DNA from: Cirrosporium novae-zelandiae | Lineage: Eukaryota | DNA: 64,000 nt | Reading direction: 5' to 3' | Assembly: GCA_026023565.1 (NCBI GenBank) | Contig: JAPETS010000047.1 | Location: 62,001-126,000 of the forward strand | Shown here: piece after piece, positions 1-64,000 of the stretch | Numbering within the stretch: position 1 is the first letter of the stretch | Layout: each line of letters begins with the position of its first letter | Made by a program: the position numbers and the translations under genes | The notes under the pieces: generated by a model | Seen by the model: only the letters and a program-made list of their open reading frames with translations | Told to the model about the DNA's origin: nothing | The model's database searches: none

Positions 1-932
1 GAATGAAGGAAAGAAGGAAAAGTAAGGGGGGGCTGGAGGTGGGATCTCTTTTTCTTTGCTGGACGGTGTGAATGGTGGATGGTGCGGTAAGTGTTATTCC
101 TGCTATCACATACATACATACATATAAGAACGACAATGAGTACTAACAAACATCAGCCTCCTGATAATGAATTCTATAACCATCAACAGTCATACTCTTA
201 CCTCTTCCTTTCTTTCCTTTTCTTTCTTCCTTTTTTGCTTCAAAAAAAAAGCAAAGCCGTCATCTATCCATCCACGATAAACATACATAGATAAACAGTC
301 CCAACTCCACTCCACGAGCACAAAAATCCATCACTCCATAAAATTCACGAAAAAGCAAACAACAACAATCAAAAAGAAATTCAAATATAACTACATACCC
401 CATTCTCCAGTCTCCATCCTCCCATCCTACCGAACCCTTAAATCGAAATTACCATCCGAGACCCCTATCACCAAAGAGACGCTCAGGGAACAACACAACA
501 CAACACAGTATCAGGTAGTTACCCCGACCGCGTAATCCAAGCCCCATAGTCACAACTAGGAATATATAATACATCCTAGCAATAGGTACTTACTCAAGTC
601 GATAGATGGGTACTCCGCGTGCTCTATTTGGATTACCTAGTCTGGTAACTAGGTACGCACGTAAGAGGGTTGTACTGGCTTGGGCCTTTTTACTCGAGTA
701 GGTACACCAAACACTGGATATGATATCCGCTAAAGTAGCAAACGGTCAAGATATCCCATATCCCTTTTTCAGCTTAATGAGAGGGGTACTAGACTATCGG
801 AGTGTAAATATTAGCTTACCCCTTTGATATATATAACGGTTTTAATAGCCTAAAGGAAACAGAAAAGGAAAAGAGAAAAGAGGAAAAAAGGTATATGTTG
901 GTGAGTTGGAGTTAAAAAAAACTGACCTTTGA

Positions 933-1128
933 TGTTAGGGAATAGACTAAGCTAATTACTGTAATACTAGTAAGCCTAAGTCCAAGGCACATGCCCTAAG
1001 CCCCACCTTATAAGGTAAGCTTCCTCCCATACCTTAGCTTTTTTAGACCTCAACCAATAATTACACACCACACCAAGTTACTCCTCCTAATTAGATAAGA
1101 AGACCCCTTATCCTAAGGCGACGTAACA
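933..1128. mobile_element. possible degenerate solo LTR (~196 bp)
   Basis: Begins TGTTAGG and ends CGTAACA (TG...CA, 6/7 inverted termini). Internal TATAAG, TpA-rich surroundings. Flanks tttga/ataga are not a clean target-site duplication. Confidence 0.3.
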
Positions 1129-1581
1129 ATAGATAATCAACCTAGAATAATTAGCTTATATAATCTACCTAGGTAGGTTTTTTATCCCTCACATCTGAGG
1201 TGGCCCCTACGCAATAGTCTATAGATTACTTGAAAGTTGGTTCATTGATTGAACCATTTAAGAGGGAAACTCCAATGATAATAAATTCATTTGGCTCTAA
1301 AACATATATTGTGGGAAACAAAGATATATAATTAATAAAGGATAGGCGAAATAGTTAGGATTTGGTTTGCCGAAAATGAAAAAATGAAAATAAGAATGAA
1401 GAAACATGTGGAGTTGATGATGATGCCCCAAGATGCAAAAATGCCCCTTTTTGAATCCTTTGACCCTTTACCAAAGCCCCCCATCCCATCCCCTCAGACT
1501 CCCAGCCGAGGAGAGGCATAATATTTACCTAATCCTCTCCGTTCTATGCCTAATAATCCTCCCGTATCCACATCCATTCCT

Positions 1582-2447
1582 CTAGTTCTTCTTGATGTTG
1601 CACTTAGCCAAGCAGTTATCGATGCCCAAAGCAACATTAGGTGGGATCTGGCCCCTGAAGTCCTCGATATCAGCACCATTAAGTTGCTTTGGGAACCCAA
1701 GAGTAGCATTAACGACGTTGGCATTCAACCCGAAAAAGTTCTGAGCAATCTGGCTGACGCCTGGGTCGTTGCTATCGAGGGCGGCGACGAAGATGGCCTC
1801 CTCACAGTTGGGGTTCACCTGGAAGTGTATGCTGCCCATAGGGAAGATGGTGGCCTGGAATTTGGTGAGGGTGGTGTTGATTTCGTTGGTGAAACCGTTT
1901 TCAAGGATGAAGCCGGTGTCTAGGGCGCCCTGGATAACGGTGAGGAATTCGGTGGCGCGCGGGTGTATGTGCGGGGTGTTGATGCCGCAGGGGTTGAGGA
2001 TTCCGATTGTGGTGGAGATCTCGAAGCCGACGAGGGCGGGGAAGTTGTCGATGCTGGAGGGGGAGATTACGCCACCTGTGAGGGGGAATGTTAGATGGGG
2101 TTTGTTTAAAGGAGGGGGGGAGGGGTGGAATGTTGGTGGTTGGATGGGATAGTAAGAGTGGAAAGTTACTAACCTTTTCCTGTTGGTGGAGCATTCAAAA
2201 CGGTGTTAAAGTCAAAGACAATCTTTTCTTGAGCATTGCCGTCGCCATTCTCGCCAAGCAAGATCTTGAATCGATCAACTGAAGATGGCGCCAGCTCGAG
2301 CTGCTCAATCAGGGCCAAGTTGCTGTTGGTGGCGGCAGGAGCAGCAGCTGTGGCGGACCCCGAGGACATCATCCCTTGAGGCAAGGCACTGACGGCACCG
2401 GCAGCGGCAACAGCAGCAAGAAAAACTTTGGTGATTGCAGAAGACAT
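1582..2447 (-). CDS. secreted cupin, spherulin-1/germin-like protein (2 exons)
   Basis: Exons 2447-2174 and 2075-1582, with a GTTAGT...CAG intron that restores frame. Signal peptide MSSAITKVFLAAVAAAGAVSA. Germin box CGINTPHIHPRATE and second cupin motif FPMGSIHFQ. Confidence 0.88.
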
Positions 2448-3167
2448 TCTGAATGAATGGGCTGTTGTTGATTGGATAAAAGGGTGTTGTACCGAAATAA
2501 AGATTAGGTAATTAAAGTCCTTAAGTTTGGAATAATCAAACGAAGATCAAAAAAGACCGTGCGATAATTCTGTTCCAATGAAAAAACAAAGGAGACAAGG
2601 AAAAAAATAAGGAATAAGGATGGAAAAACTAGATTTGTGTTTTTGTTGCTTTGGATGTTTTGTAATGAGATGGAGAATAGAACCATGGAGGGAGGATGGA
2701 AACATCTTTATAGACGACATGTCGACTCCTGCTGATGGACCAGCAGACTAGAAGGATACAAATTTAGGTATGAAGCGTAAAGATTTGTAAGTGCTGAACT
2801 AGAATAGATGATCATCTCCAAGCACAAAAAGAATGGTCATTCCTTCAGATCTGAGAATGGCTGTGGTCATCCTCTAGACCTCTAGAATAGATGCTTACTA
2901 GAGAAGTGCGGAGTACATGATTAGCGTAGAAACAAAATGATGGAATTGGTCTTTGAGGATATGTCTGTTGGCTGTTGGCCGTTGGTCACGGGCGGGGGAG
3001 GAAGGCTGATGAAGTTCGAATAGAGTTAGGCTGCGGGAGGGGGGGGCTGTAGGAGTTTCCTAAATCAGTCAACCAATGGGTAAGCCCTAACCTAAACCTA
3101 ACTTTTAAGGCTGAGGAAATTCTTTTTCGAACCTGGCGGTGTTCAAGCCTCAAAGCCAAAGTGCCAA

Positions 3168-3229
3168 GTTGGCCCTTAGTTGGCCCTTAGTCAAGCCCTT
3201 AGTCAAGCCCTTAGTCAAGCCCTTAGTTG
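3168..3229. repeat. 11-12 bp tandem repeat (caagcccttagt-like, ~5 copies)
   Basis: Read directly from the sequence. Confidence 0.8.
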
Positions 3230-4496
3230 AACTTAGTATGAGTTCTTATGTTAAGCTTAATAAACTTAAAAAGTTTGACGTCGCCTTGCACATGCCATCT
3301 ATCCATCTCCACGTTTCTCTCGTTTCATCCTTTAACCCCCCCCCCAAAGGATGATCTTACCTCACACCGAATCAAATCTATAAGCACACGCAATTCATCC
3401 TTTGCCTCGTCATCAAAGATATTCTAAGTAGTCTAGTCTACTTATCATTTTTTTTTACCAGAAATCGACAAAGAGCCATTGCCAGGACTTTGGATGATTT
3501 GATTCATGGAAATCACTCTACCGCTCACGAGCATGTTAGCCCTTCCAGCTTATACAGTAGTAGATAAGATATAATTAATTATATCAGCACCAATAAAGTT
3601 TCCTGAACCCTAGTACTTGAAGACCCGCAGAAGTCTTGACAGAATTCCCTTGGCATTTCCTTACCAACGTCACTAGAAAAAGAAATAAGGGATTTCCTAA
3701 CCTGAAAATAACTTCATTCGGTGCTGTCGGTTGTCGTCAAAATTACAATGTAAAGAAGCGTCTGAGCCTCCCCCTCGCACCAACCGCATTTAACGCTATG
3801 GACGATCCTATATACACGAGATTCGCAATTAGTACCCATCACAACACGTCAGAATTCATAACAAATATCCTGAAAGAAACCAAGAAACTAACCAGTGAGT
3901 GCCCCATTCCGCGAAATTTACGACTGTCATAATAGCCCTTAACAGCCCAACAGAAACATGTGTTACGTTTTCCCATTCATTTTCGGCTAAATATTCTAGG
4001 TCAGGATAATAGTACCATGCCTCATCGAAGGTAAAGACGATGGCTCTTTTGGCTGGAGCGGAAGAGCCAGACATCATAGATATTTGTTATTATGCAAGTC
4101 GATTAGTTGTTGATATCGGATGCTTGATACTTGTAGTGGAACAAAGAGATGGGGAATTCTCCGTGCCAGAAAAATTGAGGCTATGGGACGAGCACTCGAC
4201 GTCCAAGAAATATGAATGCGAGAGCTTGTAGCTCCCTATTTGGCGAGTTGCGTCTTCTTGAAATCGATCCAGGCAGTTTCGAAACGTAATATTGTGCATC
4301 GTCCCTGCCTGCCTTATCGTGCCTGGGTACATCCTACTCGGTGTCTTTCTGGGGACGTGGATACAGAGTGCCAAATTTTATTAGATTAGAGGGATATTAA
4401 ATATATTATGTACCTTTTGTGTTTCATCTTGATCCAAGTCGAACTCTCCACCACCAACAGAATATCAAATTTACAGGCCTCCCCTCCAAACCAAAC

Positions 4497-6341
4497 TTAA
4501 TACGTCCTAGCAAACCGCTTCCGGATCTGACCTCCATAGCGGAAAAATAACCATGGAAATGGCAGAAAGAGCATGGCGATAAAACCTAGGAGACTGGTAC
4601 CCCAACCGATTCCGAGGGACTTGTACATTGGGAGACCGGCGAGTGGGAGCACGGCGCCGATGAGCGAGCGAAGGACCGTATTTGCTGCAAGAGCAGAAGC
4701 GGCATACAGCTGATAGGCATCTACAAGATAAGTTTGGACAGGCATCTGTGTAGGAAGAGAGTTGGTTAATAAAATCTGTTGAAGAATGTGGAGCTGGATT
4801 GGCATTGCACTCTTGGAGGTGAAGGAGCAATATAGACACGAGAGAAAAAGATACAGGAGTGCCAGTATAAAAGAGAGATAATCTCACCATAACAGAAAAG
4901 AAGCCAATCCCGAAAAAGGATGTCCCGATTATTGGAACTATCCAATGTACACCTTTATCTGCAGTCCAACCATACCAGAAAAGCCCCACCGGTAGAGTCC
5001 AGGACAAGAAAATCATGGGTGGAAGACGAAATTCAGGCCTGGCTTCCCCATGTTTTTTAGTCAACTTGACGAGTATTTTATCGCTTGTTATGCCGACCAC
5101 AATAACACCAACCATACAGCCAATTCCAATGCCGATATAGGCGAGGCCTACGGTCCCCTCGGAGAAATGGTATTGGGTAGTGTAGACTTGGCTGAATGTC
5201 GTAAAAAGAAGGTAAAGATAACCGAATATGATGGCAAGGTATAATGCCAGAATGAGGATGATGGGATCGAAAATGAGCATCTTAATTGGGCGTTTGATAG
5301 CAAGCCAAAAGAGTTGCTTAGGAGATCCAGGAGTACTATATTTAGGACGTAAGGATGTATTACCGGTCTCCTTGATCAGTCTCTTCGTTTTCCGTTCCAA
5401 TAGAACTGGTGCATATGTTTCTTTAAGGCATATGATGAGGAGAATGGCAACAACCCCAAGAAGAATTGTCAGGACCCAGAAAACCCACCGCCAACCCTTG
5501 GCTTGTGACAAAAACCCTCCAGCAATCGGCCCTATCACAGGTCCTAGTAAGGGTCCCAAGGCAAACAGAGCCATTGCGACACCTCTTTTCTCCCGTACAA
5601 AAATATCGGCAATGACTCCTCCGCCAAGGGACATGGGGGCGGATCCTCCCATACCAGCCATTATTCGAAAGAAGATGAATGAACCAATGTTCGGCGCAGT
5701 AGCACAACCGACGGTAAATCCAAGAGCAACTATATTAGAAATAATGTACACAGGTGTTCGACCGTAAAGTTCTGACATTGGCGCAATCCTGGTTGATTGT
5801 GGTGATAAGTCATTTGATCTTAATGGACACGTAGGATTGCATTCATCTGACTTACAACAATGGCCCGAAAGCAAATCCTAACAGGTAAGCCGAGACTACA
5901 AAAGACGCCAGCTCGTTGTTCGTGTTATGGAAGTCGGACATTAAGCTCTATGTCAAGTTAGCACATTCACAGGACTCAAATATATGGATATGCACTGACC
6001 GAAACCCCAGGCGCAAACATGGACGATGCCAATGGCCTAATTGAAAAAGCCAAGTTAGACACAACCATCAAGTTCATTAGATAGCTGAGAGCGTACGTGA
6101 GAAAGCTGATACTTGCTACAATAGCCATCGTGGTGACCTTCCTCCATGTTGACCAATTTCTTGGGTTTGCTGGATCATCAGGTCCATCCCAATCAATTTC
6201 ATTGGAATCTTTGACAGGGGGATCGTTATGAAACGAATCAAGCTTTTCTGTTTCCGTTGTTTTTTCCTGTTGTTTTTCAATGTCAACAGTATCTTGACTC
6301 GACTCTGGGCGTTTTCCTGTTGTTGTAGTGGATTCAGCCAT
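4497..6341 (-). CDS. MFS drug:H+ antiporter (DHA1 family), multi-exon
   Basis: [15 protein letters not shown]-terminal motif, [35 protein letters not shown] and YLVDAY...AASALAAN spread over in-order minus-strand ORFs with intron signals. Confidence 0.92.
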
Positions 6342-8015
6342 GATTTTCCACGACTGATGAGATGGTGAAAAGCTGAGGAACGAACATTTTAAAGGAAGAG
6401 ATTATCAACAGTAGTCGTAGTAGCTGCAGCTGAAGCCGAAGCTCGGGAAACCAGTCGGTCGGTCATTTGAATAGATACATTTCGGTGAATTAGACTAGGT
6501 GGCGTTGAAGAGTACTAATTAAACAATAATTACTGAGTAGACTATTACCGACACCGAGTTACTTTACCAAAGCACAAGTAATTAATTAGTGCTTGTAAAG
6601 AAAAACAATACCCCGCGCTTCGGCTTTTTGAATGTCCGTCACCGAGCCAAGGAAATACCCGATAGCGGACCAGATATTCCGATGACCGATGCCATTGAAA
6701 AGTAATTCATTAATTCATTAATTACTGAAGCCTGAGGCATCCAGAACAGCCGTTGAGCCATTCATGTCTTGGCAGGGGTAAGACCCTTATCATTTGTCTC
6801 CAATTAACTTTTCAAGTCACTGCAACTTTCAGGTCGGTAAGCACTACTTCTGTTGATACAACCACTCTCCCCTTGAACTTCTCTCATGATTCATGACTCG
6901 TTAGAGATATTATGTTACCAGCAAGCCAAGATTCTAAATATGGTGGTTAATGGTCTGCAGGAAAAACAAAACCAGCATTCTCATAACTGCTAGAGGAGGT
7001 ACAGTACAACCCATCAGCCTTGGGCAGGCATCATGGATTTACAGAAGCCCCCTCACGGGGCCTCTTGTAGCTACAAAAGCCCATTTCTTGTGACCGTTCG
7101 GTTTCAGGCCGTTGGACTATTCCTCAATACATGCCAACGTGAATCGTGGTATTAAACCATGTTATCCACAATCGCGACATCATGCAATCAGGAAATTAAA
7201 TATCTGATGTTTTTTGAAGAATTTTCTTGAGCGTGTTTGATCCTGCAAAAATCTAGCTGCTTGTTCTGGCGTGTGTGTTCTGTACATGTTCATCTGGTGT
7301 CGCTTCGTGCCGTCCCTCTCATCCTTCATCGCCCACACCACCTCACCCCACACCCCTTTGATTAAATCCCTGCCGAGGCTGTAATGTTTGGTTTTCAGGA
7401 CTTAATGACAATCTAACTATTGTGCCAGATCGGATTGAATTAACCATATACTGATGCCAAGAACCGAAATAGGCGTGCATCTCAAGATAACCAAAACAAG
7501 CGTTCCTAACGGATATGGAGTTTCAATTGGGCCTATGAGTCGATCAATGCCGAAATTCTGATATCTGATTGGATCGAGGACCTTGATATCCATCTACATC
7601 CTTTGCCGCTCATCCTTCTTGATGGTTGCATCACCATTTTATTTTATTTGTGCTTCTTGGGTTAGTAGTAGCAGAGGGGATAATACATGGCATTGGACTG
7701 GTAATAGATTGCAGTAAGAGTCGCGGGAAATAATTAGTGCTTATCACAGTGCGGGTTTTCGAAAATGTACATATATCCCTTGGATTAGATCTCTATGCAT
7801 TGTTTTGGAGAGCATACCTTCAATCGTTCACTTCAACTTCATCTGAGCCTCGCCATTCTTTCGAGGCCTTGGATCTTTTTTCAATTGCTTCAATTGATAC
7901 ACTCTCTTTCACAAACATTCAAATTCTTGTCCACTCATTAAACCAGCCAATCCTTCAAGTAACCACTTACCCATTCATTCATTCATTTAAATCACATTCC
8001 TTTGCAAATGCCAAC

Positions 8016-9721
8016 ATGATGGTCAAACCAAAGCTCATCACTCCCCTCCTTTTCACGCTCTTCACCCTCAGCACCGCCTGGATCCCAGGAGTCGACAAGC
8101 AGATCACCTCCAAATCTGGCACCAACCGCTTCAACCGGACCTCACTCCTCTCCCAAAACATCACCAGCACCACCAACTCCACTCGAAACCGCAAACGCTG
8201 GCTTCCCTACACCCTCCCAATCCGGGGTGTAAATCTCGGCTCCCTCTTCGTCTTTGAGCCCTGGCTTGCCGAAACAGAATGGACCCGCATCGGATGCGAA
8301 GGTAAAAACTCGGAGTTTGATTGCGTTTCGGCTCTAGGCCAAACGGCTGCGAATACTGCTTTCCAGGATCATTGGTCTCAGTGGGTCACCGAGGATGATT
8401 TCGTGCTCATGTCGAACTATGGATTGAATACCGTCAGGATCCCGGTGGGGTACTGGATGGATGAGGATATTGTGTACAGTGATAGTGAATATTTCCCGCA
8501 AGGGGGACTCGCGTACTTGGAGCAGGTGTGTGGATGGGCGAGCGATTATGGATTTTATATTATCATTGATTTGCATGGGGCGCCGGGGGCGCAAGTTGCG
8601 ACGAATGCGGATACCGGACAGGTAAGTATTTATCTATAGTGGTTGCGGGATTCTTTGCCTTGCTCGTTTGTCTTACTTTGTTTTTTTTCTTGAATTAGTA
8701 TGCGTCAACTGCTGGATTCTACGTCGACTATCAGTATGAACGAGCTCTCAAATTCCTTGAATGGATGACGAACATTATTCATTCCAACGACAACATGCGG
8801 AATGTCGGCATGATCGAGATTGTGAATGAGCCGATCCAGGACGCGGAAACGGTGCAGACGATGAGGGAAAGTTATTACCCGGATGCTTTTACTGTAAGTC
8901 AGACATCATTTCTTTCGCTTTTGCAGAACATGAAAATTCAGAGAAATCCATACCTTCTCAACTTCCTTACCTTCAACCCTATCCTATCTTACCCTGACCG
9001 CCTCACTAACACATCTCCCACCCCAGCGAATCCGGGCTGCAGAAACTGCTCTCGGTATAACAAGCAATGATTATTTGCACATCCAAATGATGAACACAAA
9101 ATGGGGATCCGGCTCTCCGTCCGAATATCTCACCGACGACTATTTCGCGGCCTACGATGACCACCGCTACGTGAAATGGGACAGCTCGGTCACTGTTTCT
9201 CAATCCAGCTATTTATCCAACTCTTGCAATGATGATCGCGGGGGGGATTCGCCTACTATTGTCGGAGAGTGGAGTTTGAGTCCACCAGATGATGTTGAGT
9301 GGGTAAGTTGATTGACCGGTCTTGGCCTTTTTGGTGTGGTTGAAGGAGGTTGTGTTTTGGCGTTAACAGAGAATTACAGACAACCGACTGGAATCCCAGC
9401 ACCCATGAATCATTCTACCAGAACTGGTATGCCGCGCAGGTGATGACATATGAGAAGCAAGATGGATGGGTCTTCTGGGCTTGGAAATCTCAACTCGGGG
9501 ATTATCGCTGGTCATATCAAGGTTAGTTGTCTTAACTCATTCTGTATCCCCTACCATGTCATCTTAACCCGTTGAATCATGAGAACTCTGCGGATAATTA
9601 GAAAGCCATGAAGGTTTGGGTTTGGTTTTGCTAACCTGATACGATAGATGCCGTTTCCGCTGGGGTTATTCCGACGGACATTGATGATGTTTATGACTGG
9701 GGGTCGTGCGATGGGTATTGA
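8016..9721 (+). CDS. secreted glycoside hydrolase family 5, probably endo-beta-1,6-glucanase type (GH5_15/ExgB-like), multi-exon
   Basis: Signal peptide and KR pro-site. Motifs [31 protein letters not shown], acid/base NEP, nucleophile [13 protein letters not shown]. Introns follow GT-AG. Confidence 0.9.
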
Positions 9722-10344
9722 GTGAAACAAGAAAATAGAACGAGATGTGGATATGGGAGATAAAAAAAAGCAACAGAAATCTGGGGATTAATTATTCGGC
9801 TTGGGCTGAAATAAAAAGAACGAATTTGGTGTTTTAGATCCTTGGCAAATGGATGGTCCTAGGGCGTTGGAAACGGTCTATAGGTAGGGTGATTTATGAA
9901 CGTGCATATCTGAGGAATGGATCTTTCAGCGCGGAAATCCTTATGCCTGGGCTGGTGGTCCGCGTTTCAGTCTGGATTGGGACTCCGGGCTAGTATGTAT
10001 GATAAAATAGGCTTTCTTAACGTTGTCAATAACCAAAATCGCCACCGAGATTTGACTTGAAGTCGAAGCAGCACTTAAAATATGTGACCGAGAAAGAATA
10101 CTTTGAACGAAGTGATGAAGTTAGTAAGACGAAGCAAAAATTAGAAGGTTGGTGGGCTGGTGTCGGAATTGCTTGCGACAGGTTTTCTTTATTCGATAGC
10201 TGTTCGACTATAGAGATAATTCGACCTTTTTCGGCTTTGGCCTATGATATAGCAGAGCTTGAACCAGGAGCTTTGCGAACAGAAATAAAATGAAGTTGCG
10301 GCAACAAACCTTGTCAGTTATGGTAAGCCTTTTCGCACTTCGAA

Positions 10345-12313
10345 TCAAGCAGCAAGAAACGGCTGCACAACATTTGCAACCCCTTCCACATCTTCATAAA
10401 TATGCCAATGTCCTACCTCCTCTAGCACACTCGTTTGACAGTCACTAATCTTGCCACGCAATTCTTCCACCCACTCAGGGGTGCTGGCCTTATCCTCACG
10501 GCCCGTTATCACCAACGTAGGCATGCTTAGTCGTGATGTGTCGATATCTTTCGTTGTATCCGCCAAAGCCGTGCAGCCCTTTGCATATCCTTCGGGGTTT
10601 TGTGACATCAAGGATGCTCGAAGCAGGCTAAGGCTGAGAGCCCGGGATGCTTTAGTTTTTGCAGAAGTTCCACCTATGATGACAGCCTCGGCAATAGCGG
10701 CCATTCCGCCAGCGCGGACTGCAGCTGCACGCTTTCGGCAGTCTTCACAGGCGGCTGGTGGGCGTGGAGATGATGGTGGGCCAGTAAGAATCAATTTTTT
10801 GACGAGCGAGGGATGCTGAGATGCAAAGGTCCCGGCAATTAAGCAACCCATAGAGTGACCGACAACTATAGCTTGCTTGATGTTGTATGAAGAGTGTGCA
10901 AACACTGCAGCAAGGTCATCAACATAAGATTGAATGCTCAGCACCGAAGTTACTTTTGTTGGAGAAAGGCCATGACCTTCTAGATCAAAAAGATATGATG
11001 TATAAGACTGCTCAAGGCTGCAGGCATGAATCAAGGGCCTGAAATATTCTGTTGTGCCTCCAAGTCCGTGAACAAAGATTATTGGAGTTGGGCCAGACCC
11101 GACTGTCTGAATGAAGAGGGGCTTCCTTGGAGGTCCGACTTTCGTCAACCCGATTCCGCCTGCAGTAATCTCTAGATTTTGGATAGGGATTCGAGAGCTG
11201 AATGCAATACGGGATAGCACCGAATTAGAGGTAGATTTGTCGGCAACACGATTCTTGAGTGTCCCAAGACCAGTCACTGTGATTGAGACCTCATCTCCGG
11301 GCTGAAGGAATGTTGGAGGTTTAAGGCCAAATCCTACTCCCGCAGGAGTGCCAGTTGCCAGTACATCTCCTGGCTGAAGAGTTATAGACTCCGACAAGGT
11401 TTTTATGAGGGTTGGAATAGAAAATATAAGATCTTGTGTCGTACCCCTCTGTCGTTGCTCATTGTTGATATGGGTAACCACCTCTAGTGTCGATGGGAGG
11501 TCTCGAGCAGCGACCGCAATGGGTCCCATAGGACAAAACGAGTCTGCACTCTTTCCCATATAGAACTGCTTATGGTCACGCTGCCGCTCTCGGGCAGTAA
11601 CGTCGTTAATGATTGTGTAACCCCATACATAGTTTAGAGCATCTTCTTCTTTAATCCTGTACCCGGGCTTTCCAATAATAACTCCTATCTCACCTTCATA
11701 ATCCAAAGTTTCAGTAAATTCGCTATGCGGTAAAATCTCCTCTCCATGGGCAATGATGCTTGTTGCACGCTTGGTGAAAATCACAGGGTGGGACGGTTGA
11801 TCAACCTATATTGTGTTTAGTAATTAATGTGATGTTCCGTTCGAAAAACTTTAGAAATATTATAGGCTCCTTGGCCGCCATCAATAAATGGTCAAAAATT
11901 CACATAGAAATAAATGCTCTAGAAAGTCTTTATGCATAAATAGCCCTGATAGCTCTGACAATAAAGATGATGCCAATATTTGTAGATAACCTGAAAATGC
12001 CTACCTTGTCGCTTGAATCATAGCCTGACGCGTTAAACTCTTTGGCATGCTCGCTATAGTTCTTACCAACACACAGAACATCACGCCCGGATATTGGGGG
12101 AAGCATACGAACGTTATCTCGAGGGAATGGATCTCCAGCTGATTGAAGCTCCTCTTCATTTGCTTCGATCACCTCGTACAAGGTCGATGGTGCAGTCCCA
12201 GAACGGAAAGCGAGCGGGCTTATGGTTGCCTTGCTCAAGTCGAGATGTCCAATTCTCGGGCGACCAAGCGCATCCTCATAGGCCACTAAGTTTGTATATT
12301 TGTGGTACGTCAT
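10345..12313 (-). CDS. fumarylacetoacetate-hydrolase-family domain fused to alpha/beta hydrolase (enol-lactonase-like)
   Basis: Exons 12313-12005 and 11805-10345. FAH motifs CVGKNY, DYEGE, NDVTAR, GKSAD, TGTPAGVG. C-terminal HGLGG, GHSMG, Asp in REDK and His in GHWH. Confidence 0.9.
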
Positions 12314-13525
12314 CCCGTTAATCCTGTTGAAAGCTGGTGGTACGTGAAGTTCTATAGCTACTACTTTATAAAGTCTACCACCGATCATAATAACCTCAAG
12401 TTTATCATGATCCTAAAGGATGAGATGTTTTTGATTGGATCTCCATCGACAAGGATCTAAACAAGTGGGGTTAGTATAACTTGACGTGATAAAAGTGGAG
12501 ATATTACACGAATAAGGTCGGCGAGATAACCCGGTAAAACCTTGTCAACGCTGTCTTTCCTCATGAATGATTTGCAACGCTGGCCGTAGCTGCAATGATA
12601 CTTTCCATGAGTGCGAACTAAAGTGAATTGATCAATTGCTCCAAGTCGTCGGCATAAGTCCCGTAGACCGTCTAGGTAAAACCATCCCTAATTATATTTA
12701 GCCCAATTGATATGAATCAGTATTATTCTCGTGCTCTCCAGACAAAATTGTAATCCCCCTTCTGTGCATCCTGTTCAAAACTTCAACAAATCCCACGGCT
12801 GAGTGAAAATGCGTAATTTCCACATCTTGCTCTCATCTAGAAATTGTTGAAAGCTTCAGGGCATATGGGCTTGTAACTGTGACTATCTATCACATAGTCT
12901 TGAAGGGCACCAAATATTCATCGAACAGAGAGAACGGGATGAAATGAGATGTCTAGGGACACGATAAATATTTTCAGAAGCGTATAATTTTCGACAACAA
13001 GCCCCTAAGAAATCCATGTTACCATTGTTCCGAGTACAGTGAGTATGGACAATAAATCAGAATGAACATCATCATGAAGATTCGAGCTTGCTAGAGAGAA
13101 GCTATCGGAATCCTTATCCACTCTTGAAGGCGATATGACTAGGAAAGTGTAAAGAGAAGAATTATACAAGGGAATAAAAGAAGAATAAAGAAGGAAATTA
13201 GATAAGAGTTATAGCGAGGCAGTTGCTTCAAATACACTTATCGACGGAAGAAGAAAGCCCTAAACACCAGCATTCGATCATTGACCACCGTATTGTCTAT
13301 TTGAATAGAGGATCACTGCTAGAAGGTGAGTTGTTGAAATAAGACAGTTATCAAGCCAGCAACAAGGAGTTCTGCAAAGCCATCGGGCACTAAGACCCGA
13401 TCATGAAGCTTACAGGTGTAACGACTACTAAAATTTATCTTGCATTATTAAATGTTAATTATTTTATTTTAATCTCTGAGTCTCCCACTTTGTTTTTAAT
13501 TACCTATACTGCATCTACTATCCGT

Positions 13526-14739
13526 CTACAGTCTAGACCCAGGCAACTCAGTAATCTCTTCACTCCCCAACTCCGAAATATTCACCATTCCTGGTGGGCC
13601 CTGCCCGCTCCCTGGCCGTCGTGAAGAACCGATATATGCCGAGGGATGACTCGACGTAGGTTGTGGTTGATTTTCATACAGCAGTTTTTCTTGTCTCATT
13701 AGGTTCATTAGAGGTTGTGAAGCTGGGTCGTTGGAGGTGTTAGCTACGGGTGGGTATTCGAAATCTTGGCTTTGTGGCTGTTGGGTAGGGTTGAGATAAT
13801 TAGAAGAAGTGTGATGTTTGCGGAAGAGGACAGCGAGAATGATGATAGCGATACAGAAGACGGCGAGGCCACCGACGGTTCCGCCGACTATGGCTCCTAT
13901 ATTTGTAGATTGTCCAGTCTGGTCCACTGGAGACGATTTTGTAGTGGAAATTTGCGAATTACTGCTGGTGGAGGGCTTTGAGGCGACATTCGCATTATTG
14001 GCTTGATACGTTAACGTAGCTGTCACAGAGCCCACTGCCGAGTTTGCGAGGAACGTTTGAATCGTGCGGCTACCTGGAGCTACGGAACAAAAGTATGCTG
14101 TGTAGTACCCCGGGCCAAAAGCGTAGAGGTCGTGGGCACAGTAGGGATAGCGAGAGTCGTTACTATATCACATAGTTCGTTAGAAGCCTAGATTCCGGAG
14201 ATAATATAGAACGCGCAATAGCATGAACTTGCCATTCCAGAGTCATAGAATTGCACCCTCCAGCACAGGACATAGATAGATCGGTGCTATGCACGCAAGC
14301 TTGTGCAATCGTGTAGTATGGACATAGCGAAGGGTTACAGCATCCGAGGTTCGAATAGATGGAGTTCGTTACGCACGCTTCACCTAGGGGGCAGGTTACA
14401 GGGGTCTCTGTGTACCGTTTCATTAGTCAAATGCGTTTGTTCTATATGTAAGAGGCATAGTAGGAGCTTATGCCTTGCCATCTGGTAGGGAGATGAAATT
14501 TCATCATTGTTCATACCTGATAAGCCATCGAGCCATCCGCATGTGTTTTGCACACTTTGTCGTTTCTTTAAGAGTTTGGAAAAGTCTACGACACCACCGT
14601 ATCCAGCTCCAGTGGGGCGAGAAGATATTCCAGTTGAGGCGGGGACTTCGTTGCAGGCGGTTTTGCGGGGGAGATGGATTGCTGAGCTGTCTGCGACTAT
14701 GGCCAGATATGATAATATCAACACAAATAGTGTTTTCAT
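13526..14739 (-). CDS. single-pass cell-surface protein: signal peptide, Cys-rich ectodomain, S/T stalk, TM helix, cytoplasmic tail
   Basis: Exons 14739-14517, 14407-14233 and 14162-13526 join in frame. TM segment GAIVGGTVGGLAVFCIAIIILAVLF-RK. C-terminal ISEL/TELP motifs. Confidence 0.8.
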
Positions 14740-16105
14740 ATTCTTAAAGTTTGTTCCTGGATATTTGTAAATTCACCAAGGGAGAAAACGGTTCTGCTAG
14801 ATGGATGGTATGCTCTGGTCTGCCTTTTATCACATCTGTCAGCATTGTGGTCAATAAATACTATTCCAAATAACTTTTAGGCTTGAAGCTCAGCCTAGAT
14901 CTAGACAAAAGATTAAGAATTGATTGTTAGCCATGTTTTCGGTAGCAATAAGCTGATTTGATGAAAATATAGACGTAGCTACGAGTATTAGAGATTTCGT
15001 AACAGTGATAGGATGGATATGTATATGACTTGGGTGGCTTAAAGCTTGAAAAGATGACATCCAGTTGAAAGTGAATCTGCCAGCCATGTAATATACAGAC
15101 TGCAAAAGGGTTTCTCTACAGTACCTGATAGACTAATACATTGCTGGATGAGGGTAAGTAATGGGGCAGAGATAGAGTAGAAGTAGGCGGGGGGGGGGGG
15201 GGTTAAGGCGGCGCGGGGTAAACGCCCTCTTGGCGCTAAGCCTCGGGCGGGGCCTGGAGCATATTTTATACATATCTACCTACTCGAGTAGGTATATCTA
15301 CATAGGTATATCTACATAGGTATCCACAGCACTATTTATTACACGATATAACTTTCATAATTTTGACCCATCCCATTACTATCGTCAAGGCTGACTTTTG
15401 TGTTTACTGTGCGTGTTAATCATGTTCGTGAACAATATAAATAAACACCCATCCATCTAGCGTTTTCAGTGTCAGCGTTGGAAACTCAATCGCCCTCACT
15501 CCGCCCTTTCGGTCTTGTCACTATTTTCATCTCAGTGAAGGTAGGGCCGAATGATTCATGGCACATTCATTTTTGGATGGTAGACCCACAAACTACTAAT
15601 TCTCAACCATCTTGTTTCTAGCCAGAAAGGCCGAGGAATCCCTTCTTTTGAATCATGTATATTGACTAGCTGTTTAGATGGAGAAGGTACAACTATCCTT
15701 TTCTCTCCTTTCTCTCTTCTTTATTTTTTTCCATTCGTGGCATTCTTTCTTCTCCAATTTAAGTGTTTGATTTCAGAGCTGGTGGTAAGATGACCCGTCA
15801 CAAACCCTTTCACGGATGATTATCGAAAGACCTGCTAACAAAGCTTCCTAGGTCTCCAACTTATGCTATTCGTTTTCTATTATATATCATTTGAAATATA
15901 TCCCCACCGCCTTCTGTCGCCCCAAACATAACTTCTCCTATTCCACTCTCTAGTCCAGGCCCAGAACAACTGAACAGCTATCTAAACACAAGGTCCTTGC
16001 TCTGATCGCCCTGAGATAACGAAGTCTAAGTTTGACGGCTACTTGCAGAACTTATAACTGCCCAAGTTATACCGAGCATACGTCCAAGAACAACTGCCAA
16101 ACATC

Positions 16106-17137
16106 ATGGCATTAACAGTCTCCCGATCATCGTCCAGGACACCTCCATCCAATCGTAACAACAGTGATTCTACGCATCCAGGGGAGTCACTCGAATGGCT
16201 CTATTGGGCTGAATACGATCTATGGATTCAGATCCCACTAAACTGGGACCCCAAAAATTTGGAATGTTTCTTTTGTAGCTATGACCCGTACCATAACGTG
16301 CGACGGAAGTATAGCTGCCACAAATACTCGGATATTGGTTCCTTGAATTTTCGTCCGGCAGAGGGTTACGCCGACTTACGCTCTTTTTCTGTTCCTGCAA
16401 AGCGCTGGAAGAAGAATGAGGCAAAATATTTCCGTTTTCGTGCTGTACGTGAGGGCGATTTGGGGCGAGAATACTATAAACTCGTGGACATTTTGTGCAA
16501 GGGTGATTATTTTAGGAGACTGCCATCAAACCCTCACAAGGCACTCACCTCCAGCCGAACCAAGATAATCCGTCATCAGACCAACGGATTGACCCCGGCA
16601 ACACCTCGTCGTCCCTGGAACTACAAACTATTTCCGCTCCTCAACCACCCCCAATTTGTTCTTCGGTGCTGCAAGAATTGTGCGTTTGATCAGACGGTGG
16701 CGATATGGAACAGACGTGATATGTGGAATGAAGCACAGACTATAGCTCCACTGCCTTGTCGGTTCCCTCATCATCACTCTCACCGTTATGGAAGCCGGGA
16801 AATTCCGAATTTCGTGGTAAGACGAAGGAGAGCACTGAAGAAACTGGCCGATGATTTTGATTACCACTCCGGTTACGATTCAGGTTACGATTCAGGTTAC
16901 GATTCAGGTTACAGCTCGGATCACGACTCAAATCACGAATCAGGTGGCCCCCCCAGTTCCCTTCCCGGTCCTAGTTCTACGGCTACTGGGACAGCAAATA
17001 ATCCCAATAATATTTCGACCATGCAGGATGTGGTTGCCCTTCGCAGCGAGGATGATGCGAGAAGACTGGTGGATCACGCACAGAGGACCCCCTCACGCTA
17101 TACCAGGATGCCCTCTCCTATGACGAGATTTTTTTGA
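16106..17137 (+). CDS. hypothetical 343-aa protein
   Basis: Long uninterrupted ATG-initiated ORF with good start context (ATCATGG). Internal (YDSG)n 12-bp repeat at 16871-16912. No recognised domain. Confidence 0.6.
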   Translation: MALTVSRSSSRTPPSNRNNSDSTHPGESLEWLYWAEYDLWIQIPLNWDPKNLECFFCSYDPYHNVRRKYSCHKYSDIGSLNFRPAEGYADLRSFSVPAKRWKKNEAKYFRFRAVREGDLGREYYKLVDILCKGDYFRRLPSNPHKALTSSRTKIIRHQTNGLTPATPRRPWNYKLFPLLNHPQFVLRCCKNCAFDQTVAIWNRRDMWNEAQTIAPLPCRFPHHHSHRYGSREIPNFVVRRRRALKKLADDFDYHSGYDSGYDSGYDSGYSSDHDSNHESGGPPSSLPGPSSTATGTANNPNNISTMQDVVALRSEDDARRLVDHAQRTPSRYTRMPSPMTRFF

Positions 17138-17842
17138 TCTCTTGGGGAATGTATATAAACAATAGTGTGGATGGAGAGCTTCAGGGTGATTGTTCGATAG
17201 GGATTACACAGAGCTAGAGAGAGATTCTGGACTCTAGTTTCATTTTGCTTGCTTGCTTGTACTATAGTATAGATTAAGAATAGGTACGGAGGTGGGGGCT
17301 TTAGACCAGGAACCCCATGATAATGATAGTCAAAAAGATCGTTTTTTAATCATCATCGGAATCATTGAATTCATTTGGCCATTAATTCATGCTGAGGTGT
17401 ACTGTAGGATGTACGTGTACTACAGGGAAGGGCATGTACTTGTCCCCTGGCCTAGGGAAATATAGATAGATATATTCCCGTACCTTCACCGCCCCCTCTA
17501 CATACCAACTGTAGGTCGTCCGTCCATACCCATAACCCATGGTTCATGAAAAATAATTAAGAAACCTCCTTAGACCCAATTTCGCATTCCGCCGTCGAAA
17601 AAAGCAATCCGGAAACGAAAATGTCGGCGAGTCATTAGGGGAAACGGAGCAGAACAAAACAAGACAAAAACAAATAGAACGTTTCTAGGGTCAAATAAGC
17701 TAGTTCAAGTTCAAACTCGGATGGGTTTTTTGTGGCCGATGATAATTATTGTGTAGGAAGGTAGATGGCCTTTTTAGGAAAGAGTGTAGATTAATGAATT
17801 CTACCCCAGGACATCAAAGCAAGGAAATGTGCATTCTATAGT

Positions 17843-20800
17843 CTACTCTTCACTAGTAGAAGCCTTGGGCGTTTTGTCCCCTTCGCATCCATCTTCGTCG
17901 TCCTCGTTGTCCTCTTCCGTCTCCCAGTCTTCGTCGGTTTCGGAATCTTGCTCCCGGTCAGATCTGTCCTCATCGTCCGTCCTTCTCCTCTCTTCTCCAT
18001 CGCTGTCGCTCTCATAGTCGAATGAAATCTCATCGTTTATAATCTTCTGTGCTAGCTCTTCGGCCTCCTGTGTAATTTTCAAGCGCCCTCGGTTCTCTAG
18101 AAGTAACTTGAGAAGATCCTGAAGGGGCGAGACCCACCCGCTTTTTGCTGCTTTCTCGACCGCATCCTTGGTGACTTCAACTGTACATCCATGATCCATT
18201 AGAACAGTGAAAAGATTTTCGCCGTCTTGTCCGTTCGTCATGGCCGCTCTAACAATCGGCTTGGTGATCATGATTGCTGGGTATCGTGTCAGCATCATTT
18301 CGAAGATTCTACCTGCTTCGAGCTCATTCCTAGCTGCTGCTTTCATGACGGCCTCTGTGATTTGAACTCTAGGGCTGCGGTCCAACAGCATCTCGAGAAG
18401 TTTTTCTCCACAAAAACGATTGCGTGCTGCAGCTGTTAGGACTGCTTCTGTGATTGCAACATCTGAGGTCCGGTCAAGGAATGTTTCGACGCGGGCTATA
18501 GAACCGGCGTCTCCAGTGCTACGTACCGCACTTATTAGAATATTCTGCGTAATTTGGACTTCGGGGCCAGCATATTCGAGAATGGACTTGAGGGTGTCCG
18601 CATCAACATATTCACTCTTTGCCGCGGTCTCTACCACGTTCGCCGAGACTTTCAAGTCTGGGTCTAGGTTGCGATCTAGTAAGAGCTTCAGCATATCTCC
18701 ACCGAAGATTGCATTCTTTGATGCAGCCTTGAGTAGCTCTTCAGTGACTTGGATCTTGTTGCCACGGGCGATTATAAGTTCCATGACGTCAGGAACATGA
18801 TTTCGGGCTATCATAGCGATGACGCTCGAGTTGATACCGTCACGTTTATAATAATTGATGAGAAATTCTGCTGCTTTTCCATTCGAGGCATGCGATATAC
18901 CAAACTCCAAAAGGTCTTTGGTAAGGTAGATATCTTTGTCATGGTCGAAGAGAATTTTCAGAACGTCGGATCGTCCAGAGCGAAGAGCACTCTTGAGGAT
19001 ACCAGGAATTATCTTTATGTCTTGTCTGTATTCTAGAAGACACTTTAGTGAGCGCTCCCATGGGTTTTGGACAGCCTTTTTGATCATCTCTTCAGTGATG
19101 CATATATTGTCTTCCGCCGCTCTTCTCATGAGAACCTCTATGCCCGGACCAAATGAGTGCCGAGCTGCTTTGAGCAGCCAATCCTCAAGACTTCGCCTAC
19201 TGTGATCAACTAGAAAGAGGATTATGTCTTCATCTCCCATCTCCACCGCTGCTATTACAACTTTATTGCTCAGTCTCCTGCCTTGCCGCGCTGCCAGTAA
19301 GACCTTCATCATTTCAACAGAAGTCGCAGGATATCGGTATGGACCAGACAATGTCCTTACAATGGCATCATCCGAGACAGTCGCTCCTCTAGAAAGCAGG
19401 AGCTTTACTGCCTCAAGGTAACCGGAAAAGGCTGCCCACAGCAGAGACGTTTCTCCGCTCTCGAGCTTCGCTTCAATATCTGCTCCGTGATCCAATAATA
19501 TTTTCATTATCTCCACGTGGCCGTTTTCCGCTGCCACCATCAAAGGAGTCCCACTGGCGACGTAAAATCTTGAGGCTGTAATGTCAGCACCCCTGTCCAG
19601 TAACAATTCAACCAACTCTTTATCACCAAACTCAGCTGCTGCATGCAACGGGGTCGATCCAGAATTGTTGATGGCTAGGGTATTTGCGCCCAAGTCTATA
19701 AGCAACTTTGCAGTTTTAGTATGTCCATTGGCGGCTGCTAATTCGAGCGCAGTATCATCATTTCCAGATCTTTGTTCAATATTGGAGCCACTCCTTACTA
19801 GATGTGCCACGGTCTCCATGTGCCCACTCTTAGCTGCTAGATGTAGGGCCGTCATTTTGGGGTCTTCTTCAGATTTGGACGTAGAGTTTAGGTTGGCACC
19901 TTTCTCTAGCAGGATTTGGACGATTAACTTGTTTCCTGACTCTGCTGCTAGATGAAGTGCATTTTTTCCTTCCGAGGACATGACTGTCAAGTCGGTACCG
20001 CTCTCAATTAACATATCAACAAACTCTTTTCGTCCGTTTGTGACTGCGAGATGTAGTGCTGTTAATCCTCTGTCGCAAGGAGCCTCTATATCAAAACCGC
20101 TCTTCAAAAGTTGTTTACCAATCTGTGTATATCCATATATTGCTGCCCAATGCAGCGCAGTTCGTCCATTTTCGTCTTTTGCTGACATTTCAATCGGACT
20201 TTGTTCAAGCAGCTTGCTGGTTGTGTTATATAAGCCGAACCGTGTTGCATAAATTAGCCTATCGTCGGCTAGAGTGTGCCGATTCTGATTCCGAGCCTGA
20301 ATAGCAGACTGCAAGTTCCCGTATTTCTCAACTAAGCGAGTTTCTAGTGTTTCTAGTATCTCCTGTTCTTTAGAATCAAGGGTAAGATGGTGACTCATTG
20401 GCTGTATACTGGCCCGTGCATGGCTCTCATTGTACCGAGCAGCATATTGAAGGAAGGGATATTTCCTAATCCGTTCTGAAAAAGAGTCCTCTGAGCGTGC
20501 ATCAGAACTAAAGACGTTGTATAAGAGGTATGTTATACATGAACAAGCAATCATGAATTCGGCTTTAAAAGGGAATAGTTCACCGTTGGTGTCAAGTGCA
20601 TCCAGGTATTCCTTAACCGTGGAATGGGACAGTACAATTATCTCGCCGTTAGATTCCGACTGGCTTGTGATGAGACCTGGACAATAGTTCAACAGGCTCT
20701 CCCGTGTCATAGAACGCTCATCATTCCTAGAAGTAGGATAATGAAGCTGTGGGATGCTGAGAGCATGTTGCAACTCATTCATCTGTAATGGCCGTTTTGC

Positions 20801-21814
20801 ATGGAGAACCCAGGCCAGCACTCTCATTGCAAAGTCGTGATTCTTGATTCGATTTACTGCTAGGCTATAGAAGCCTTCTCTATTCGTAGGTAAATTTCTC
20901 AGGGCATCATTGACTTCATCCACGTGTCCAAGATCTGCTAAATTATCCATAAGAAGACGAACCATGAGAAAGACGTATGAATATTTCCCCTGTACTGTGG
21001 ATAAAATTTGTTCTTCTAGTGATGGCTTTTCCCTGGTAAAAGCTCTTAGACTTGAATTATTCCGGATCCTTGAGTGTACGTATACTTGGACATCCTTGGG
21101 GTGCGATTTAACTTCAATCTTAGCTGCCATGGGAAGGGCTTTTCTAATTGTAGGGACATCGCGAGACATGATGAAGAATTTTGTATCTGGTGGGAGAACA
21201 TAGTAGAGCATATGACAAAGCGCCTCGACTTCTAGGCACGCGTCTAGACCATCAATCAGGACAAATTTTTTGTTGAAGGGAAAGCGTCTATAGCGAGAAT
21301 CTGGAAAGAAATTATTGTAGTCTCGAAACTCCACTTGCTTGTCCTTGTACCGCTCGAAGAAGTCTGCTGCTATGGATAGCAAAGAGCCATTTTCGAAGGA
21401 GGGATCTTGTTCCACAAACTGTCGCAATATATTTGTAAACAGCGCCAAAGCAGTCTGTTCCGTCTTTTGGGCTTGTTGGCAGTATACATAGGCAGCAGCG
21501 ACAGATTTGCTACCATCATCTTTAGGTTGGGGTTCGGAGAGAATATGATCCAGTACTGTTGATGCAAGAAAGGTCTTTCCGACCCCTGGGTCTCCATGAC
21601 ACCAAAGATATGAGGTGCTTCCATTCAACCATTTTTTGAACTCTGGTATCTCGAATATCCATGTTCCGGTACCTTGGATGCGCCTGCGTTTAATATCAAC
21701 ATATCGTTGTTTGAAATCGACATCCGAAATAGCACGAAGGATGTCCCCTCTTCTAGTCTGTAACTCGGGTACTCTGTGAGCTTGATCTGCATCCTCGCCA
21801 GTATCAGCCGCCAT
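17843..21814 (-). CDS. fungal NLR-like protein: NACHT-type NTPase, winged helix, ankyrin repeats, ~38-aa helical repeats, acidic tail
   Basis: GTGTWI, Walker A GDPGVGKT, Walker B region FVLIDGLDAC, AKRPL...ELQHAL, HSTVKEYL, about 8-10 ankyrin units (TALHLAA...G), then repeated ITE-V--AAARN units. Confidence 0.92.
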   Translation of the reverse strand: MAADTGEDADQAHRVPELQTRRGDILRAISDVDFKQRYVDIKRRRIQGTGTWIFEIPEFKKWLNGSTSYLWCHGDPGVGKTFLASTVLDHILSEPQPKDDGSKSVAAAYVYCQQAQKTEQTALALFTNILRQFVEQDPSFENGSLLSIAADFFERYKDKQVEFRDYNNFFPDSRYRRFPFNKKFVLIDGLDACLEVEALCHMLYYVLPPDTKFFIMSRDVPTIRKALPMAAKIEVKSHPKDVQVYVHSRIRNNSSLRAFTREKPSLEEQILSTVQGKYSYVFLMVRLLMDNLADLGHVDEVNDALRNLPTNREGFYSLAVNRIKNHDFAMRVLAWVLHAKRPLQMNELQHALSIPQLHYPTSRNDERSMTRESLLNYCPGLITSQSESNGEIIVLSHSTVKEYLDALDTNGELFPFKAEFMIACSCITYLLYNVFSSDARSEDSFSERIRKYPFLQYAARYNESHARASIQPMSHHLTLDSKEQEILETLETRLVEKYGNLQSAIQARNQNRHTLADDRLIYATRFGLYNTTSKLLEQSPIEMSAKDENGRTALHWAAIYGYTQIGKQLLKSGFDIEAPCDRGLTALHLAVTNGRKEFVDMLIESGTDLTVMSSEGKNALHLAAESGNKLIVQILLEKGANLNSTSKSEEDPKMTALHLAAKSGHMETVAHLVRSGSNIEQRSGNDDTALELAAANGHTKTAKLLIDLGANTLAINNSGSTPLHAAAEFGDKELVELLLDRGADITASRFYVASGTPLMVAAENGHVEIMKILLDHGADIEAKLESGETSLLWAAFSGYLEAVKLLLSRGATVSDDAIVRTLSGPYRYPATSVEMMKVLLAARQGRRLSNKVVIAAVEMGDEDIILFLVDHSRRSLEDWLLKAARHSFGPGIEVLMRRAAEDNICITEEMIKKAVQNPWERSLKCLLEYRQDIKIIPGILKSALRSGRSDVLKILFDHDKDIYLTKDLLEFGISHASNGKAAEFLINYYKRDGINSSVIAMIARNHVPDVMELIIARGNKIQVTEELLKAASKNAIFGGDMLKLLLDRNLDPDLKVSANVVETAAKSEYVDADTLKSILEYAGPEVQITQNILISAVRSTGDAGSIARVETFLDRTSDVAITEAVLTAAARNRFCGEKLLEMLLDRSPRVQITEAVMKAAARNELEAGRIFEMMLTRYPAIMITKPIVRAAMTNGQDGENLFTVLMDHGCTVEVTKDAVEKAAKSGWVSPLQDLLKLLLENRGRLKITQEAEELAQKIINDEISFDYESDSDGEERRRTDDEDRSDREQDSETDEDWETEEDNEDDEDGCEGDKTPKASTSEE

Positions 21815-22870
21815 TGCAGTCTTTCAGGAAGCCTCCTGCTTTAGAATTGAACAGATACAAAACAGGGAGTAACTTAGAAATTTAGGGAAAGAAGAGTTCT
21901 AGAAATATGCTGATAATTGAAATAAGTTGCAAGGATGTAGAAGTTGCTTGGCTTCCTTCAGCTGAGGTTGGGTCAGGTAGGGTGAGATATTAAGTCGTTG
22001 GGCCTCCAAAGCATTGTCGGCCATTCTAGCCATGGCAACCTTGCATGAAGTAAACTGGGCAGGAGTCAGTGTTTGGCTGGGCTGGGCCGGTTGACTGGGA
22101 ACAACGACTGGATTGAGACAACCAGTGTTATTGATTCAATAATCATGCTCTGGGTACTAATTGATTGATTGGAGTTGCTGGATACCTACCTAGGAACCTA
22201 GGTACTTACTGTAGGTATTTACTGTAGGTATTTACCGTAAGTACAGTACCTAGGTACCAAGGTAGTTTTATTACTCGAGGACTGTATGATAACTAGCGCT
22301 ATTCCTCATTCGTAATGGTTCGTATCCTACCGACGGCTATAACCGACTGCTGCGCATTCCCCGCCAAATCCTACCCAAGGGACAGCCTGATATTTCAATC
22401 CATGCCTTATTTTACTTAACATAGTTATGGTCTTCCTATTAAGTTGAACAGATATTCCTCATACCTCTCCAATGACATTATATCCTCCATTAGACAGTGC
22501 AAAGGAGGGCAAAAACATGCTTCCTGTCAATCCTACAAGCCACCGGGAGTCTTTGGAAGAATAGCACAGAAGAGATCTACCGATCGAAAAATATACTAAA
22601 CGGGTTGGATACATGCTTTCCCGCCAAGATGCTCGAAGATATATAGAACAACAAAGGATATCCATAGGAAAGTTCCAGAGAGATGACTGGAACAATAGCA
22701 TCCCAATAAAGATCAAGACTATACACAATAAGTCAAGATTACGAACAGGGCAAGCACTGGGAGTTTAAGCGCTTCCACTCACAGATACTGTATGAATTGC
22801 TATCACCCTCTACATCATCTCTTACCCGTACCCACCCCACACAACATGAGAGCAAAAAACAAAAACAAAA

Positions 22871-22989
22871 ACATACAACAGCTGGTATTCGCTGGTCGTC
22901 ACCGACCCAACTACTAACCAGCCGGTCTCAAGTTTATGTATGGCAGAGCGGACGGGATGCCCAGTTCTCTTGAGCCTGTGGTCGTATGT
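22871..22989 (-). rRNA. 5S ribosomal RNA (dispersed copy)
   Basis: The reverse complement is 119 nt, ACATACGACCA...CCCGTCCGCTC...TTAGTAGTTGGGTCGGTGACGACCAGCGAA...CTGTTGTATGT. Ends pair, T-runs follow, and TATAAATA lies ~22-30 nt upstream. Confidence 0.97.
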
Positions 22990-23756
22990 GTTATAGTAAA
23001 TGCTTGTGAGTATTTATATCGGGGATAGGATGGAATTGAATGGACGTTGGGGTGATGGAGAAGAAGTAGCCTTATATTGAGTAACCAACATCATATGTAG
23101 TCATTAGTCCTCTATCCCATTTTCTATAGCTCACAAGACTCCAGAAGAAGTCATTTCCTTAGATTCCCCTCGTCTGTGAAACTCTTTTTTTGACATATTT
23201 TTTCGCACTATCTACCTACTACGATTAGTAGAATAGGCCCCGATAGTATCCTCTTACATATAGCTATGATTTTAGTCTCCATAAAACCTCTCTTCATTGC
23301 ATGTTCGGTCAATACTTTCGGTATGCATCTCGTCGTTTTTACCCCTACTAAGACATCATGAGCTAATTACAGTAACAATTTCAATGCTGCTGCCCTAGTG
23401 GCCTTTTCAGGAACCTCCGCTTCTGTTCCCCCTTCAATATTTACATTGTGGCTAACTTGCCCTTGGAGCGGATTATGTCTATGCTGTGCTAGGAGTCAAG
23501 GTCTGTGAATCATGAAGCTAATGAAGCTCAGGCGGCACGGGCAAGGCTAGAAGGGAGAAATGGTGGGATTAGATGTAGAAGAAGATTGCTAATGGCTTTC
23601 AAGAAGGGAACTATATTGGAATTCAAAGTTCTCGAGCAACGGTAAAATCTAAATAACGCTCGTTTCCCTTATTGGCTCCTCCACCATCCTTCCCTCTTCC
23701 TCCTCCTAGTACTCATATCCTAGAGTTTCCAGTCCAGTACTATATCATGCAGTGAT

Positions 23757-24137
23757 TTAAAGCGCCAAGCAGGAGCCTGCATATTGTGCCTGTGGAGGAT
23801 CCACATTCACAGTTCCTTGTCCTACAATTGTGGAGTTAACTCCTTCTGTCCCAAAAAAAGTGCAAGTGGCACCGCCTTCGGAAGTGATATGTGCGACGAC
23901 AAGGGTTTCACCTGTGATAACAGTATAATTAGCACGAGTCACCAAGAGGAGTGGTTCTCATCGTATACCGGTATAGGTAAGGGTGCCATCAGCAGGAAAG
24001 TACATGGTGTAGGAAGCTTGCAATTGAGCGTCGACAAAGGTGATTAGGGCTTGGGGCTGGCGAGCTTCGTTGGCAGAAGTTGCTTGAACGGCCAAAGCGG
24101 CAGAGAGGAAGGCGACTGTGGTTGCGGTGAATTTCAT
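23757..24137 (-). CDS. small secreted protein (~107 aa, 2 Cys)
   Basis: Exons 24137-23969 and 23911-23757 with a 57-nt GT...GCTAAT...CAG intron. Signal peptide MKFTATTVAFLSAALAVQA. C-terminus GGATCTFFG...VDPPQAQYAGSC. Confidence 0.82.
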
Positions 24138-25060
24138 CTTGGAGATTTGTGCGTTTTTTGCTTTATTTCTATTTGCGATACAATGCGATTTGAGGTGGCT
24201 GTTGATTGAGGTTTCAATCCGGATGAAGCTCTTTAAAAGAGGATGAAGTTGTTGGGAATACTGTCCAAAACGATGGAGCTATACATCTCTTTTATATTTT
24301 GATGCTCACCAAGATCTCCAATGCTAGATACCGCATTCGCCATTAGAAGGTCGTATTCACTTCTTAGCATCATATTGTTGTTGTTCAGAAAGCACAATGT
24401 GTAACTAGGACTAGTAACATTATATCTCAACTTACTTTTGAAGGATGGTTAGCATGAGAAGATGATCCACAAGAACGTGGAGATCTCCAGGGACAAATGG
24501 AATTTCGTTGGACAGTAAAGTCGACATCCCTCGTATTGTCAGCTATTTAAAGATGTTGATAGTGATTGATAATAGAGTTGTAGTCAGCAAAGAAGTAATG
24601 GCCTATAAGGACATGGATCTAAAGTCAATGGGCTAATTAGATGAGATGTTTGCCCCACTTGTGGGTAGACACTGCCTTTGGATTTGTGGCATCTAACATG
24701 TTTTGATGGACTGAATGATTGATCGTAGATGCTTGCCACAGCGGCGATGGGAAATTTGTTGTTAGCAGGAAAATAGAGTCTGTCAGCTTCGTATAGAATA
24801 CACATACAATGCGACGATTGATACCTGAGTTGCCGGGACTTCGGGCCGTTGCAAACTTAGGCCGTGTTCTGAACCGGTAATTAATAACTTAACCGCGCTT
24901 GATGTCTTCTTTCTGATTAGTGATAGTAAATACGTTGATCGTGATATAGAATACGTCTTCCTTCCTTCCCTTAAATACCTGGGTACACAACCACCTGATG
25001 AAAAAGTGGAAGCAGCATAAGTAAACTTCATGAGAAAATTGTTGTTGTCAAGTGAACAAT

Positions 25061-26374
25061 ATGTCTGCAAACCTCTCTTCCCTTCCATCTGAGCTTCTCT
25101 CCGGAATTATTGCGAATATTTCTGAACAAGGACAATTAAGAACTCTTTACAGCCTAGCACTTTGCTGTCGCCGCCTAAACAGCATCGTTTTACCATATCT
25201 ATACAATTCAGTGTCCCTAGATTGTCATCTTGTTCCACATATACCGAGTTCCGGACCCCTGCGAGCATTTACGAAACTAATGTTAGAAAAACCAGAGATT
25301 GGAGCTTTGGTAAAAGAGTTACAATTGGATTGTTCTCCACGGCAGGAGGAGGAGATTTTTGATCCTGTAGAAGAAGTCTTCAAAGTAGCCATCAAAGCAT
25401 CAAGTCAGTCGGAATCCGAAGAACAGCGATGGCTATCCGCTATTCGGAAAGATGATGCGGATCCTCTCATAGCATTGCTTTTACCCGCCCTCCCCAATCT
25501 CCAGAGTCTAGGCGTAGGCGTCATCAAGGAATTAAATTTCTACTGGTCGATGATACGGCGTGCGGGTTTGGAAAATGACTCTTGCCTTCTCTCTTCTCTG
25601 TCTAAGGTTGTACATTCAGGGGATGGCGACCGCTTTTTGCATCAAATGGCCTTATATTTACATCTACCAGCAATCAAGAGGCTGTTCTTTAGCGCAGGTT
25701 ATGAGCACGATGACAACAAACTTGAAGATTTTAACCTTGATCTATCCACTCTCGCACAGTTGGAACTGTGGAATTGTCATATCAAAATCGACCAGTTGAG
25801 AAAAATTCTGCGCCCCTGTCAAGTATTGAAGAAATTTCTTTATGCGAATAACACCCTATATCATTTTCATGGCTCCGAAAGTCCTCGGTTTGAGGAAGTT
25901 GCGGATATATTAGAGGCAAATATAAATACCCTTGAAAGTTTGTGTATAGACATTCAGGATGATCACCGGCCCGGGTTCACGATGATGAGTGCTCCGTTGA
26001 CATTGAAAAGGTTCAAGGTCTTGTGGCATGTTCAATTCCCACTGGAGTTGATTTTCAATTATTGCAAAACAAACCCCGAAGTCTTCGACCAGGCACCAAG
26101 AGAAGGGATGCGCAGGGAATTAAGAGCCTCAATAGACAGACTCCCAGCTGCTCTTCAATGGCTCTGTATCACTAGCAGATATCCTTCATCTGTGGTAAGG
26201 GTATATGAATTTCTGCTGGAGAACATGGATCAGAAAATTCCGAATCTCAAGGAACTTATACTTGAGTTACCATCTAGGGATAAAAAGTCTAGTTACCATC
26301 TCACAAAATTGGAATCTTTGGCAAAAACCAAAGGTGTGAGAGTTCGTATAGTGCTTAATCTCCGAATTAATTAA
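25061..26374 (+). CDS. F-box protein with LRR-like C-terminal region
   Basis: N-terminal LSSLPSELLSGII...LALCCRRL...LY F-box pattern, then LxxLxL repeats (LPNLQSL, LESLCI, PNLKELIL). Confidence 0.8.
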   Translation: MSANLSSLPSELLSGIIANISEQGQLRTLYSLALCCRRLNSIVLPYLYNSVSLDCHLVPHIPSSGPLRAFTKLMLEKPEIGALVKELQLDCSPRQEEEIFDPVEEVFKVAIKASSQSESEEQRWLSAIRKDDADPLIALLLPALPNLQSLGVGVIKELNFYWSMIRRAGLENDSCLLSSLSKVVHSGDGDRFLHQMALYLHLPAIKRLFFSAGYEHDDNKLEDFNLDLSTLAQLELWNCHIKIDQLRKILRPCQVLKKFLYANNTLYHFHGSESPRFEEVADILEANINTLESLCIDIQDDHRPGFTMMSAPLTLKRFKVLWHVQFPLELIFNYCKTNPEVFDQAPREGMRRELRASIDRLPAALQWLCITSRYPSSVVRVYEFLLENMDQKIPNLKELILELPSRDKKSSYHLTKLESLAKTKGVRVRIVLNLRIN

Positions 26375-29300
26375 TGATAGGTAGGTAAACTTTGTTTCCC
26401 TCCAGGGTACGGATACCTCGAAAAGACGGCTAATGCTTTGATTTCCTTGATCTAGGTACTGATGGCTCATTGGGTCTTTGTCTCTATCCAACGCAACCTC
26501 CTGACGAAATCACCTTGCGAGGAAATATAAGAGCATTAATTTCGACTATCTCCATTCACACTGTTCACATTTATTGAATGAACCTGACTCGTTATATTCA
26601 AAGGAGGCACTATGGAGGGTATTGAAGCCAGATAGATAGCTATCATAACAGTTAATCATAAAGATTCAACATCTGATCCCACACAAATCCACTTGGTCCA
26701 CAACCCCGTAAAACATCGCTTGGTGATAATGAACACTCCATAGAAACGAAGAAGGCACACCACCATCCATAATCTAAATGCCTTCAACTCCCTACACTCC
26801 ATATTGACGACTACATAGTAAATCCATATCCTCCGGTACACTTTCTCAAGTTTGCCATACAAACCATATACAAAAAAACACGTCAATCATCACCAAATCC
26901 AAACCCAAAGGCACTACTAATCTTTCATAAATATCTTCAACTTCAACAATCTCCTCCTTGTAACGAAAGTTGGGGGGGATCTTCCTTGATATGTAAGTAG
27001 GAGGATTTGAGAGAGGGAGGGCTGGTGTTAAGTGTGAGTTGGCTTGTCTGATCACTTTTTTCCAGGTTCTAACTTAAGGGAGGGTGGTGGATTGCATAAC
27101 AGCAAGTCATACATATCAATCACATCCCCAGTTTTTTCTAGAAGTTTTCATTCCATGCTCTCTTCTATACATTGTCGCTACCACAACAATACCTCTCCCT
27201 CTATCCCTCCCCTCTCGGTTCATTCATATTCCATACTATAACTCTTCTTCTACCAAAACCATCGAACACTACCATCACCACTATCACCATCACAACCTCC
27301 AAACCCCAACTTTACTACCGCCACCAACCCAAACCAACAGAAACAATTTTCGAATTCAGGGATCCTTGCAAAAATTCTCCCCTTACTAGCAACATAAACG
27401 ACGACTCACGAACAGACGCAAAGCAAAGATTCTCTAAACCCAACCACGTTTTTACCTTTCCAAAGATCCAGCAACACGGTATACCTACCTTTTAATGAGA
27501 ATAGTGAAATTTTCTTCACCCCCGGCCAGGTGCCTGGTTCTGAATCTAGATGGAAAGAAGTGGAGGTTAGCTCACATCATTACACTCTTGCTCTTGTGCA
27601 TACAGATCATAACTATCTAGCTTTTCTTTTCGAATGAGAGACAAAACATCTAACTCGAACCCCTCCCCACATATCCACAGCGTCCTCCACACCCACATAC
27701 AAAATCCAAATCCAGATCTTTTTCCAAACAATCCAACCCCATCCAGTTACCCCCTCGCTTTCTTCTTGCCTCCCCTACAGCTTCCACACCATACCTCAGA
27801 TTGCCCTACTCCCACTAGCTGCTAGCAGTACAATATACAATACCCATCAATACAGAAGCTCCATCATTCTAACAAACAGATTTATACCAGAATACAAAAT
27901 AGAAACAATAGCTGCATGTGTTTTGATTATCATTCTACCGGGGTTTTTATTTCCATTATGAAAGAGAGAGTGGGAAATATGGGGGCGGGGGGTAGTAAAT
28001 GCTCGCTCACAGCTAGGGACTCTACCATTTCTATTTATCGGCTTTCCACCTTGTTTATTGCATCTCTGTTCTCGGTGCCTATGTAATCTCCCCAGGTGTG
28101 AGGTATCATTGTTATCCTTGTTATCCTCCTCGTTCTTTTCACCAAGACCACCCAAGCCCTGATCCCCACAAACTTACAGACTAGATATCCTAAAAGTAAA
28201 ACCACCAACAACCCCTCAAAGACAAATCAAATCAAATCTCTTCATCTCCAAAAACCCTGAATCCCAAACCTTTAAGTCCTTAAATAACATACATGCATAC
28301 ATACCATAGTAGAAACTCCCAGATTGAAAAAAAATAAGATCCTTCCTCTTTTTTCTCAATCGAACTAATCCAAAATCTGACTTTACGTTCTTTTGTTAGT
28401 TTTTTATTTATTTTTTTGGTATTATATATTCTCCTCTACTCTTGTCGAATTTCGAGATTAGAGGATTGTCTCTTGGGGGGCTTTTTTTCGGGAGCTCTGA
28501 TTGTGATGCGAAATTCCGGTGTGTGTGTGTATAGAGAAATAAAAGATCCTTCATTCCTTTCCCTTCCACTTCATCTTTCATTACCAACTATTACTATCAC
28601 TTTCCAAGCATGCTGTTTCCCATACCATCATCTATCTCCTCCAAGTATACTTACCACCTCCTCCCCCTCGCCCAAAAAATCCCAAATCCCAAATCCCAAA
28701 GCACAAAGTCTCAACTAACCCATCACTTATTAACCTATCCACCTAGGTACTGTATAATACATAATCGTAACCGTAAATCTTAAACCCCTAACCACAGAAC
28801 CATGTGCCATAGTAGCAAGACTAGATATAGCCAATCCATACTCATTCGTAATAAGTGACGAAATAATAAGAATGAGTAGTGATGATTTCCCATCCATCTA
28901 CGAAAATTTGACCTTGGGATTTTAGAGTAGACGTCTACTGTTCTACTGTGAGGTTTTTGTGTACATCTACCTCATACGAAGTAAGGATTCACCTCCACAC
29001 TTGGTAGAATAACTAGAAAGGAAGGGGTCTGGGGGGATTGAAGCCTAGCTAGATAGACAGAGAGATGAATCATGAATATGGACTGGCATTTACGGATCCC
29101 CCCCATACATGAATGTCCAGCACCAGTGAATCGCATCCAGTGGTGAATACCTAAAACCCATGACCATGAAATCCGAGTCCAAGTAAATATCCCCAACCCC
29201 CACACCCACATACCCACATACCCACAATACATACCAATGAACCAATCTACTTCCCCAGTATCCCAAACCCCCCATACCAGAAAGGAAATCAATAGAAGTG

Positions 29301-30422
29301 AATTGAATTGAATTGAATTGATTGTTTAGTATCTACCCCTTAATCGAACTCCTTTCTCTTTTCTTTCTGTTTGACAATAGCAAACAAACAAAAGATACAT
29401 AAATCAATATAAATTAAATAGATAGATGCTTAGGTACTTAGATATGCTTATAATACCAACGCAACGGGTGGTCCATCCTTTCATATTCATATTGTGGGAG
29501 AGTAACTAGGTAGTTGTGCATCAGGGAGATGGTTAATTCGGAAAGATTCACTAAAGCTGAAGGGTTGTTGCATGTGCATATTACCCTCAACGGCATACAG
29601 TAACCCCGTGAGAGGAGAGGAGAGGGCTTCTCCATACAAATATATATGGGAACCTCCTCCCCTCTCACTCACCCCTGCTCATTCATAGGAGATAACTTGA
29701 CTTGTTTTTACTTGCCTTCTTACATAGATAGATATAGAGAATTCCATGACCACTCTTTTGTATATACATTAGTCAATTCCCCTCTATTAGAATACTAGCC
29801 TATCCTTCTTTCCTGGGTTATACGGAATCAAACCTCTACTACAATATATAAAAAAGAATACTTCCATGTCTTGATTGAGGGACAATAGTTATATGTCCTA
29901 TACATTTTTGAAACGCAGGTTCTCAAGAATGTGAATAGTAAGGCAGTTCTATTGTTCTGTGGGGGGTGGTGGTGGTAAGCTGAGCTGGGTGTTTGCTCAA
30001 TGAGAGGAACAATAGCAGTGGGTGGGTGGGTAGTTCCACCATCACGTATATTCACTACAACACGAATTAGTCTATAGACAATAGCAACCACTCCAAACGG
30101 AAAACTCCATCGTTGCCTAACGGGGAGGCCTCCCCCACACATTATAAATAAATTTCTTTTCTCCCAACTCCTCCATCTTTCTTTTTTCTTTTTTTTCCTT
30201 CTTCAAGCTAAACCGCAACAACAACTTGAGATCACCTAGTCTACTTTTCCTTAAGATATAAGAACCTTGGTTCAAGTATCTTAATAGAATAACTGGCGAT
30301 TCAGTCTTAAGTTTACCAGCGAAGGAAGCTTACTGCCCTTACTCTTTCTTTCTTGAGATACCATCCATTCCGTGTACCGGAACTTTTTGTTGTCAACACC
30401 AGTGAGGTAAACAACAAGCAAG

Positions 30423-33242
30423 ATGGCCCTCTTTGTCGTGCTCTGCTTCTTGGAGTTCTGGAACTCCTTGGGGGAGGCATACCCAGAGGCAGCCATCGAG
30501 CTGCTAGTTGCCTACGCTGAGAAGGTTAGTTTTCCTCACCTCACTTCCCTTACCTCACCTCACCTCACTTCCCTCACTTCACCTCACTTCCTTCACCTCA
30601 CTTCCTTCACCTCACTTCCTTACCACACTTCCTTACCACACTTCCTTACCCACTTTCACATTGCATCATCATTAGGACACCTCCAAGCTAACTCTTGACA
30701 TTAGTTCCTGTCGTTGGACCACCCCATCGGCTTCTATGGCAGCCAGGCCCTTTTCCTGGTAGTATTAGTACTGGCACTATACTACTGGGGCCTGTCATAT
30801 GAATGCTCCGATGACGCAGGTGAGTCAACGGGTGAAGGTGGTATAATAGGAGAAGAGAAGGTCGTGGAGGAGAGTGCTGTGGGGGAGGAGGTGGCCGTGG
30901 AAGGAGGCTCTTCTGAGGGCGCCAGTGAGACCAAGGGGAAGTCATCTGACGAACCCGAGTCAATGGCCTCCGAGGAAGAGTTCATCCAGGAGGAACTTTT
31001 GCAGGTGGAGCTAGCTGTTCAAGTCGATCCATTGTGGCAATTCGTTCAGAATTCCACAAGAGGCGAGGACAGTAACGAGTTCGCACGTTCTGTCCAGTTC
31101 GATTACGCCTGGATCGATGCAGAACTAGCCGAATTGGCTGCTGGGGTTGGTTCCAACGCCCCAAAGCGGTCAAGGAAGCGGCTAGCACTTTCCCGCAGAG
31201 TCCGACGACGGCAGGGACAGGAGGAGAGGAAGACCGAGCCTGAAGCTCAGGGTGAAGACCTCGTAGAGGTGGGATCCCAAGCCAAGCTACGGGAGGAGGG
31301 GAAGAAGACCGAGCTTGAAGCTCAGGGTGAAGACCTCATAGAGGTGGGATCCCAAGCCAAGCAGCGGGATGAGGCAGGGGAGACCGAGCTTGAAGCTCAG
31401 GATGAAGACCTCAAAGAGGTCCTATTCCAAGCCAAGCGGCGGGAGGAGAGCTTGGGGGAGAAAATGAAGGAGAGGGAGGAGGAACTGAAGGAGAGGGGGG
31501 AGGAGCTGCTGGCAAAGGGCGAGGAGTTGACCAAGAAAGAGGACTTGATCCTATCACTGCAAGGGGAACTGCGCAGTCAAGAGGCTTCTTTCAAGGAACA
31601 GACCGATCGAACCGCCACAGAGGAGGCCAGCTTGCGAGATGAACTGAGTGCAGAGCTTAGGGCCAAGGGCGAAGAGTTGCTCGAGAGAGATCAGTTGGTC
31701 CAGGAACTCCGCGACCAACTGATGTCTCTCAAAGAGACAACAGATCGCCAAGCCGAGCACCAAGCATCCCAAGCATGGGAGGTGGAAAGACTCAAGGCCG
31801 ATCATGACATCTTCCGGCGGACCGTCCAAGAGAAGGACGGGAAGTTGCGTGATCAGAGCCAAGAGCTAGAGGCCTCAAAGGCAGCGTTGGAGGGGGAAAA
31901 GTCACAGTGTGCCGAGGCGTTGGCCACTAATATCGGACTGGAGATGGAAATGGGGGTGCTGAGAGAGGAAGTCGAGAGGCTGAAGAACGGCGTCCTGGTA
32001 CCAGACGCCACCGACTATGAATCCCAGATGAGCAAGATGCTAGTTGATCATCAACGGCAGCTCGAGGAATTCAAGTCGGCAGCGGATCGACAACTCCAGC
32101 ACGAGGTGAGCCTCCGAGACGATCTTGTCAGAGCCAAGGAGCAGCAGATCACGAAAGAGGCAAACCAATGGTGGACAGCTCGGACCCAAGATGTGAACAG
32201 AATGCTCCATCAAGCCAGAGAGGAGGTGAGCAATCTCAAGACCCTTCTGGATCAAGAGAAGAGGAAGCCGGCCGCTCCTCAGCCAGCCACTCCTCCAAAG
32301 GCAGTTCCCATGGCCCAAAGCTGCACCAACTGTGTCAGGCAGAAGCAGGCCAAAGACACAGCCATCAATGCGGCACTCGAGTGCCAGAAGCGCCTTACAA
32401 TGGCAACCCAGGCAAAGCTCGATGTCGAGAAGGAAAAGGAAGCAATGGCAATCTCCTCTCGAAATCTCGAGGGGGAGATCCAATTCCTTAACCGCAAGGC
32501 TCAGGAGAACTACGAGGCACGACTGTCAGATGAAGTGAGATTTCACCAAGGAACGGCCAAATTCCTTGAGCTTTGGAACAAGACAAAGCAAGAGACAGTC
32601 GTCGGGCCAGTTCGAATGAGAAAGCGGAAGACGGGGCGAGTAGAGCCCACACTCACTGAACAAGGAACCAACGTACCACCAGAAGAGCGAGATCTGGAGC
32701 AGGAAGAGCACGAAGACCAAGTGACGGGGGACGCCCCAGAAACTTCGTCCAAGAAAATGTGCGACAAGACGGAAACTCTTTCCATGCCAGCAGTCGCACA
32801 GCTCTTCCAATTCCAAGATCAGCTCAAGTACCGACCACCCATGACTAATGACTATCTTCACAACAGTCCAAGAACCATTTTGGACTGGAACAACCACCTG
32901 AACAAGCACCTGGACAGACTCAAGCAAGACCGTGCTCATGCCACCCTCAGACCGGGATACTACTCGGTCGACCTCCAGCAAGCTGAGAGGTTGAGCATGA
33001 TCCTGGCATCGATCCTTCAAGCCTGGGAGAGAGAAGCAATCGGCAGGCCGATGTTTACTCGAAATCCCCAGAATAAGGCCAGGGTCATCGCTGAGGCAAG
33101 AGCATGGTTGAACGTCCTGGAGCCTCTGTTCAGGGAGTACGTGAATGATAGTTACCAAACCGTCGAACGGAAGAAGACGATCGACGAGATGAGAAACGCT
33201 ATGACCTGCGCTCGTCTTCTGATCGAAAAGCAACTCGAGTAA
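30423..33242 (+). CDS. hypothetical ~879-aa membrane-anchored coiled-coil protein
   Basis: Exon 30423-30524 joins exon 30705-33242 in frame (GTTAGT...GCTAAC...TAG). Hydrophobic segments near the N-terminus, a long E/K/Q/L heptad region, and basic clusters. Confidence 0.72.
31230..31447 (+). repeat. coding 75-bp (25-aa) tandem repeat, ~3 copies
   Basis: KTEPEAQGEDLVEVGSQAKLREEGK / KTELEAQGEDLIEVGSQAKQRDEAG / ETELEAQDEDLKEVLFQAKRREES. Confidence 0.9.
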
Positions 33243-33333
33243 ACCTCTCATAGAGAGGAGCTCATTCTAGTCTTCTTCCGTTCGATGTTGGGTGCTTCCT
33301 TGGTGAGATTGATTGAGAAGTTGAGTGATCGAG

Positions 33334-33376
<43 letters not shown>

Positions 33377-33393
33377 GATGATGATGATGATGA
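33334..33393. repeat. (GAT)n microsatellite
   Basis: About 19-20 units with one GAA interruption. Confidence 0.95.
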
Positions 33394-33452
33394 GTAGTTG
33401 TGATGCAGTGATGATTTTTTTTTCAATGCCGGCGTGCATTCTTTAGATAGTT

Positions 33453-33687
33453 ATGCGAGTCCTCTTGTTTTTCTATTGCCCTAATATACTTATGACCAGT
33501 CATAAGTATAGAGGGGATTGCGGTCCACAGTCCTCACTTCAGTTATGGGGACCATCGACGTAGCGAGCTAAGTCTCGCTTGCTTCTGCAGGCTTGAGGCT
33601 GGGCACCTTCGTTGCATGGTCTTCGTAACATGGGGTGGTTCTCTGGGCGCAATCCCCTCACCTTTCAATAGAACAGAGGCTCGTCTC
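33453..33687. other. nested fold-back element flanked by a 9-bp direct repeat (MITE-like or structured 3' UTR RNA)
   Basis: TAGATAGTT at 33444-33452 and 33688-33696. Imperfect terminal inverted repeats, plus perfect 12-bp stems 33485-33496/33499-33510 and 33511-33522/33648-33659. Confidence 0.55.
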
Positions 33688-34872
33688 TAGATAGTTTGTT
33701 GGTTTAAAAATAAAAAACCTCAAAAAGCCATCTTGGTTCCTGTTCTTCTTCTTCTTGGCTGTAGGGGACTTCCATTATCTTTGACAGAATAGTGAGATGG
33801 AACTTGATGTGGTAAAAAGTGGATGCCTGCCATAAGGTATAGACCATCACCAAACATCTACCCACTGATACCCCATACTTTTAATACCATCTCTTACTAT
33901 AAGATGCTGTCTTGATTAGCTTTTGATGTACAGTACATGTACCACCCTCAACATGCCCCTATAAAATGAAGTTAAGTGGTAGTTTAGTTAAGATTAAACT
34001 ACAGGAGTTTGCACTGTTTGTTCAACCAACATGTTCAGAAATAAGGTTTCGGGTTTACATGGATGGTGGTAGTCTAACTCTACTAAATTAAAGATAGGTA
34101 GTCCAGGAGGATATTATTACCTAGGTGTATAATAATATGGATGGATGGGAGAAACGTGCGTGGTAGGTAGGGTAGGTAGGGTAGGTACATGTACAGTTAC
34201 GTTAACCCACCAAAGTTTTTCCCAGCAAGCAAGCCGACTTAATTTAGGGGAGATGGGGGGAATGGTAGGTACGTTGGGTTGGGCTTATGTGGGTGGTTGT
34301 TGGTAGGATGTGGCTTGGGCGGTTGAATGTTTGGGTGTTTGGGTAGGGAGAAGGGAAGGGAAAGGAATTGAGCTTAGGTGGTTGGTTGTTTGTTGCTTCG
34401 ATGTTTGAATATATGTGTATAGTAGCGGGAAGGGACGAAAGTTGAGTAGTATGAGGACTAGTGTGGGATATGGGATGTGAGATTGGATTGGACAATATTA
34501 TAAATGTCTTTGATCAAGAACAAGTTGGTATGGCATGAAAAGCATGTCCTAGCCAGCTTACTATTTAAGTAAAACTAATTAACATAACACAACAGACAAA
34601 GCACGCTTCGATTTCCAAGCAAAAGCTTATCTGGGTAGATTTAATTTCATATAATATGCAAAGGTCCTGCTGCCCCTAACATCCATCGGACGTGGCTTAA
34701 AGAGAGACTAGGGCACAATAGTTATGCTTGAAACACACATCCCACCGACCTGATCTAGCAACTCGCTCGCTCGCCCCCATGATCCATCCAAATATCGATC
34801 TCACTTCCCCCCACCTTGTAAAGATTCATGCAGGATTGTCAAGATCTCTTTCTGAGTACGTACTAGTCTCGC

Positions 34873-35410
34873 TCAAGAGATTCTACCATCCACCTTGGGC
34901 TCAGGGGCGCGGTTGTTAATGTGGTTATGGTTATCTCGTTGGTTAATGTGGTTATGATTATCTCGTTGGTTCATGTGGGAATGGTCTGCCGGATCACGTT
35001 GATTGACAGAGCGGCCATGTTGAGGTTCGGGCAGGACATCTCGCTGGACAATGTGGTTTCCGTGGTCAGTAGGGTCTCGTGGAGCTACGTGTGGATGATC
35101 TTGTTGAGCGATGGCGGTCCTTTTGTTAACGGAAGCCACTTTGGCTTCTGGGTCTCGCTCTGGAAAGGATTTAGCATTTAGTATTTAGTATTTGGTTATC
35201 AATTGAGGTGAAGATTATGAGTTCCGAGTTTAAGGAAAAGAGTAAGAAAAAATACATACTCTCTTTTCCGTCCACACGAGGTTGATGCATTCCCCTCTCC
35301 TCATGAAGATTGCCTCTTTGAAGTAAACCAGGTTGCTGTGGGTTGGTAATGGGAGTAGCAACGACGGCGGCCGTAAAGGCAAAGACTGTCAACACTTGAA
35401 AGATCTTCAT
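34873..35410 (-). CDS. secreted His-rich repeat precursor (KEP-like, 145 aa, 2 exons)
   Basis: Exons 35410-35260 and 35159-34873 with a GTATGT...GCTAAA...CAG intron; the splice creates a KR site. Signal peptide, then short units ending in KR/QR/PR/NR. Confidence 0.8.
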
Positions 35411-36110
35411 GATGACTCTTGATTTGCTATGGAATACTGGCTTGAGCTGGATAGTGTGGGATAACGATTGTGAGAATGATACTGTACTTGCTGATTTGCC
35501 ATTAGGTGCGAACTTGGCATCTTATATAGTTTTTGTTATAGTCGGGGACTGCGAATATCATCAATGTCGTTCTCAATATTTTGGACCCGAATCAATAGTG
35601 CACAGGTGGTCCATTTCGTGCATATATGATGGCGTTCTGGCCTTAGTTATAAAGCCTAGAATCTTCTTGCCATAACCACCACCCTCTCTAGGTTTCAACG
35701 ACGGAGAGCCAATAAATGAACGGCTAAATAACCATAACAGTCCCGTTCGAGAATATTTGTTTCAGATGGTCAATATATTCGTTCTCGAGATGGCGTCCAC
35801 ACAGCTGTAGAGGATAATATCTCTTCTCTAGCTCCATTTGGTGATATTAAATGCAGTACAAATGGGATGGTCACGGTCAACTTCGGAGCTGAGAGGAGCT
35901 GCATGTTCATATTTTTCATTCATCTCGAGTATGAGATTCCGAACGCACCTCAGTACCTTAGACTTTAGATAACAGGTTTCAAAAGGCGATAAAATTTACC
36001 AATTTGGGTTCAAATGAATTTACATGAATTCTGACAATGCTTACGAACAGATGTTGAATCTAGCATACCACACAAGGCTGAACCTGGAGGGATGCTTAGG
36101 CGAATCTTTC

Positions 36111-36170
36111 GGCGTCTCTCGGCGTCTCTCGGCGTCTCTCGGCGTCTCTCGGCGTCTCTCGGCGCCTCTT
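36111..36170. repeat. 10-bp tandem repeat (ggcgtctctc) x5 plus 1 variant
   Basis: Read directly from the sequence. Confidence 0.9.
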
Positions 36171-37068
36171 GGCCCCCTTGGCCTTTTATTCCAAGATACT
36201 TAAGCCTTAGGCCTTTCAGCCCTTCCCGCTGAGATCTCTACTCTTAAATGCCCCACAATGCCCACCCATGGCCGACAATTCAACAATTCAACCGCATTAT
36301 ACAAAAGTATCCCTCACCACCAAACATATTCATCGAATATATTTCATACTTTCTAATTAGACATTTTGGAAATGATGGGTTCTCGTCCCTTGGCTACATA
36401 GTTTGGGACTATGGTATTTCTTCCTACTTTAACTTTCACTCTAACTAGAGTCTTCTCTTTAGGTTACTACTGACTGGACCTAAATTTCCACCTCTGAAAT
36501 TTAGATATTTCGAGTTATCCTCTTATATTGGGCCAGAGCATTGCTACCAAGAAATAATGTTGACTAGTGGGAGGTACTGTACTCGAGTACAATAAGACCT
36601 AATAATACCTCGTTTGATTGCTGACCCGATGACCATCCTCCAGGCCTGCCATGCTCCCATCAAAGCTGAGGTACCAGAGATCAGACCGAGATATTATCCG
36701 AATGTGATATTATCTGTGCTACTCGAGTACTACCGATGAATCCTTTCGGCACAATGCAGCAACCTCACAAGCTTTGTCTTCCCGCCTTTGGTCACTTGGC
36801 TGACAAGTTACTGGATCCGGTTCAAACGGTGCCAAAGAACAAAGGATTTCAAAGTTCATTAAGGTTGCATCCCCGCAAATCGTTGGTCATTGGCGCCATT
36901 GCCATATGCGGGGAATCAGGATCAGCATAGATACATGTAACGTTATGCTGTAAGGTGTGTAGCACTGCAAGTGCCGTCTCGATTAAATAAACACCGGGTA
37001 TTCCCCTATTTCCTCGATACTCTTCTCATCTCTCTTTGTTTGAGTAACGACAATTATCATCTACTACC

Positions 37069-38809
37069 ATGACCATCGGTAACATTTATGTTATTACGGC
37101 CATCGCCGTCGTTGGCGGTGGTCTCTTTGGTTTCGACATATCGTCCATGTCAGCCATGTAAGCTAGCTTGACCATTTTTTGCTTTGAGGTATACTGACCA
37201 CTTATCAGTCTCGGAACACATCAATACAAATGCTATTTCAACCAAGGTCCCAACTATCCTACAAAATCAGACCCAACCAATTGCTCAGGTCCTAAGGCTG
37301 ATGTTCAGGGTGGCATAACCGCGTCAATGCCCGGTGGCTCTTTTATCGGTGCTCTGGTCTCCGGATTTCTTTCCGATATCTTTGGCCGTAAAAAGTCCAT
37401 TCAGATCGGCGCAGTTATCTGGTGCATTGGCTCCATCATCATCTGCGCATCTCAAGATATTGCCATGTTGATTGTCGGACGTTTCATCAATGGACTATCA
37501 GTTGGAATTTGCTCCGCACAAGTTCCTGTTTATGTCTCCGAGCTAGCTCCACCAAGTAAACGAGGACGTGTTGTAGGAGCACAGCAGTGGGCCATTACCT
37601 GGGGAATCTTGATCATGTTTTACATTTCATATGGCTGCTCCTACATCAATGGAACCGCTGCCTTCCGCCTACCTTGGGGCTTACAGATGATCCCAGCCAT
37701 CTTTCTATTCCTTGGCTTATTCTTCCTCCCAGAATCACCTCGATGGCTTGCGCGAAACGATCGCTGGGAAGAATGCCATGACGTTCTCGCATTGGTCCAC
37801 GCCAAGGGAGATCGAAGCAACGTCTTCGTCCAAAGAGAATTACAAGAAATCAGAGAAATGTGTGAATTTGAACGAAACAACGCCGACGTGACCTACCTGG
37901 AGTTATTCAAACCAAAAATGCTCAACCGAACCCACATTGGCGTCTTCACACAAATCTGGTCCCAACTCACTGGCATGAACGTGATGATGTACTGTAAGTA
38001 TCCCTCTCCCCCCAACTCCCAACCAGCCAAACTAACACCTAACTCAAGACATAACCTACGTCTTCGGAATGACGGGCCTCACAGGAAGCACGAACCTAAT
38101 CGCCTCCTCGATCCAATACGTAATCAACGTTCTCATGACCATCTTCGCCCTAATCTTCATCGACCGCTGGGGCCGCCGCCTGCCCCTACTAGTCGGCAGC
38201 ACCTTCATGGCAATCTGGATGTACGCAAACGCCGGGCTAATGGCAACCTACGGCCACAAAGCGCCACCAGGAGGCGTGGACGGTGTCGCCGAAGAAAGCT
38301 GGCAAATAAGCGGCGCCCCAGGCCGCGCCGTCATCGCCTGCACCTACCTTTTCGTCGCCTCCTTCGCTCCAACCTGGGGTCCCGTATCCTGGATTTACCC
38401 ACCCGAACTCTACCCCCTACGCGTGCGCGGCAAAGCCGTCGCCCTCTGCACGTCCGCAAACTGGATCTTCAACTTCGCACTCTCCTACTTTGTCCCCCCC
38501 GCCTTCGTCAACATCCAATGGAAAACCTATATAATCTTCGGCGTATTTCTAACAGTCATGACTATCCATGTGTTTTTCTGCTTTCCGGAAACTTCGGGTA
38601 AGACGTTGGAAGAGGTGGAGACGCTGTTTGCTAAGGGTGTTCCGGCGTGGAGGACTAAGGTACAGTATGGACATATTGTGGCGGTTGAACATGGGGAGGT
38701 TAAGGAGGGGATGCTGGATGGTGGGTTTAGTCATGCGGAGGTTGCTGGGGAGGAGGGTGGAGTACCACCAGAAGAGAAGGGTGGGAAGGCACTGGGTCGT
38801 GAAGTGTAA
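37069..38809 (+). CDS. sugar porter (MFS), Hgt1-like high-affinity hexose transporter, 3 exons
   Basis: GGGLFGFDISSMS, DIFGRK, PESPRWL, QLTGMNVMMYY, DRWGRR and PETSGKTLEE. Two GT-AG introns. Confidence 0.93.
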
Positions 38810-39617
38810 AGTGTGAGGGTTTGTGTAACTAGTTCCATACACACACATATATAATTGAGATGGCAGCCAATAGCTGCTAGATCAATATCAATATCTCAAT
38901 ATCTATATCCTCTTAAAGAAATAAGATCACAGGTCCTCCCTCCCATCCATCGGCGGCCCACCACAAACCTATTTATTACTTCCACATAAACTCTATGTTA
39001 CTTTTATAGATAAACCAAACCCATAACCCCCCAATTTATCCACCAACTTTATGGTGAATTACTGAATGTATGTATGTATGTAATATTTTCCAATATCTAT
39101 TTTTTTTTAAATCGTTTCCCTAGTCTTAATCTTATAATTACTTTGGGTGTATTTTGGAAGTTCTGTGGTAAGTGTGTTCTGTGGGGGAATATTCATATCT
39201 ATATTTACATCCTTATCTATAGATTAATGAAGTAGATGGATGGACATTCTGCATTAGGTACTCTTTTTCTATTCGCTGATTATATGTTATGTTGATGTTT
39301 GCACTACTTGTGATATGCGATATTCATAAATGCGTTTGTATGTATATATGTATATATGTATATATTATGTATAGTAATCGTAGTGCCTCAGATACATATT
39401 CGCACATGGTCGTAAATAAAACATTACATTAGCCTTCTTCTTATAAGTAAATCACCCCTTTAGGATATAAAACGCCAAACCCGATGCTCTTTCCCCAATT
39501 CCCATCCATTTTAAAAAATCACGTTCAACGGATTAATAAAAATACCCCAACCCCGTAATCCCCACCCCTCCTTTTATTTTTATTTTTATTTTTTCCATCC
39601 AGAGAAACAAACCCCCT

Positions 39618-41888
39618 TCAAGGACGATAAGTCCCCCCAGCAGTCGGTCTCCTAACCAGGCCCTCCTCGGAAATAGTCAAGCACCTCTTTAATCCGCCCA
39701 TGCTACTTACCTCAAACTGTGTCGTAACTTCGCCGTACCTAACCTTCTTCCCCCCAACCTCAGCTAGCATCTGTCGCGCCGTGGCATTCGAATCCACATT
39801 GGCTAGCAACGGGGCTCCGAACGCCTTTGCGATCTCCACGGGGCTCATGCTCGTTTCCCGGCCGAGTTCCCACCAGCCCCAGTAGGTGGGCATGATGGCG
39901 ATAACGCCCAAAAGAGTGACTATGACGGCGAGAGCTATGTACGTATAATCCGACGAGTAACCTGTAAACATTTCATTGCCTTGGTACTCGGTAACCTGAG
40001 TTGAATTCTCGAGGGTGAGGTTGTCGGCGGCGGCGCGAAGGGCGGTTCGGAATGCGATCTGGCGCATCGCGTTGACCATGTCGTCCATGGGATCGCGCCA
40101 TGTCATGTTGTAGGCGTAGAAGGTGCTGAATTCGCCGTTGAGGTTTGGGTTTAGGTAGGAGTTGGATGTGGAGCCTTGGAAGTAGACGATCCAACCAACG
40201 GCTCCGCCGTATTGCATGTAGGCTGTTGAGGAAAAGAGGTTGTTGGCTGCCAGTTGGAAGCCTCCGATTATGGTTCCACCGCTGCCGTAGGGGGGTGCAT
40301 CGAGCATGCTAATGGGAAGGTGTTAGTGATTGATTAGAACAAAGTGTACAAAAGACATTCTGCCAAAGAGAAAAACTGTTTCTCTCAATAGGGTCTTGTC
40401 GTCATTGTAGCACATTTGGAAATAGGTATCAAGTCCCAACTTACGTGTCCTCGATGAATGTGTCATCGCGCCAGTCAGTCGATCGCAAAGAAACAGTGTC
40501 CCCTCTGATTACCACCGGATATGATACAACCCCGCCACGCAACACACAAAGGTGAGAAGCCAGACTTCCGTTCCAAAGCTGTGTAGGAGTAGACATGAAT
40601 GTGCTGTTGAGAGTAAGAGCAGTGTTGTTAGTTCCCGTAGGAGCTTTTCCCCACAGCGTCTTCAGACCAGCCTCAGTGTTAAAAGCCGTTGTATCACCCC
40701 GTAAGGTCACACTTTCGTTGGTGGTGATAGGATACATATCATAAGGAATACTGGTCATGCTACAATTTACTCCAAACCCAAAGCCCTACAGAAAAATAGC
40801 GTCAGTCTAGGCAAAACAGCAGTCTGGATATTGGATAATCTTACCTGGATAGATGCATTACAAGAATGTCCACAACCATGATTAGTTTTCAACTTCATAG
40901 CGGTGTTTTTAGTATATCCCTGAATCACGTCTGTGAAGTTGGGCATGAGAATGCTGGTGGAACTCGTCCGGCCAGTATCTAAACCAGTGTAGCCAAAGGG
41001 AAGTTGCTTTGCAATATGTACCTGGAATGTTCCATTGAAATAGTTGACGAAATTTTTAACCGAGGATGCTCGCTGTATGAATGGGTCACGAAGGACAGTG
41101 ACCAGATTCATGATGCAAGCTAAAGTTCACATCTTTATCAGTATCAGAATTGATACTTTTGGAGCCTCTCTCATAATGTTAAACCTACCGATACCGATAA
41201 TTTTTCCTTTAAAACGTGTCATTCCCCTAATTGCGGCGTAGACAGAGCTACCGGAATCCCAGTACTGATGCAACTCTTCTAGCTATATAATGTCAACACT
41301 TTGTTCCCTAATAATATTTCTCGTGACTCTTACAGTAGCGCCTCTTTTAGCCTTCGTCCAGAACGAAATCACCCCACCTTGGGCAAGAGCAAATCCAAGA
41401 AAGACACCAGAGGCCGATGATGCAATGGCAAGATATACCGTAGGTTGAAATGGGGTGGGCCATCCGTCAATTGGCACGTTGTCGCTTATTATCAGAATTC
41501 CAACGGACGCAAAGGTACACATTACCGTTCCCAATAGCGCTGCAATACCTAACAATGGGAAGCGCGTCCATAGGCCAGGTAGCCATGGATTAGTGTACCT
41601 GGACTCCGGATTGTTAATATCATTTGGAGGTTGTCCTGATAGGTATTGAGAATTCTGATTTTGACCAGAGCCAAAGGGCCTAAAGCTTTCGCTATATGAA
41701 GGTAGAGATGGTGAATTGTAGAGAGGAACGTTTTGATATATCTCGGGTGGCTCTTGCGCCGCTTGCTTTTTGTTTGCCTTGTCTTCGAAACTTGATGTGC
41801 GACATGGATCGGGTCGTTTGGGGTTGAGGTTGTTATCCATTTCAATGTTACTACTTGAATGGAGCGGGTGATAGGTGTTGAAAACCAT
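39618..41888 (-). CDS. multi-exon fungal membrane protein, DUF3176-like
   Basis: N-terminal TM pair with W-PTPFQPTVYLAI and a C-terminal TM followed by YWGWWELGR-TSMSPVEIAKAF-AP...VRYG. Four or more in-order minus-strand ORFs are separated by intron-sized gaps. The start could also be the downstream Met. Confidence 0.75.
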
Positions 41889-42675
41889 TAGTGACAGTCT
41901 TTATTAGTTCTTCTATGCTTCCAGGACATTTCAACTGATTATGTCTAATCATATATTTTCATCTGATAAACTTTTAATCCAAATTTCAGGAGATAGCCAT
42001 CTTTTAGAAGACGCTGAATACGAACGATCAACATTGAAGCTATTCTTAAGGCTGAAAATGCCGCCACAAGAGGTCAAGGACCAATTTCTCAACGGTGGGT
42101 CCATGATATCGTACTGGCTGACTTTTTACAGAAAGTAATTCTAGATACCAAATGCAGTATCAAGTCAACGGTAACTGTGGCTCAGGAGATGAGGCTAGTT
42201 GGGTTAATCCTTGTAAAGTGAGCTTCCATGGAGAAATGAGGAGAAGAGAGTTGAAGAGGAAACGCCAATTTGGGGTAAGCTTAACCAAAGCAAATCTCTG
42301 CTTAATTCCAAGGGAACCATGATACAGAAGGCCAACGTTTTATATTTGCCAATCTTTTGACTCCCTTATTACTTAATAGAGGAGGTAGGAACATGCCAAG
42401 GTCCAGCGTGTCCCATCCCGGTAAATGGCCCCTCTATTACGAGCCACTAAAGCAAAGGATGCAAACCTTATCTTTCAGCCCTGAGAGTGGGCACGTGACT
42501 ACGCAGGACTCACGTGGATTCTACTGACTCTTCTGTGGCGGTGCTCCCCGGACGTTGGAGTAATGACAACTTTTAATTTGCTTTACAACGAAACAACAGA
42601 CGCCAAAATCTATGAGTGAGGATTTTCTCCCATGTCTCCTATTCCCCTAAATACTACATTAATCACTTCCTCTCA

Positions 42676-43401
42676 TCAACACATCTCCATCATATCCTCC
42701 AGCGCAGACCTTTCATCCGAGGTCACTGTCAAGTTATAGGTATATTTAACACGGATAAACATTTTGGCATACGTGCACCAATAGGACTCTGGAAGCTATT
42801 AACGTCATGGATTCTCACTCGCAGGGAGACTATGCTAAAACAAATTGAAATTCATTCTTAACATACCCAAAGGTGGCTTCCATTCCTCTGGCCCCGAATC
42901 GCCTTTGGCCGAATTCACGTTGTCTGTTACCGCAATCAATTGTGGATGGTCCAAGTCGTTGGCAAAATCCTGCCTCGTGTCCGTCGTCCAATCGCTCGCG
43001 CCAGACTTCCATGCTAGGCTAAGCGGTACGACGTGATCGATATCGACATCAGAGGCAGCAGTCCATGTCTCCCCGTCATAGGGACTATACCAACTCCCAC
43101 TTTCCGCTGCGCAATTGGAACCGGTGACGACATTTTCGCCATCCCTTTTGAGAACCTCTTCTCGTGTGTTACAGCTACCGGATATAGTGATCCAATGCTT
43201 GAACTTGGAACGACTATAGCCATCTGATGATCCCCGTGTAGCCACGGTCAGGTCCTCAAGCTCCGAGTTGGCGATGCTGGTAGATGGAATATCAGGTGGC
43301 GTGCGAGTGTATAATTTATTGATGGGTATAATGACGGAACTTGTTGAGATCTCGGCAATCAAGAGGAGGCCAAAAATGCCATATCCAATGGAGGCTACCA
43401 T
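42676..43401 (-). CDS. secreted HNH-type nuclease (DUF1524 / GmrSD C-terminal-like), 2 exons
   Basis: Signal peptide, GYSR--F-HW, CNTRE-VL-RDG, DIDHVVPL, FAND, N-AKGD-GP-EW-PP. Exon 2 gives YWCTYAKMFI-VK-Y-L...ERSAL...C*. Confidence 0.88.
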
Positions 43402-44374
43402 ATTTGCAAGATTAGTTGGGCTCAAACAAAATGAGGTGAGTGATGGATTTCAAAGGATCAAGAAGCAACGCTGGCTCTGTTGGTATGAGAAACAGCCCCG
43501 ACGAGATAGCTGTTTCCATACTATATACTTTATGATTTTTCCTCGTATCATGGAGATTTTTTCATTTCTGCTGCATCGTCTTTCTGCTACCTTCCCATAT
43601 TCCACGCGGAGAATACTACCAGGAGAGCATTCCTCATCCGTAGCCAAGTATTTCTGGTCCAATATATGCTTATTATAGGGTTACCTGGTGTCCCCGATGC
43701 ACCTGATATAGAATAAATACGCTTGTTCCTTGGCTCTCGTCTTGGCACGTCCTAATTCTGCAGGTACGGCGGTTCCTTATCAGCAAGCCACTCACTCCAC
43801 ATGTGACAATTATTCGAGGGTATTGGAGATATTTTTGTCAACGTTCGCCAATCTTCTCTCAAGTCGATGACTTTCCGCGGTATGAATAAACACGAGTGGA
43901 TTATTAATCGGGGCTACTGTTGCCAAGGATGAAGCAGTGCGTATGGACATATAACTGGCCAGTGATGTTTCCGGAACCGTGCATGCTTCAGAGTACCTGG
44001 ATATTAGTGCAATTAATAACAAATACAACATATAGCCAAAGTATTTCTTCAATCATTCCAAAAGTCCATGTCAACTACTTCCAGCCTGGGCATAAGTTGC
44101 GGATCCAAGATAGTGTTAGTATATCTTCAAACGAAATAAGGTAGAGCTGAATCATCGGACATTAATCCTCAGAATCTATTTGATTGTGCTCAACCTATGG
44201 AAAAATCATCGTTTCTAACGCACAATTCAGGCATGTCTGGACACTATGACAATATTCCGTCCACAAAATCCGGAATATGCCTTTGAGCAATCTCAAAGAT
44301 ACCCATAAAAGAACACTTTCCAAAGGAGTCTTATCATGTACCATTTCTCGCATCCTCCCACCCCCAGATCCTCA

Positions 44375-45281
44375 TCACTGGACCTTAACTTTCATCTTTG
44401 CTCCATCCCTCTTCTCCCATTTTCTCCAGACTAGCATGGTAGTAGCAAGCTGTCTTTCACAGTATTTCACGAACTTGGCTTCACGTGGATCGTACTCGGG
44501 CTTGTCCCAATTAGCCAGTTCTGGCCAACCCCAATCGAATCTGCTAATTCCGTACATGATTGCGTATTCTGGGATCCAGGCCCCGGAATCGTCGATCTCG
44601 AGTCTGACTTGCAGGTCGAACTCTAGCATCTCGTCCATGCCCATCTCTATCTCTCTGAAGAGGCCCACCTAGTATAATGTGGTTAGATTGAGTCGTTAGA
44701 GGTGGGACACATGATGTTCTCAATAAGCCAAGCTCAGCGGATACGGATCGAGTTGCCCAGAGGCCTCTGACATCATTTACATCTAGACCATGATATGGCT
44801 AACAGTTGACTACTATGTTTATCACAATCTAACATAGAGGCTTCCAGGCAATAAGAACCGGCTGGGCGTGGCTTATCTTGACAGAGTATGGGCACCAGGA
44901 GGGAAAACTCACCAGAACCTTTCTCCCCTTTCGCAAAATCATAGTATGCATAACGGTATCATCTTCCTCCTTCCTCATCCACTCAAAACTCGGCTGAGTG
45001 AAATCGAAAAACATGCACAGTGCCTCTGGTCTCCAGTTATAAAGCACAGTTGCCACGGCATCGGCAAGACGAAGATTGGCTCGCTGAACTCGTTCGTTGA
45101 AGTGGGTGCAGTCAATGAGGTGAGGGTGACCGACCGGGGCATCAACAGGGAGTTCTTTACAGGTATCCAGATACTTTAGATGTCTGGTTGCGAGACCCTC
45201 TTCGTAGCCTTCAGCCTCGGGGTCTTCCTGTTCAGGGCCTTTGCTAGCTTCCCGATGGTGAGGTTTCAAGGGAACTTTCAT
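44375..45281 (-). CDS. hypothetical ~220-aa protein, 2 exons
   Basis: Exons 45281-44913 (GTGAGT donor) and 44668-44375 (CTAAC...TAG acceptor) join in phase 0. No recognised domain. Confidence 0.6.
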
Positions 45282-47100
45282 GGCGATGATGAGGTTGCTG
45301 AAGCACGCAGAGAGGTTAGCACTGGCACGACTATTTTCTCTCAGTTATCAAGATGATGGAATCAGGAATTACTTACTGGACCTAAGATAGGAAACATGAA
45401 CTGGAAGTTTCTGGCCTGGCCGTTTCTGAAGATGAAGTTGGAAAGGTAGAAACGAAGCTCCATTTTGAAATATATATTTTTATATGCTTGAGATGGTGCA
45501 TTGGTAGTAATTCACTATGATGAGAACCAGACCAAGTGAGTGTTGACTCAAAACAACACAGCACAGACTAACAGAAATCCCTTCTCTCCATAAAATTCTC
45601 AACAGAAGAAATGTCCAATGTTAGACTGACCCACAATTCCATTGCCCATTACAAGCTCAACCGCTAGATATTCCGTCTACTACTTGTATTCCATACCTAG
45701 CCACAGACAGACTACCCTGTGGTAGGTAAGTATCATGAAATTGATCTCTTGGTAAGAGGATATCCCAAAGCAACCTCAAGTATTTATTTGTTTTATTAAC
45801 CAAAAGTCCAACAATAACAACAATAGCTAACCCCCCCCCCATCAATCAACAATAAATACAAACATCACAATCACACACACAACACTTAAACCTAACTTTT
45901 CATGAAAAAAAAATACCTTATTCACCCGTAATCTGAACAAGGGGAAGGGAATGATGAACCAGACCTTGATTAATTACCCAAGGCCTGTTTGGTCTATCAC
46001 CTGTATATGATATTAGAATACTTGGGATATTAAAGTATTACTGATTAAATTATAGACAGACTATGTTTTGACTTCGTTTTAGGGGTGAGGCTATACCTAT
46101 AGTCTCAAGGTTTGTTTGTTGATTTCCTCTCCAGGACATCTGCATCTTCTCTGCCACACGATACCATTACGACTACCGATGTCAAAGCAGCAATTGCTCG
46201 GGGAGTTTGTTCCTTACGCTCCCTATACCTCTACTACAAAATCGAGGTAAACCAACAGAAGGACATTCAGCACAGACATCCTAGATGTGGTAAAGATGCT
46301 GGAAGTTGAAATTAAGTTGATGGGTGATTCCCCAATTACTTAAATTTGACCTCGAGTTCCATACATAGTAGCTAGATTCCCCACATGATAGGGCTGCTCT
46401 CTCCTTACTGAAGAATTAATATGAGATGAAAGTCAACAATGGTGGTGATAGTGGCGGGGTTAGCTCCTCTCAACGTCAGAGGCAGGTGGGCAATTTGCTT
46501 ACCTAAGGTGGGTGGGTCAAATAACTTCTTATCCTTAAATTACGTCATTGCCAACTTATCTGCACAAAAACATCATATCACAGTACGTGGTACCACCACA
46601 GGACACTAACACCACAAGAAAAAACAAAAAACAAGAAAAATGGTTTTGGGTTAATTTAATTTCTGCAGCTAGATATTTGCGCCCCTTTTGGAACTTTACA
46701 GCTGTAACTTTTTAGCTGTAACTAGGTTAATAACCCGCCTATCTCTATCTGCCGTACCTCTCTCATTCATTCATCTAACCTACATCTTTGCATTTGCATT
46801 TATATTTACAGCACTTGTATACAAGTATAACAATCGGCTTCCCTGACAGACAGACAAACAAACAAACGAATGGTCCTAGACTATTTGTTGTTTTTGTTGT
46901 TTCTCTCTCTCTCTCTATGTGCTATTTGAAGTAGGAGGGTTTATTGGATTCTACTACTACAGTGGACGGACAGACAGACAGACAGAGAGGCAGACATAGG
47001 AGGAAGGAACCCAATTGATAGTTTGCGTATCCTCCTCCTCCAACGCCTTCACCACCACCACCACCACCACCACAGCAACTACAACACCGACAACCAAAAA

Positions 47101-47540
47101 ATGCTCAAACGCCTAACAATAACCCTAATAAACATCTTCTGTACCCCTCCCCCCTCCCTCCAATCCCACCCTCACTAACCCCCTCATTAGTCCCCCCCCT
47201 CTCCGTCTTCCTCCTAACCGGTCTCGGCACCGACCTCTTCATAAACTGCGTCCTCTTCCTCCTCGCGATAATCCCCTCACACATACACGGCTTCTACATC
47301 AGCCTCACATATTTCAATCGGAAACGAAAGGTCAGGAAGGGGAGGTATCCGGGCGATTGGAGGAGCGGGATTTATAGTCAGAGAGTTCAGTATGGGGGGG
47401 CTAGTGGGGCGGAGGTTAGGAGGCTGAGGGATGGGGATGGGAGTGGAGAGAAGAGAGGGAGGAGAAGGGGGGGTGGGGGGAGGAGTAGTGAGGGTATGGA
47501 TAAGAGTAAGAGGGATTGGGGGTTTGGGCCTGCGGAATGA
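47101..47540 (+). CDS. Pmp3/UPF0057-family small membrane protein (129 aa)
   Basis: Absent from the ORF track. Exons 47101-47140 and 47191-47540 give MLKRLTITLINIFFPPLSVFLLTGLGTDLFINCVLFLLAIIPSHIHGFY, matching the Pmp3 PPL-V...IN--L-LL--IP--IH--Y pattern. Confidence 0.85.
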
Positions 47541-48822
47541 GTGAGTGAACGGGTGTTGGAGGAGGGCCGCAGGATGTGTGTGTGGATACAGGGATATACG
47601 ATTTAAGAGGATAAGATAAACCATTGTTATGATATATGCCTTACAAAATCAACCCATCGCATACGACAACGACAACGATTCTCACGAAAATGAAAAATAA
47701 AAATCGAAATAGGAAATGAAAATGCGCCTGCAATAAACCATACATACATACATATGGACGTTGTGCTACTGAAACTCCCTTCCTTCACCCCCCTCACTCA
47801 ACTTACTCTCTCTCTCTCTCTCTCAGCGACCCAAACCTAAACCTAAATCGAATCAATTGAATCAATTGGGCTATCAACTCATTCCAGGTCACGCTTTACA
47901 CTTGAAAAAGTTATCTTTTCAAAAAAAAAAAAAAATAAGAAAGCCCGAGATATAGGTTGCATGTTATATGTATCGAGGCCCTATACTATACTATATATGC
48001 GGCATTGGCAGCGGCAGGGATGGCGGTGGGACTTTGTGGTGGTTAACTTTTATTGTTGGATTTGGGGGAAAGGCCTTTTGGAGAGAGAGAGAGAGAGCGG
48101 GGTGAAGGGTTTTTTGTGGTTAAAGGGTTGAGGGTATTTGATTTGATGGAGGAGAGATTGGGAGAGGAGAGGAGTTGAGGGACGTGGATGGGGATGTTGG
48201 TGGTGGTATTGGCATGTATGTATATATGTAGAAGTATAGGACGGGAGTTGGAGGTATTTTTATTGTATGGATGATATGAGAATATTGATATAAATTTATA
48301 TATATATATATATAAAATAAAGCTCAACTGATGATTGTGGCGAGGGGATCCCTTGTTGTTGTTGTTGTTGTTGCTTGTTGTTGTATCATCAAATTTACTT
48401 TCACTCTGATTTCCGTTTCCATTCTCTTCATAAGAGAGTACTATGCATTTATTTCACCTTAAGACCCACAGTACTTGGTTTTTTATATCATATAAGGGGA
48501 GCAGATTCATTGGATGGGAATCGGATACGTAAGACTAAGCTCCGCGGAGATTCACGTCCTTGTCTACGCGTCACACGCTTGAATATTCGTTCTAATAAGT
48601 AAGCAAAAAAGAGGTTAATGACTCATTCCTTCCTTCCGATGGCGGACATAAAAACCCCAGCTATCTGTCCCTACAATAATATATAAGATATAGTTTACCC
48701 ATTGACTTGTTAGCTAGCTTTTTATGATCTACAATAATACTATTCTCTCTATTCTCTCTATTCCCATAATATCCAGGTTTTAAAGGTATAGTTCTCATAA
48801 ATCATAAAAGCCGAGCAACAAA

Positions 48823-49773
48823 ATGGCCTTCCCCTCCCCCGTCCGGGCGCCCCAGCACGTCCTGGACCTCCTCCACCAGCTTCACCAACAGTCAGTTGAG
48901 CAAGAAGCGGCTATAAACCCCACCAAGGGCAAGTTCGTCTCCACAGACAATCTAGGCGACTCCGAAGACAAGCGGCCAGCCTTTGCGCGACCCGGCTTCG
49001 ACGACCTGATGCGCGACAAGTTCATCGCGCTCGACGAGGATAAGTGCCACTTCATATACCAGCTTATCGGCGCCACGGGGGCCACAAATGTCGTGGAGGC
49101 CGGCACCAGCTTTGGCGTGAGTACCATCTATTTGGCGCTGGCGGTGGCGCAGAATAATGCTGTGTTGGGGAAGCAAGGAAAGGTGTTTGCGACGGAGAAA
49201 GAGCCTGAGAAGGCGGCCAAAGCGAGAGAGTACTGGAGACAATGTGGGGAGAAGGTGGAGGAGGTGATTGATTTGCGGGTGGGGGATCTGCTGGAGACAC
49301 TGAAGTCGGATTTGCCGGAGATTGATCTTCTATTGCTCGATAGTAAGCATGCATTTGTCCTTTATTTTTTTCTTTATCTCGAGCCAATTGAAATCTTATT
49401 ATTTCAGTTGCTGCAATCTTGATGATGGTGATGATGATAATGATAATGATGATGCTCAATTATTCAAACTCAGCAATCGTCTAGATTCCAAGATAGCTAC
49501 GTTGAAGCCATATTTTTTTTCCCACTCCATTCCCCAACGACAAGAACTGACGTGGAATACGATGATTTAGTTTGGACACCTCTTGCCTTGCCTACCCTCA
49601 AGATAGTCCAGCAGAGGATGCGACGTGGCGCTGTTGTGCTCGTAGACAACACTATTTCCGGTGCTGCAGGCTACAAGGACTTGCTGGACTATCTTAATGC
49701 TCCTGGCAGCGGGTTCCAGAATATGACTGTTCCGTTCAGTAATGGGTTTGAGATGAGCGTTTACCTCCCTTGA
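48823..49773 (+). CDS. class I SAM-dependent O-methyltransferase, 2 exons
   Basis: VVEAGTSFGVSTIYLA, GDLLETL, and LLLDIW...VLVDN formed across intron 49343-49570. Confidence 0.9.
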
Positions 49774-49993
49774 GAATGAATGGGTTGGTTATATGATGGG
49801 GGACGTGGTAATAGGCATAGCAATTATTATATCGCGGCAGAGTAAGACCAAAACCCTTACTAACTTCCTATCAACTAGGCTGCCTAGGAATCTGGGGATA
49901 TGGGATACCTGAGGCCTGTTTATATAAGACTTTTCTGTTAGCTAGAATATCAATTAAAAAATATTTCCAAACTGTTTGTGATGTTTGTTTGTG

Positions 49994-50120
49994 CAAAGAC
50001 CGGTCTGACTGGTCGAGGGTGGTTCGCATGTTTGAAGAGGTGCATTCGCTTAATTTGCTAATCTCGTGAATGCACCTTCAAATATGCGAAACCACCCTCG
50101 ACTAGTCAAACTGATCTTTG
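49994..50120. repeat. ~55-bp imperfect inverted repeat with ~16-nt loop
   Basis: Left arm CAAAGACCGGTCTGACTGGTCGAGGGTGGTTCGCATGTTTGAAGAGGTGCATTCGC versus reverse complement of right arm CAAAGATCAGTTTGACTAGTCGAGGGTGGTTTCGCATATTTGAAGGTGCATTCAC. Confidence 0.9.
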
Positions 50121-50261
50121 ATACTTTGGAGCAGCTCTGTATTTTGAAACAAATCCCAGACTAGGCTTAAGATTTTCTGGGTATATTGGCTGCTCTTACT
50201 AAACCATGTTTTAACTATCAAGTGTATCCGTTGATCATCTTCGTTATCCATCTTCCACTCT

Positions 50262-50899
50262 CTACGGAACCAATTCGACCTTATCAAGCATGCTCCACGT
50301 TGGCACCTTCTTCGGATCATACCCTCCTTGTCCATCGAACCGGTGTTCTCTCTTCTTCTTGTTAGAATACCACATGGCAGTATCGCGCACGATATCCCAA
50401 TCAGTCGCAGACGTCCCCAAAGCTTTTTCATCCTGCGTAAGCCGATCCAAGGCTTCCTTTATCCATTCAACACAGTTCCAATGATCGTAACCAGGCTGGC
50501 CAGCGCGGACTGGAGTCGCTTCCAAGACCGATTTGAGTCGCTTCATATTTTTGACTTTGCCGATTAAGATTCGGACGAGGAGCATAGCTGTTGGCTCAAG
50601 CGTGATTTTGCGCTCTTCATATTCCCACGTTGATTGCAATGACTGCGCGTCTAATGACATTCTGTTTCTAACATCGAAACGCGTGCCTCTCTCGCCTTCG
50701 TCAGGCTCGATTTTGGGGCCAACAATAAAGGCCCAGTGATACCTGTGAAGGTTTAGAAAACCTTTCGATGATGGATGGTCTGTCTCCTATCCCCTTAGGC
50801 CATGAGCGTTTTAACTTACGTATCTTCTAGACCTGGCATTTTTGGTGCCCCGCCACGGGCATGAAGGGCAATGTAGAGACGATCTTTATTAGAATTCAT
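50262..50899 (-). CDS. conserved fungal hypothetical protein (DUF6914-like), 2 exons
   Basis: MNSNKDRLYIALHARGG...YHWAFIVGPK...LLVRILIGK...WNCVEWIKEAL...VPTW. The His and WNC-Cys motifs are typical of this family. Confidence 0.78.
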
Positions 50900-53802
50900 A
50901 GTATATCTGTTTCACGAATTCTATGAGGCAATGGCAATGAAACACACTTTACTAAGAAGTTTTTGGATTGCAATTTTTCGATCCGAGGCTGCCAGGGATC
51001 AAGCAGGGGAGGGAATATATAAAGAATCTAGAACCTTACCTCTGTCCTACGGTTCGAGTGAATTTGGGTGTCATCGGCCTTTCAAATGCAAGTCAAGGGA
51101 GTGTTCCCGACGAAGTCATAGAGCGTTCCTGCAGATTAAATTCTACCCAAAGGGCAGCCTCCGAGTCACTATCTTCATTGACCAATTAATTATTACCTTG
51201 TACCATTTTCATTGTATGTACCTCCGACCAACTCACCGAATCACCCTCCCCCTCCTCAGCAACATCATGCCCGTCATTTCCGCCGTCTGCCTAGTTGTAC
51301 ATCCTTTAGTCGCAGGCTTCTCTCCGATCACAATCTGTGTTTCACTTGTTGTGTTCCATTCCGTAAATAACACAACAAAAAGGTCAAGCTGAGTCAAAAA
51401 AGAATAATGATGATTTACACACTAGGCTGATATCCAAACCTTGTCGGGGCAAAGTGACATGCAGGCATATATGAACCCTTTCTATATACAAGGTACTCGG
51501 TCGATTACTGTACAATTTGACTTTATATATTAAATGGGGGGGGGGGGGAGAGAATAAGGCGCCGGAGACAAGCTTCTTCTGCTTCTTCGAACTTTGCTGT
51601 CTGTTCTCTCTCTCTCATTTAATTAGTTAAACCTATTCAAATCAAGAACCGAGACTTATCTTTTACCGATGGATAAAGAAAGCAAAAAACATGTTCATAA
51701 CCGATTTTTAACCATCTGATTTCTTTTGTACTTCCCTTCTTATTTGTCAGCTTTTGTTTATACCTGTGGGAAAGGAAAAAAAAAATCGAACCTTTTCATT
51801 TAACCAACCACATCCCTCCTAGAATCATAAATCATAAACTTCCAAAAAAAAAAAACTCATCAAAGCCTTAAGACAGACAAACAAACAAACAAACAAACAA
51901 ACAAAAAGAAAGAACAATTATTTCGTTATATATCTATGTTTAATAGAATAATATATAGCTGTTGTAGCAGCAGTTGGGAATAAGGAAAGGAAATACATAA
52001 TTAGGACTGGGGCTGAACAAGCTTGCTTGCTTAATTGCTTGCTTGTTTCGGAAGGGATGGATATATATGAATTTGCATTGATTGCTTTTACTTTATATAT
52101 AGACTAGGAATTTTAGCTCGGGCTTTTAATTACTGTGAATATATAGTTAAGGCCTTAGTCTAAACAGTAGGAACCAATCAATTACCTCAAAGAATTAGGC
52201 TTGAAAAATTCAAAAAATTCTTTCGCAATACCACAATAGGTAGGGTATTATGCTGCCCCTTTCTTTCTTTCTTTCTTAAAACTTTAAGAAATTATCTGAA
52301 AGAAATCTGAAAGCTTTGAAAAGGTTAGTTGGAATGTACTTGATGATGATGGAGAAGGAGAGAGAGGAGGAGGAAGGGGAAGGGGAGGGGGTTTGGTTTT
52401 TTCTTGGGGGGATATATATGTATTAGGCGGGGGAAGAGGGGGACGTAATGATAGGTTGAAGTGAAGTGAATTGAATGAGATTGAAATCAAGACTTGTCCA
52501 CTGTACATATCCATCTATGTGGACTAAAAATTCACTACCCTCTACCCCTAACTCCTGCCTCACTGCAAAACGGAATCCCAAGAAAGACGGTGATTGTCCG
52601 ACGACACGAGCTCAGAAGGACGCACGCCTTTCATGGAGAGCCTGAAGTTGTTTTGATCGTGGCACTTTCCTTAGCTAGTGTTGCCAGTGGAGCAAACACA
52701 AATGTGATTAGAGCTGCGAACTTCATGTCAAGTGTGGGCGAGGCGAGGCGAGGTGGTGAAAGGATGGCGAGGAGGGGATGGAACCTGTATTGTAGGATCA
52801 AACAGGGCGTGATGGAAGGGTTTTGTTTAAATGCTCGTTTCCTACGCGTGGAAGGGAAATTCAACTAGTAATTGATGGGGTGCTCAAGTGATCAAAGACA
52901 TACATACATATATAACGAATTCAGTAGCTCGGCAAGAAACCCGAGGGAAAAGATGAGAACTTTTGCTCGACGGAACTGAAACTGCAGCTTTTCCTCATAG
53001 AATCTTTGAAAGGAGAAAATAAACGAGATTAAGAAAGAAACGACTGCATATTTGAATAGAAAGAAGCCGCTGCTGCTTCGTCCAAAGGCGGATTTGCTGC
53101 ATGAAAAGACATCTTTAATGAAATAATAATATATCAAATGTTTGATATGTATTGCATCAATGGCCAGATCTTCCTTAGATCAAGTAGATCATCAATTTTC
53201 CATCGTCAAAACCCCACTTTTCTATCAGTTCCTACCTAGTAGAGAGGTTTAGGAACTCGACGACGACGACGACATCATCATTAAGTCATCAACTAAAGCT
53301 GAACTACCTTGTTCAACTTCCAGTGAAATGCATTTGAAGTAGGAAACCACTGTTGCTAGCCTTGAGGACGATGCCGTTCAAAGAAAGCGACATATCCGAT
53401 GACTAGGAATTTGAAAGATAAGGAGGACCTGAAGGTTGAGAAGCATTGTGGGTATGAAATTTGTGCGAGGGAATATGTATGAATTTCCTCGTATTCGTAT
53501 AATAATTATACAGAGTCCCGGATTCATTGAGCCGAGGTCCACGGAGTTTGAAATGCCGGATACCGACATTACAGTACAGGTATCCTAGCGGCCGAAAACG
53601 CCGAACCTCCTTGCGAGAAAATATTAGAAAATATAAAATATAAAATATAAAGGTATACCAAGTAGAGTGGTCGCAAAGGCCAGTTTATTTATTGAACGCT
53701 TTAATCTGCTTTTCATTCTTGATGATTGTAGCTCGCATACATTAATTATTCTTCGCTCATCTTGCAACTAATCTCGAGCCCTTTAAGTCTTTTACTTGAG
53801 CC

Positions 53803-54531
53803 TCAACTATCACCATGTATTGGGCATGATATTCTACTTTTCGCACAACACCACTTTTGAATGCAATGCGCATGCCAGATACACAACCTTCCGCAGGGCG
53901 ATCTCCCCAGTCGTTGCCCAACTTCAAACTCTTCAAGACATATAACACAATCCCGACCATTGAGCTCATCAGAACAATCCTTCCATGTTGCAGTAAAAAA
54001 CTTCAAAGCTAGTGAGCGAGGATGAGTAAAAGCAGGTTGGATATGTCTAAAAGATAGTTCCGTTAACCTGGGCATTCCGTTCCCCACAAATTCCGCTCCC
54101 GCCCTTGAACTCGTGTTGGTGCCCGATGGCGGGGTCAAGCTGGTATCCGAATCATCCGTATCCTCCGTCAAATCAATATAGGTAGCTCTACGGGGTAGCT
54201 AAGGCGACCGGGGTCGTAGAAACAATTGATTAGATCGAGGTTATCTATCCTGTAGTTCTCCATCGTCCGACGAAACAACGATGACCTCTGCTCTTTCTTG
54301 CTGGGGTGGCCTGACTCGTCGTCCCGAATTTATGTGATCCTCTTCCCTTTCTGAGCGGCCCCTCTTCCTCCTTGGGTTGTTCCTTTCGTTTTCACTCTCT
54401 CATAGAGTACGCTCCCTGCTTTGGCCGTTGTTATTGAGGTGGACTAATGGGCGACGATTATGATTGTGTCTGACACTTGGCTCTGGTGCGAGAAGGCACT
54501 GGGGGAAAGGGGGCAGGTGGCTCGACGGCAT
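53803..54531 (-). pseudogene. disrupted RING-H2-type ubiquitin ligase gene with SIM-like motifs
   Basis: One frame from ATG 54531 to CVICLEEFEVG...C...C-WH--CI--W...CP-H. It is interrupted by in-frame TGA (54402-54400), TAA (54243-54241) and TAG (54201-54199). Confidence 0.65.
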
Positions 54532-55112
54532 TGTGCGTGGGGTGAACTTAATTTGATGAAGAATTGAGAGTGGGTTCGGTGTAGCCCCTCGTATTAAACG
54601 ATACAGCGAAGGTACTGTCCTGATTCTTTATTTGGTTCAGCTTGGTTCTTTGAAGAAATAGGTTGTAGGAATAGCGATGGTTCCACCATCACCTCGACCG
54701 TGTAGAAAGAAGAATGAATGGCGAAGATAGAGAAAAAATAATTACAAAGGTACTTCGCAAGTGAATGCTTTGACTTTGAAAAGTGACATCAATTGCCGAT
54801 GGTCTACACAGTACAAGTACTCGAAAGGTGCTGGGAGGGGGGGGCGTCATGGTTCCAAGCGGCACCCCTAGGCTTGGCTCTTTCGGGAAATGCCCGGGGC
54901 GGAAAATTAATTAATGCGTAAAGGCCCAGCATCTCAGGTCAACACTTACCTGACTTTGGCATCGAGGATACAAATTTAATGATATTTACTCCATCGAGTT
55001 CTTGCGCTCTGTACTAACAGTACTGACAGATTCTTTGATTGAAAAAGACTAGACTCTAAGGGCCCGAGCAGATACAGTATAAATTCATGGAACCATAACC
55101 TCAACAAGTTTA

Positions 55113-56675
55113 CTAAACCTTTTCAACCTCCTTCGACGATCCACCAGCAACTTCTTTAATATCATCTTTTCTTTGCGGCACAACCTCTGAGTTGCCTTTC
55201 TCCTCCCTCGGAATCTCGTCTGCCGGAAACACATGCGTGGCCCACTGCTTAACAGGCACCTTGTCCTGGAAGAACAGCTCCACCTCCAGGGTTGATCTAC
55301 CAGTAGTCTCCCCAACGCAGAACCATACATATGCTAGGGTGATGCAGGTTGTCCCTGCATACACAAATCCAAGCATCGGACCTAGATTGGCAGAGTAATA
55401 GAGGTAAGGCGAAGTGAAGACCATGGCCCAGACGGTGAAGAAGAAAGACACGAAGGCGCAGGACATGATCTTGCTGCGGTTCCTTCCCGCCGCAGCTTCT
55501 CCAGCAACAGTATAGGCAAGGGGTCCGAGGCCAAAGTTGAAAGCGACAATGACAGCGTAGGAGAAGACGACAATGGTAGTGCTGTAGGCTGTTGTCATGG
55601 TTTCGGGGATCCCGAGGCCGCCAACAACGATGAGGGCGATGAACATGATGAGCGATGTGATCAGCAGGTTCTCACGCCTGGGTACCTTGTTACCCAGCAG
55701 GACGGAGACGCCGACGGAGATGACTTGAAGGACGTTTGTGATGAGAGATATGGTAAAGGGTTCGGCCATACCGATGGATTCGGCAAAGACGACTCCGTAA
55801 GAATAGAAAAATTGAATTCCGTTGATCTGTTGTGCTACCATGGAGCCGCAGGCATAGAGGACCTTGCGTCGCTCTATGGGGTCTTTCACGAGGGAGATCC
55901 ACGTAGATTGGCTGGCCTCCACTCTCTCGTTTTCTACAGCTAGGCTAAGAGCCTCTATATCTAGCGCAGGATCATAGTCTTTTTCGCCTCTGTGGATTTT
56001 CCTTAAGGATGCAGCCGCCTCTTGGATCTTGTTCTTACCGACAAGCCAAACGGGACTCTCAGGAAGGAATGGAAGGCCCATCAGCATGCACAAAGGTAAA
56101 AACCCCAACAATCCCATCGGAATCCGAAAGGAGGCGGTAGAGGAAATGCCTTCAGTCCCCTGCGTGATTGCCGATCCAACAAGCTGAGAGCACGATTGCA
56201 TAAACTGAAACATCATCGTTGCGGGGCCGCGGATATCTTGCGGAGCAACCTCCCCGATATACAAGACGCAAGTCACCGTGAATTGACCGATGCCAAGGCC
56301 AATAAGGATACGTCCGAAGCAAATGAGACCTTCGTTACCATTATCGGCGATCTGAACAATCGCTCCAGCGATGATGAAAATGGAAGCACAGAAGAAGACT
56401 CCTTTTCGTCCGAAGTAATCGTTTATGGGAGCGGCGAGCAGGGCTCCGCAGAGTTCGCCGACGTAAATAATTGATGCGGTCAGAGATAGAAAGGAGGTTG
56501 TCAACGCGATTTTGCCAGTCGAGTCCCGAGTAGTGCCGTAGAGGTTGATGAAGGGCCTCATGCCTTGAAGGCCGGTGTAATAAATCTGATCATAGCCGTA
56601 GCAGAGGGCACCGAGGGTAGAAATGGCACAGAAGAAGATGGCCCATTTGTGTTTGGTGAGGGTGGTTTTGAACAT
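55113..56675 (-). CDS. sugar porter (MFS), maltose/alpha-glucoside-permease-like, intronless
   Basis: YGYD, DYFGRK, GEVAP--RG, PESPVWL, QQINGIQF and GETTGRST-EVE. About 12 TM segments. ATG context CAAAAAATG with upstream TATATAAAA. Confidence 0.92.
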   Translation of the reverse strand: MFKTTLTKHKWAIFFCAISTLGALCYGYDQIYYTGLQGMRPFINLYGTTRDSTGKIALTTSFLSLTASIIYVGELCGALLAAPINDYFGRKGVFFCASIFIIAGAIVQIADNGNEGLICFGRILIGLGIGQFTVTCVLYIGEVAPQDIRGPATMMFQFMQSCSQLVGSAITQGTEGISSTASFRIPMGLLGFLPLCMLMGLPFLPESPVWLVGKNKIQEAAASLRKIHRGEKDYDPALDIEALSLAVENERVEASQSTWISLVKDPIERRKVLYACGSMVAQQINGIQFFYSYGVVFAESIGMAEPFTISLITNVLQVISVGVSVLLGNKVPRRENLLITSLIMFIALIVVGGLGIPETMTTAYSTTIVVFSYAVIVAFNFGLGPLAYTVAGEAAAGRNRSKIMSCAFVSFFFTVWAMVFTSPYLYYSANLGPMLGFVYAGTTCITLAYVWFCVGETTGRSTLEVELFFQDKVPVKQWATHVFPADEIPREEKGNSEVVPQRKDDIKEVAGGSSKEVEKV

Positions 56676-57091
56676 TTTTTGCTGCGTCAAGAACGAGTCA
56701 GAAGAGACGATTGGATTCCAAGTCTGAGGAGAAGGAGGAGAAGGAAGTTGATGAATATATCAGTTTTACTGATTGATATCGCTCATGGACCTCGGTGGCT
56801 TTTATATAGAGAGAAGATCTAATTAAAAAATAGAACCTATTTGCATTCGTTCCAAGCTCTCTAGTGAAAGGACGAATCATCCTCCAAATATAGTAGCACA
56901 AGTTTGCGGGGTTTGCGGGGGGGGGGGGTGGGGACTTGGTTTACTTTGCTGCTATAATACCACAGAAAGAATCATTTCTGAGCTGGAGAATCCACATTCA
57001 GATCATATGTCTGTACTAGAGTAAGAGTAAAATATTGCCTCGTTCCTTGCGATCGGGGAGGAGAGGGATAGGGGGATGGGGGGGGGCTATC

Positions 57092-57111
57092 CGTCGGATG
57101 CTTCCCCGATA
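57092..57111. promoter_or_regulatory. putative Zn2Cys6 binding site CGG-N8-CCG (copy 1)
   Basis: CGTCGG-ATGCTTCC-CCGATA in the divergent transporter/aldolase intergenic region. Confidence 0.6.
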
Positions 57112-57470
57112 GAATGAAACATTTGAAGGTTTATACTTTCTCTCTCTCTCGCCTAGAAGTAGTCGAAAGGTTTTCATTCTATTCCATTCCATTCCTCTAC
57201 TATAGTAATATAGTTAATTTATGCCAAGATAGAAATAGAAAAATAGGAAAATAGAAAATGGTTGTAAATACTGTGGGAATGGAATGGGTTTTTTATTCAG
57301 GTTGGGATCTAAGGAGTTATAAACATCTAAAAGAAAGAAAGAAAGTAGTTAGACGGTGTAATCCACACGACGATGATGATGATGATGATAATAGACACCA
57401 AGACTACCTGCCAGCTCCAGCAACTCCAACACGTTAATTGTTAGTCGCATTAAACTCTTCAACTCTACAG

Positions 57471-57490
57471 CATCGGGGGAACTTCCGATG
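57471..57490. promoter_or_regulatory. putative Zn2Cys6 binding site CGG-N8-CCG (copy 2)
   Basis: CATCGG-GGGAACTT-CCGATG. Confidence 0.62.
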
Positions 57491-58232
57491 GCGTACTTCT
57501 TTTTTTTTTTTTTTCTTTCTTCTTCCACCGAGGTAATTTAATTAAATTCCATGAAAATCACCAACACTATATTATGACTCCTGATGACTACTGTGCCTAC
57601 CTATGAAGTATCAATCGGGGAATGGAATGATTTATCTACAAGAAATGGGTATAGGGTAGATTGGATTGGTTTAGGGACAGGAACAGGAACAGGAACAGGA
57701 GATCATGATGGATTGATTATATTGCCTCATCCTATAACTCGTATTTCGCGCTGAAATTTGTTTTATTTTTTTCTATCCCCCAATAGCTCTATTGTTGGTT
57801 TCTCTAGATATAATAGTAGTAAGGAAGTAATTCTTTTTCGTTTTTTTTTGGGGGAGGGGGCGAGAATATAGTTATTTAGTTAGTCTATTAATCAATTGGA
57901 TTGGATTGGATCGGATTGAATCGAATGATTTGAAGATGTCTGGGGCTTCTTGGTGGTTTTACTCTATAGACTACTACTACTAAATATCCTCGAGCTCGTG
58001 GATTACTGTTCACGCCATTATTATTCGTATACACTATCCTCTACTCTCTCTCTCTCTCTCTTTTTTGACTATCATCAGACAAAACAAAATATCCCATCAA
58101 CATTTTTGATTTTGTATTTTCTCAAACTCTCATACTCTCATAGAAAAATCACAAACTAAATCTAGAAACGCCTATTCTTCCCTCCTTCCCTACCTTTACC
58201 CACCCATCCACCCCCCCAAACCCATCTTGATC

Positions 58233-59380
58233 ATGTCCGATAAGCCTACCACTACCAACACCTTAGAAGCCATTAGGGCCACTGGCACAGTTCTCATAGC
58301 CGATACGGCGAGTTTTCGGGGTTAGGGACCTCCCATTTTATAATCCATTTATGATAGATTAATATAACTAATATATGCTATATGCTATACTCTAGAAATT
58401 TCACGCTTCCATCCCTCTGAAGGAACAACCAATCCCTCCCTCCTCTACGCAGCCGCGCAACAGCAGCAGCAAGCCTACTCTACTTTTCTCGACCGCACGG
58501 TCCAATATGCTAGATCTTTATCACCAGTGTCATCGCCTTCCGAGTGTCTCTCACTTGCCGTGGAATTCCTCTCCGTCCAGTTTGGTACGGAAATTTACAA
58601 GATCACCGGCAGAGTTGCCACCGAGGTGGATGTCTCGTACTCCTTTATGAGCGAGAAAACGGTGGAGGCTGCCCTGAGGGTCATTGAGCTCTATGCTAAA
58701 GAAGGGGTTCCTAAGGATGCGGTGCGTATCAAGATTAGTGCCACGTGGGAAGGGATTCAGGCTGCGAGGATTCTGGAGCGCGATTATGGTGTTAGTGTTT
58801 TGGTGACTATTGTTTTTGGCATGGTTCAGGCGATCACGGCGGCGGAGGCGGGGGTGAGTTGTATTGCGCCCTATGTTGGGCGCATTGATGATTGGCACAA
58901 GGCGCGTGGGTTTCAGGGGGCGGATATGGGGGTTCAGAGGGTGAAGGATATGCAGAATTATTTGCGCAAATATGAGTTCCGGACGAAGGTTATGGCTGCT
59001 AGTTTTCGGAATATAGAGCAGGTCAAAAGGCTTGCTGGATTGGATCTGCTCACGGTAGCGCCGGGGATCTTGGATCAATTGGAAAAGTGTACGGACGATG
59101 CTCCACCTCAGTTGACGGTGGAAAGCGGTAAGACGTCTTTCTTCGATTTCTTCTAGGATAATTGTGGCATTTCTTTCATCACCGGCGCATTGCTAACCAT
59201 TGAGCAGCTAAAGCGGCTGAACTCCCGGAGTTATCATATATCAATGATGAAGGCGCTTTCAGATGGGCCTTCAACTGGGATGCCTGTGCGGTGGAAAAGT
59301 CAGCAGAAGCCATGAGACTCTTTGCCGAGGATACGGATCGTCTCAAAGCCTTGCTGGCGAGCATGATTACGAGTACCTAG
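58233..59380 (+). CDS. transaldolase-family class I aldolase (330 aa, 3 exons) with FSA-like residues
   Basis: Exons 58233-58320, 58396-59127 and 59208-59380 total 993 nt in frame. Motifs ADTA, TTNPSL, TEVD, Schiff-base RIKISATWEGI, IAPYVGRI, MAASFR and C-terminal E--FRW--N-D--AVEK. Confidence 0.93.
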
Positions 59381-59655
59381 GGAGTCAATACAGCAATTGT
59401 AGTAATCAGGAGATGTCTTGAGATTCAAACTGAAAGTAAAACTAGACGGTCGTAGTGTTGATGTGGAATACCACATTATCATTGATCCAGGGTTGCCATT
59501 TTGGTGCCATCACCATGTATTTGAGAAGGACGACATCATCAACTGCCTCTCGGAAACTATAATGTACCTGGCTCCAAATGCTATTGGATAGAACTTAAGT
59601 GACCCACTTTTCATGTAGGTCAGGCTTAATTGATGGGGAGATCTCATTAATAGTG

Positions 59656-59675
59656 CATCGGGAGCTTCCCCGATG
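59656..59675. promoter_or_regulatory. putative Zn2Cys6 binding site CGG-N8-CCG (copy 3)
   Basis: CATCGG-GAGCTTCC-CCGATG, about 280 bp upstream of the kinase ATG. Confidence 0.62.
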
Positions 59676-59956
59676 GTCCTCCGATGGGGCGTCTAGCCTA
59701 AGAATTTGGGTGAATGGGGGGGGTTACCAACTCATTGTACTGTACAACGTCTCTAATACAAAGTCACGAGTTATTCGCTTCCCGACGATACCTCAGCAGA
59801 CCTATTTGAAGATAATAGTAGGATTAGCGTTAAAACATCTGTACACATCGTATAAATAATAAATATCAGCCGGCTTATTTTATAGCCAGTGCATCTTCTT
59901 GCGCCAGACAATTCGAGTAGTCAATCCATTCTTTCAATTCATCAGCTTTCACCAAG

Positions 59957-61195
59957 ATGCCGTACATTGTTGGTCTCAACAGCGGTTCATCTTTTGACGG
60001 CGTCGATGCTGTCCTTTGTTCAATTGACTTTGCCCCCGACGGTCATCCTGCGCGTCCCAAGTATATTTCTGCCTTGACAGTCGACTGGCCTGAAGAGCTT
60101 TGCCCTCTTATTTTGAGAGCTTTCAATAACACTCTCACCCTTTTCGAACTGTGTCGCCTCAATTATGCCGCCGGAGCCGTATACGCCGAAGCAGCAAATA
60201 AATTATTAGCTCAAGCTGGGCTCAAACCTGAAGATATTGATGTGGTTGGATACGACGGACAAACAATTTACCAGGAGCCTGTCGACAAAACAAAAGTCAA
60301 AGAGTACGAGCAGAGCGGAAATAAGAGCTTGGTAGAAATGTGGACCAAAGGTGGTTTTCCATGTGGACTTTTCATTGTGGAATCAGGCGTCGTTGCCGCC
60401 CTAACCCAAATTACCACTGTTACACAATTTAGACCGGTTGACCATGCACTTGGTGGCTCTGGTGCACCGTTGATGCAATATCTTGACTTTGTTGCTTTCC
60501 GCGATGAAGGTCCTGTCGTGACGTTGAATATCGGCGGTATTGCAAACCTGCAGTTGGCAGATGCTGACCGTAATAAAATGATGGCATTTGACACAGGCCC
60601 TGGAAATGTCATGATTGATCATGTCGTCAAAACAAGAACTGGACGTGGATATGATAAGGATGGAGAATTGGCGGCTAAAGGGACTGTCATCGAACCATTA
60701 TTAGAATACCTGAATAGTCACCCATTTTTTACCCGAAGTCCTCCCCGATCAGCATGGAGATTGGATTTCGGAGCTGACTTTGCGGATCGTATTTTAAAAG
60801 AATACGGTTCTACATCAACTGAAGACCTATTGGCAACATTCACTACATTTACAGCACAATCAATTGAACGATCGTTTGTAGATTTCGTTCTGCCAAAAGC
60901 GCCTGTCACCAAACTTATTGCCAGTGGTGGAGGTACACGGAATGCAACCCTGATGAAAAATTTAAGCCAAAGACTGGCGGTGCACGGAGTCAAGACACGC
61001 TTAAGTGATGATTTTGGTCTTCCGGCGGCTTATAAGGAAGCTATCAAGTTTGCAACGTTGGCCTTTGCTGCAAAAAATGGTTTGGCCAACAATATTCCCG
61101 CAGCTGGAGGCGCTTCATCCTTTGCGGTACTTGGGAAGTTGAGTTTGGCACCGCGGCTTGCGAAGCTCGGAGATTCTCCAGTTAATGGTAAGTGA
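59957..61195 (+). CDS. AnmK / levoglucosan-kinase family anhydro-sugar kinase (divergent), intronless
   Basis: GLNSGSSFDGVD, GQTI, FR--D---GG-GAPL, NIGGIAN, FDTGPGN--ID, YDKDG, GGG--N, KEA and LGK. Confidence 0.93.
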   Translation: MPYIVGLNSGSSFDGVDAVLCSIDFAPDGHPARPKYISALTVDWPEELCPLILRAFNNTLTLFELCRLNYAAGAVYAEAANKLLAQAGLKPEDIDVVGYDGQTIYQEPVDKTKVKEYEQSGNKSLVEMWTKGGFPCGLFIVESGVVAALTQITTVTQFRPVDHALGGSGAPLMQYLDFVAFRDEGPVVTLNIGGIANLQLADADRNKMMAFDTGPGNVMIDHVVKTRTGRGYDKDGELAAKGTVIEPLLEYLNSHPFFTRSPPRSAWRLDFGADFADRILKEYGSTSTEDLLATFTTFTAQSIERSFVDFVLPKAPVTKLIASGGGTRNATLMKNLSQRLAVHGVKTRLSDDFGLPAAYKEAIKFATLAFAAKNGLANNIPAAGGASSFAVLGKLSLAPRLAKLGDSPVNGK

Positions 61196-61456
61196 TGAAT
61201 CTAAATCAACCATCAGCTGAAAAAAGCTAAACAAGGGAGCAGGAGTACCTAAAACGGATTCAAATGGTATTGATGGGGCGCACACAGTTTGACCGATTAA
61301 TGCAATGGTGTACACTGAAGACATACCTCCGCTCTCTTAGCTATAAGATAGTTCAGCTATATAGAATTGTATTTCTTTTCACTTCAACAAGACTGAAGTT
61401 TGGCGAGGGCCCTTTCTAATCGTACTGGAAAGCACACGATCCTCTCTATTAGACCA

Positions 61457-63672
61457 TCATACTTGTAAAAAGTTATGTCGTATATTCTGGAATATCATAA
61501 GAGCATCATGTGAAACCGGAGAATCTTTGGCGCTCTTGCTCAATATTTCTTCTGACACATGAATTAGTTCCTCTATCGCGTTCGGGTCTCCGCAATCACG
61601 GAGGAGCCAAAAGAGTGAGGGAGTAGCTTGAGCTAGAATCAGTGCCATTCCGGCGGCCATAAGACTATTGGGGCCAAATTAATTGGGCTATTCACAATCA
61701 CTTCTGAATTGACCAAGGGATATTATCACTTACGTCTGCAGTTCAATCCAGCTGCAAGATGACGTAAAGCATAGCCTTGTTCCCTGTCGATTTGGCTGCT
61801 GCTCTTCGATTCTCTTGCAAGTTAGTACGATGAGGGCAGCACTCTGTAGACATCTGCGGCAAGACTCGAACAACCAAAAGGTTGACGGATAGTCTTCTCG
61901 AGTATCCGCTAAGCGGGATGCCGAAAGCTCGAGGTCTTCATGCGCTAGATAATATAACATTGGCCGATGAAGAAGGAAACTGCAGGTGTAATAACGTAAT
62001 GCTAGGCTCTGAGAAAGTATTTATCAGTACCTTTAATCCAGGTTCCTACCACAAAAGAAGCTGGGTGCCTACGAGGACATTGTAAGAATTGATTTGAGAC
62101 GAAGTAGATTCTCTGGCACTGGAAACATCCTTTGGAAATTTAAAAAGAGGAGGTTGTCGATGATACCATTCATCCAGTCGGCTTTCTTGGAGAGTGACCA
62201 TCTGCATAATATCTCGTGGATGGCAATAGGCTTGATCAATGGTATAAAGCTCGCTCAGGGTTCGGTTCAAGTGAATCCTCAGCCAAATGTGGGCGGTCAT
62301 AGTATTGGTATCCAATGAAGGCAAATATGGCGACGGGATGCTATTAGGCAATAAAAGCCCACTACTAAGTCTCTCTGATATTTCTGAACTCGTCGGTGAG
62401 GGAGTCCCATCAACATGAGTCAGAAAATCACTTGATAAAGTGATATCAGCAATTTCAGCAAGACCATCCAACAGATTTAAGATATCCTTACCTTTCCTGC
62501 AGAAAATGAATATTCAAACAAGCTGGCCAATGTGCTGGAATAGTCAGATCCTTCCAGCCCCTTGAAAGCTGTCAACCAAATGGTGATATCAATACGGGAG
62601 AGGCGTAAACCCCATAATAAACAACCTAAATCTTACCTTTTAGCCCTCCTAGCAAGTCTATCACCAACCATCTCGATCATCCGAAGCGCATGATGTGGTC
62701 GTAGAAAACATATTGAGAAAATAATCACTGTAACTTGAAGTATGGGAATTGCGGTTTCATCAGGAAGAAAGTTTACCTTCCAAAAATGGGAGAGGGCTAT
62801 CCTGAAGCATGTATCAAAAGAGGCAGAAAGCGAAAAGCCCTGGTAGTTGGCAATGATAATTGACTCCTCAAATCGAGCTTGATGGAGCGCAATTGTCAGG
62901 ATTAAGAGTTCTTGGACTGAGCAAGCCGTCAACTGAAGCTGAACTTCGCCACCATCGATGCTTTGTGGGGGACAACGAGACCGCATGAGAGTCAGAATTT
63001 CATTCCGAGATATGGGAGAGCAATGATGTAATAGCTCCAGCAGGTCAATGCCCAAATCTGTAGCCTCAAAAAGCGCCTCAACACTAGCGATGGCCGAAGA
63101 AAGAGGAATGGTTGGTGAGCCATTCAGAGAGTTCCTCGTATCGACATCAAATGGATGGGCTTGTTCGGTGCGTTGAAGGTATTGCAGAGGCTCTATATTC
63201 GGAAGCGTAAGACATAGCCGGATTCTTGGCCAACATTGCGGCATTCGAAAGGTAGCCGCTGTATGAAGCTCTGGGAAGTGTGGATTCGGAGGAGAAATGT
63301 CACTGGTGGTTGAAAGAGTGCTGGGAAGCGGAACAGGGCTGGAGTGAGAATCTCCAATGCCATGGGCATCCAGATTGTCCAGTCGAGTTTCAATGCGATT
63401 GAGGCGAGCTAGGATATTGCCATCACTATATGGATAGAATGCTTAGTACATTCCATATCCTGAAAAGTAAACAACTGCAGCGCTCTAGTTGACAGGTATT
63501 CATACTTCTCAAGCAATGTTAGGGTCGGTCGGTAGACACAAGTTTTACCGGCGGCCTCACAATGGGAGCAGGTTGGTCGTCGTCCATCACATCTAGACTT
63601 TCTCGCCCGACAGATATCGCAAGCTAAGGAAGCTTTGAACTTCTTTCCAGGAGGAGGTGTACTGCTTGACAT
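61457..63672 (-). CDS. Zn(II)2Cys6 transcription factor, multi-exon
   Basis: ACDICRARKSRCDGRRPTCSHCEAAGKTCVY. Exon 2 gives a ILARLNRIETRLDNL coiled coil in frame with the 63244-62633 ORF, followed by fungal TF middle-region exons. Confidence 0.9.
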
Positions 63673-64000
63673 TGTGGATAGTGTGCAGATGGTAGAAAAG
63701 CATCATCAACGCCAGAATGATTCAAAAAGACAAGGGTCGTCATCGCCAGTGCACGCTAGTTTGATTCTGGTTAATTTCCGTGAATTATTTATATTTGTAG
63801 TTAGTTACTAGGATATTATGGTACCGAGATGTGGAGGTAAGACTGTTTCAGCCAGACGACCAGTCTACTCTTCTACTTGAAGCGTAGTTCAATCTGCCAG
63901 CCAGCCATAACCTCCACCAACATCTGAACGACTTCTGATTCCACAAACTTAATGATTTAGACTTTACATTTCCTTCATCTCCAGGGGCCGGATCGCTTAG

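Follow-up and report, generated by a model that had tools for sequence, protein, structure and literature searches.

Gene content of the locus

What does a kinase of the AnmK/levoglucosan kinase (LGK) family do in a fungus, next to a transaldolase, a sugar porter and a transcriptional regulator? This question is raised by a locus of Cirrosporium novae-zelandiae, which we analysed within a window of 64,000 nucleotides (contig JAPETS010000047.1, positions 62,001 to 126,000). Positions 55113-63672 of the window carry four genes, all intact, for a sugar-porter member of the MFS, a transaldolase (TAL), an AnmK/LGK-family kinase and a Zn2Cys6 regulator (Table 1), and the four-gene anatomy proposed in a previous, sequence-only reading of the same DNA is thereby borne out. 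The transporter exceeds the cut-off of the sugar-porter subfamily (NCBIfam TIGR00879, 243.4 bits vs. 237.8). In the regulator gene, the first exon encodes a Zn_clus domain (PF00172, 45.5 bits, residues 17-49 of that exon), and a Pfam search with the later exons gave no match.

Table 1. Genes of the locus and sites of the intergenic motif, in window coordinates
Feature	Position	Strand	Details
MFS sugar-porter transporter	55113..56675	-	single exon, 520 aa; PF00083 at 271.6 bits
CGGNNNNNYCCCCGA site 1	57095..57109	+	divergent MFS/TAL intergenic region; 420 bp upstream of MFS start codon
CGGNNNNNYCCCCGA site 2	57473..57487	-	MFS/TAL intergenic region; about 750 bp upstream of TAL start codon
Transaldolase (TAL_FSA) gene	58233..59380	+	exons 58233-58320, 58396-59127, 59208-59380; 330 aa
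CGGNNNNNYCCCCGA site 3	59659..59673	+	TAL/kinase intergenic region; 298 bp upstream of kinase start codon
AnmK/LGK-family kinase	59957..61195	+	single exon, 412 aa; PF03702 at 249.7 bits
Zn2Cys6 transcription factor gene	63672 down to about 61457	-	several introns

Proposed pathway

We propose, with a probability of roughly 0.45, that the locus encodes, under common regulation, the uptake and catabolism of a sugar bearing a bridged anhydro ring at its anomeric centre; from this sugar the kinase would generate a ketose phosphate to be cleaved by TAL. If true, this would be an undescribed route for the catabolism of an unusual bridged sugar. The sequence-only reading knew of no described fungal pathway of this form, and our literature searches likewise found no publication that couples an anhydro-sugar kinase with a TAL-family enzyme in such a pathway. 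Its interpretation is partly supported by the results given below, namely as regards the anatomy, the FSA-like aldolase, the kinase family and the conserved synteny.

In the scheme that we infer, chemical steps and substrate alike, alongside the observed gene content, synteny, motif, active-site signature and subfamily placement, the sugar would be taken up by the MFS porter, and the kinase would open the anhydro bridge with ATP and water, phosphorylating the primary hydroxyl that is thereby released. Such ring-opening phosphorylation is the known chemistry of the AnmK/LGK family. The product would be a ketose phosphate of D-threo (3S,4R) configuration, which the TAL paralogue, with its Tyr/Ala/Leu site, would split into an aldose phosphate and a C3 ketone (dihydroxyacetone or a relative of it), and the Zn2Cys6 factor would turn the genes on via CGG-N5-YCCCCGA sites in two intergenic regions. 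The logic of the pathway points to an anhydro-ketose, and the leading, best-fitting candidate is sedoheptulosan (2,7-anhydro-sedoheptulose), which would yield sedoheptulose-7-phosphate and, from it, erythrose-4-phosphate and dihydroxyacetone. The 6,8-dioxabicyclo[3.2.1]octane skeleton of sedoheptulosan is that of the known 1,6-anhydro substrates of the family. B. dentium grows on sedoheptulosan and B. cinerea does so weakly; our literature searches found no gene assigned to its use. Weak evidence against this substrate is that B. dentium, the one bacterium for which we read of good growth on it, is missing from the 63 titled genomes in which a pattern-based scan found the kinase.

Two known systems resemble the proposed route in part. 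"Anhydroglycolysis" of 1,5-anhydroglucitol/anhydromannitol in E. coli also starts from an anhydro-sugar and ends with an FSA-type aldolase (excerpt of PMC13450708), but there the ring is opened at an ether by a glycyl-radical enzyme, whereas in the fungus it would be opened at an acetal by a kinase. The sulfofructose transaldolase (sulfo-TAL) pathway likewise relies on a dedicated TAL paralogue in a sugar catabolic operon, acting on a non-standard ketose (excerpts of PMC7491151 and PMC11659671), but it has a different substrate, lacks an anhydro-sugar kinase and is bacterial only.

A distinct subfamily of AnmK/LGK kinases

The match of the kinase to PF03702 (cut-off 24 bits) extends over residues 3-395, equivalent to profile positions 2-364 of 367, and its FDTGPGN motif (Asp212) aligns with the counterpart in LGK and AnmK. 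Across 30 fungal sequences neither Asp212 nor the N-terminal glycine-rich phosphate motif NSGSSFDGVD varies; in AnmK of P. aeruginosa, Asp182 of the DTGPG motif is the catalytic general base (excerpt of PMC10570956). None of the 14 NCBIfam AnmK equivalog models accepts the kinase (NF007148 scores best, with 339.7 bits vs. a cut-off of 387) or six bacterial relatives (305-339), whereas AnmK of E. coli passes three of these models. In the tree, the fungal kinases form a single clade (support 100) within a bacterial "long" subfamily, with 53-62% identity to their bacterial relatives, and E. coli AnmK lies far outside it (branch length 1.9). At the mobile lid hairpin the kinase has some 20-30 additional, conserved residues (about residues 106-139). 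By these sequence comparisons the protein is an AnmK/LGK-family member of the distinct "long" subfamily, not a canonical AnmK and probably not a near relative of LGK; the "AnmK-like" label of the sequence-only reading is confirmed at the level of the family. Database entries for the fungal kinases carry the name anhydro-N-acetylmuramic acid kinase.

The first alternative to be weighed, which we consider unlikely, is that the cluster serves levoglucosan (or mannosan, or another 1,6-anhydro-aldohexose), with the kinase yielding an aldohexose-6-phosphate and TAL merely boosting the downstream flux, e.g. by converting fructose-6-phosphate into dihydroxyacetone and glyceraldehyde-3-phosphate or by acting in the pentose-phosphate pathway. 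By far the most abundant anhydro-sugar in the environment is levoglucosan. LGK, the one eukaryotic enzyme of the family that has been characterised, is also the best PDB match of the window kinase (4zxz, E 2.7e-48, 168.5 bits, residues 4-396, with a gap opposite about residues 111-137); the two share PF03702, the fold family, the catalytic Asp of DTGPG and, by analogy, the expected use of ATP to open an anomeric anhydro bridge. Among the bacterial relatives, the one in locus L009 lies beside a GFO and a xylose-isomerase-like TIM barrel, resembling the levoglucosan dehydrogenase route, and those in L119 and L121 adjoin ManA. Levoglucosan kinase activity is reported for six fungal proteins annotated as AnmK (excerpt of PMC9476349). 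Nevertheless, a match of just 168 bits is far weaker than that to the bacterial long subfamily and points to a distant relationship, and LGK has no counterpart of the extra lid-hairpin segment. The levoglucosan kinase route needs no TAL-family enzyme, dedicated porter or regulator, whereas the window kinase is clustered with all three, and glucose-6-phosphate requires no dedicated TAL-family enzyme. The remark of the sequence-only reading that levoglucosan has no need of a dedicated aldolase is a matter of logic and not evidence against levoglucosan. The levoglucosan reading also fits poorly with the specialised TAL clade, its long branch and its remodelled active site, and with the repeated recruitment of non-orthologous TAL or FSA, both described below.

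A transaldolase paralogue with a remodelled active site

Our splice model of the TAL gene encodes a protein of the same length as its orthologues, whereas the deposited model P0127 (376 aa) extends beyond the stop common to all of them. Exon 2 matches PF00923 with 147.8 bits, the closest PDB structures are eukaryotic classical transaldolases, and the Schiff-base Lys (K132 in TalB), Asp17, Glu96, Thr156 and Arg181 all align (TalB numbering taken from the E. coli gene in L001). The clade is distinguished by three other positions, TalB 154, 176 and 178, which in the alignment are occupied by Leu, Ala and Tyr in 22/22 clade members and by Asn, Ser and Phe in 10/10 housekeeping TALs. The same Phe, Asn and Ser recur in 119 of 150 library representatives, and other natural classical TALs with Tyr at the Phe position account for 17 of the 150. 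At the columns of FsaA Leu107, Ala129 and Tyr131 the window protein is identical to E. coli FsaA, and in this sense the aldolase is "FSA-like", as the sequence-only reading had it. The clade is monophyletic in the tree (support 100), and the sequences indicate specialisation, with a long branch and a remodelled active site, and not a simple duplication.

The likeness to FsaA does not extend to the scaffold, which is of the classical type (about 330 aa, with the C-terminal extension) and not of the 220-aa decameric type; exon 2, the only part used as query, scores 76.1 bits with the FSA model TIGR00875, whose cut-off is 245.95. Glu is retained at TalB position 96 in the window TAL and in most of the clade, whereas the residue is Gln in FSA (Gln59) and in Verruconis P0171, and because of the retained Glu the fungal TAL may still work as a transaldolase. 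Two of the three clade-specific residues are those introduced in the laboratory into TalB (F178Y, F178Y/S176A), on the same classical scaffold, to turn it into an aldolase: the F178Y variant is a dihydroxyacetone-dependent enzyme with 70-fold higher aldolase activity (excerpt of PMC3962226). Unlike the engineered variants, the fungal form is natural and clade-wide and has in addition Leu in place of Asn154; its aldolase activity is a prediction.

The Ala residue also bears on another reading, which we hold to be quite unlikely, namely that the cluster is real and the kinase acts on an ordinary rare sugar, or on an anhydro-sugar giving a deoxy-ketose phosphate, from which FSA-like cleavage would release hydroxyacetone and an aldose phosphate. 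With Ala at TalB position 176 engineered enzymes prefer hydroxyacetone over dihydroxyacetone as the donor (excerpt of PMC3962226), and in the 1,5-anhydroglucitol route of E. coli 1-deoxyfructose-6-phosphate is cleaved by FSA-type aldolases (excerpt of PMC13450708); in view of these two observations the true donor may be a deoxy-ketose, which our scheme does not predict. On the other hand, all characterised PF03702 enzymes open an anomeric anhydro bridge as they phosphorylate, the DTGPG Asp is invariant here, and no natural anomeric anhydro-sugar is known to give a 1-deoxy-ketose.

Genomic neighborhood of the prokaryotic relatives

Bacterial kinases of the long subfamily usually have a LacI regulator and sugar ABC transporters as neighbours. 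A TAL-family gene (TAL or FSA) is located within 8 kb of the kinase in 14 of 136 prokaryotic loci, in 7 or more parts of the tree, and is absent from this range in the other 122. These neighbours belong to three non-orthologous types (small Tyr-type FSA, small Phe-type Tal and classical TalB), and the gene is an extra copy in 4 of the 5 genomes checked. The pattern suggests that TAL or FSA was recruited beside the kinase subfamily repeatedly, and independently in prokaryotes. A true transaldolase in such operons would suit sedoheptulose-7-phosphate, the product expected from sedoheptulosan, better than glucose-6-phosphate or fructose-6-phosphate. Other bacterial kinases are accompanied by a GFO oxidoreductase and a Zn-dehydrogenase, by Rpe and ManA, or by GH32 or melibiase, and those of Hyphomicrobiales are found in housekeeping surroundings (Pth, YchF, L25). 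Because the neighbours vary in this way, from GFO, Zn-dehydrogenase and Rpe with ManA to housekeeping genes, members of the subfamily probably differ in specificity and cover several substrates, and the bacterial substrates do not settle that of the fungal enzymes.

Housekeeping surroundings such as those in Hyphomicrobiales might befit a recycling enzyme, and together with the database name of the kinases they would agree with an anhydro-MurNAc kinase by which the fungus scavenges fragments of bacterial peptidoglycan; PMC10570956 (in excerpt) cites a computational study by Dai et al. 2015 that speculates on peptidoglycan recycling in fungi. We regard this as very unlikely. The enzyme family and the reaction type are indeed those of the bacterial AnmK/MurQ recycling, but the window kinase stays below all AnmK models, and MurQ etherase, NagA and NagB are absent from the window cluster and from the fungal contigs L003-L007. 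The surroundings of the kinase subfamily are LacI with ABC or MFS sugar uptake and not cell-wall genes, the transporter of the cluster is a neutral-sugar porter, and MurNAc-6-phosphate would give the TAL-family partner no role. MurQ fusions do occur among longer proteins, but these are only 38% identical to the kinase.

Conserved linkage and a common intergenic motif in fungi

The MFS, TAL and kinase genes are adjacent in three fungal metagenome contigs (L003, L005 and L007) and the TAL and kinase genes in a fourth (L004), which makes 4 of the 6 eukaryotic metagenome loci whose flanks could be used. The MFS orthologues in L003, L005 and L007 show 67-72% identity, and pieces of a regulator homologue adjoin the MFS gene in L003 (1397-3064) and L005 (266-457). 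Locus tags of TAL and kinase are consecutive or nearly so in Phialemonium (6004/6005), Sporothrix curviconia (009607/009608), Verticillium albo-atrum (003744/003745) and Stachybotrys (03624/03626), and in protein listings 19 of the 85 TAL-clade rows have a longest contig of the same size as that of a kinase row. Two further eukaryotic contigs with the kinase (L058 and L061) contain neither TAL nor MFS within 10 kb of it, and in Sporothrix bragantina TAL and kinase are on separate contigs. The conserved linkage envisaged in the sequence-only reading is thus found in fungi as synteny, and in several bacterial lineages as an association of the kinase subfamily with non-orthologous TAL/FSA. Judged from these comparisons, the MFS, TAL, kinase and regulator genes form a conserved unit that is apparently co-regulated.

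As to regulation, the same reading had pointed to a CGG-N8-CCG motif shared by the promoters. This plain pattern alone is not significant: the window contains 10 sites where 5.9 are expected, and 10 or more turn up in 8 of 100 shuffles. Three of the 10 flank TAL across two intergenic regions (57095, 57474 and 59659); a fourth, at 59214, lies within TAL exon 3 and does not match the longer motif CGGNNNNNYCCCCGA that is common to the three intergenic sites. It is this longer motif that stands out, with 3 sites in the window, only beside TAL, against 0.10 expected, a number reached in 0 of 100 shuffles. Contigs L003, L004, L005 and L007 contain 7 such sites in total, in the MFS-TAL and/or TAL-kinase intergenic regions, and each of the four has a counterpart of site 3 between TAL and kinase. 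Upstream of the regulator gene, the 328 bases remaining to the window end contain none. CGG-type sites near the neighbouring genes, here predicted ones, are what one would expect of a pathway-specific Zn2Cys6 regulator.

That four unrelated genes became neighbours by chance is hardly tenable: function-based clustering is not usual for fungal genes, and the kinase stands alone in L058 and L061, but this explanation is already contradicted because of the synteny, which spans several fungal classes, and the common intergenic motif, and it is opposed further by the independent linkage in bacteria.

Organization and regulation of the cluster

The four genes that the sequence-only reading had described as intact at 55113-63672 are all present, and very probably form a functional, co-regulated unit. 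They encode an MFS sugar porter, a transaldolase-family protein (TAL), a kinase of the AnmK/levoglucosan kinase (LGK) family, and a Zn2Cys6 regulator. The window is fungal, and its kinase and TAL proteins are 100% identical to database entries of a metagenome-assembled Cirrosporium novae-zelandiae genome. Of the sequencing runs listed as containing this DNA, none is of RNA, and the single DNA run may be the source sample. Our splice model of the TAL gene stops at the TAG 59378-59380 and agrees with the orthologs in length and C-terminus, while the deposited model (P0127, 376 aa, 58233-59600) runs beyond the stop common to them and carries a 46-residue C-terminal tail absent from 31 aligned relatives. 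The upstream neighbor of the MFS gene encodes an unrelated RING-finger protein; on the other side only 328 bases of the window are left past the regulator, so the cluster could continue there. Elsewhere in the window, by-eye ORF reading revealed a candidate second sugar-transporter-like gene with sugar-porter-type motifs (e.g. PESPRWL) split over two overlapping frames, which makes an intron or a frameshift likely.

A CGG-N8-CCG motif had been proposed to be shared by the promoters of the cluster. The bare pattern is not enriched (10 sites vs 5.9 expected, with at least 10 in 8 of 100 shuffles), but three intergenic sites share a longer word, CGGNNNNNYCCCCGA, which occurs exactly three times in the 64 kb (0.10 expected; none of 100 shuffles reaches three), twice in the divergent MFS/TAL region and once 298 bp upstream of the kinase gene. 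Each of the four orthologous fungal metagenome contigs also carries the word in the corresponding intergenic regions. This recurrence is a phylogenetic footprint and the best available sign of co-regulation of the MFS, TAL, and kinase genes; the Zn2Cys6 factor of the cluster presumably controls these three structural genes by binding to CGGNNNNNYCCCCGA. The 1.56-kb divergent region contains also long G runs, a T run, and short repeats of the GGAATGGAAT and GGAACA types.

Coordinates of the cluster genes, conserved promoter sites and other features discussed in the text (L-numbers denote loci with kinase relatives)
Feature	Sequence	Position	Strand	Remarks
MFS sugar porter	window	55113-56675	-	intron-less, 520 aa; Sugar_tr 271.6 bits; TIGR00879 243.4 bits vs cut-off 237.8
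Transaldolase-family gene (TAL)	window	58233-59380	+	three exons, 330 aa, splice model from this analysis
AnmK-family kinase	window	59957-61195	+	intron-less, 412 aa; PF03702 249.7 bits
Zn2Cys6 regulator	window	63672 down to ~61457	-	multi-intron; Zn_clus 45.5 bits
Runs and short repeats	window	56890-57100, 57490-57520		MFS/TAL intergenic region
Second transporter-like gene	window	37198-38809	+	candidate
CGGNNNNNYCCCCGA sites	L003	5175, 6835		
CGGNNNNNYCCCCGA sites	L004	781		
CGGNNNNNYCCCCGA sites	L005	2891, 4851		
CGGNNNNNYCCCCGA sites	L007	1163, 2890		
Kinase copy among housekeeping genes	L058	10001-11185		194-kb contig
Operon headed by kinase relative	L119	2748-9302		Bacillus canaveralius
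Operon headed by kinase relative	L121	9001-15552		Pullulanibacillus pueri
GH32 fructan-type hydrolase	L011	4726-6201	-	peat metagenome

Conservation of the cluster in fungi

Metagenome contigs, scanned by a pattern-plus-tblastn approach, yielded seven eukaryotic loci with relatives of the kinase. The MFS (67-72% identical), TAL (62-65%), and kinase (74-77%) genes are adjacent in L003, L005, and L007, TAL and kinase are found in L004, and the contig of L006 is too short to judge the neighbors. Homologous pieces of the regulator adjoin the MFS gene in L003 and L005, hence the gene order differs from that in the window. L058 and L061 represent one eukaryote in two samples, in which an intron-containing kinase copy (75% identity in the best exon) lies amid housekeeping genes, close to poly(A) polymerase, SOD, and ankyrin genes, and has no TAL or MFS gene within 10 kb.

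According to protein listings, the locus tags of TAL and kinase follow each other directly or nearly so in Phialemonium thermophilum, Sporothrix curviconia, Verticillium albo-atrum, and Stachybotrys chartarum, and 19 of the 85 entries of the TAL clade match a kinase entry in the size of the longest contig, a proxy for co-location. In Sporothrix bragantina, by contrast, the two genes occupy separate contigs. For Zymoseptoria, a published table shows a gene that it labels AnmK adjoining an MFS sugar transporter and a transcription factor (PMC7317419).

Two kinase orthologs (from Pleurostoma and Fusarium mexicanum) are named "Transaldolase", which could hint at a kinase-TAL fusion. We rejected this possibility, as no fused protein was found: the five kinase matches among proteins of 722-2060 aa are MurQ/SIS, decarboxylase, and MutS fusions with 32-38% identity to the kinase, and none of the five contains a TAL domain, which speaks weakly against a fusion. 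The names were probably carried over from the annotation of the neighboring gene.

An aldolase-like transaldolase

The closest solved relatives of TAL exon 2 are eukaryotic classical transaldolases (yeast YGR043C, mouse, and human). We aligned 22 cluster-linked TALs with 10 housekeeping TALs, and in a second alignment added TalB and fructose-6-phosphate aldolase (FsaA, a representative of FSA) from the E. coli K-12 genome. At TalB positions 154, 176, and 178, all 22 clade members possess Leu, Ala, and Tyr, the residues of FsaA at 107, 129, and 131, and all 10 housekeeping TALs possess Asn, Ser, and Phe; the earlier description of the enzyme as FSA-like is thus borne out at the active site. The Schiff-base Lys, Asp17, Thr156, and Arg181 are retained in the cluster-linked TALs, and so is Glu96 in the fungal TAL, whereas FSA has Gln there. 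As summarized in a review, the F178Y substitution in TalB brings a 70-fold gain in aldolase activity, yielding a dihydroxyacetone-dependent aldolase, and S176A moves the donor preference towards hydroxyacetone (PMC3962226). The TAL clade is monophyletic (support 100), has a long branch, and is placed in the tree as sister to all classical TALs sampled, including bacterial TalB. The fungal TAL may be regarded as a putative natural counterpart of the laboratory conversion of a transaldolase into an aldolase, and as a possible setting, outside enterobacteria, in which FSA-type enzymes have a physiological function.

Tyr-bearing classical TALs exist also elsewhere: among the best 150 TAL representatives in a library of 1.84 billion proteins 119 have the Glu-Asn-Ser-Phe signature and 17 are of this type, including other combinations such as Gln-Asn-Ala-Tyr. 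The database proteins P0261, P0288, P0300, P0301, P0310, P0316, P0356, and P0381 are transaldolases of classical length outside the fungal clade with Tyr at TalB-178, several of them with the FSA-like Gln at 96. Natural aldolase-type "long" transaldolases may be commoner than the literature consulted suggests.

A distinct subfamily of AnmK-like kinases

The kinase matches bacterial AnmKs about as well as the levoglucosan kinase of L. starkeyi (168 bits), and possesses the DTGPG motif with the catalytic Asp as well as the N-terminal phosphate motif. It reaches the cut-off of none of the 14 NCBIfam AnmK equivalog models (339.7 bits at best vs 387), three of which are passed by E. coli AnmK. Fungal AnmK-like genes were the subject of a computational study by Dai et al. 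in 2015, which reportedly speculated on peptidoglycan recycling. The alignment with AnmK breaks (query 108-140 vs chain 106-116) at a conserved extra segment (~106-139), located at the beta-hairpin of residues 96-110 of the P. aeruginosa enzyme. A publication on AnmK describes this hairpin as a mobile part of the enzyme that closes down on the substrate, and states that mechanistic studies exist for just two anhydro-sugar kinases, AnmK and LGK (PMC10570956). A remodeled lid would be consistent with a changed substrate.

Our scans identified 136 prokaryotic loci with full-length relatives of the kinase, mostly at 53-62% identity, with a Bacillota/Clostridia group at 44-50%. In the FastTree phylogeny a single clade (support 100) within the bacterial relatives unites the fungal kinases, and E. 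coli AnmK is placed far outside the subfamily (branch length 1.9). The cluster marks a third, widespread subfamily of such kinases, present in fungi and bacteria and outside the current curated models, with the TAL/FSA partner as a built-in hint at the kinase product. Typical neighbors of the bacterial relatives are a LacI regulator gene, directly upstream, and genes of a sugar ABC transporter, in many cases a monosaccharide transporter of the CUT2 type; the best solved relatives of the binding proteins in these operons (5dkv and 4wut, both titled as ABC binding proteins of the ribose type) indicate a monosaccharide-sized ligand, nothing more specific.

A TAL-family gene is located within 8 kb of the kinase at 14 of the 136 prokaryotic loci (duplicates not removed), which are spread over seven or more positions in the tree. 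The linked enzymes are not orthologous to one another: small FSA-like enzymes of the Tyr type occur in Solirubrobacteraceae-type loci and in Porcincola, small transaldolases of the Phe type in Arachnia and Propioniciclava, and in Agrobacterium tumefaciens ATCC 4720 the partner is a classical TalB-type enzyme that passes the talAB model. In four of the five genomes checked, the TAL-family gene near the kinase is an extra copy; Porcincola has no other. That different TAL-family enzymes were recruited again and again beside one kinase subfamily is the best argument for the kinase product being, in those lineages at least, a TAL/FSA substrate.

Proposed pathway and its substrate

The chemistry of the AnmK/LGK family requires an anhydro bridge between the anomeric center and a primary hydroxyl. 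With a TAL/FSA donor as the product, the sugar must then be an anhydro-ketose: the kinase would yield a ketose phosphate, which the TAL would split by aldol cleavage. That the cluster operates in this order is quite possible, if somewhat short of probable.

Two substrates would fit, namely sedoheptulosan (2,7-anhydro-sedoheptulose), giving sedoheptulose-7-phosphate, and 2,6-anhydro-fructofuranose, giving fructose-6-phosphate. Sedoheptulosan is favored on three grounds: it has the same bicyclic skeleton as the known 1,6-anhydro substrates, a true transaldolase in an operon makes sense for sedoheptulose-7-phosphate and none for fructose-6-phosphate, and an aldolase freeing a triose from sedoheptulose-7-phosphate would need no acceptor. 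As the sugar of this cluster, sedoheptulosan is a tentative assignment. Our farthest-reaching reading, to which we give a probability of about one in three, is that the long AnmK-like subfamily (the group of the window kinase) includes a sedoheptulosan kinase making sedoheptulose-7-phosphate directly, which fungi pair with a natural "TalB F178Y-type" sedoheptulose-7-phosphate/fructose-6-phosphate aldolase and several bacterial lineages with FSA or an extra transaldolase. If this is true, a seven-carbon sugar would enter central metabolism in two enzymatic steps, FSA-type aldolases would have a second role in physiology, and the sedoheptulosan well of Biolog plates, long used but unexplained, would gain a gene basis. 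The conserved promoter motif and the dedicated regulator offer an experimental handle that makes the hypothesis directly testable.

Sedoheptulosan is a standard Biolog carbon source, and published phenotype records show patchy use across microbes: growth of B. dentium is robust (PMC8145834), use by Botrytis cinerea is weak (PMC4974496), and no use is recorded for A. niger isolates, Neoarthrinium moseri, and Ophiostoma novo-ulmi (PMC8261049, PMC12369201, PMC13612382). B. dentium is absent from the 63 titled genomes in which our scan detected the kinase, which is neutral to slightly negative for the sedoheptulosan reading; Bifidobacterium panos, B. miconisargentati, and a gut species are among the genomes with the kinase.

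Full-text literature searches, with subscription journals largely outside their reach, turned up no report of a sedoheptulosan kinase, of the fungal cluster, or of an AnmK-family kinase coupled to a transaldolase or FSA; the sequence-only reading likewise knew of no described fungal pathway of such form. The closest known system in which an FSA-type aldolase takes part in anhydro-sugar breakdown is the "anhydroglycolysis" of E. coli, in which glycyl-radical enzymes turn 1,5-anhydrohexitol phosphates into 1-deoxyfructose-6-phosphate, cleaved by FSA-type aldolases (PMC13450708); it differs from the fungal cluster in the ring-opening enzyme and in the kind of anhydro bond. The cluster would represent a new route for anhydro-sugars, assembled from enzyme families that are already known and combining a distinct kinase subfamily with a natural aldolase-type transaldolase. 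The sequence-only reading of an anhydro-ketose catabolic cluster came through all tests that could be run, with its chemical core standing as a prediction. Anhydro-sugar kinases and dihydroxyacetone-type aldolases are sought for pyrolysis-sugar upgrading and biocatalysis.

Other genomic contexts of the kinase subfamily

A GFO oxidoreductase and a Zn-dehydrogenase lie beside kinase relatives in Lachnospiraceae, GH32 or melibiase/GH43 genes adjoin others, and many Hyphomicrobiales relatives have plain housekeeping surroundings (L25, Pth, YchF). Given these varied neighbors, the subfamily most likely spans several anhydro-sugars. In Hyphomicrobiales/Aestuariivirga (L087, L099, and L124; 56-57% identity) the kinase relative is flanked on one side by the GTPase YchF and on the other by peptidyl-tRNA hydrolase or ribosomal protein L25, and sugar genes are absent from its surroundings; this group scores below every NCBIfam AnmK cut-off. 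A heptose link in B. panos (L123) was rejected, since the upstream SIS and PfkB genes encode a KpsF/GutQ-like fragment and a ribokinase, and no heptose enzymes.

L011 carries a unit of LacI, kinase, and binding-protein genes, and immediately upstream of this unit a GH32 hydrolase gene together with genes for a CUT2 transporter, a PfkB kinase, and a GntR regulator, possibly linking one kinase relative to fructose-derived sugars. The operons of Bacillus canaveralius and Pullulanibacillus pueri, headed by a kinase relative (48-50% identity), comprise LacI, a CUT2 ABC transporter, a ribulose-phosphate 3-epimerase-family gene (Rpe), and a class I mannose-6-phosphate isomerase (ManA), which suggests a different anhydro-hexose, possibly mannosan. 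Lachnospiraceae-type operons (L071, L077, L126, L127, and L129; 44-46%) contain LacI, the kinase, a CUT2 ABC transporter, a GFO/IDH/MocA oxidoreductase, and a Zn-dependent dehydrogenase, a predicted third downstream chemistry for the kinase family.

Follow-up and report, generated by a model that had tools for sequence, protein, structure and literature searches.

The window, by which we mean the whole 64 kb stretch of Cirrosporium novae-zelandiae DNA analysed here, carries a cluster of four genes that was overlooked by the sequence-only reading, in which a single full-length transaldolase-like gene had been singled out. The cluster comprises an MFS sugar transporter gene (55113..56759, minus strand; Sugar_tr 2e-80), the transaldolase/fructose-6-phosphate aldolase (TAL/FSA)-like gene itself (58233-59380, plus strand), which is divergent from the transporter gene, a gene for a kinase of the AnmK/levoglucosan-kinase (LGK) family (59957..61195, plus strand; 412 aa open reading frame; AnmK 6.1e-74) and a Zn2Cys6 transcription factor gene (61730..63702, limits approximate, minus strand; Zn_clus 1e-11 within 63412-63702). 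These four genes form a conserved and probably co-regulated catabolic cluster.

The TAL/FSA-like gene consists of three plus-strand exons and encodes a product of 330 aa. Exon 1 (58233..58320) runs from Met1 to the first base of codon 30 and contains the codon of Asp24 (58302-58304), the equivalent of D17 in E. coli TalB; intron 1 (58321..58395, GT..AG, 75 b) exhibits a CTAAT branch-like site, and its junction agrees with the public protein P0002. Exon 2 (58396..59127) encodes the catalytic core (Pfam TAL_FSA 9.2e-56), intron 2 (59128..59207, 80 b) follows the pattern GTAAGA..CTAAC..AG and exon 3 (59208..59380) encodes the C-terminal helix, ending with the stop codon TAG at 59378-59380. The spliced coding sequence is in frame with a single terminal stop, and its product is identical to P0002 as far as ...ASMIT, from where the public model continues to 376 aa by bypassing the TAG through an additional predicted intron. 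Homologues in the alignment stop where the 330 aa product stops, and residues 331-376 of P0002 mostly display AlphaFold pLDDT values below 50 (means of 10-residue blocks 41-56): the C-terminal tail of the public model is unsupported.

Its sequence assigns the encoded protein to the transaldolase/FSA family as a class I enzyme, working through a Schiff-base lysine, and it has the full TalB/Tal1 architecture. It matches the Pfam family PF00923, which covers the transaldolase/FSA superfamily, scoring 189.7 bits where 27 is the cut-off (E 9.2e-56), and the TalB size that had been proposed for it holds: its 330 aa are close to the 320 or so of the classical subfamily, approximately 325 columns align to TalB/Tal1-type structures, and the AlphaFold model (mean pLDDT 88.8) adopts a TalB-size fold, with yeast YGR043C/NQM1 (3cq0) as the top Foldseek match (TM 0.94 on target). 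Alignment with the E. coli TalB and FsaA sequences, taken from the MG1655 record and aligned with MAFFT, places VLVTIVF of the window protein against CNLTLLF of TalB and TLGTAVY of FsaA, and IAPYVGR against ISPFVGR and VAPYVNR, respectively; a HMMER comparison with 3cq0 (E 2.6e-56) likewise sets vlVTIVF on cnMTLLF and iAPYvgr on iSPFvgr. Leu165 (TTG, 58800-58802), Ala187 (GCG, 58866-58868) and Tyr189 (TAT, 58872-58874) are thus encoded and positioned exactly as the sequence-only reading had placed them, being equivalent to N154, S176 and F178 of TalB and to L107, A129 and Y131 of FsaA. In place of the classical transaldolase residues Phe178, Asn154 and Ser176, the latter two of which we take from the TalB-DHA structure to be the ligands of the C1-hydroxyl group, the window protein therefore displays the trio characteristic of FSA.

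The remaining catalytic residues follow TalB. The Schiff-base Lys142 (58731-58733) corresponds to K132 of TalB and K85 of FsaA and lies on strand 4 of the (alpha/beta)8 barrel, and Asp24, Asn42, Glu106 (58623-58625), Thr167 (58806-58808), Arg192 (58881-58883), Ser232 (59001-59003) and Arg234 (59007-59009) stand for Asp17, Asn35, Glu96, Thr156, Arg181, Ser226 and Arg228 of TalB; retention of the glutamate in TEVD and of both phosphate-binding arginines (in VGR and SFR) had been noted from the outset. Two FSA characteristics are lacking, with Glu106 found at the position of Gln59 and a chain of 330 aa instead of the short form of approximately 220 aa seen in FsaA/FsaB and the archaeal/Bacillus-type Tal, such that FsaA spans the core only. 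A further change had escaped the sequence-only reading: Arg140 (58725-58727) occupies the position of TalB L130, two residues ahead of the catalytic lysine and on the same strand. In the AlphaFold model, the strands 139-144, 163-169 and 185-189 bear R140/K142, L165/T167 and A187/Y189 respectively, and this strand register would place the guanidinium group of Arg140 beside the Leu and Ala positions. The earlier suggestion that a hydrophobic pocket formed by Leu and Ala would favour a 1-deoxy ketose is weakened, since the arginine at the L130 position is invariant in the clade described below.

The altered residues are the signature of a conserved Pezizomycotina paralogue clade and not of an isolated odd gene. 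Leu, Ala and Tyr are found in 37/37 full-length clade members, whereas 33/33 canonical transaldolases from the same search display Asn, Ser and Phe, a separation beyond chance; the L130 position is Arg in all 37 of the former and Leu in all 33 of the latter. In a set of 92 clade rows, chosen by R130, L/I154 and Y/H178 and hence circular for those three positions, Lys132 and Thr156 are each kept in 92/92, Arg181 in 90/92, Ser226 and Arg228 each in 89/91, Asp17 in 39/40 and Asn35 in 55/55. Once 48 of 441 aligned stretches had been dropped for gaps, 393 with five positions filled remained, 91 of which have Arg130, accompanied by Leu/Ile154 in 90 cases and by Asn154 in one; the substitutions D31E, Q30S and A32G on the neighbouring strand co-vary. 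Members of the clade show 56-70% identity, are spread over four fungal classes and are named transaldolase by the sources. Exceptions to the residue pattern are P0059 and P0086, which have lost both phosphate-binding arginines, and two members that carry His for Tyr. In Dactylonectria estremocensis, going by source names, a clade member (P0028) coexists with a canonical form (P0096).

The clade is monophyletic in two trees, with SH-aLRT support of 100 in one of 91 rows and 99 in one of 53 rows. In the latter, a branch with SH-aLRT 97 parts 28 canonical-side rows (fungal canonical forms, TalB and others) from the clade together with 10 Tyr-type rows, and unconstrained trees group the clade with bacterial Tyr-type sequences; TalB-size bacterial proteins with Ala/Tyr do exist, as seen in a scan that included prokaryote genomes. 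We do not claim a bacterial origin of the clade despite these free trees, because uniting it with the canonical fungal transaldolases is not rejected by the AU test (p 0.236). No AnmK gene was found near bacterial Tyr-type genes in the neighbourhoods inspected, that of Oryzibacter being uninformative.

The cluster shares a cis-element of the CGG-N8-CCG type. CGGGG-N6-CCG occurs at 57095..57108 (minus strand) and 57474..57487 (plus strand) between the transporter and TAL-like genes and at 59659..59672 (minus strand) between the TAL-like and kinase genes; these three matches in 64 kb, as against 0.66 expected, all fall in the two intergenic regions of the cluster, with two of the three sites having served in motif discovery. 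Four metagenomic clade loci (L003, L004, L005 and L006) were compared with the window. L003, L004 and L006 carry the element in the equivalent intergenic regions with its flanks kept (TCGGGGRR-N4-YCCGA), and sites in the position class of the third element were found in L004 (4851) and L006 (2890, 3047), whilst the element is absent from L005; across the four intergenic regions, no common k-mers of 8-12 bases were found. Gene order behaves similarly: L004 and L006 show transporter(-)/TAL(+)/kinase(+) as in the window, and L003 shows regulator/transporter/TAL before its contig stops 270 b past the TAL match, so that the transporter is a kept neighbour in all three and the regulator homologue is linked in L003. 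In L005, neither transporter, kinase nor regulator lies beside the clade gene.

Pairing of the TAL-like gene with the kinase extends to annotated genomes. Locus tags of the two are adjacent in Phialemonium (6004/6005), Verticillium albo-atrum (003745/003744) and Sporothrix curviconia (009607/009608), two apart in Stachybotrys (03626/03624) and four apart in Penicillium macrosclerotiorum (009565/009569); in Sporothrix bragantina they are unpaired (007047 vs 003618). Amongst 49 clade clusters with a longest contig of at least 9 kb, 19 match a kinase cluster in exact contig size, seven of these contigs being shorter than 19 kb, and the Penicillium pair provides a twentieth match: such identical sizes point, indirectly, to both genes lying on the same contig. 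Kinase orthologues were found in at least 120 clusters compared to about 88 clade clusters, and many fungi thus seem to run the kinase without the TAL-like enzyme. No TAL-kinase fusion was present among the best 120 of 126 longer proteins with E <= 0.001; the sole clade member among the longer proteins listed, P0411, is a model of 746 aa to which unrelated domains are joined.

The kinase is part of a fungal orthogroup that is tightly conserved, at 63-77% identity. It aligns with the Lipomyces starkeyi LGK (E 7e-41 to 2.7e-48), and the Asp of its FDTGPG motif is kept as the counterpart of LGK D212 (chain 4zxz_A), which we take to be the catalytic base activating water at the anomeric carbon. 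Levoglucosan and anhydro-MurNAc are the substrates that define the AnmK/LGK kinases. A catalytic aspartate is mentioned in general terms in PMC10570956, and section 14 of PMC9476349 does not discriminate kinase specificities; in the literature searched, we found no report on the substrate of this fungal orthogroup. Two AnmK-family proteins (P0136 and P0184) bear the name 'Transaldolase' in a source.

Taking residues and context together, we favour, with a confidence that stands at about the midpoint, an aldolase-type enzyme acting downstream of an imported anhydro-sugar within a conserved transporter/kinase/regulator cluster. An anhydro-sugar would enter via the transporter, and the kinase would open the anhydro ring and phosphorylate the terminal oxygen; a ketose phosphate, arising directly or by isomerisation of an aldose 6-phosphate, would then bind to Lys142 as a Schiff base in a donor pocket whose floor appears to have been rebuilt in the clade (L130R, N154L, S176A and F178Y in TalB numbering). 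Tyr189 would act as acid/base, as in FSA and TalB F178Y, and the three-carbon enamine would be protonated and released in an acceptor-independent, aldolase-type reaction rather than being held for transfer. FSA cleaves F6P in this way into DHA and G3P, whereas a classical transaldolase passes the DHA unit of F6P or S7P on to an aldose phosphate and sets no DHA free. Such acceptor-independent cleavage by the window enzyme is plausible. The engineering facts invoked in the sequence-only reading are borne out in print. According to PMC3962226, TalB F178Y gains a 70-fold DHA-dependent aldolase activity, FSA prefers hydroxyacetone and its A129S variant improves DHA use 17-fold, and TalB F178Y/S176A acquires hydroxyacetone activity. 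The catalytic apparatus is nevertheless a hybrid in which transfer activity may persist, because Glu96 is kept in 85/88 clade rows where FSA has Gln, the latter being found in 3/88.

A different assignment would be an ordinary transaldolase isozyme (EC 2.2.1.2) that serves the cluster by raising non-oxidative pentose-phosphate flux during anhydro-sugar use, with the substitutions tuning kinetics or donor affinity only. The full TalB architecture and fold, the retained equivalents of the classical residues from Asp17 to Arg228 including Lys132, the name given by the sources and the outcome of the AU test are all in keeping with this. However, both C1-hydroxyl ligands and the discriminating Phe are exchanged for the exact FSA residues throughout the 37 full-length members, F178Y by itself makes TalB an aldolase according to PMC3962226, and a canonical copy coexists in at least one species; we regard an ordinary isozyme as unlikely, if still worth serious consideration. 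Less likely again is a class I enzyme, aldolase or transferase, that uses another donor and in which Arg140 together with Leu165 and Ala187 would fit the pocket around C1 to a substituent that is neither CH2OH nor CH3 but, for instance, anionic or otherwise polar, such that F6P and S7P would not be the true substrates. The arginine is nearly absent outside the clade, travels with Leu/Ile154, shares a strand with Lys142 in the AlphaFold model and co-varies with the changes on the neighbouring strand; against this, it may instead make a buried salt bridge (with Glu38, Asp24 or Glu106), the co-varying sequences are not phylogenetically independent of one another, and neither the phosphate site nor the C3/C4-hydroxyl ligands have changed. 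That the gene is a decaying or non-catalytic duplicate, as the lost arginines of P0059 and P0086 and the His-for-Tyr exchanges could suggest, we consider very improbable: the catalytic Lys is present in every clade row, identity is maintained over four fungal classes, the open frame is intact with canonical splice sites, and synteny and cis-elements are conserved.

Several points weigh against the favoured aldolase downstream of an anhydro-sugar: besides the hybrid active site, the fungi that seem to run the kinase alone, the unpaired cases of L005 and Sporothrix bragantina and the existence of bacterial TalB-size proteins with Ala/Tyr, a dedicated aldolase would not obviously be needed were glucose 6-phosphate the product that the kinase forms from levoglucosan. 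A two-enzyme route for anhydro-ketoses in place of levoglucosan is a long shot, with the kinase opening and phosphorylating 2,7-anhydro-heptulose (sedoheptulosan) or 2,6-anhydro-fructose to yield S7P or F6P directly and the Tyr-type enzyme splitting it without acceptor into dihydroxyacetone and erythrose 4-phosphate or glyceraldehyde 3-phosphate. Such a route would explain why the fixed partner of the kinase is a TAL/FSA-family enzyme and not an isomerase. As a carbon source on Biolog FF plates, sedoheptulosan is used weakly by Botrytis cinerea and not by Neoarthrinium moseri or Ophiostoma novo-ulmi (growth data of PMC4974496, PMC12369201 and PMC13612382); this patchy use would fit an accessory cluster of patchy occurrence and is no evidence for it.

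That F178Y turns a transaldolase into an aldolase and S176A shifts its donor preference is textbook enzyme engineering. To our knowledge, FSA-type chemistry has not been assigned a role in physiology even in E. coli. The clade would show evolution making the same moves on a full-length scaffold, with N154L and L130R in addition, across several fungal classes, and its fixed genomic association with a transporter, a regulator and a kinase for anhydro-sugars supplies a concrete and testable metabolic context. The cluster points to an undescribed sugar-breakdown route, could explain the use of pyrolysis- or plant-derived anhydro-sugars by many ascomycetes and may offer a new scaffold for biocatalysis that relies on DHA or hydroxyacetone. 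Should the anhydro-ketose route hold, a natural full-length 'transaldolase' would for the first time be seen to work as an aldolase, and FSA-type chemistry would gain its first role in physiology. In the literature searched, no paper on the clade or on the TAL-kinase pairing was found; where PMC9020665, PMC10700024, PMC6231085 and PMC8140973 touch on transaldolases, annotations are merely listed.

With the E. coli TalB variants F178Y and F178Y/S176A (PDB 3cwn, 4rz6 and 9qpk) the window protein shares the TalB-size fold (Foldseek TM on target 0.93), Tyr178, Ala176 and the phosphate site, and it keeps Glu96 as does the F178Y single mutant; it differs in being natural, eukaryotic and conserved, is 35-37% identical and adds N154L and L130R, which we know of in no engineered TalB variant. 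FsaA, a decamer of the 220-aa short form (PDB 1l6w; 31% identical in a 12-row alignment, E 1.4e-11), has Leu107, Ala129, Tyr131, Thr109, Lys85 and Arg134 in common with it and a Gln59 equivalent in three clade members, whereas the window protein exhibits Glu at that position, Arg at FsaA Val83 and the long N- and C-terminal helices of TalB. Yeast Tal1/Nqm1 (YGR043C, 3cq0) and human TALDO1 (1f05) are the nearest solved sequences and folds (E 2.6e-56, TM 0.94), but retain Asn, Ser and Phe as well as Leu130. The window kinase, in turn, shares the Pfam AnmK match and the catalytic Asp with the L. starkeyi levoglucosan kinase and bacterial AnmK, although its relationship to the characterised LGK is no closer than that of a distant paralogue.

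The TAL-like gene (58233-59380, plus strand) comprises three exons (58233-58320, 58396-59127 and 59208-59380), separated by introns at 58321-58395 and 59128-59207 and ending in a TAG stop codon at 59378-59380. The spliced product of 330 aa is identical as far as ...ASMIT to the public model P0002, labelled at source as a transaldolase from a Cirrosporium novae-zelandiae MAG; in P0002 an extra predicted intron bypasses this stop and adds about 46 residues (region 59378-59600), giving 376 aa. We took the 330-aa form as correct, since homologues in the alignment stop at the natural TAG, leaving the extra residues without counterpart, and since this tail displays pLDDT values mostly below 50 (AlphaFold). 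The product of exon 2 only (P0001, 243 aa) matches Pfam TAL_FSA (9.2e-56), with yeast YGR043C/NQM1 as its nearest solved relative (2.6e-56).

The sequence-only reading had reported FSA signature residues in this TalB-type protein, and both the sequence and the alignments confirm this: the codons for Leu165, Ala187 and Tyr189 lie exactly where they had been placed, and the NQM1 alignment pairs vlVTIVF with cnMTLLF and iAPYvgr with iSPFvgr. Using the E. coli TalB and FsaA sequences from the MG1655 record, Leu165 aligns with N154 and L107, Ala187 with S176 and A129, and Tyr189 with F178 and Y131, respectively. The glutamate and both phosphate-binding arginines are kept, again as claimed (Glu106, Arg192 and Arg234 for TalB E96, R181 and R228), and further equivalents are Asp24 (D17), Asn42 (N35), Lys142 (K132), Thr167 (T156) and Ser232 (S226). 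By sequence, all residues of both the Schiff-base apparatus and the phosphate site are in place, and the three positions that discriminate FSA from TalB hold FSA residues.

This signature had been read as that of a single enzyme; whilst the signature stands, its scope is wider, as it marks a conserved clade found in a gene cluster. In a search of 5.8 billion proteins, about 88 of the 120 matches listed (56-70% identity) exhibit L..T.VF and APYVGR, and N.T with SPFVGR is found in the 33 listed matches of 48% identity or less. Every listed clade match with a source name comes from Pezizomycotina, the genera including Exophiala, Hyaloscypha, Talaromyces, Colletotrichum, Sporothrix, Ilyonectria, Clonostachys, Stachybotrys, Verticillium, Venturia and Verruconis. 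Comparison of 37 full-length clade members with 33 canonical transaldolases revealed complete contrast (37/37 vs 33/33) at four TalB positions, L130R, N154L, S176A and F178Y; E232Q follows closely (37/37 vs 32/33), and contrast is near-complete for D31E, Q30S, A32G, A99V and L86Y. L130R, which is absent from the sequence-only reading, corresponds to Arg140, two residues ahead of Lys142 in the same strand (139-144, AlphaFold). Across 92 clade rows chosen by R130, L/I154 and Y/H178, conservation in TalB numbering is high: K132 and T156 (92/92 each), R181 (90/92), S226 and R228 (89/91 each), N35 (55/55), D17 (39/40) and E96 (85/88, with Gln in P0046, P0064 and P0247); His replaces Tyr178 in two members. 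In P0059 (Venturia inaequalis) and P0086, neither phosphate-binding arginine remains (R181P, R228Q), while the Lys, Arg130, Leu, Ala and Tyr are all present; these two proteins may act on a substrate that is not phosphorylated, or may be decaying. We regard the clade as a natural variant of the TalB-type scaffold, both new and conserved, that combines FSA-type substitutions with further ones and whose function we infer.

A search of 1.84 billion representatives with a clade profile returned 7592 family members. Signatures at TalB positions 96/130/154/176/178 were counted in the 393 of 441 aligned stretches with all five positions filled, 48 with gaps being dropped: in this sample, which the query chosen skews toward the clade, ELNSF (274) and ERLAY (84) were followed by EYNSF (10), QLNAY (4), QRLAY (3), QLNSF (2) and 16 other signatures seen once each, among them ELNAY, QRIAY, QRNAY, EQTAY, EYNAY and QMNSY. 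The combination of Arg130 and Leu154 is essentially confined to the fungal clade. Eight non-fungal Tyr-type sequences, used to scan prokaryote genomes, gave 11 loci, with APYV present in Oryzibacter oryziterrae (91% to database protein P0256) and in Spirochaetia, proteobacterial and Parachlamydiales MAGs. All four of these genomes carry at least one additional TAL_FSA gene, so that in bacteria, too, full-length Ala/Tyr forms occur as rare second copies; the additional gene is plainly canonical (SPFVGR/STEVD) in two of the four, Oryzibacter and Parachlamydiales. Tandem TAL-family genes, seen as a pair of tblastn matches separated by about 250-400 b, occur in Verrucomicrobia-labelled and Chlamydiota MAG contigs (L011, L012, L013 and L015; at about 6000-7700 in L011-L013), the first gene being of SPFVGR type in L011 and L013.

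A 91-row tree was built from 26 full-length clade members (the first of 36), 17 rows with odd signatures, 16 canonical rows taken from the protein search, 30 canonical representatives drawn at random, TalB and the window protein, the rest being omitted. The clade forms a single branch outside the canonical fungal group (SH-aLRT 100, stem 0.47) and adjoins Tyr-type rows (supports 90-94, unstarred). In a 53-row tree (LG+C20), which contains several long branches and drew a long-branch warning, a branch with SH-aLRT 97 splits 28 canonical-side rows from the clade and 10 Tyr-type rows. Grouping the clade with 11 named canonical fungal transaldolases was not rejected by the AU test (lnL difference 14.6, p 0.236), and therefore both origins of the clade, ancient paralogue or transfer, still stand.

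In the window, the TAL-like gene lies between a divergent upstream MFS sugar transporter (55113-56759, minus strand; Sugar_tr 2e-80) and a downstream AnmK-family kinase (59957-61195, plus strand; 6.1e-74), past which a Zn2Cys6 factor is encoded (about 61730-63702, minus strand). The nearest solved relative of the kinase is Lipomyces starkeyi levoglucosan kinase (LGK; 2.7e-48), and Asp is retained at the alignment position of LGK residue 212. One metagenome scan gave six loci, four of them clade members, whose neighbours were located by tblastn: L004 shows the window order of transporter (-), TAL (+) and kinase (+), as does L006 with the kinase truncated at the contig end; L003 shows regulator, transporter (-) and TAL (+) on a contig that stops 270 b past the TAL match; and L005 has none of these neighbours in 12,982 b. 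Downstream of the TAL-like gene at the L005 locus (5390-7618) lie a gene of the PRK/uridine-kinase family and one for a short-chain dehydrogenase (SDR); in the lichen-fungus models P0441 and P0442, a TAL domain (39-41% identity, below the 56-70% of the clade) is merged with an SDR. Locus tags of the TAL-like and kinase genes are adjacent in Phialemonium thermophilum, Verticillium albo-atrum and Sporothrix curviconia; they differ by two in Stachybotrys chartarum and by four in Penicillium macrosclerotiorum, and are far apart in Sporothrix bragantina. As an indirect sign of linkage, the longest contig equals that of a kinase cluster in size for at least 19 of the 49 clade clusters with a contig of at least 9 kb (seven below 19 kb), a lower bound because the comparison set is the 120 kinase clusters listed; the P. 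macrosclerotiorum pair is a twentieth match. No fused TAL-kinase protein occurs among the best 120 of 126 longer proteins matched (E <= 0.001). P0136 (Pleurostoma richardsiae, 434 aa) and P0184 (Fusarium mexicanum, 423 aa) contain an AnmK domain only and are named 'Transaldolase' at source, a name probably carried over from a merged neighbour model and thus a trace of the gene pair.

Within the window, Pfam identified a Pmp3 proteolipid, an O-methyltransferase (48808-49419) and a DUF6914 protein (50265-50786, minus strand) in 47022-51392, and a RING-finger protein at 53806-54198 (minus strand); none of these genes is kept beside the cluster in L003, L004 or L006. Positions 26001-30000 are low in G+C (0.40-0.42) with strongly negative GC skew (-0.20 to -0.23), unlike the remaining window.

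Amongst palindrome-type elements, CGG-N8-CCG is the sole such spacing common to all four transporter/TAL intergenic regions. CGGGG-N6-CCG matches three times in the 64-kb window against 0.66 expected (three or more in 5 of 100 shuffles): two sites, 57095 and 57474, belong to the divergent promoter, and 59659 lies between the TAL-like and kinase genes, this last site being independent of the motif definition and inside a 576-b interval of the 64 kb. The arrangement recurs in L004 (2891, then 4851), L006 (1164, then 2890 and 3047, with an extra match at 4113 within the kinase frame) and L003 (5634), with no match in L005, and the conserved flanks read TCGGGGRR-N4-YCCGA. This distribution would be consistent with the linked Zn2Cys6 factor regulating all three structural genes through CGGGG-N6-CCG.

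In TalB, the C1 hydroxyl of the bound DHA unit receives hydrogen bonds from N154 and S176, whilst the acid/base system of FSA is Tyr131 with Gln59. According to the accessible part of PMC3962226, F178Y makes TalB a DHA-dependent aldolase (70-fold), FSA prefers hydroxyacetone, FSA A129S raises DHA use 17-fold, and adding S176A to TalB F178Y raises hydroxyacetone use. For the TAL-like gene, we infer a function in which the enzyme would release a three-carbon unit, which would make the reaction an aldolase-type cleavage of a ketose phosphate derived from the kinase's product. The sequence-only interpretation is partly supported. It had further suggested that a hydrophobic C1 pocket could favour a 1-deoxy ketose: FSA residues do occupy the discriminating positions, but the invariant Arg140 weakens the purely hydrophobic, 1-deoxy part. 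From the strand register (i and i-2 on the same side), Arg140 should lie under Lys142, beside Leu165 and Ala187. It could stand in for the polar ligands that have been lost or hold a C1 group of negative charge; alternatively, its partner could be Glu38, Asp24 or Glu106.

Against aldolase-type cleavage counts the retention of Glu96 in most clade members, which makes the active site a hybrid. Against a fixed pairing with the kinase, its orthologues seem to be distributed more widely than the clade; one clade locus (L005) and one species (S. bragantina) are unpaired, which speaks against the cluster reading. If the kinase makes glucose 6-phosphate, moreover, a dedicated aldolase is not obviously needed, which counts against the proposed route. 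Genes for LGK-like as well as AnmK-like kinases are present in many fungi (accessible part of PMC10570956). Sedoheptulosan is a Biolog FF substrate with patchy use by fungi (accessible parts of PMC4974496, PMC12369201 and PMC13612382), which renders the anhydro-ketose idea testable, no more than that. In the main texts of the literature searched on anhydro-sugar kinases, transaldolase/FSA and fungal paralogues, we found no paper on the clade or the pairing; the accessible parts of PMC9020665, PMC10700024, PMC6231085 and PMC8140973 hold unrelated transaldolase annotations only, and that of PMC9476349 non-discriminating assays. Within that literature, the putative anhydro-sugar cluster around the TAL-like gene is undescribed.

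AlphaFold modelling with a 37-row alignment gave a mean pLDDT of 88.8 and a pTM of 0.83, with 296 residues at 90 or above. The top Foldseek match is yeast NQM1 (TM on target 0.94, rmsd 1.7), and also top-ranked are mouse and human transaldolase and TalB, the last with its engineered entries (F178Y and E96Q/F178Y) among them; FSA/Tal proteins of the short form rank far lower than these TalB-size structures.

What the first reader, a model, noticed from the sequence alone, without database searches (positions are those of the whole stretch)
59957..61195. AnmK-family kinase with rewired substrate-side motifs, intronless
Seen, compared with my recollection of the AnmK/LGK consensus: SGSSFDG (vs SGTSMDG), YDGQT (vs SHGQT), QFRPVD (vs DFRxxD), GGSGAPL (vs GxQGAPL), PRSAWRLDF (vs PKS/TTGRExF), KEAIKF (vs KEAITF), plus an insertion after GQTIYQEP. 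The catalytic Asp motif DTGPGN and the ATP motifs are intact. Inference: an active enzyme of a distinct clade with a different anhydro-sugar. Lack of introns is compatible with bacterial origin but is not proof.
Basis: partly seen in the sequence, partly recalled or inferred. Interest (0 to 1): 0.72.

Follow-up and report, generated by a model that had tools for sequence, protein, structure and literature searches.

The report
Uncharacterised anhydro-sugar kinase subfamily in fungi
This fungal gene encodes a sugar kinase from a distinct, bacteria-derived branch of the anhydro-sugar kinase family; it sits in a small sugar-utilisation gene cluster beside an unusual aldolase-like transaldolase, and its substrate is unknown and probably new.

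Summary
The ORF at 59957..61195 (+) is real: 412 aa, Pfam AnmK at 6e-74. The motifs mark a clade: they are conserved in about 115-117 of 121 close fungal homologues and differ from both solved enzymes, AnmK and Lipomyces levoglucosan kinase (LGK).

Trees place the gene in a strongly supported subfamily shared with Bacillota, a Thermoplasmata archaeon and proteobacterial plasmids. The fungal sequences form one clade nested among prokaryotes. LGK fits a canonical AnmK profile far better than the clade profile (387 vs 225 bits), so the gene is not an LGK-clade member.

"Intronless" holds only for the catalytic part. A canonical 55-nt intron near the 3' end gives the deposited 426-aa model.

The gene lies in a four-gene cluster: MFS sugar transporter, transaldolase, kinase, Zn2Cys6 regulator. 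The cluster recurs in other fungal contigs. A transaldolase/FSA gene lies within 1.3 kb of the kinase in 12 of 42 loci, from four lineages. Ten of those 12 carry Tyr where E. coli TalB has Phe178, the fructose-6-phosphate-aldolase signature.

The best reading is an anhydro-sugar kinase whose product is a ketose phosphate cleaved by that aldolase. The substrate is unproven; candidates are sedoheptulosan and 2,6-anhydrofructose, and levoglucosan is not excluded.

The parts
59957..61187 (+). Exon 1 of the AnmK-family kinase. It holds the whole catalytic domain (residues 1-410 plus the first base of codon 411).
   Evidence: ORF. Pfam PF03702 at 6.1e-74. AlphaFold model with mean pLDDT 90.8. Foldseek matches to AnmK 3cqy (TM 0.83/0.92) and LGK 4yh5 (TM 0.81/0.78).
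61188..61242 (+). Predicted 55-nt spliceosomal intron with a GTAAGT donor, CTAAC branch site and CAG acceptor.
   Evidence: Sequence read. The spliced product equals the 426-aa deposited protein P0002. There is no RNA evidence.
61243..61292 (+). Exon 2 of the kinase: a short non-conserved C-terminal tail and the stop codon.
   Evidence: read against the C-terminus of P0002.
58234..59380 (+). Classical (TalB-type) transaldolase-family gene in three exons. The intron borders are approximate; the largest exon lies within ORF 58368..59156. It carries Ala-Pro-Tyr where TalB has Ser176-Pro-Phe178.
   Evidence: Pfam TAL_FSA at 4.8e-56 and a C-terminal piece at 0.007. Exon 1 read. Active-site columns. 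Best solved match is yeast YGR043C at 198 bits.
55113..56675 (-). MFS sugar transporter, divergently oriented from the transaldolase gene. The start Met at 56675 is inferred from the stop-to-stop frame 55113..56759.
   Evidence: Pfam Sugar_tr at 2e-80. Frame. Orthologues lie next to the kinase in L007 and L012.
62046..63672 (-). Zn2Cys6 fungal transcription factor (several ORF pieces, with introns), convergent with the kinase. It is the likely pathway regulator.
   Evidence: Pfam Zn_clus at 8.2e-12 for 63409..63672. A homologous factor lies in the L007 cluster: 51% identity over the zinc cluster and 27% over the middle region, and Pfam Zn_clus at 3e-09.

Best explanation
The gene encodes an ATP-dependent anhydro-sugar kinase. 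By analogy with AnmK and LGK, an Asp-activated water would open the anhydro bridge while the freed primary hydroxyl is phosphorylated.

It belongs to an uncharacterised subfamily that fungi acquired from prokaryotes. In this subfamily both mobile lids over the sugar site are remodelled.

The gene is the committed step of a four-gene catabolic cluster: MFS sugar importer, kinase, aldolase-type transaldolase and Zn2Cys6 regulator. Its substrate is not anhydro-MurNAc.

The recurrent neighbour is a Schiff-base enzyme with the fructose-6-phosphate-aldolase signature. The kinase product is therefore most likely a ketose phosphate (fructose-6-P or sedoheptulose-7-P) that is cleaved to dihydroxyacetone plus an aldose phosphate. 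The substrate would then be a 2,omega-anhydro-ketose such as sedoheptulosan or 2,6-anhydrofructofuranose.

Shown: family membership, clade identity, motif conservation, gene neighbourhoods and the Tyr signature. Inferred: catalysis, substrate class and the pathway.
For: Family and fold:
- Pfam AnmK at 6e-74.
- High-confidence model matching AnmK and LGK folds.
- Catalytic Asp212 and Glu361 are invariant in the clade.

Distinct subfamily:
- 0 of 14 NCBIfam AnmK equivalog models reach their cut-off; the best is 339.7 against 387.
- The clade is separated with 100% support in two trees.
- Clade and canonical profiles score LGK at 225 and 387 bits, and AnmKs at 223-247 and 344-388 bits.

Lids remodelled:
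- The changed motif PRSAWRLDF aligns with the P. aeruginosa AnmK motif that holds Lys234, Gly237 and Arg238. These contact the anomeric OH, ring oxygen and transferred phosphate (Table S2 of PMC10570956).
- The insertion follows the GQT threonine (PaAnmK Thr97), where PaAnmK has its mobile beta-hairpin 96-110 (passages). It is modelled as two helices, 111-120 and 125-130.

Not peptidoglycan recycling:
- One Bacillota genome (G001) has both a clade member and a canonical AnmK.
- Its canonical copy sits in an operon of RpiR regulator, peptide-type ABC transporter, MurQ-like SIS protein, AnmK and NagB-like protein.
- Its clade copy sits with a LacI regulator, a sugar ABC transporter, a TAL/FSA gene and a xylulokinase.
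- Canonical AnmKs occur fused to MurQ.
- A Thermoplasmata archaeon carries only the clade form.

Catalytic partner:
- A TAL/FSA gene lies 185-1263 nt from the kinase in 12 of 42 loci.
- These come from four lineages: fungi (window, L007, L012), acidophilic Bacillota (L001-L005), high-GC bacteria (L015, L018, L026) and Agrobacterium plasmid pAt15955.
- The TAL scaffolds differ between lineages (long TalB-type and short FSA-type), which argues for repeated recruitment.
- 10 of the 12 have Tyr at the TalB Phe178 column, and all 12 keep the Schiff-base Lys.
- TalB F178Y turns the transaldolase into a dihydroxyacetone-dependent aldolase as efficient as FSA (passages of PMC3962226).

Cluster conservation:
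- L007 holds the transcription factor, MFS transporter, TAL and kinase.
- L012 holds the MFS transporter, TAL and kinase on a truncated contig.
Against: - No enzyme assay exists for any clade member. The paper searches found none.
- 19 loci with at least 3 kb of flank on one side have no TAL/FSA gene. Examples are minimal modules such as kinase-MFS-GntR on a Klebsiella plasmid and LacI-MFS-kinase in L010.
- The TAL neighbours in Agrobacterium and L026 carry Phe, so they look like ordinary transaldolases.
- Other neighbours point elsewhere: a 1,5-anhydro-D-fructose-reductase-like protein (395 bits to 2glx) in L011, a GH32 enzyme in L013, and GMC oxidoreductases in L019 and L034.
- The clade keeps the Thr and Arg that bind the acetyl and lactyl groups in PaAnmK (T103, R159). 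LGK keeps them too, so this is not diagnostic.
- If fructose-6-P were the product, it would need no dedicated aldolase.
- Splicing and expression are unverified.
Confidence: 0.5

Rival explanations
1. It is a levoglucosan kinase, or a kinase of another 1,6-anhydro-aldohexose such as mannosan or galactosan, of independent bacterial-type origin. It would yield a hexose-6-phosphate that enters central metabolism. The neighbouring TAL/FSA enzymes would only boost downstream flux.
For: - The predicted fold is about as close to LGK as to AnmK: TM 0.81 and 29% identity to 4yh5.
- Minimal modules of kinase, transporter and regulator fit a product that is already a central metabolite.
- Levoglucosan, mannosan and galactosan are the anhydro-sugars tracked as biomass-burning tracers (abstracts listed).
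- Close bacterial relatives occur in Shinella and on a Klebsiella plasmid. Levoglucosan-degrading isolates of both genera are reported (passages of PMC10066097).
Against: - LGK keeps all the canonical motifs that this clade has changed and fits the canonical profile far better.
- Bacteria studied so far use the dehydrogenase route, and fungi are reported to use only the LGK route (PMC10066097).
- A hexose-6-P product does not explain repeated recruitment of FSA-type aldolases.
- The oxidoreductase beside the kinase in L011 resembles anhydrofructose reductase (395 bits), not levoglucosan dehydrogenase (6a3f, 75 bits).
Confidence: 0.25
2. It is a true anhydro-N-acetylmuramic acid kinase, as databases name it, that lets fungi scavenge bacterial cell-wall fragments.
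For: - Database names say so.
- Thr103 and Arg159, which correspond to the acetyl- and lactyl-binding residues of PaAnmK, are conserved.
- The idea that fungal AnmK-like kinases recycle peptidoglycan is in print. It is cited in PMC10570956 (passage seen); the cited paper itself was not seen.
Against: - No NCBIfam AnmK equivalog cut-off is reached.
- No MurQ etherase was found in any Pfam-scanned neighbourhood of the clade, whereas the canonical paralogue of G001 is next to one.
- The clade is present in a Thermoplasmata archaeon, a group without murein (established knowledge).
- The lid motif that contacts the sugar is rewritten.
Confidence: 0.05
3. It is a kinase, or other ASKHA-fold enzyme, acting on a non-anhydro substrate. 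Possibilities include an ordinary ketose, a 1,5-anhydro-hexitol or -fructose derivative, or an activity not yet described in this family.
For: - An anhydrofructose-reductase-like gene and an SMc04130-like TIM-barrel gene flank the kinase in L011.
- PfkB and FGGY kinases occur nearby in Agrobacterium, L034 and L001.
- The sugar-side motifs are strongly diverged.
Against: The catalytic Asp of DTGPGN, which activates the ring-opening water in AnmK, is invariant. An ordinary kinase would have no need to keep it. Both characterised members of the family act on 1,6-anhydro sugars.
Confidence: 0.15

Closest known systems
[quoted passage not shown]
   Same: Same Pfam family and fold. The catalytic Asp, the Mg-binding Glu and the phosphate loop are conserved.
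   Different: - Only 28-33% identity, and below every NCBIfam equivalog cut-off.
- Lid motif PKSTGRE is replaced by PRSAWRLDF, SHGQT by YDGQT, DFR by QFR and GGQGAPL by GGSGAPL.
- The segment after GQT is 14-22 residues longer than the family median and E. coli AnmK, modelled as two helices where PaAnmK has a beta-hairpin.
- It is never next to MurQ in the loci examined. It lies with sugar transporters and TAL/FSA genes instead.
Lipomyces starkeyi levoglucosan kinase LGK (PDB 4yh5, 4zlu)
   Same: A fungal member of the same family with the same chemistry expected. Alignment is full-length, including the N-terminal half.
   Different: - 29% identity.
- LGK keeps the canonical motifs and scores 387 bits with a canonical profile against 225 bits with the clade profile.
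- The query therefore lies outside the characterised LGK lineage.
- An explicit tree with LGK could not be built because no LGK sequence could be obtained.
E. coli fructose-6-phosphate aldolase FsaA and the engineered TalB F178Y (comparison for the neighbouring gene)
   Same: The neighbour has the Schiff-base Lys and the Ala-Pro-Tyr triad of FsaA (A129-P-Y131), at the columns of TalB S176-P-F178.
   Different: The fungal neighbour is built on the long TalB-type scaffold and keeps the TalB-type Glu96, where FSA has Gln. That makes it a natural counterpart of the engineered TalB F178Y/S176A rather than a member of the short FSA subfamily. Its activity is untested.

Membership tests
Pfam PF03702 (AnmK/LGK anhydro-sugar kinase family) | Profile match above the gathering score over the full domain | tested here: met
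   249.7 bits against a cut-off of 24, residues 3-395.
Pfam PF03702 (AnmK/LGK anhydro-sugar kinase family) | Catalytic Asp (DTGPGN), Mg-binding Glu (KEA) and N-terminal phosphate loop | tested here: met
   D212, E361 and S9-D14 are invariant or nearly invariant in the 35-sequence clade alignment. They align to the LGK and AnmK motifs. Residue roles come from PMC10570956 Table S2.
Pfam PF03702 (AnmK/LGK anhydro-sugar kinase family) | Two-domain ASKHA fold like solved AnmK and LGK | tested here: met
   AlphaFold mean pLDDT 90.8 and pTM 0.89. Foldseek TM 0.83/0.92 to 3cqy and 0.81/0.78 to 4yh5.
AnmK sensu stricto (anhMurNAc kinase, EC 2.7.1.170) | Reaches an NCBIfam equivalog cut-off | tested here: not met
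   0 of 14 matched AnmK models reach their cut-off. The best is NF007148 at 339.7 against 387.
AnmK sensu stricto (anhMurNAc kinase, EC 2.7.1.170) | Genomic link to the MurQ etherase and peptidoglycan recycling | tested here: not met
   No SIS/MurQ gene was found in the scanned neighbourhoods of clade members. The canonical paralogue in genome G001 is adjacent to one, and MurQ-AnmK fusions exist for canonical forms.
AnmK sensu stricto (anhMurNAc kinase, EC 2.7.1.170) | Phosphorylates anhMurNAc | not testable with these tools
   Needs an enzyme assay.
Levoglucosan kinase lineage (EC 2.7.1.232) | Groups with L. starkeyi LGK rather than with other family members | tested here: not met
   phmmer gives 144 bits to wild-type LGK, against at least 338 bits for full-length clade members. 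LGK scores 225 bits with the clade profile and 387 bits with a canonical profile. No explicit tree with LGK was possible.
Levoglucosan kinase lineage (EC 2.7.1.232) | Phosphorylates levoglucosan to glucose-6-P | not testable with these tools
   Needs an enzyme assay.
Fructose-6-phosphate aldolase-type enzymes (for the neighbouring gene 58234..59380) | Schiff-base Lys plus Tyr at the TalB Phe178 / FsaA Tyr131 position | tested here: met
   Lys and Ala-Pro-Tyr are present in the window gene and in its L007 and L012 orthologues, aligned with E. coli TalB and FsaA. The effect of F178Y is taken from PMC3962226.
Fructose-6-phosphate aldolase-type enzymes (for the neighbouring gene 58234..59380) | Short (about 220 aa) FSA scaffold with Gln at the TalB Glu96 position | tested here: not met
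   The window gene is the long TalB type with Glu at that column. The bacterial neighbours L001-L005, L015, L018 and L026 do have Gln.

The most novel reading that the evidence does not exclude
The subfamily is a third specificity class of anhydro-sugar kinases, acting on 2,omega-anhydro-ketoses. The candidates are sedoheptulosan to sedoheptulose-7-P, or 2,6-anhydrofructofuranose to fructose-6-P. Together with a naturally Tyr-bearing, aldolase-type transaldolase it would form a two-enzyme route to dihydroxyacetone plus erythrose-4-P or glyceraldehyde-3-P. That would give FSA-type aldolases, whose natural role I recall as still unsettled, a physiological job. It would also provide a eukaryotic example built on the TalB scaffold, and explain why some fungi grow on the sedoheptulosan well of Biolog FF plates while others do not.
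Probability: 0.3. Interest if true: 0.8.

Novelty: new variant of a known kind. Interest (0 to 1): 0.62.

Why it matters
Only two substrates are established for this enzyme family: anhydro-MurNAc and levoglucosan. A large third branch that spans fungi, bacteria and archaea, with rebuilt sugar-binding lids and its own gene neighbourhood, points to a further anhydro-sugar in natural carbon cycling.

The recurrent pairing with Tyr-type TAL/FSA enzymes gives a concrete, cheap hypothesis about what these aldolases do in nature. It also flags a natural fungal counterpart of the engineered TalB F178Y.

The fungal genes are currently named 'anhydro-N-acetylmuramic acid kinase', and two of the 120 listed homologues are named 'transaldolase'. 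These names are probably wrong.

The case also adds a well-supported prokaryote-to-Pezizomycotina gene transfer that was followed by assembly of a native fungal cluster.

Tried and rejected
- **Own genome.** Not held, so I could not ask whether this fungus also has an LGK orthologue or a second transaldolase.
- **The listing of cluster members.** Switched off.
- **LGK structure paper PMC4646320.** Not held, so LGK's sugar contacts could not be read.
- **Explicit tree with LGK.** No LGK-clade sequence could be obtained. LGK ranks below the 150 representatives listed. I used profile scores against the PDB instead.
- **Fused transaldolase-kinase proteins.** None among the 5 hits, so the 'Transaldolase' names of P0016 and P0064 remain unexplained.
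- **RNA evidence.** No RNA holder was listed.
- **The search of earlier findings by sequence.** Nothing returned.
- **Supplement of PMC9476349.** It holds no protein sequences, so the six tested LGK/AnmK enzymes could not be assigned to clades.
- **Idea that L011 is a levoglucosan-dehydrogenase locus.** Rejected. Its GFO/IDH/MocA protein matches 1,5-anhydro-D-fructose reductase at 395 bits and LGDH (6a3f) at only 75 bits.
- **Recent transfer judged by composition.** Not supported. The kinase GC3 is 0.39, below its neighbours at 0.58-0.59 and far from its bacterial relatives (overall GC 0.56-0.70).
- **Biolog sedoheptulosan phenotypes.** Read as a lead only. Gene presence in those species could not be checked.
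- **Docking of candidate sugars.** Not possible with these tools.
Full report
**What is there.**

The window holds an uninterrupted ORF at 59957..61195 on the + strand, encoding 412 residues. It matches Pfam PF03702 (AnmK) over residues 3-395 at E = 6.1e-74. An identical protein is on record as a hypothetical protein of a metagenome-assembled Cirrosporium novae-zelandiae, a member of Pezizomycotina, class Xylobotryomycetes.

That record is 426 aa long. The difference is a 55-nt intron at 61188..61242 with a GTAAGT donor, a CTAAC branch site and a CAG acceptor. The ORF's stop codon lies inside this intron. The catalytic domain is therefore intron-free, but the gene probably is not. No RNA run was available to check this.

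In the alignment, L. starkeyi LGK reads SGTSMDG, SHGQT, DFRISD, GRQGAPL, DTGPGN, PKTTGREVF and KEAITF.

Counts among the query and its 120 closest homologues (63-77% identity apart from one identical record; those with a source name are Pezizomycotina, plus one Lipomycetaceae yeast):

| Motif | Count |
|---|---|
| SGSSFDG | 117 of 121 |
| YDGQT | 117 of 121 |
| PRSAWRLDF | 115 of 121 |
| KEAIKF | 115 of 121 |

Among 150 diverse family representatives the canonical SHGQT occurs 104 times and YDGQT 5 times.

The insertion after GQT is a clade character:

| Group | GQT-to-FRxxD spacing |
|---|---|
| 24 fungal rows | 54 in all |
| 30 prokaryotic clade rows | 51-55 |
| 112 other family members | median 38 |
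| E. coli AnmK | 32 |

**What the changed positions do in a solved relative.**

Table S2 of PMC10570956 (read) lists the contacts in P. aeruginosa AnmK:

- Thr11 contacts the phosphate.
- Thr97 contacts the acetyl group.
- Arg129 and Leu142 contact the lactyl group.
- Asp182 is the general base and contacts O4.
- Lys234, Gly237 and Arg238 contact the anomeric OH, ring oxygen and transferred phosphate.
- Glu326 binds Mg.

The same paper names two mobile elements that close over the site: loop 229-241 and beta-hairpin 96-110.

By motif correspondence (the LGK and Shewanella AnmK alignments were printed, the PaAnmK one was not), the catalytic and nucleotide-side residues are kept: D212, E361 and the phosphate loop with a Thr-to-Ser change. 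The two mobile elements are the parts that differ. The loop motif changes from PKSTGRE to PRSAWRLDF (Lys to Arg, Gly to Trp, Glu to Leu). The hairpin region is longer. A high-confidence AlphaFold model (mean pLDDT 90.8, pTM 0.89) folds the extra residues as two helices, 111-120 and 125-130. 'Rewired substrate-side motifs' is therefore a fair description.

**Where it sits in the family.**

A FastTree of 182 sequences and an IQ-TREE of 78 sequences both recover a clade with 100% support on a long stem (0.68-0.71 substitutions per site). This clade contains all sequences with the xDGQT and PRSAW motifs. Within it:

- A group from acidophilic Bacillota MAGs plus one Thermoplasmata archaeon branches first.
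- The remainder (97% support) splits into a monophyletic fungal clade (98%), a bacterial group, and two representatives of unknown origin.
- The bacterial group includes Shinella (plasmid-borne), Acidisoma, Roseiarcus, Agrobacterium tumefaciens plasmid pAt15955 and a Klebsiella pneumoniae plasmid.

With the root on the canonical AnmKs, the fungal clade is nested among prokaryotes. This is the pattern expected for a prokaryote-to-fungus transfer. The transfer is not recent, because the kinase's GC3 (0.39) is unlike that of its high-GC bacterial relatives. Inside the fungal clade the branching does not follow fungal classes. For example, the Lipomycetaceae yeast groups with Sporothrix.

**Is it an LGK or an AnmK?**

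The query is about equally far from both:

- phmmer gives 144 bits to wild-type LGK and 130-165 bits to AnmKs.
- Foldseek gives 29% identity to LGK and 28-33% to AnmKs.
- It reaches none of the 14 NCBIfam AnmK equivalog cut-offs.

I could not bring an LGK sequence into the session for a tree. Instead I compared two profiles against the PDB:

| Profile | LGK wild type | AnmKs |
|---|---|---|
| 35 clade members | 225 bits | 223-247 bits |
| 45 canonical members | 387 bits | 344-388 bits |

LGK and AnmK both belong with the canonical forms. The query clade stands apart from both.

**A within-genome contrast.**

The Bacillota genome G001 carries both a clade member and a canonical AnmK.

- The canonical copy lies in a textbook recycling operon: RpiR-type regulator, peptide-type ABC transporter, MurQ-like SIS protein, AnmK, a beta-lactamase-family protein, a GNAT acetyltransferase and a NagB-like protein.
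- The clade copy lies behind a LacI regulator and a ribose-type sugar ABC transporter. It is followed by a TAL/FSA-family gene and a xylulokinase.

Canonical AnmKs also occur fused to MurQ. The Thermoplasmata genome, from a group without murein (established knowledge), has only the clade form. All of this argues against anhydro-MurNAc as the substrate.

**The fungal cluster.**

Around the kinase the window encodes three more genes:

- An MFS sugar transporter at 55113..56675 (-).
- A three-exon transaldolase-family gene at about 58234..59380 (+).
- A Zn2Cys6 transcription factor at 62046..63672 (-).

A metagenomic fungal contig with a 77%-identical kinase (L007) has the same four genes in another order. 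A truncated one (L012) has the transporter, transaldolase and kinase in the window's order. Two other eukaryotic contigs (L032 and L033, probably one organism) hold a kinase copy broken by frameshifts and have none of the partners.

**The recurrent partner.**

I ran tblastn with four TAL/FSA queries over the window and all fetched loci that hold a kinase match, 42 sources in all.

- 12 have a TAL/FSA gene, in every case 185-1263 nt from the kinase.
- These are L001-L005 (Bacillota), the window with L007 and L012 (fungi), L015, L018 and L026 (high-GC bacteria), and L041 (Agrobacterium pAt15955, annotated tal-lacI-kinase-binding protein).
- 19 loci with at least 3 kb of flank on one side have none.
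- 11 loci are too short to tell.

The scaffolds differ between lineages. Fungi and Agrobacterium have the long TalB type. The other lineages have divergent short FSA-type proteins (80-135 bits against a cut-off of 246). The fungal one is eukaryote-like: its best solved match is yeast YGR043C, and it is 37% identical to the Agrobacterium tal. The association has therefore been assembled more than once.

**The partner looks like an aldolase.**

I aligned the 12 neighbours with E. coli TalB (S176-P-F178) and FsaA (A129-P-Y131), both taken from the K-12 record.

- All 12 keep the Schiff-base Lys.
- 10 of 12 have Tyr at the Phe178 column. The exceptions are L026 and Agrobacterium.
- The three fungal proteins read Ala-Pro-Tyr while keeping the TalB-type Glu96.

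According to PMC3962226 (passages read), the single change F178Y converts TalB into a dihydroxyacetone-dependent aldolase as efficient as FSA, and S176A shifts its donor preference. The fungal neighbour is thus a natural counterpart of that engineered enzyme.

**Mechanistic proposal.**

The steps below are inferred, not shown.

1. The MFS transporter imports an anhydro-sugar.
2. The kinase opens the bridge with Asp212-activated water and phosphorylates the freed primary hydroxyl.
3. The Tyr-type TAL enzyme forms a Schiff base at C2 of the product and cleaves it to dihydroxyacetone plus an aldose phosphate.
4. The Zn2Cys6 factor controls the set.

No isomerase gene was found between the kinase and the aldolase gene in the 12 linked loci. 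For the aldolase to act directly, the product should therefore be a ketose phosphate with the D-threo configuration, namely fructose-6-P or sedoheptulose-7-P. That makes the substrate a 2,6- or 2,7-anhydro-ketose.

Sedoheptulosan (2,7-anhydro-sedoheptulose) is attractive for three reasons:

- Its bicyclic skeleton is that of a 1,6-anhydropyranose with an extra hydroxymethyl group on the anomeric carbon.
- It forms from sedoheptulose in acid (recalled chemistry), which would fit the acidophile hosts.
- It is a standard carbon source on Biolog FF plates, with variable use among fungi. Sixteen A. niger isolates and three Neoarthrinium moseri strains were negative, and one Fusarium was positive (passages). 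I could not check gene presence in those species.

2,6-Anhydrofructofuranose would fit the GH32 gene beside the kinase in L013 and the adjacent ABC transporter plus carbohydrate kinase in Agrobacterium, which I read from recall as fructose-type.

**What does not fit.**

- Many loci have only a regulator, a transporter and the kinase. The product must therefore be usable without a dedicated aldolase.
- L011 (98% identical to a Shinella plasmid kinase) places the kinase beside a protein matching 1,5-anhydro-D-fructose reductase at 395 bits and an SMc04130-like TIM-barrel protein.
- Two TAL neighbours are ordinary Phe-type.

Levoglucosan, mannosan and galactosan are therefore not excluded. I rank that rival at 0.25, the database annotation (anhMurNAc) at 0.05, and an unforeseen substrate at 0.15.

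**Literature.**

The searches covered a full-text library of open PubMed Central papers and bioRxiv. They found no paper assigning any substrate other than anhMurNAc or levoglucosan to this family, and none on an 'anhydro-sugar kinase' of ketoses.

PMC10570956 states that AnmK and LGK are the only two anhydro-sugar kinases with mechanistic study. It cites a computational paper on fungal AnmK-like kinases, which I could not read. Fungal AnmK-like genes are therefore known as a category. This subfamily, its cluster and the Tyr-type partner do not appear in what I could search.

**Verdict.**

- It is unproven about the substrate.
- It is slightly wrong about introns.

The finding is a new variant of a known kind of enzyme, with a specific and cheap experimental test.

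Noticed in passing
window 58234..59380 (+): The transaldolase gene next to the kinase reads Ala-Pro-Tyr where E. coli TalB has Ser176-Pro-Phe178, and it keeps the TalB-type Glu96. It looks like a natural counterpart of the engineered aldolase TalB F178Y/S176A. It is also unusually divergent: 198 bits to the best solved transaldolase over 246 residues.
   Followed up: partly
L032 10001..11185 and L033 2625..3809: A 75%-identical kinase copy on large eukaryotic contigs is split over three reading frames, so it is a likely pseudogene or an assembly error. It has no transporter, transaldolase or regulator within 10 kb.
   Followed up: partly
L045 (G001:C4) 3743..12569: The same Bacillota genome that holds a clade kinase also has a canonical AnmK. 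That copy lies in an operon of RpiR regulator, ABC transporter, MurQ-like protein, AnmK, beta-lactamase-family protein, GNAT and NagB-like protein. This is a clean within-genome contrast of the two subfamilies.
   Followed up: yes
L011 7832..8686 and 15496..16515: In a contig whose kinase is 98% identical to a Shinella yambaruensis plasmid protein, the kinase is flanked by an SMc04130-like TIM-barrel protein (343 bits to 3ju2) and a protein matching 1,5-anhydro-D-fructose reductase (395 bits to 2glx). This links the clade to another kind of anhydro-sugar metabolism.
   Followed up: partly
L042 12001..15700 (K. pneumoniae plasmid NZ_CP057068.1): A minimal module of kinase, MFS transporter and GntR regulator is followed by an IS903B transposase and further IS elements on a conjugative IncF plasmid. 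The module appears to be mobile.
   Followed up: no
one search hit list (P0016, P0064): Two fungal orthologues of the kinase (Pleurostoma richardsiae, Fusarium mexicanum) are named 'Transaldolase' by their sources although they contain only the AnmK domain. No fused transaldolase-kinase protein was found.
   Followed up: partly
(P0030, P0078, P0098): Cladophialophora immunda has two copies that fall in different parts of the fungal clade. The Lipomycetaceae yeast Limtongia smithiae groups with Sporothrix. The fungal subtree does not follow the species tree, which suggests paralogy or fungus-to-fungus transfer.
   Followed up: no
window 59957..61187 compared with 55113..56759 and 58398..59135: The kinase has GC3 0.39. 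The adjacent transporter and transaldolase genes have GC3 0.59 and 0.58. The transcription factor piece has 0.42.
   Followed up: no
window 50262..50786 (-) and 53803..54198 (-): A DUF6914 protein (Pfam 1e-58) and a small RING-finger protein lie upstream of the cluster. They show no evident link to it.
   Followed up: no
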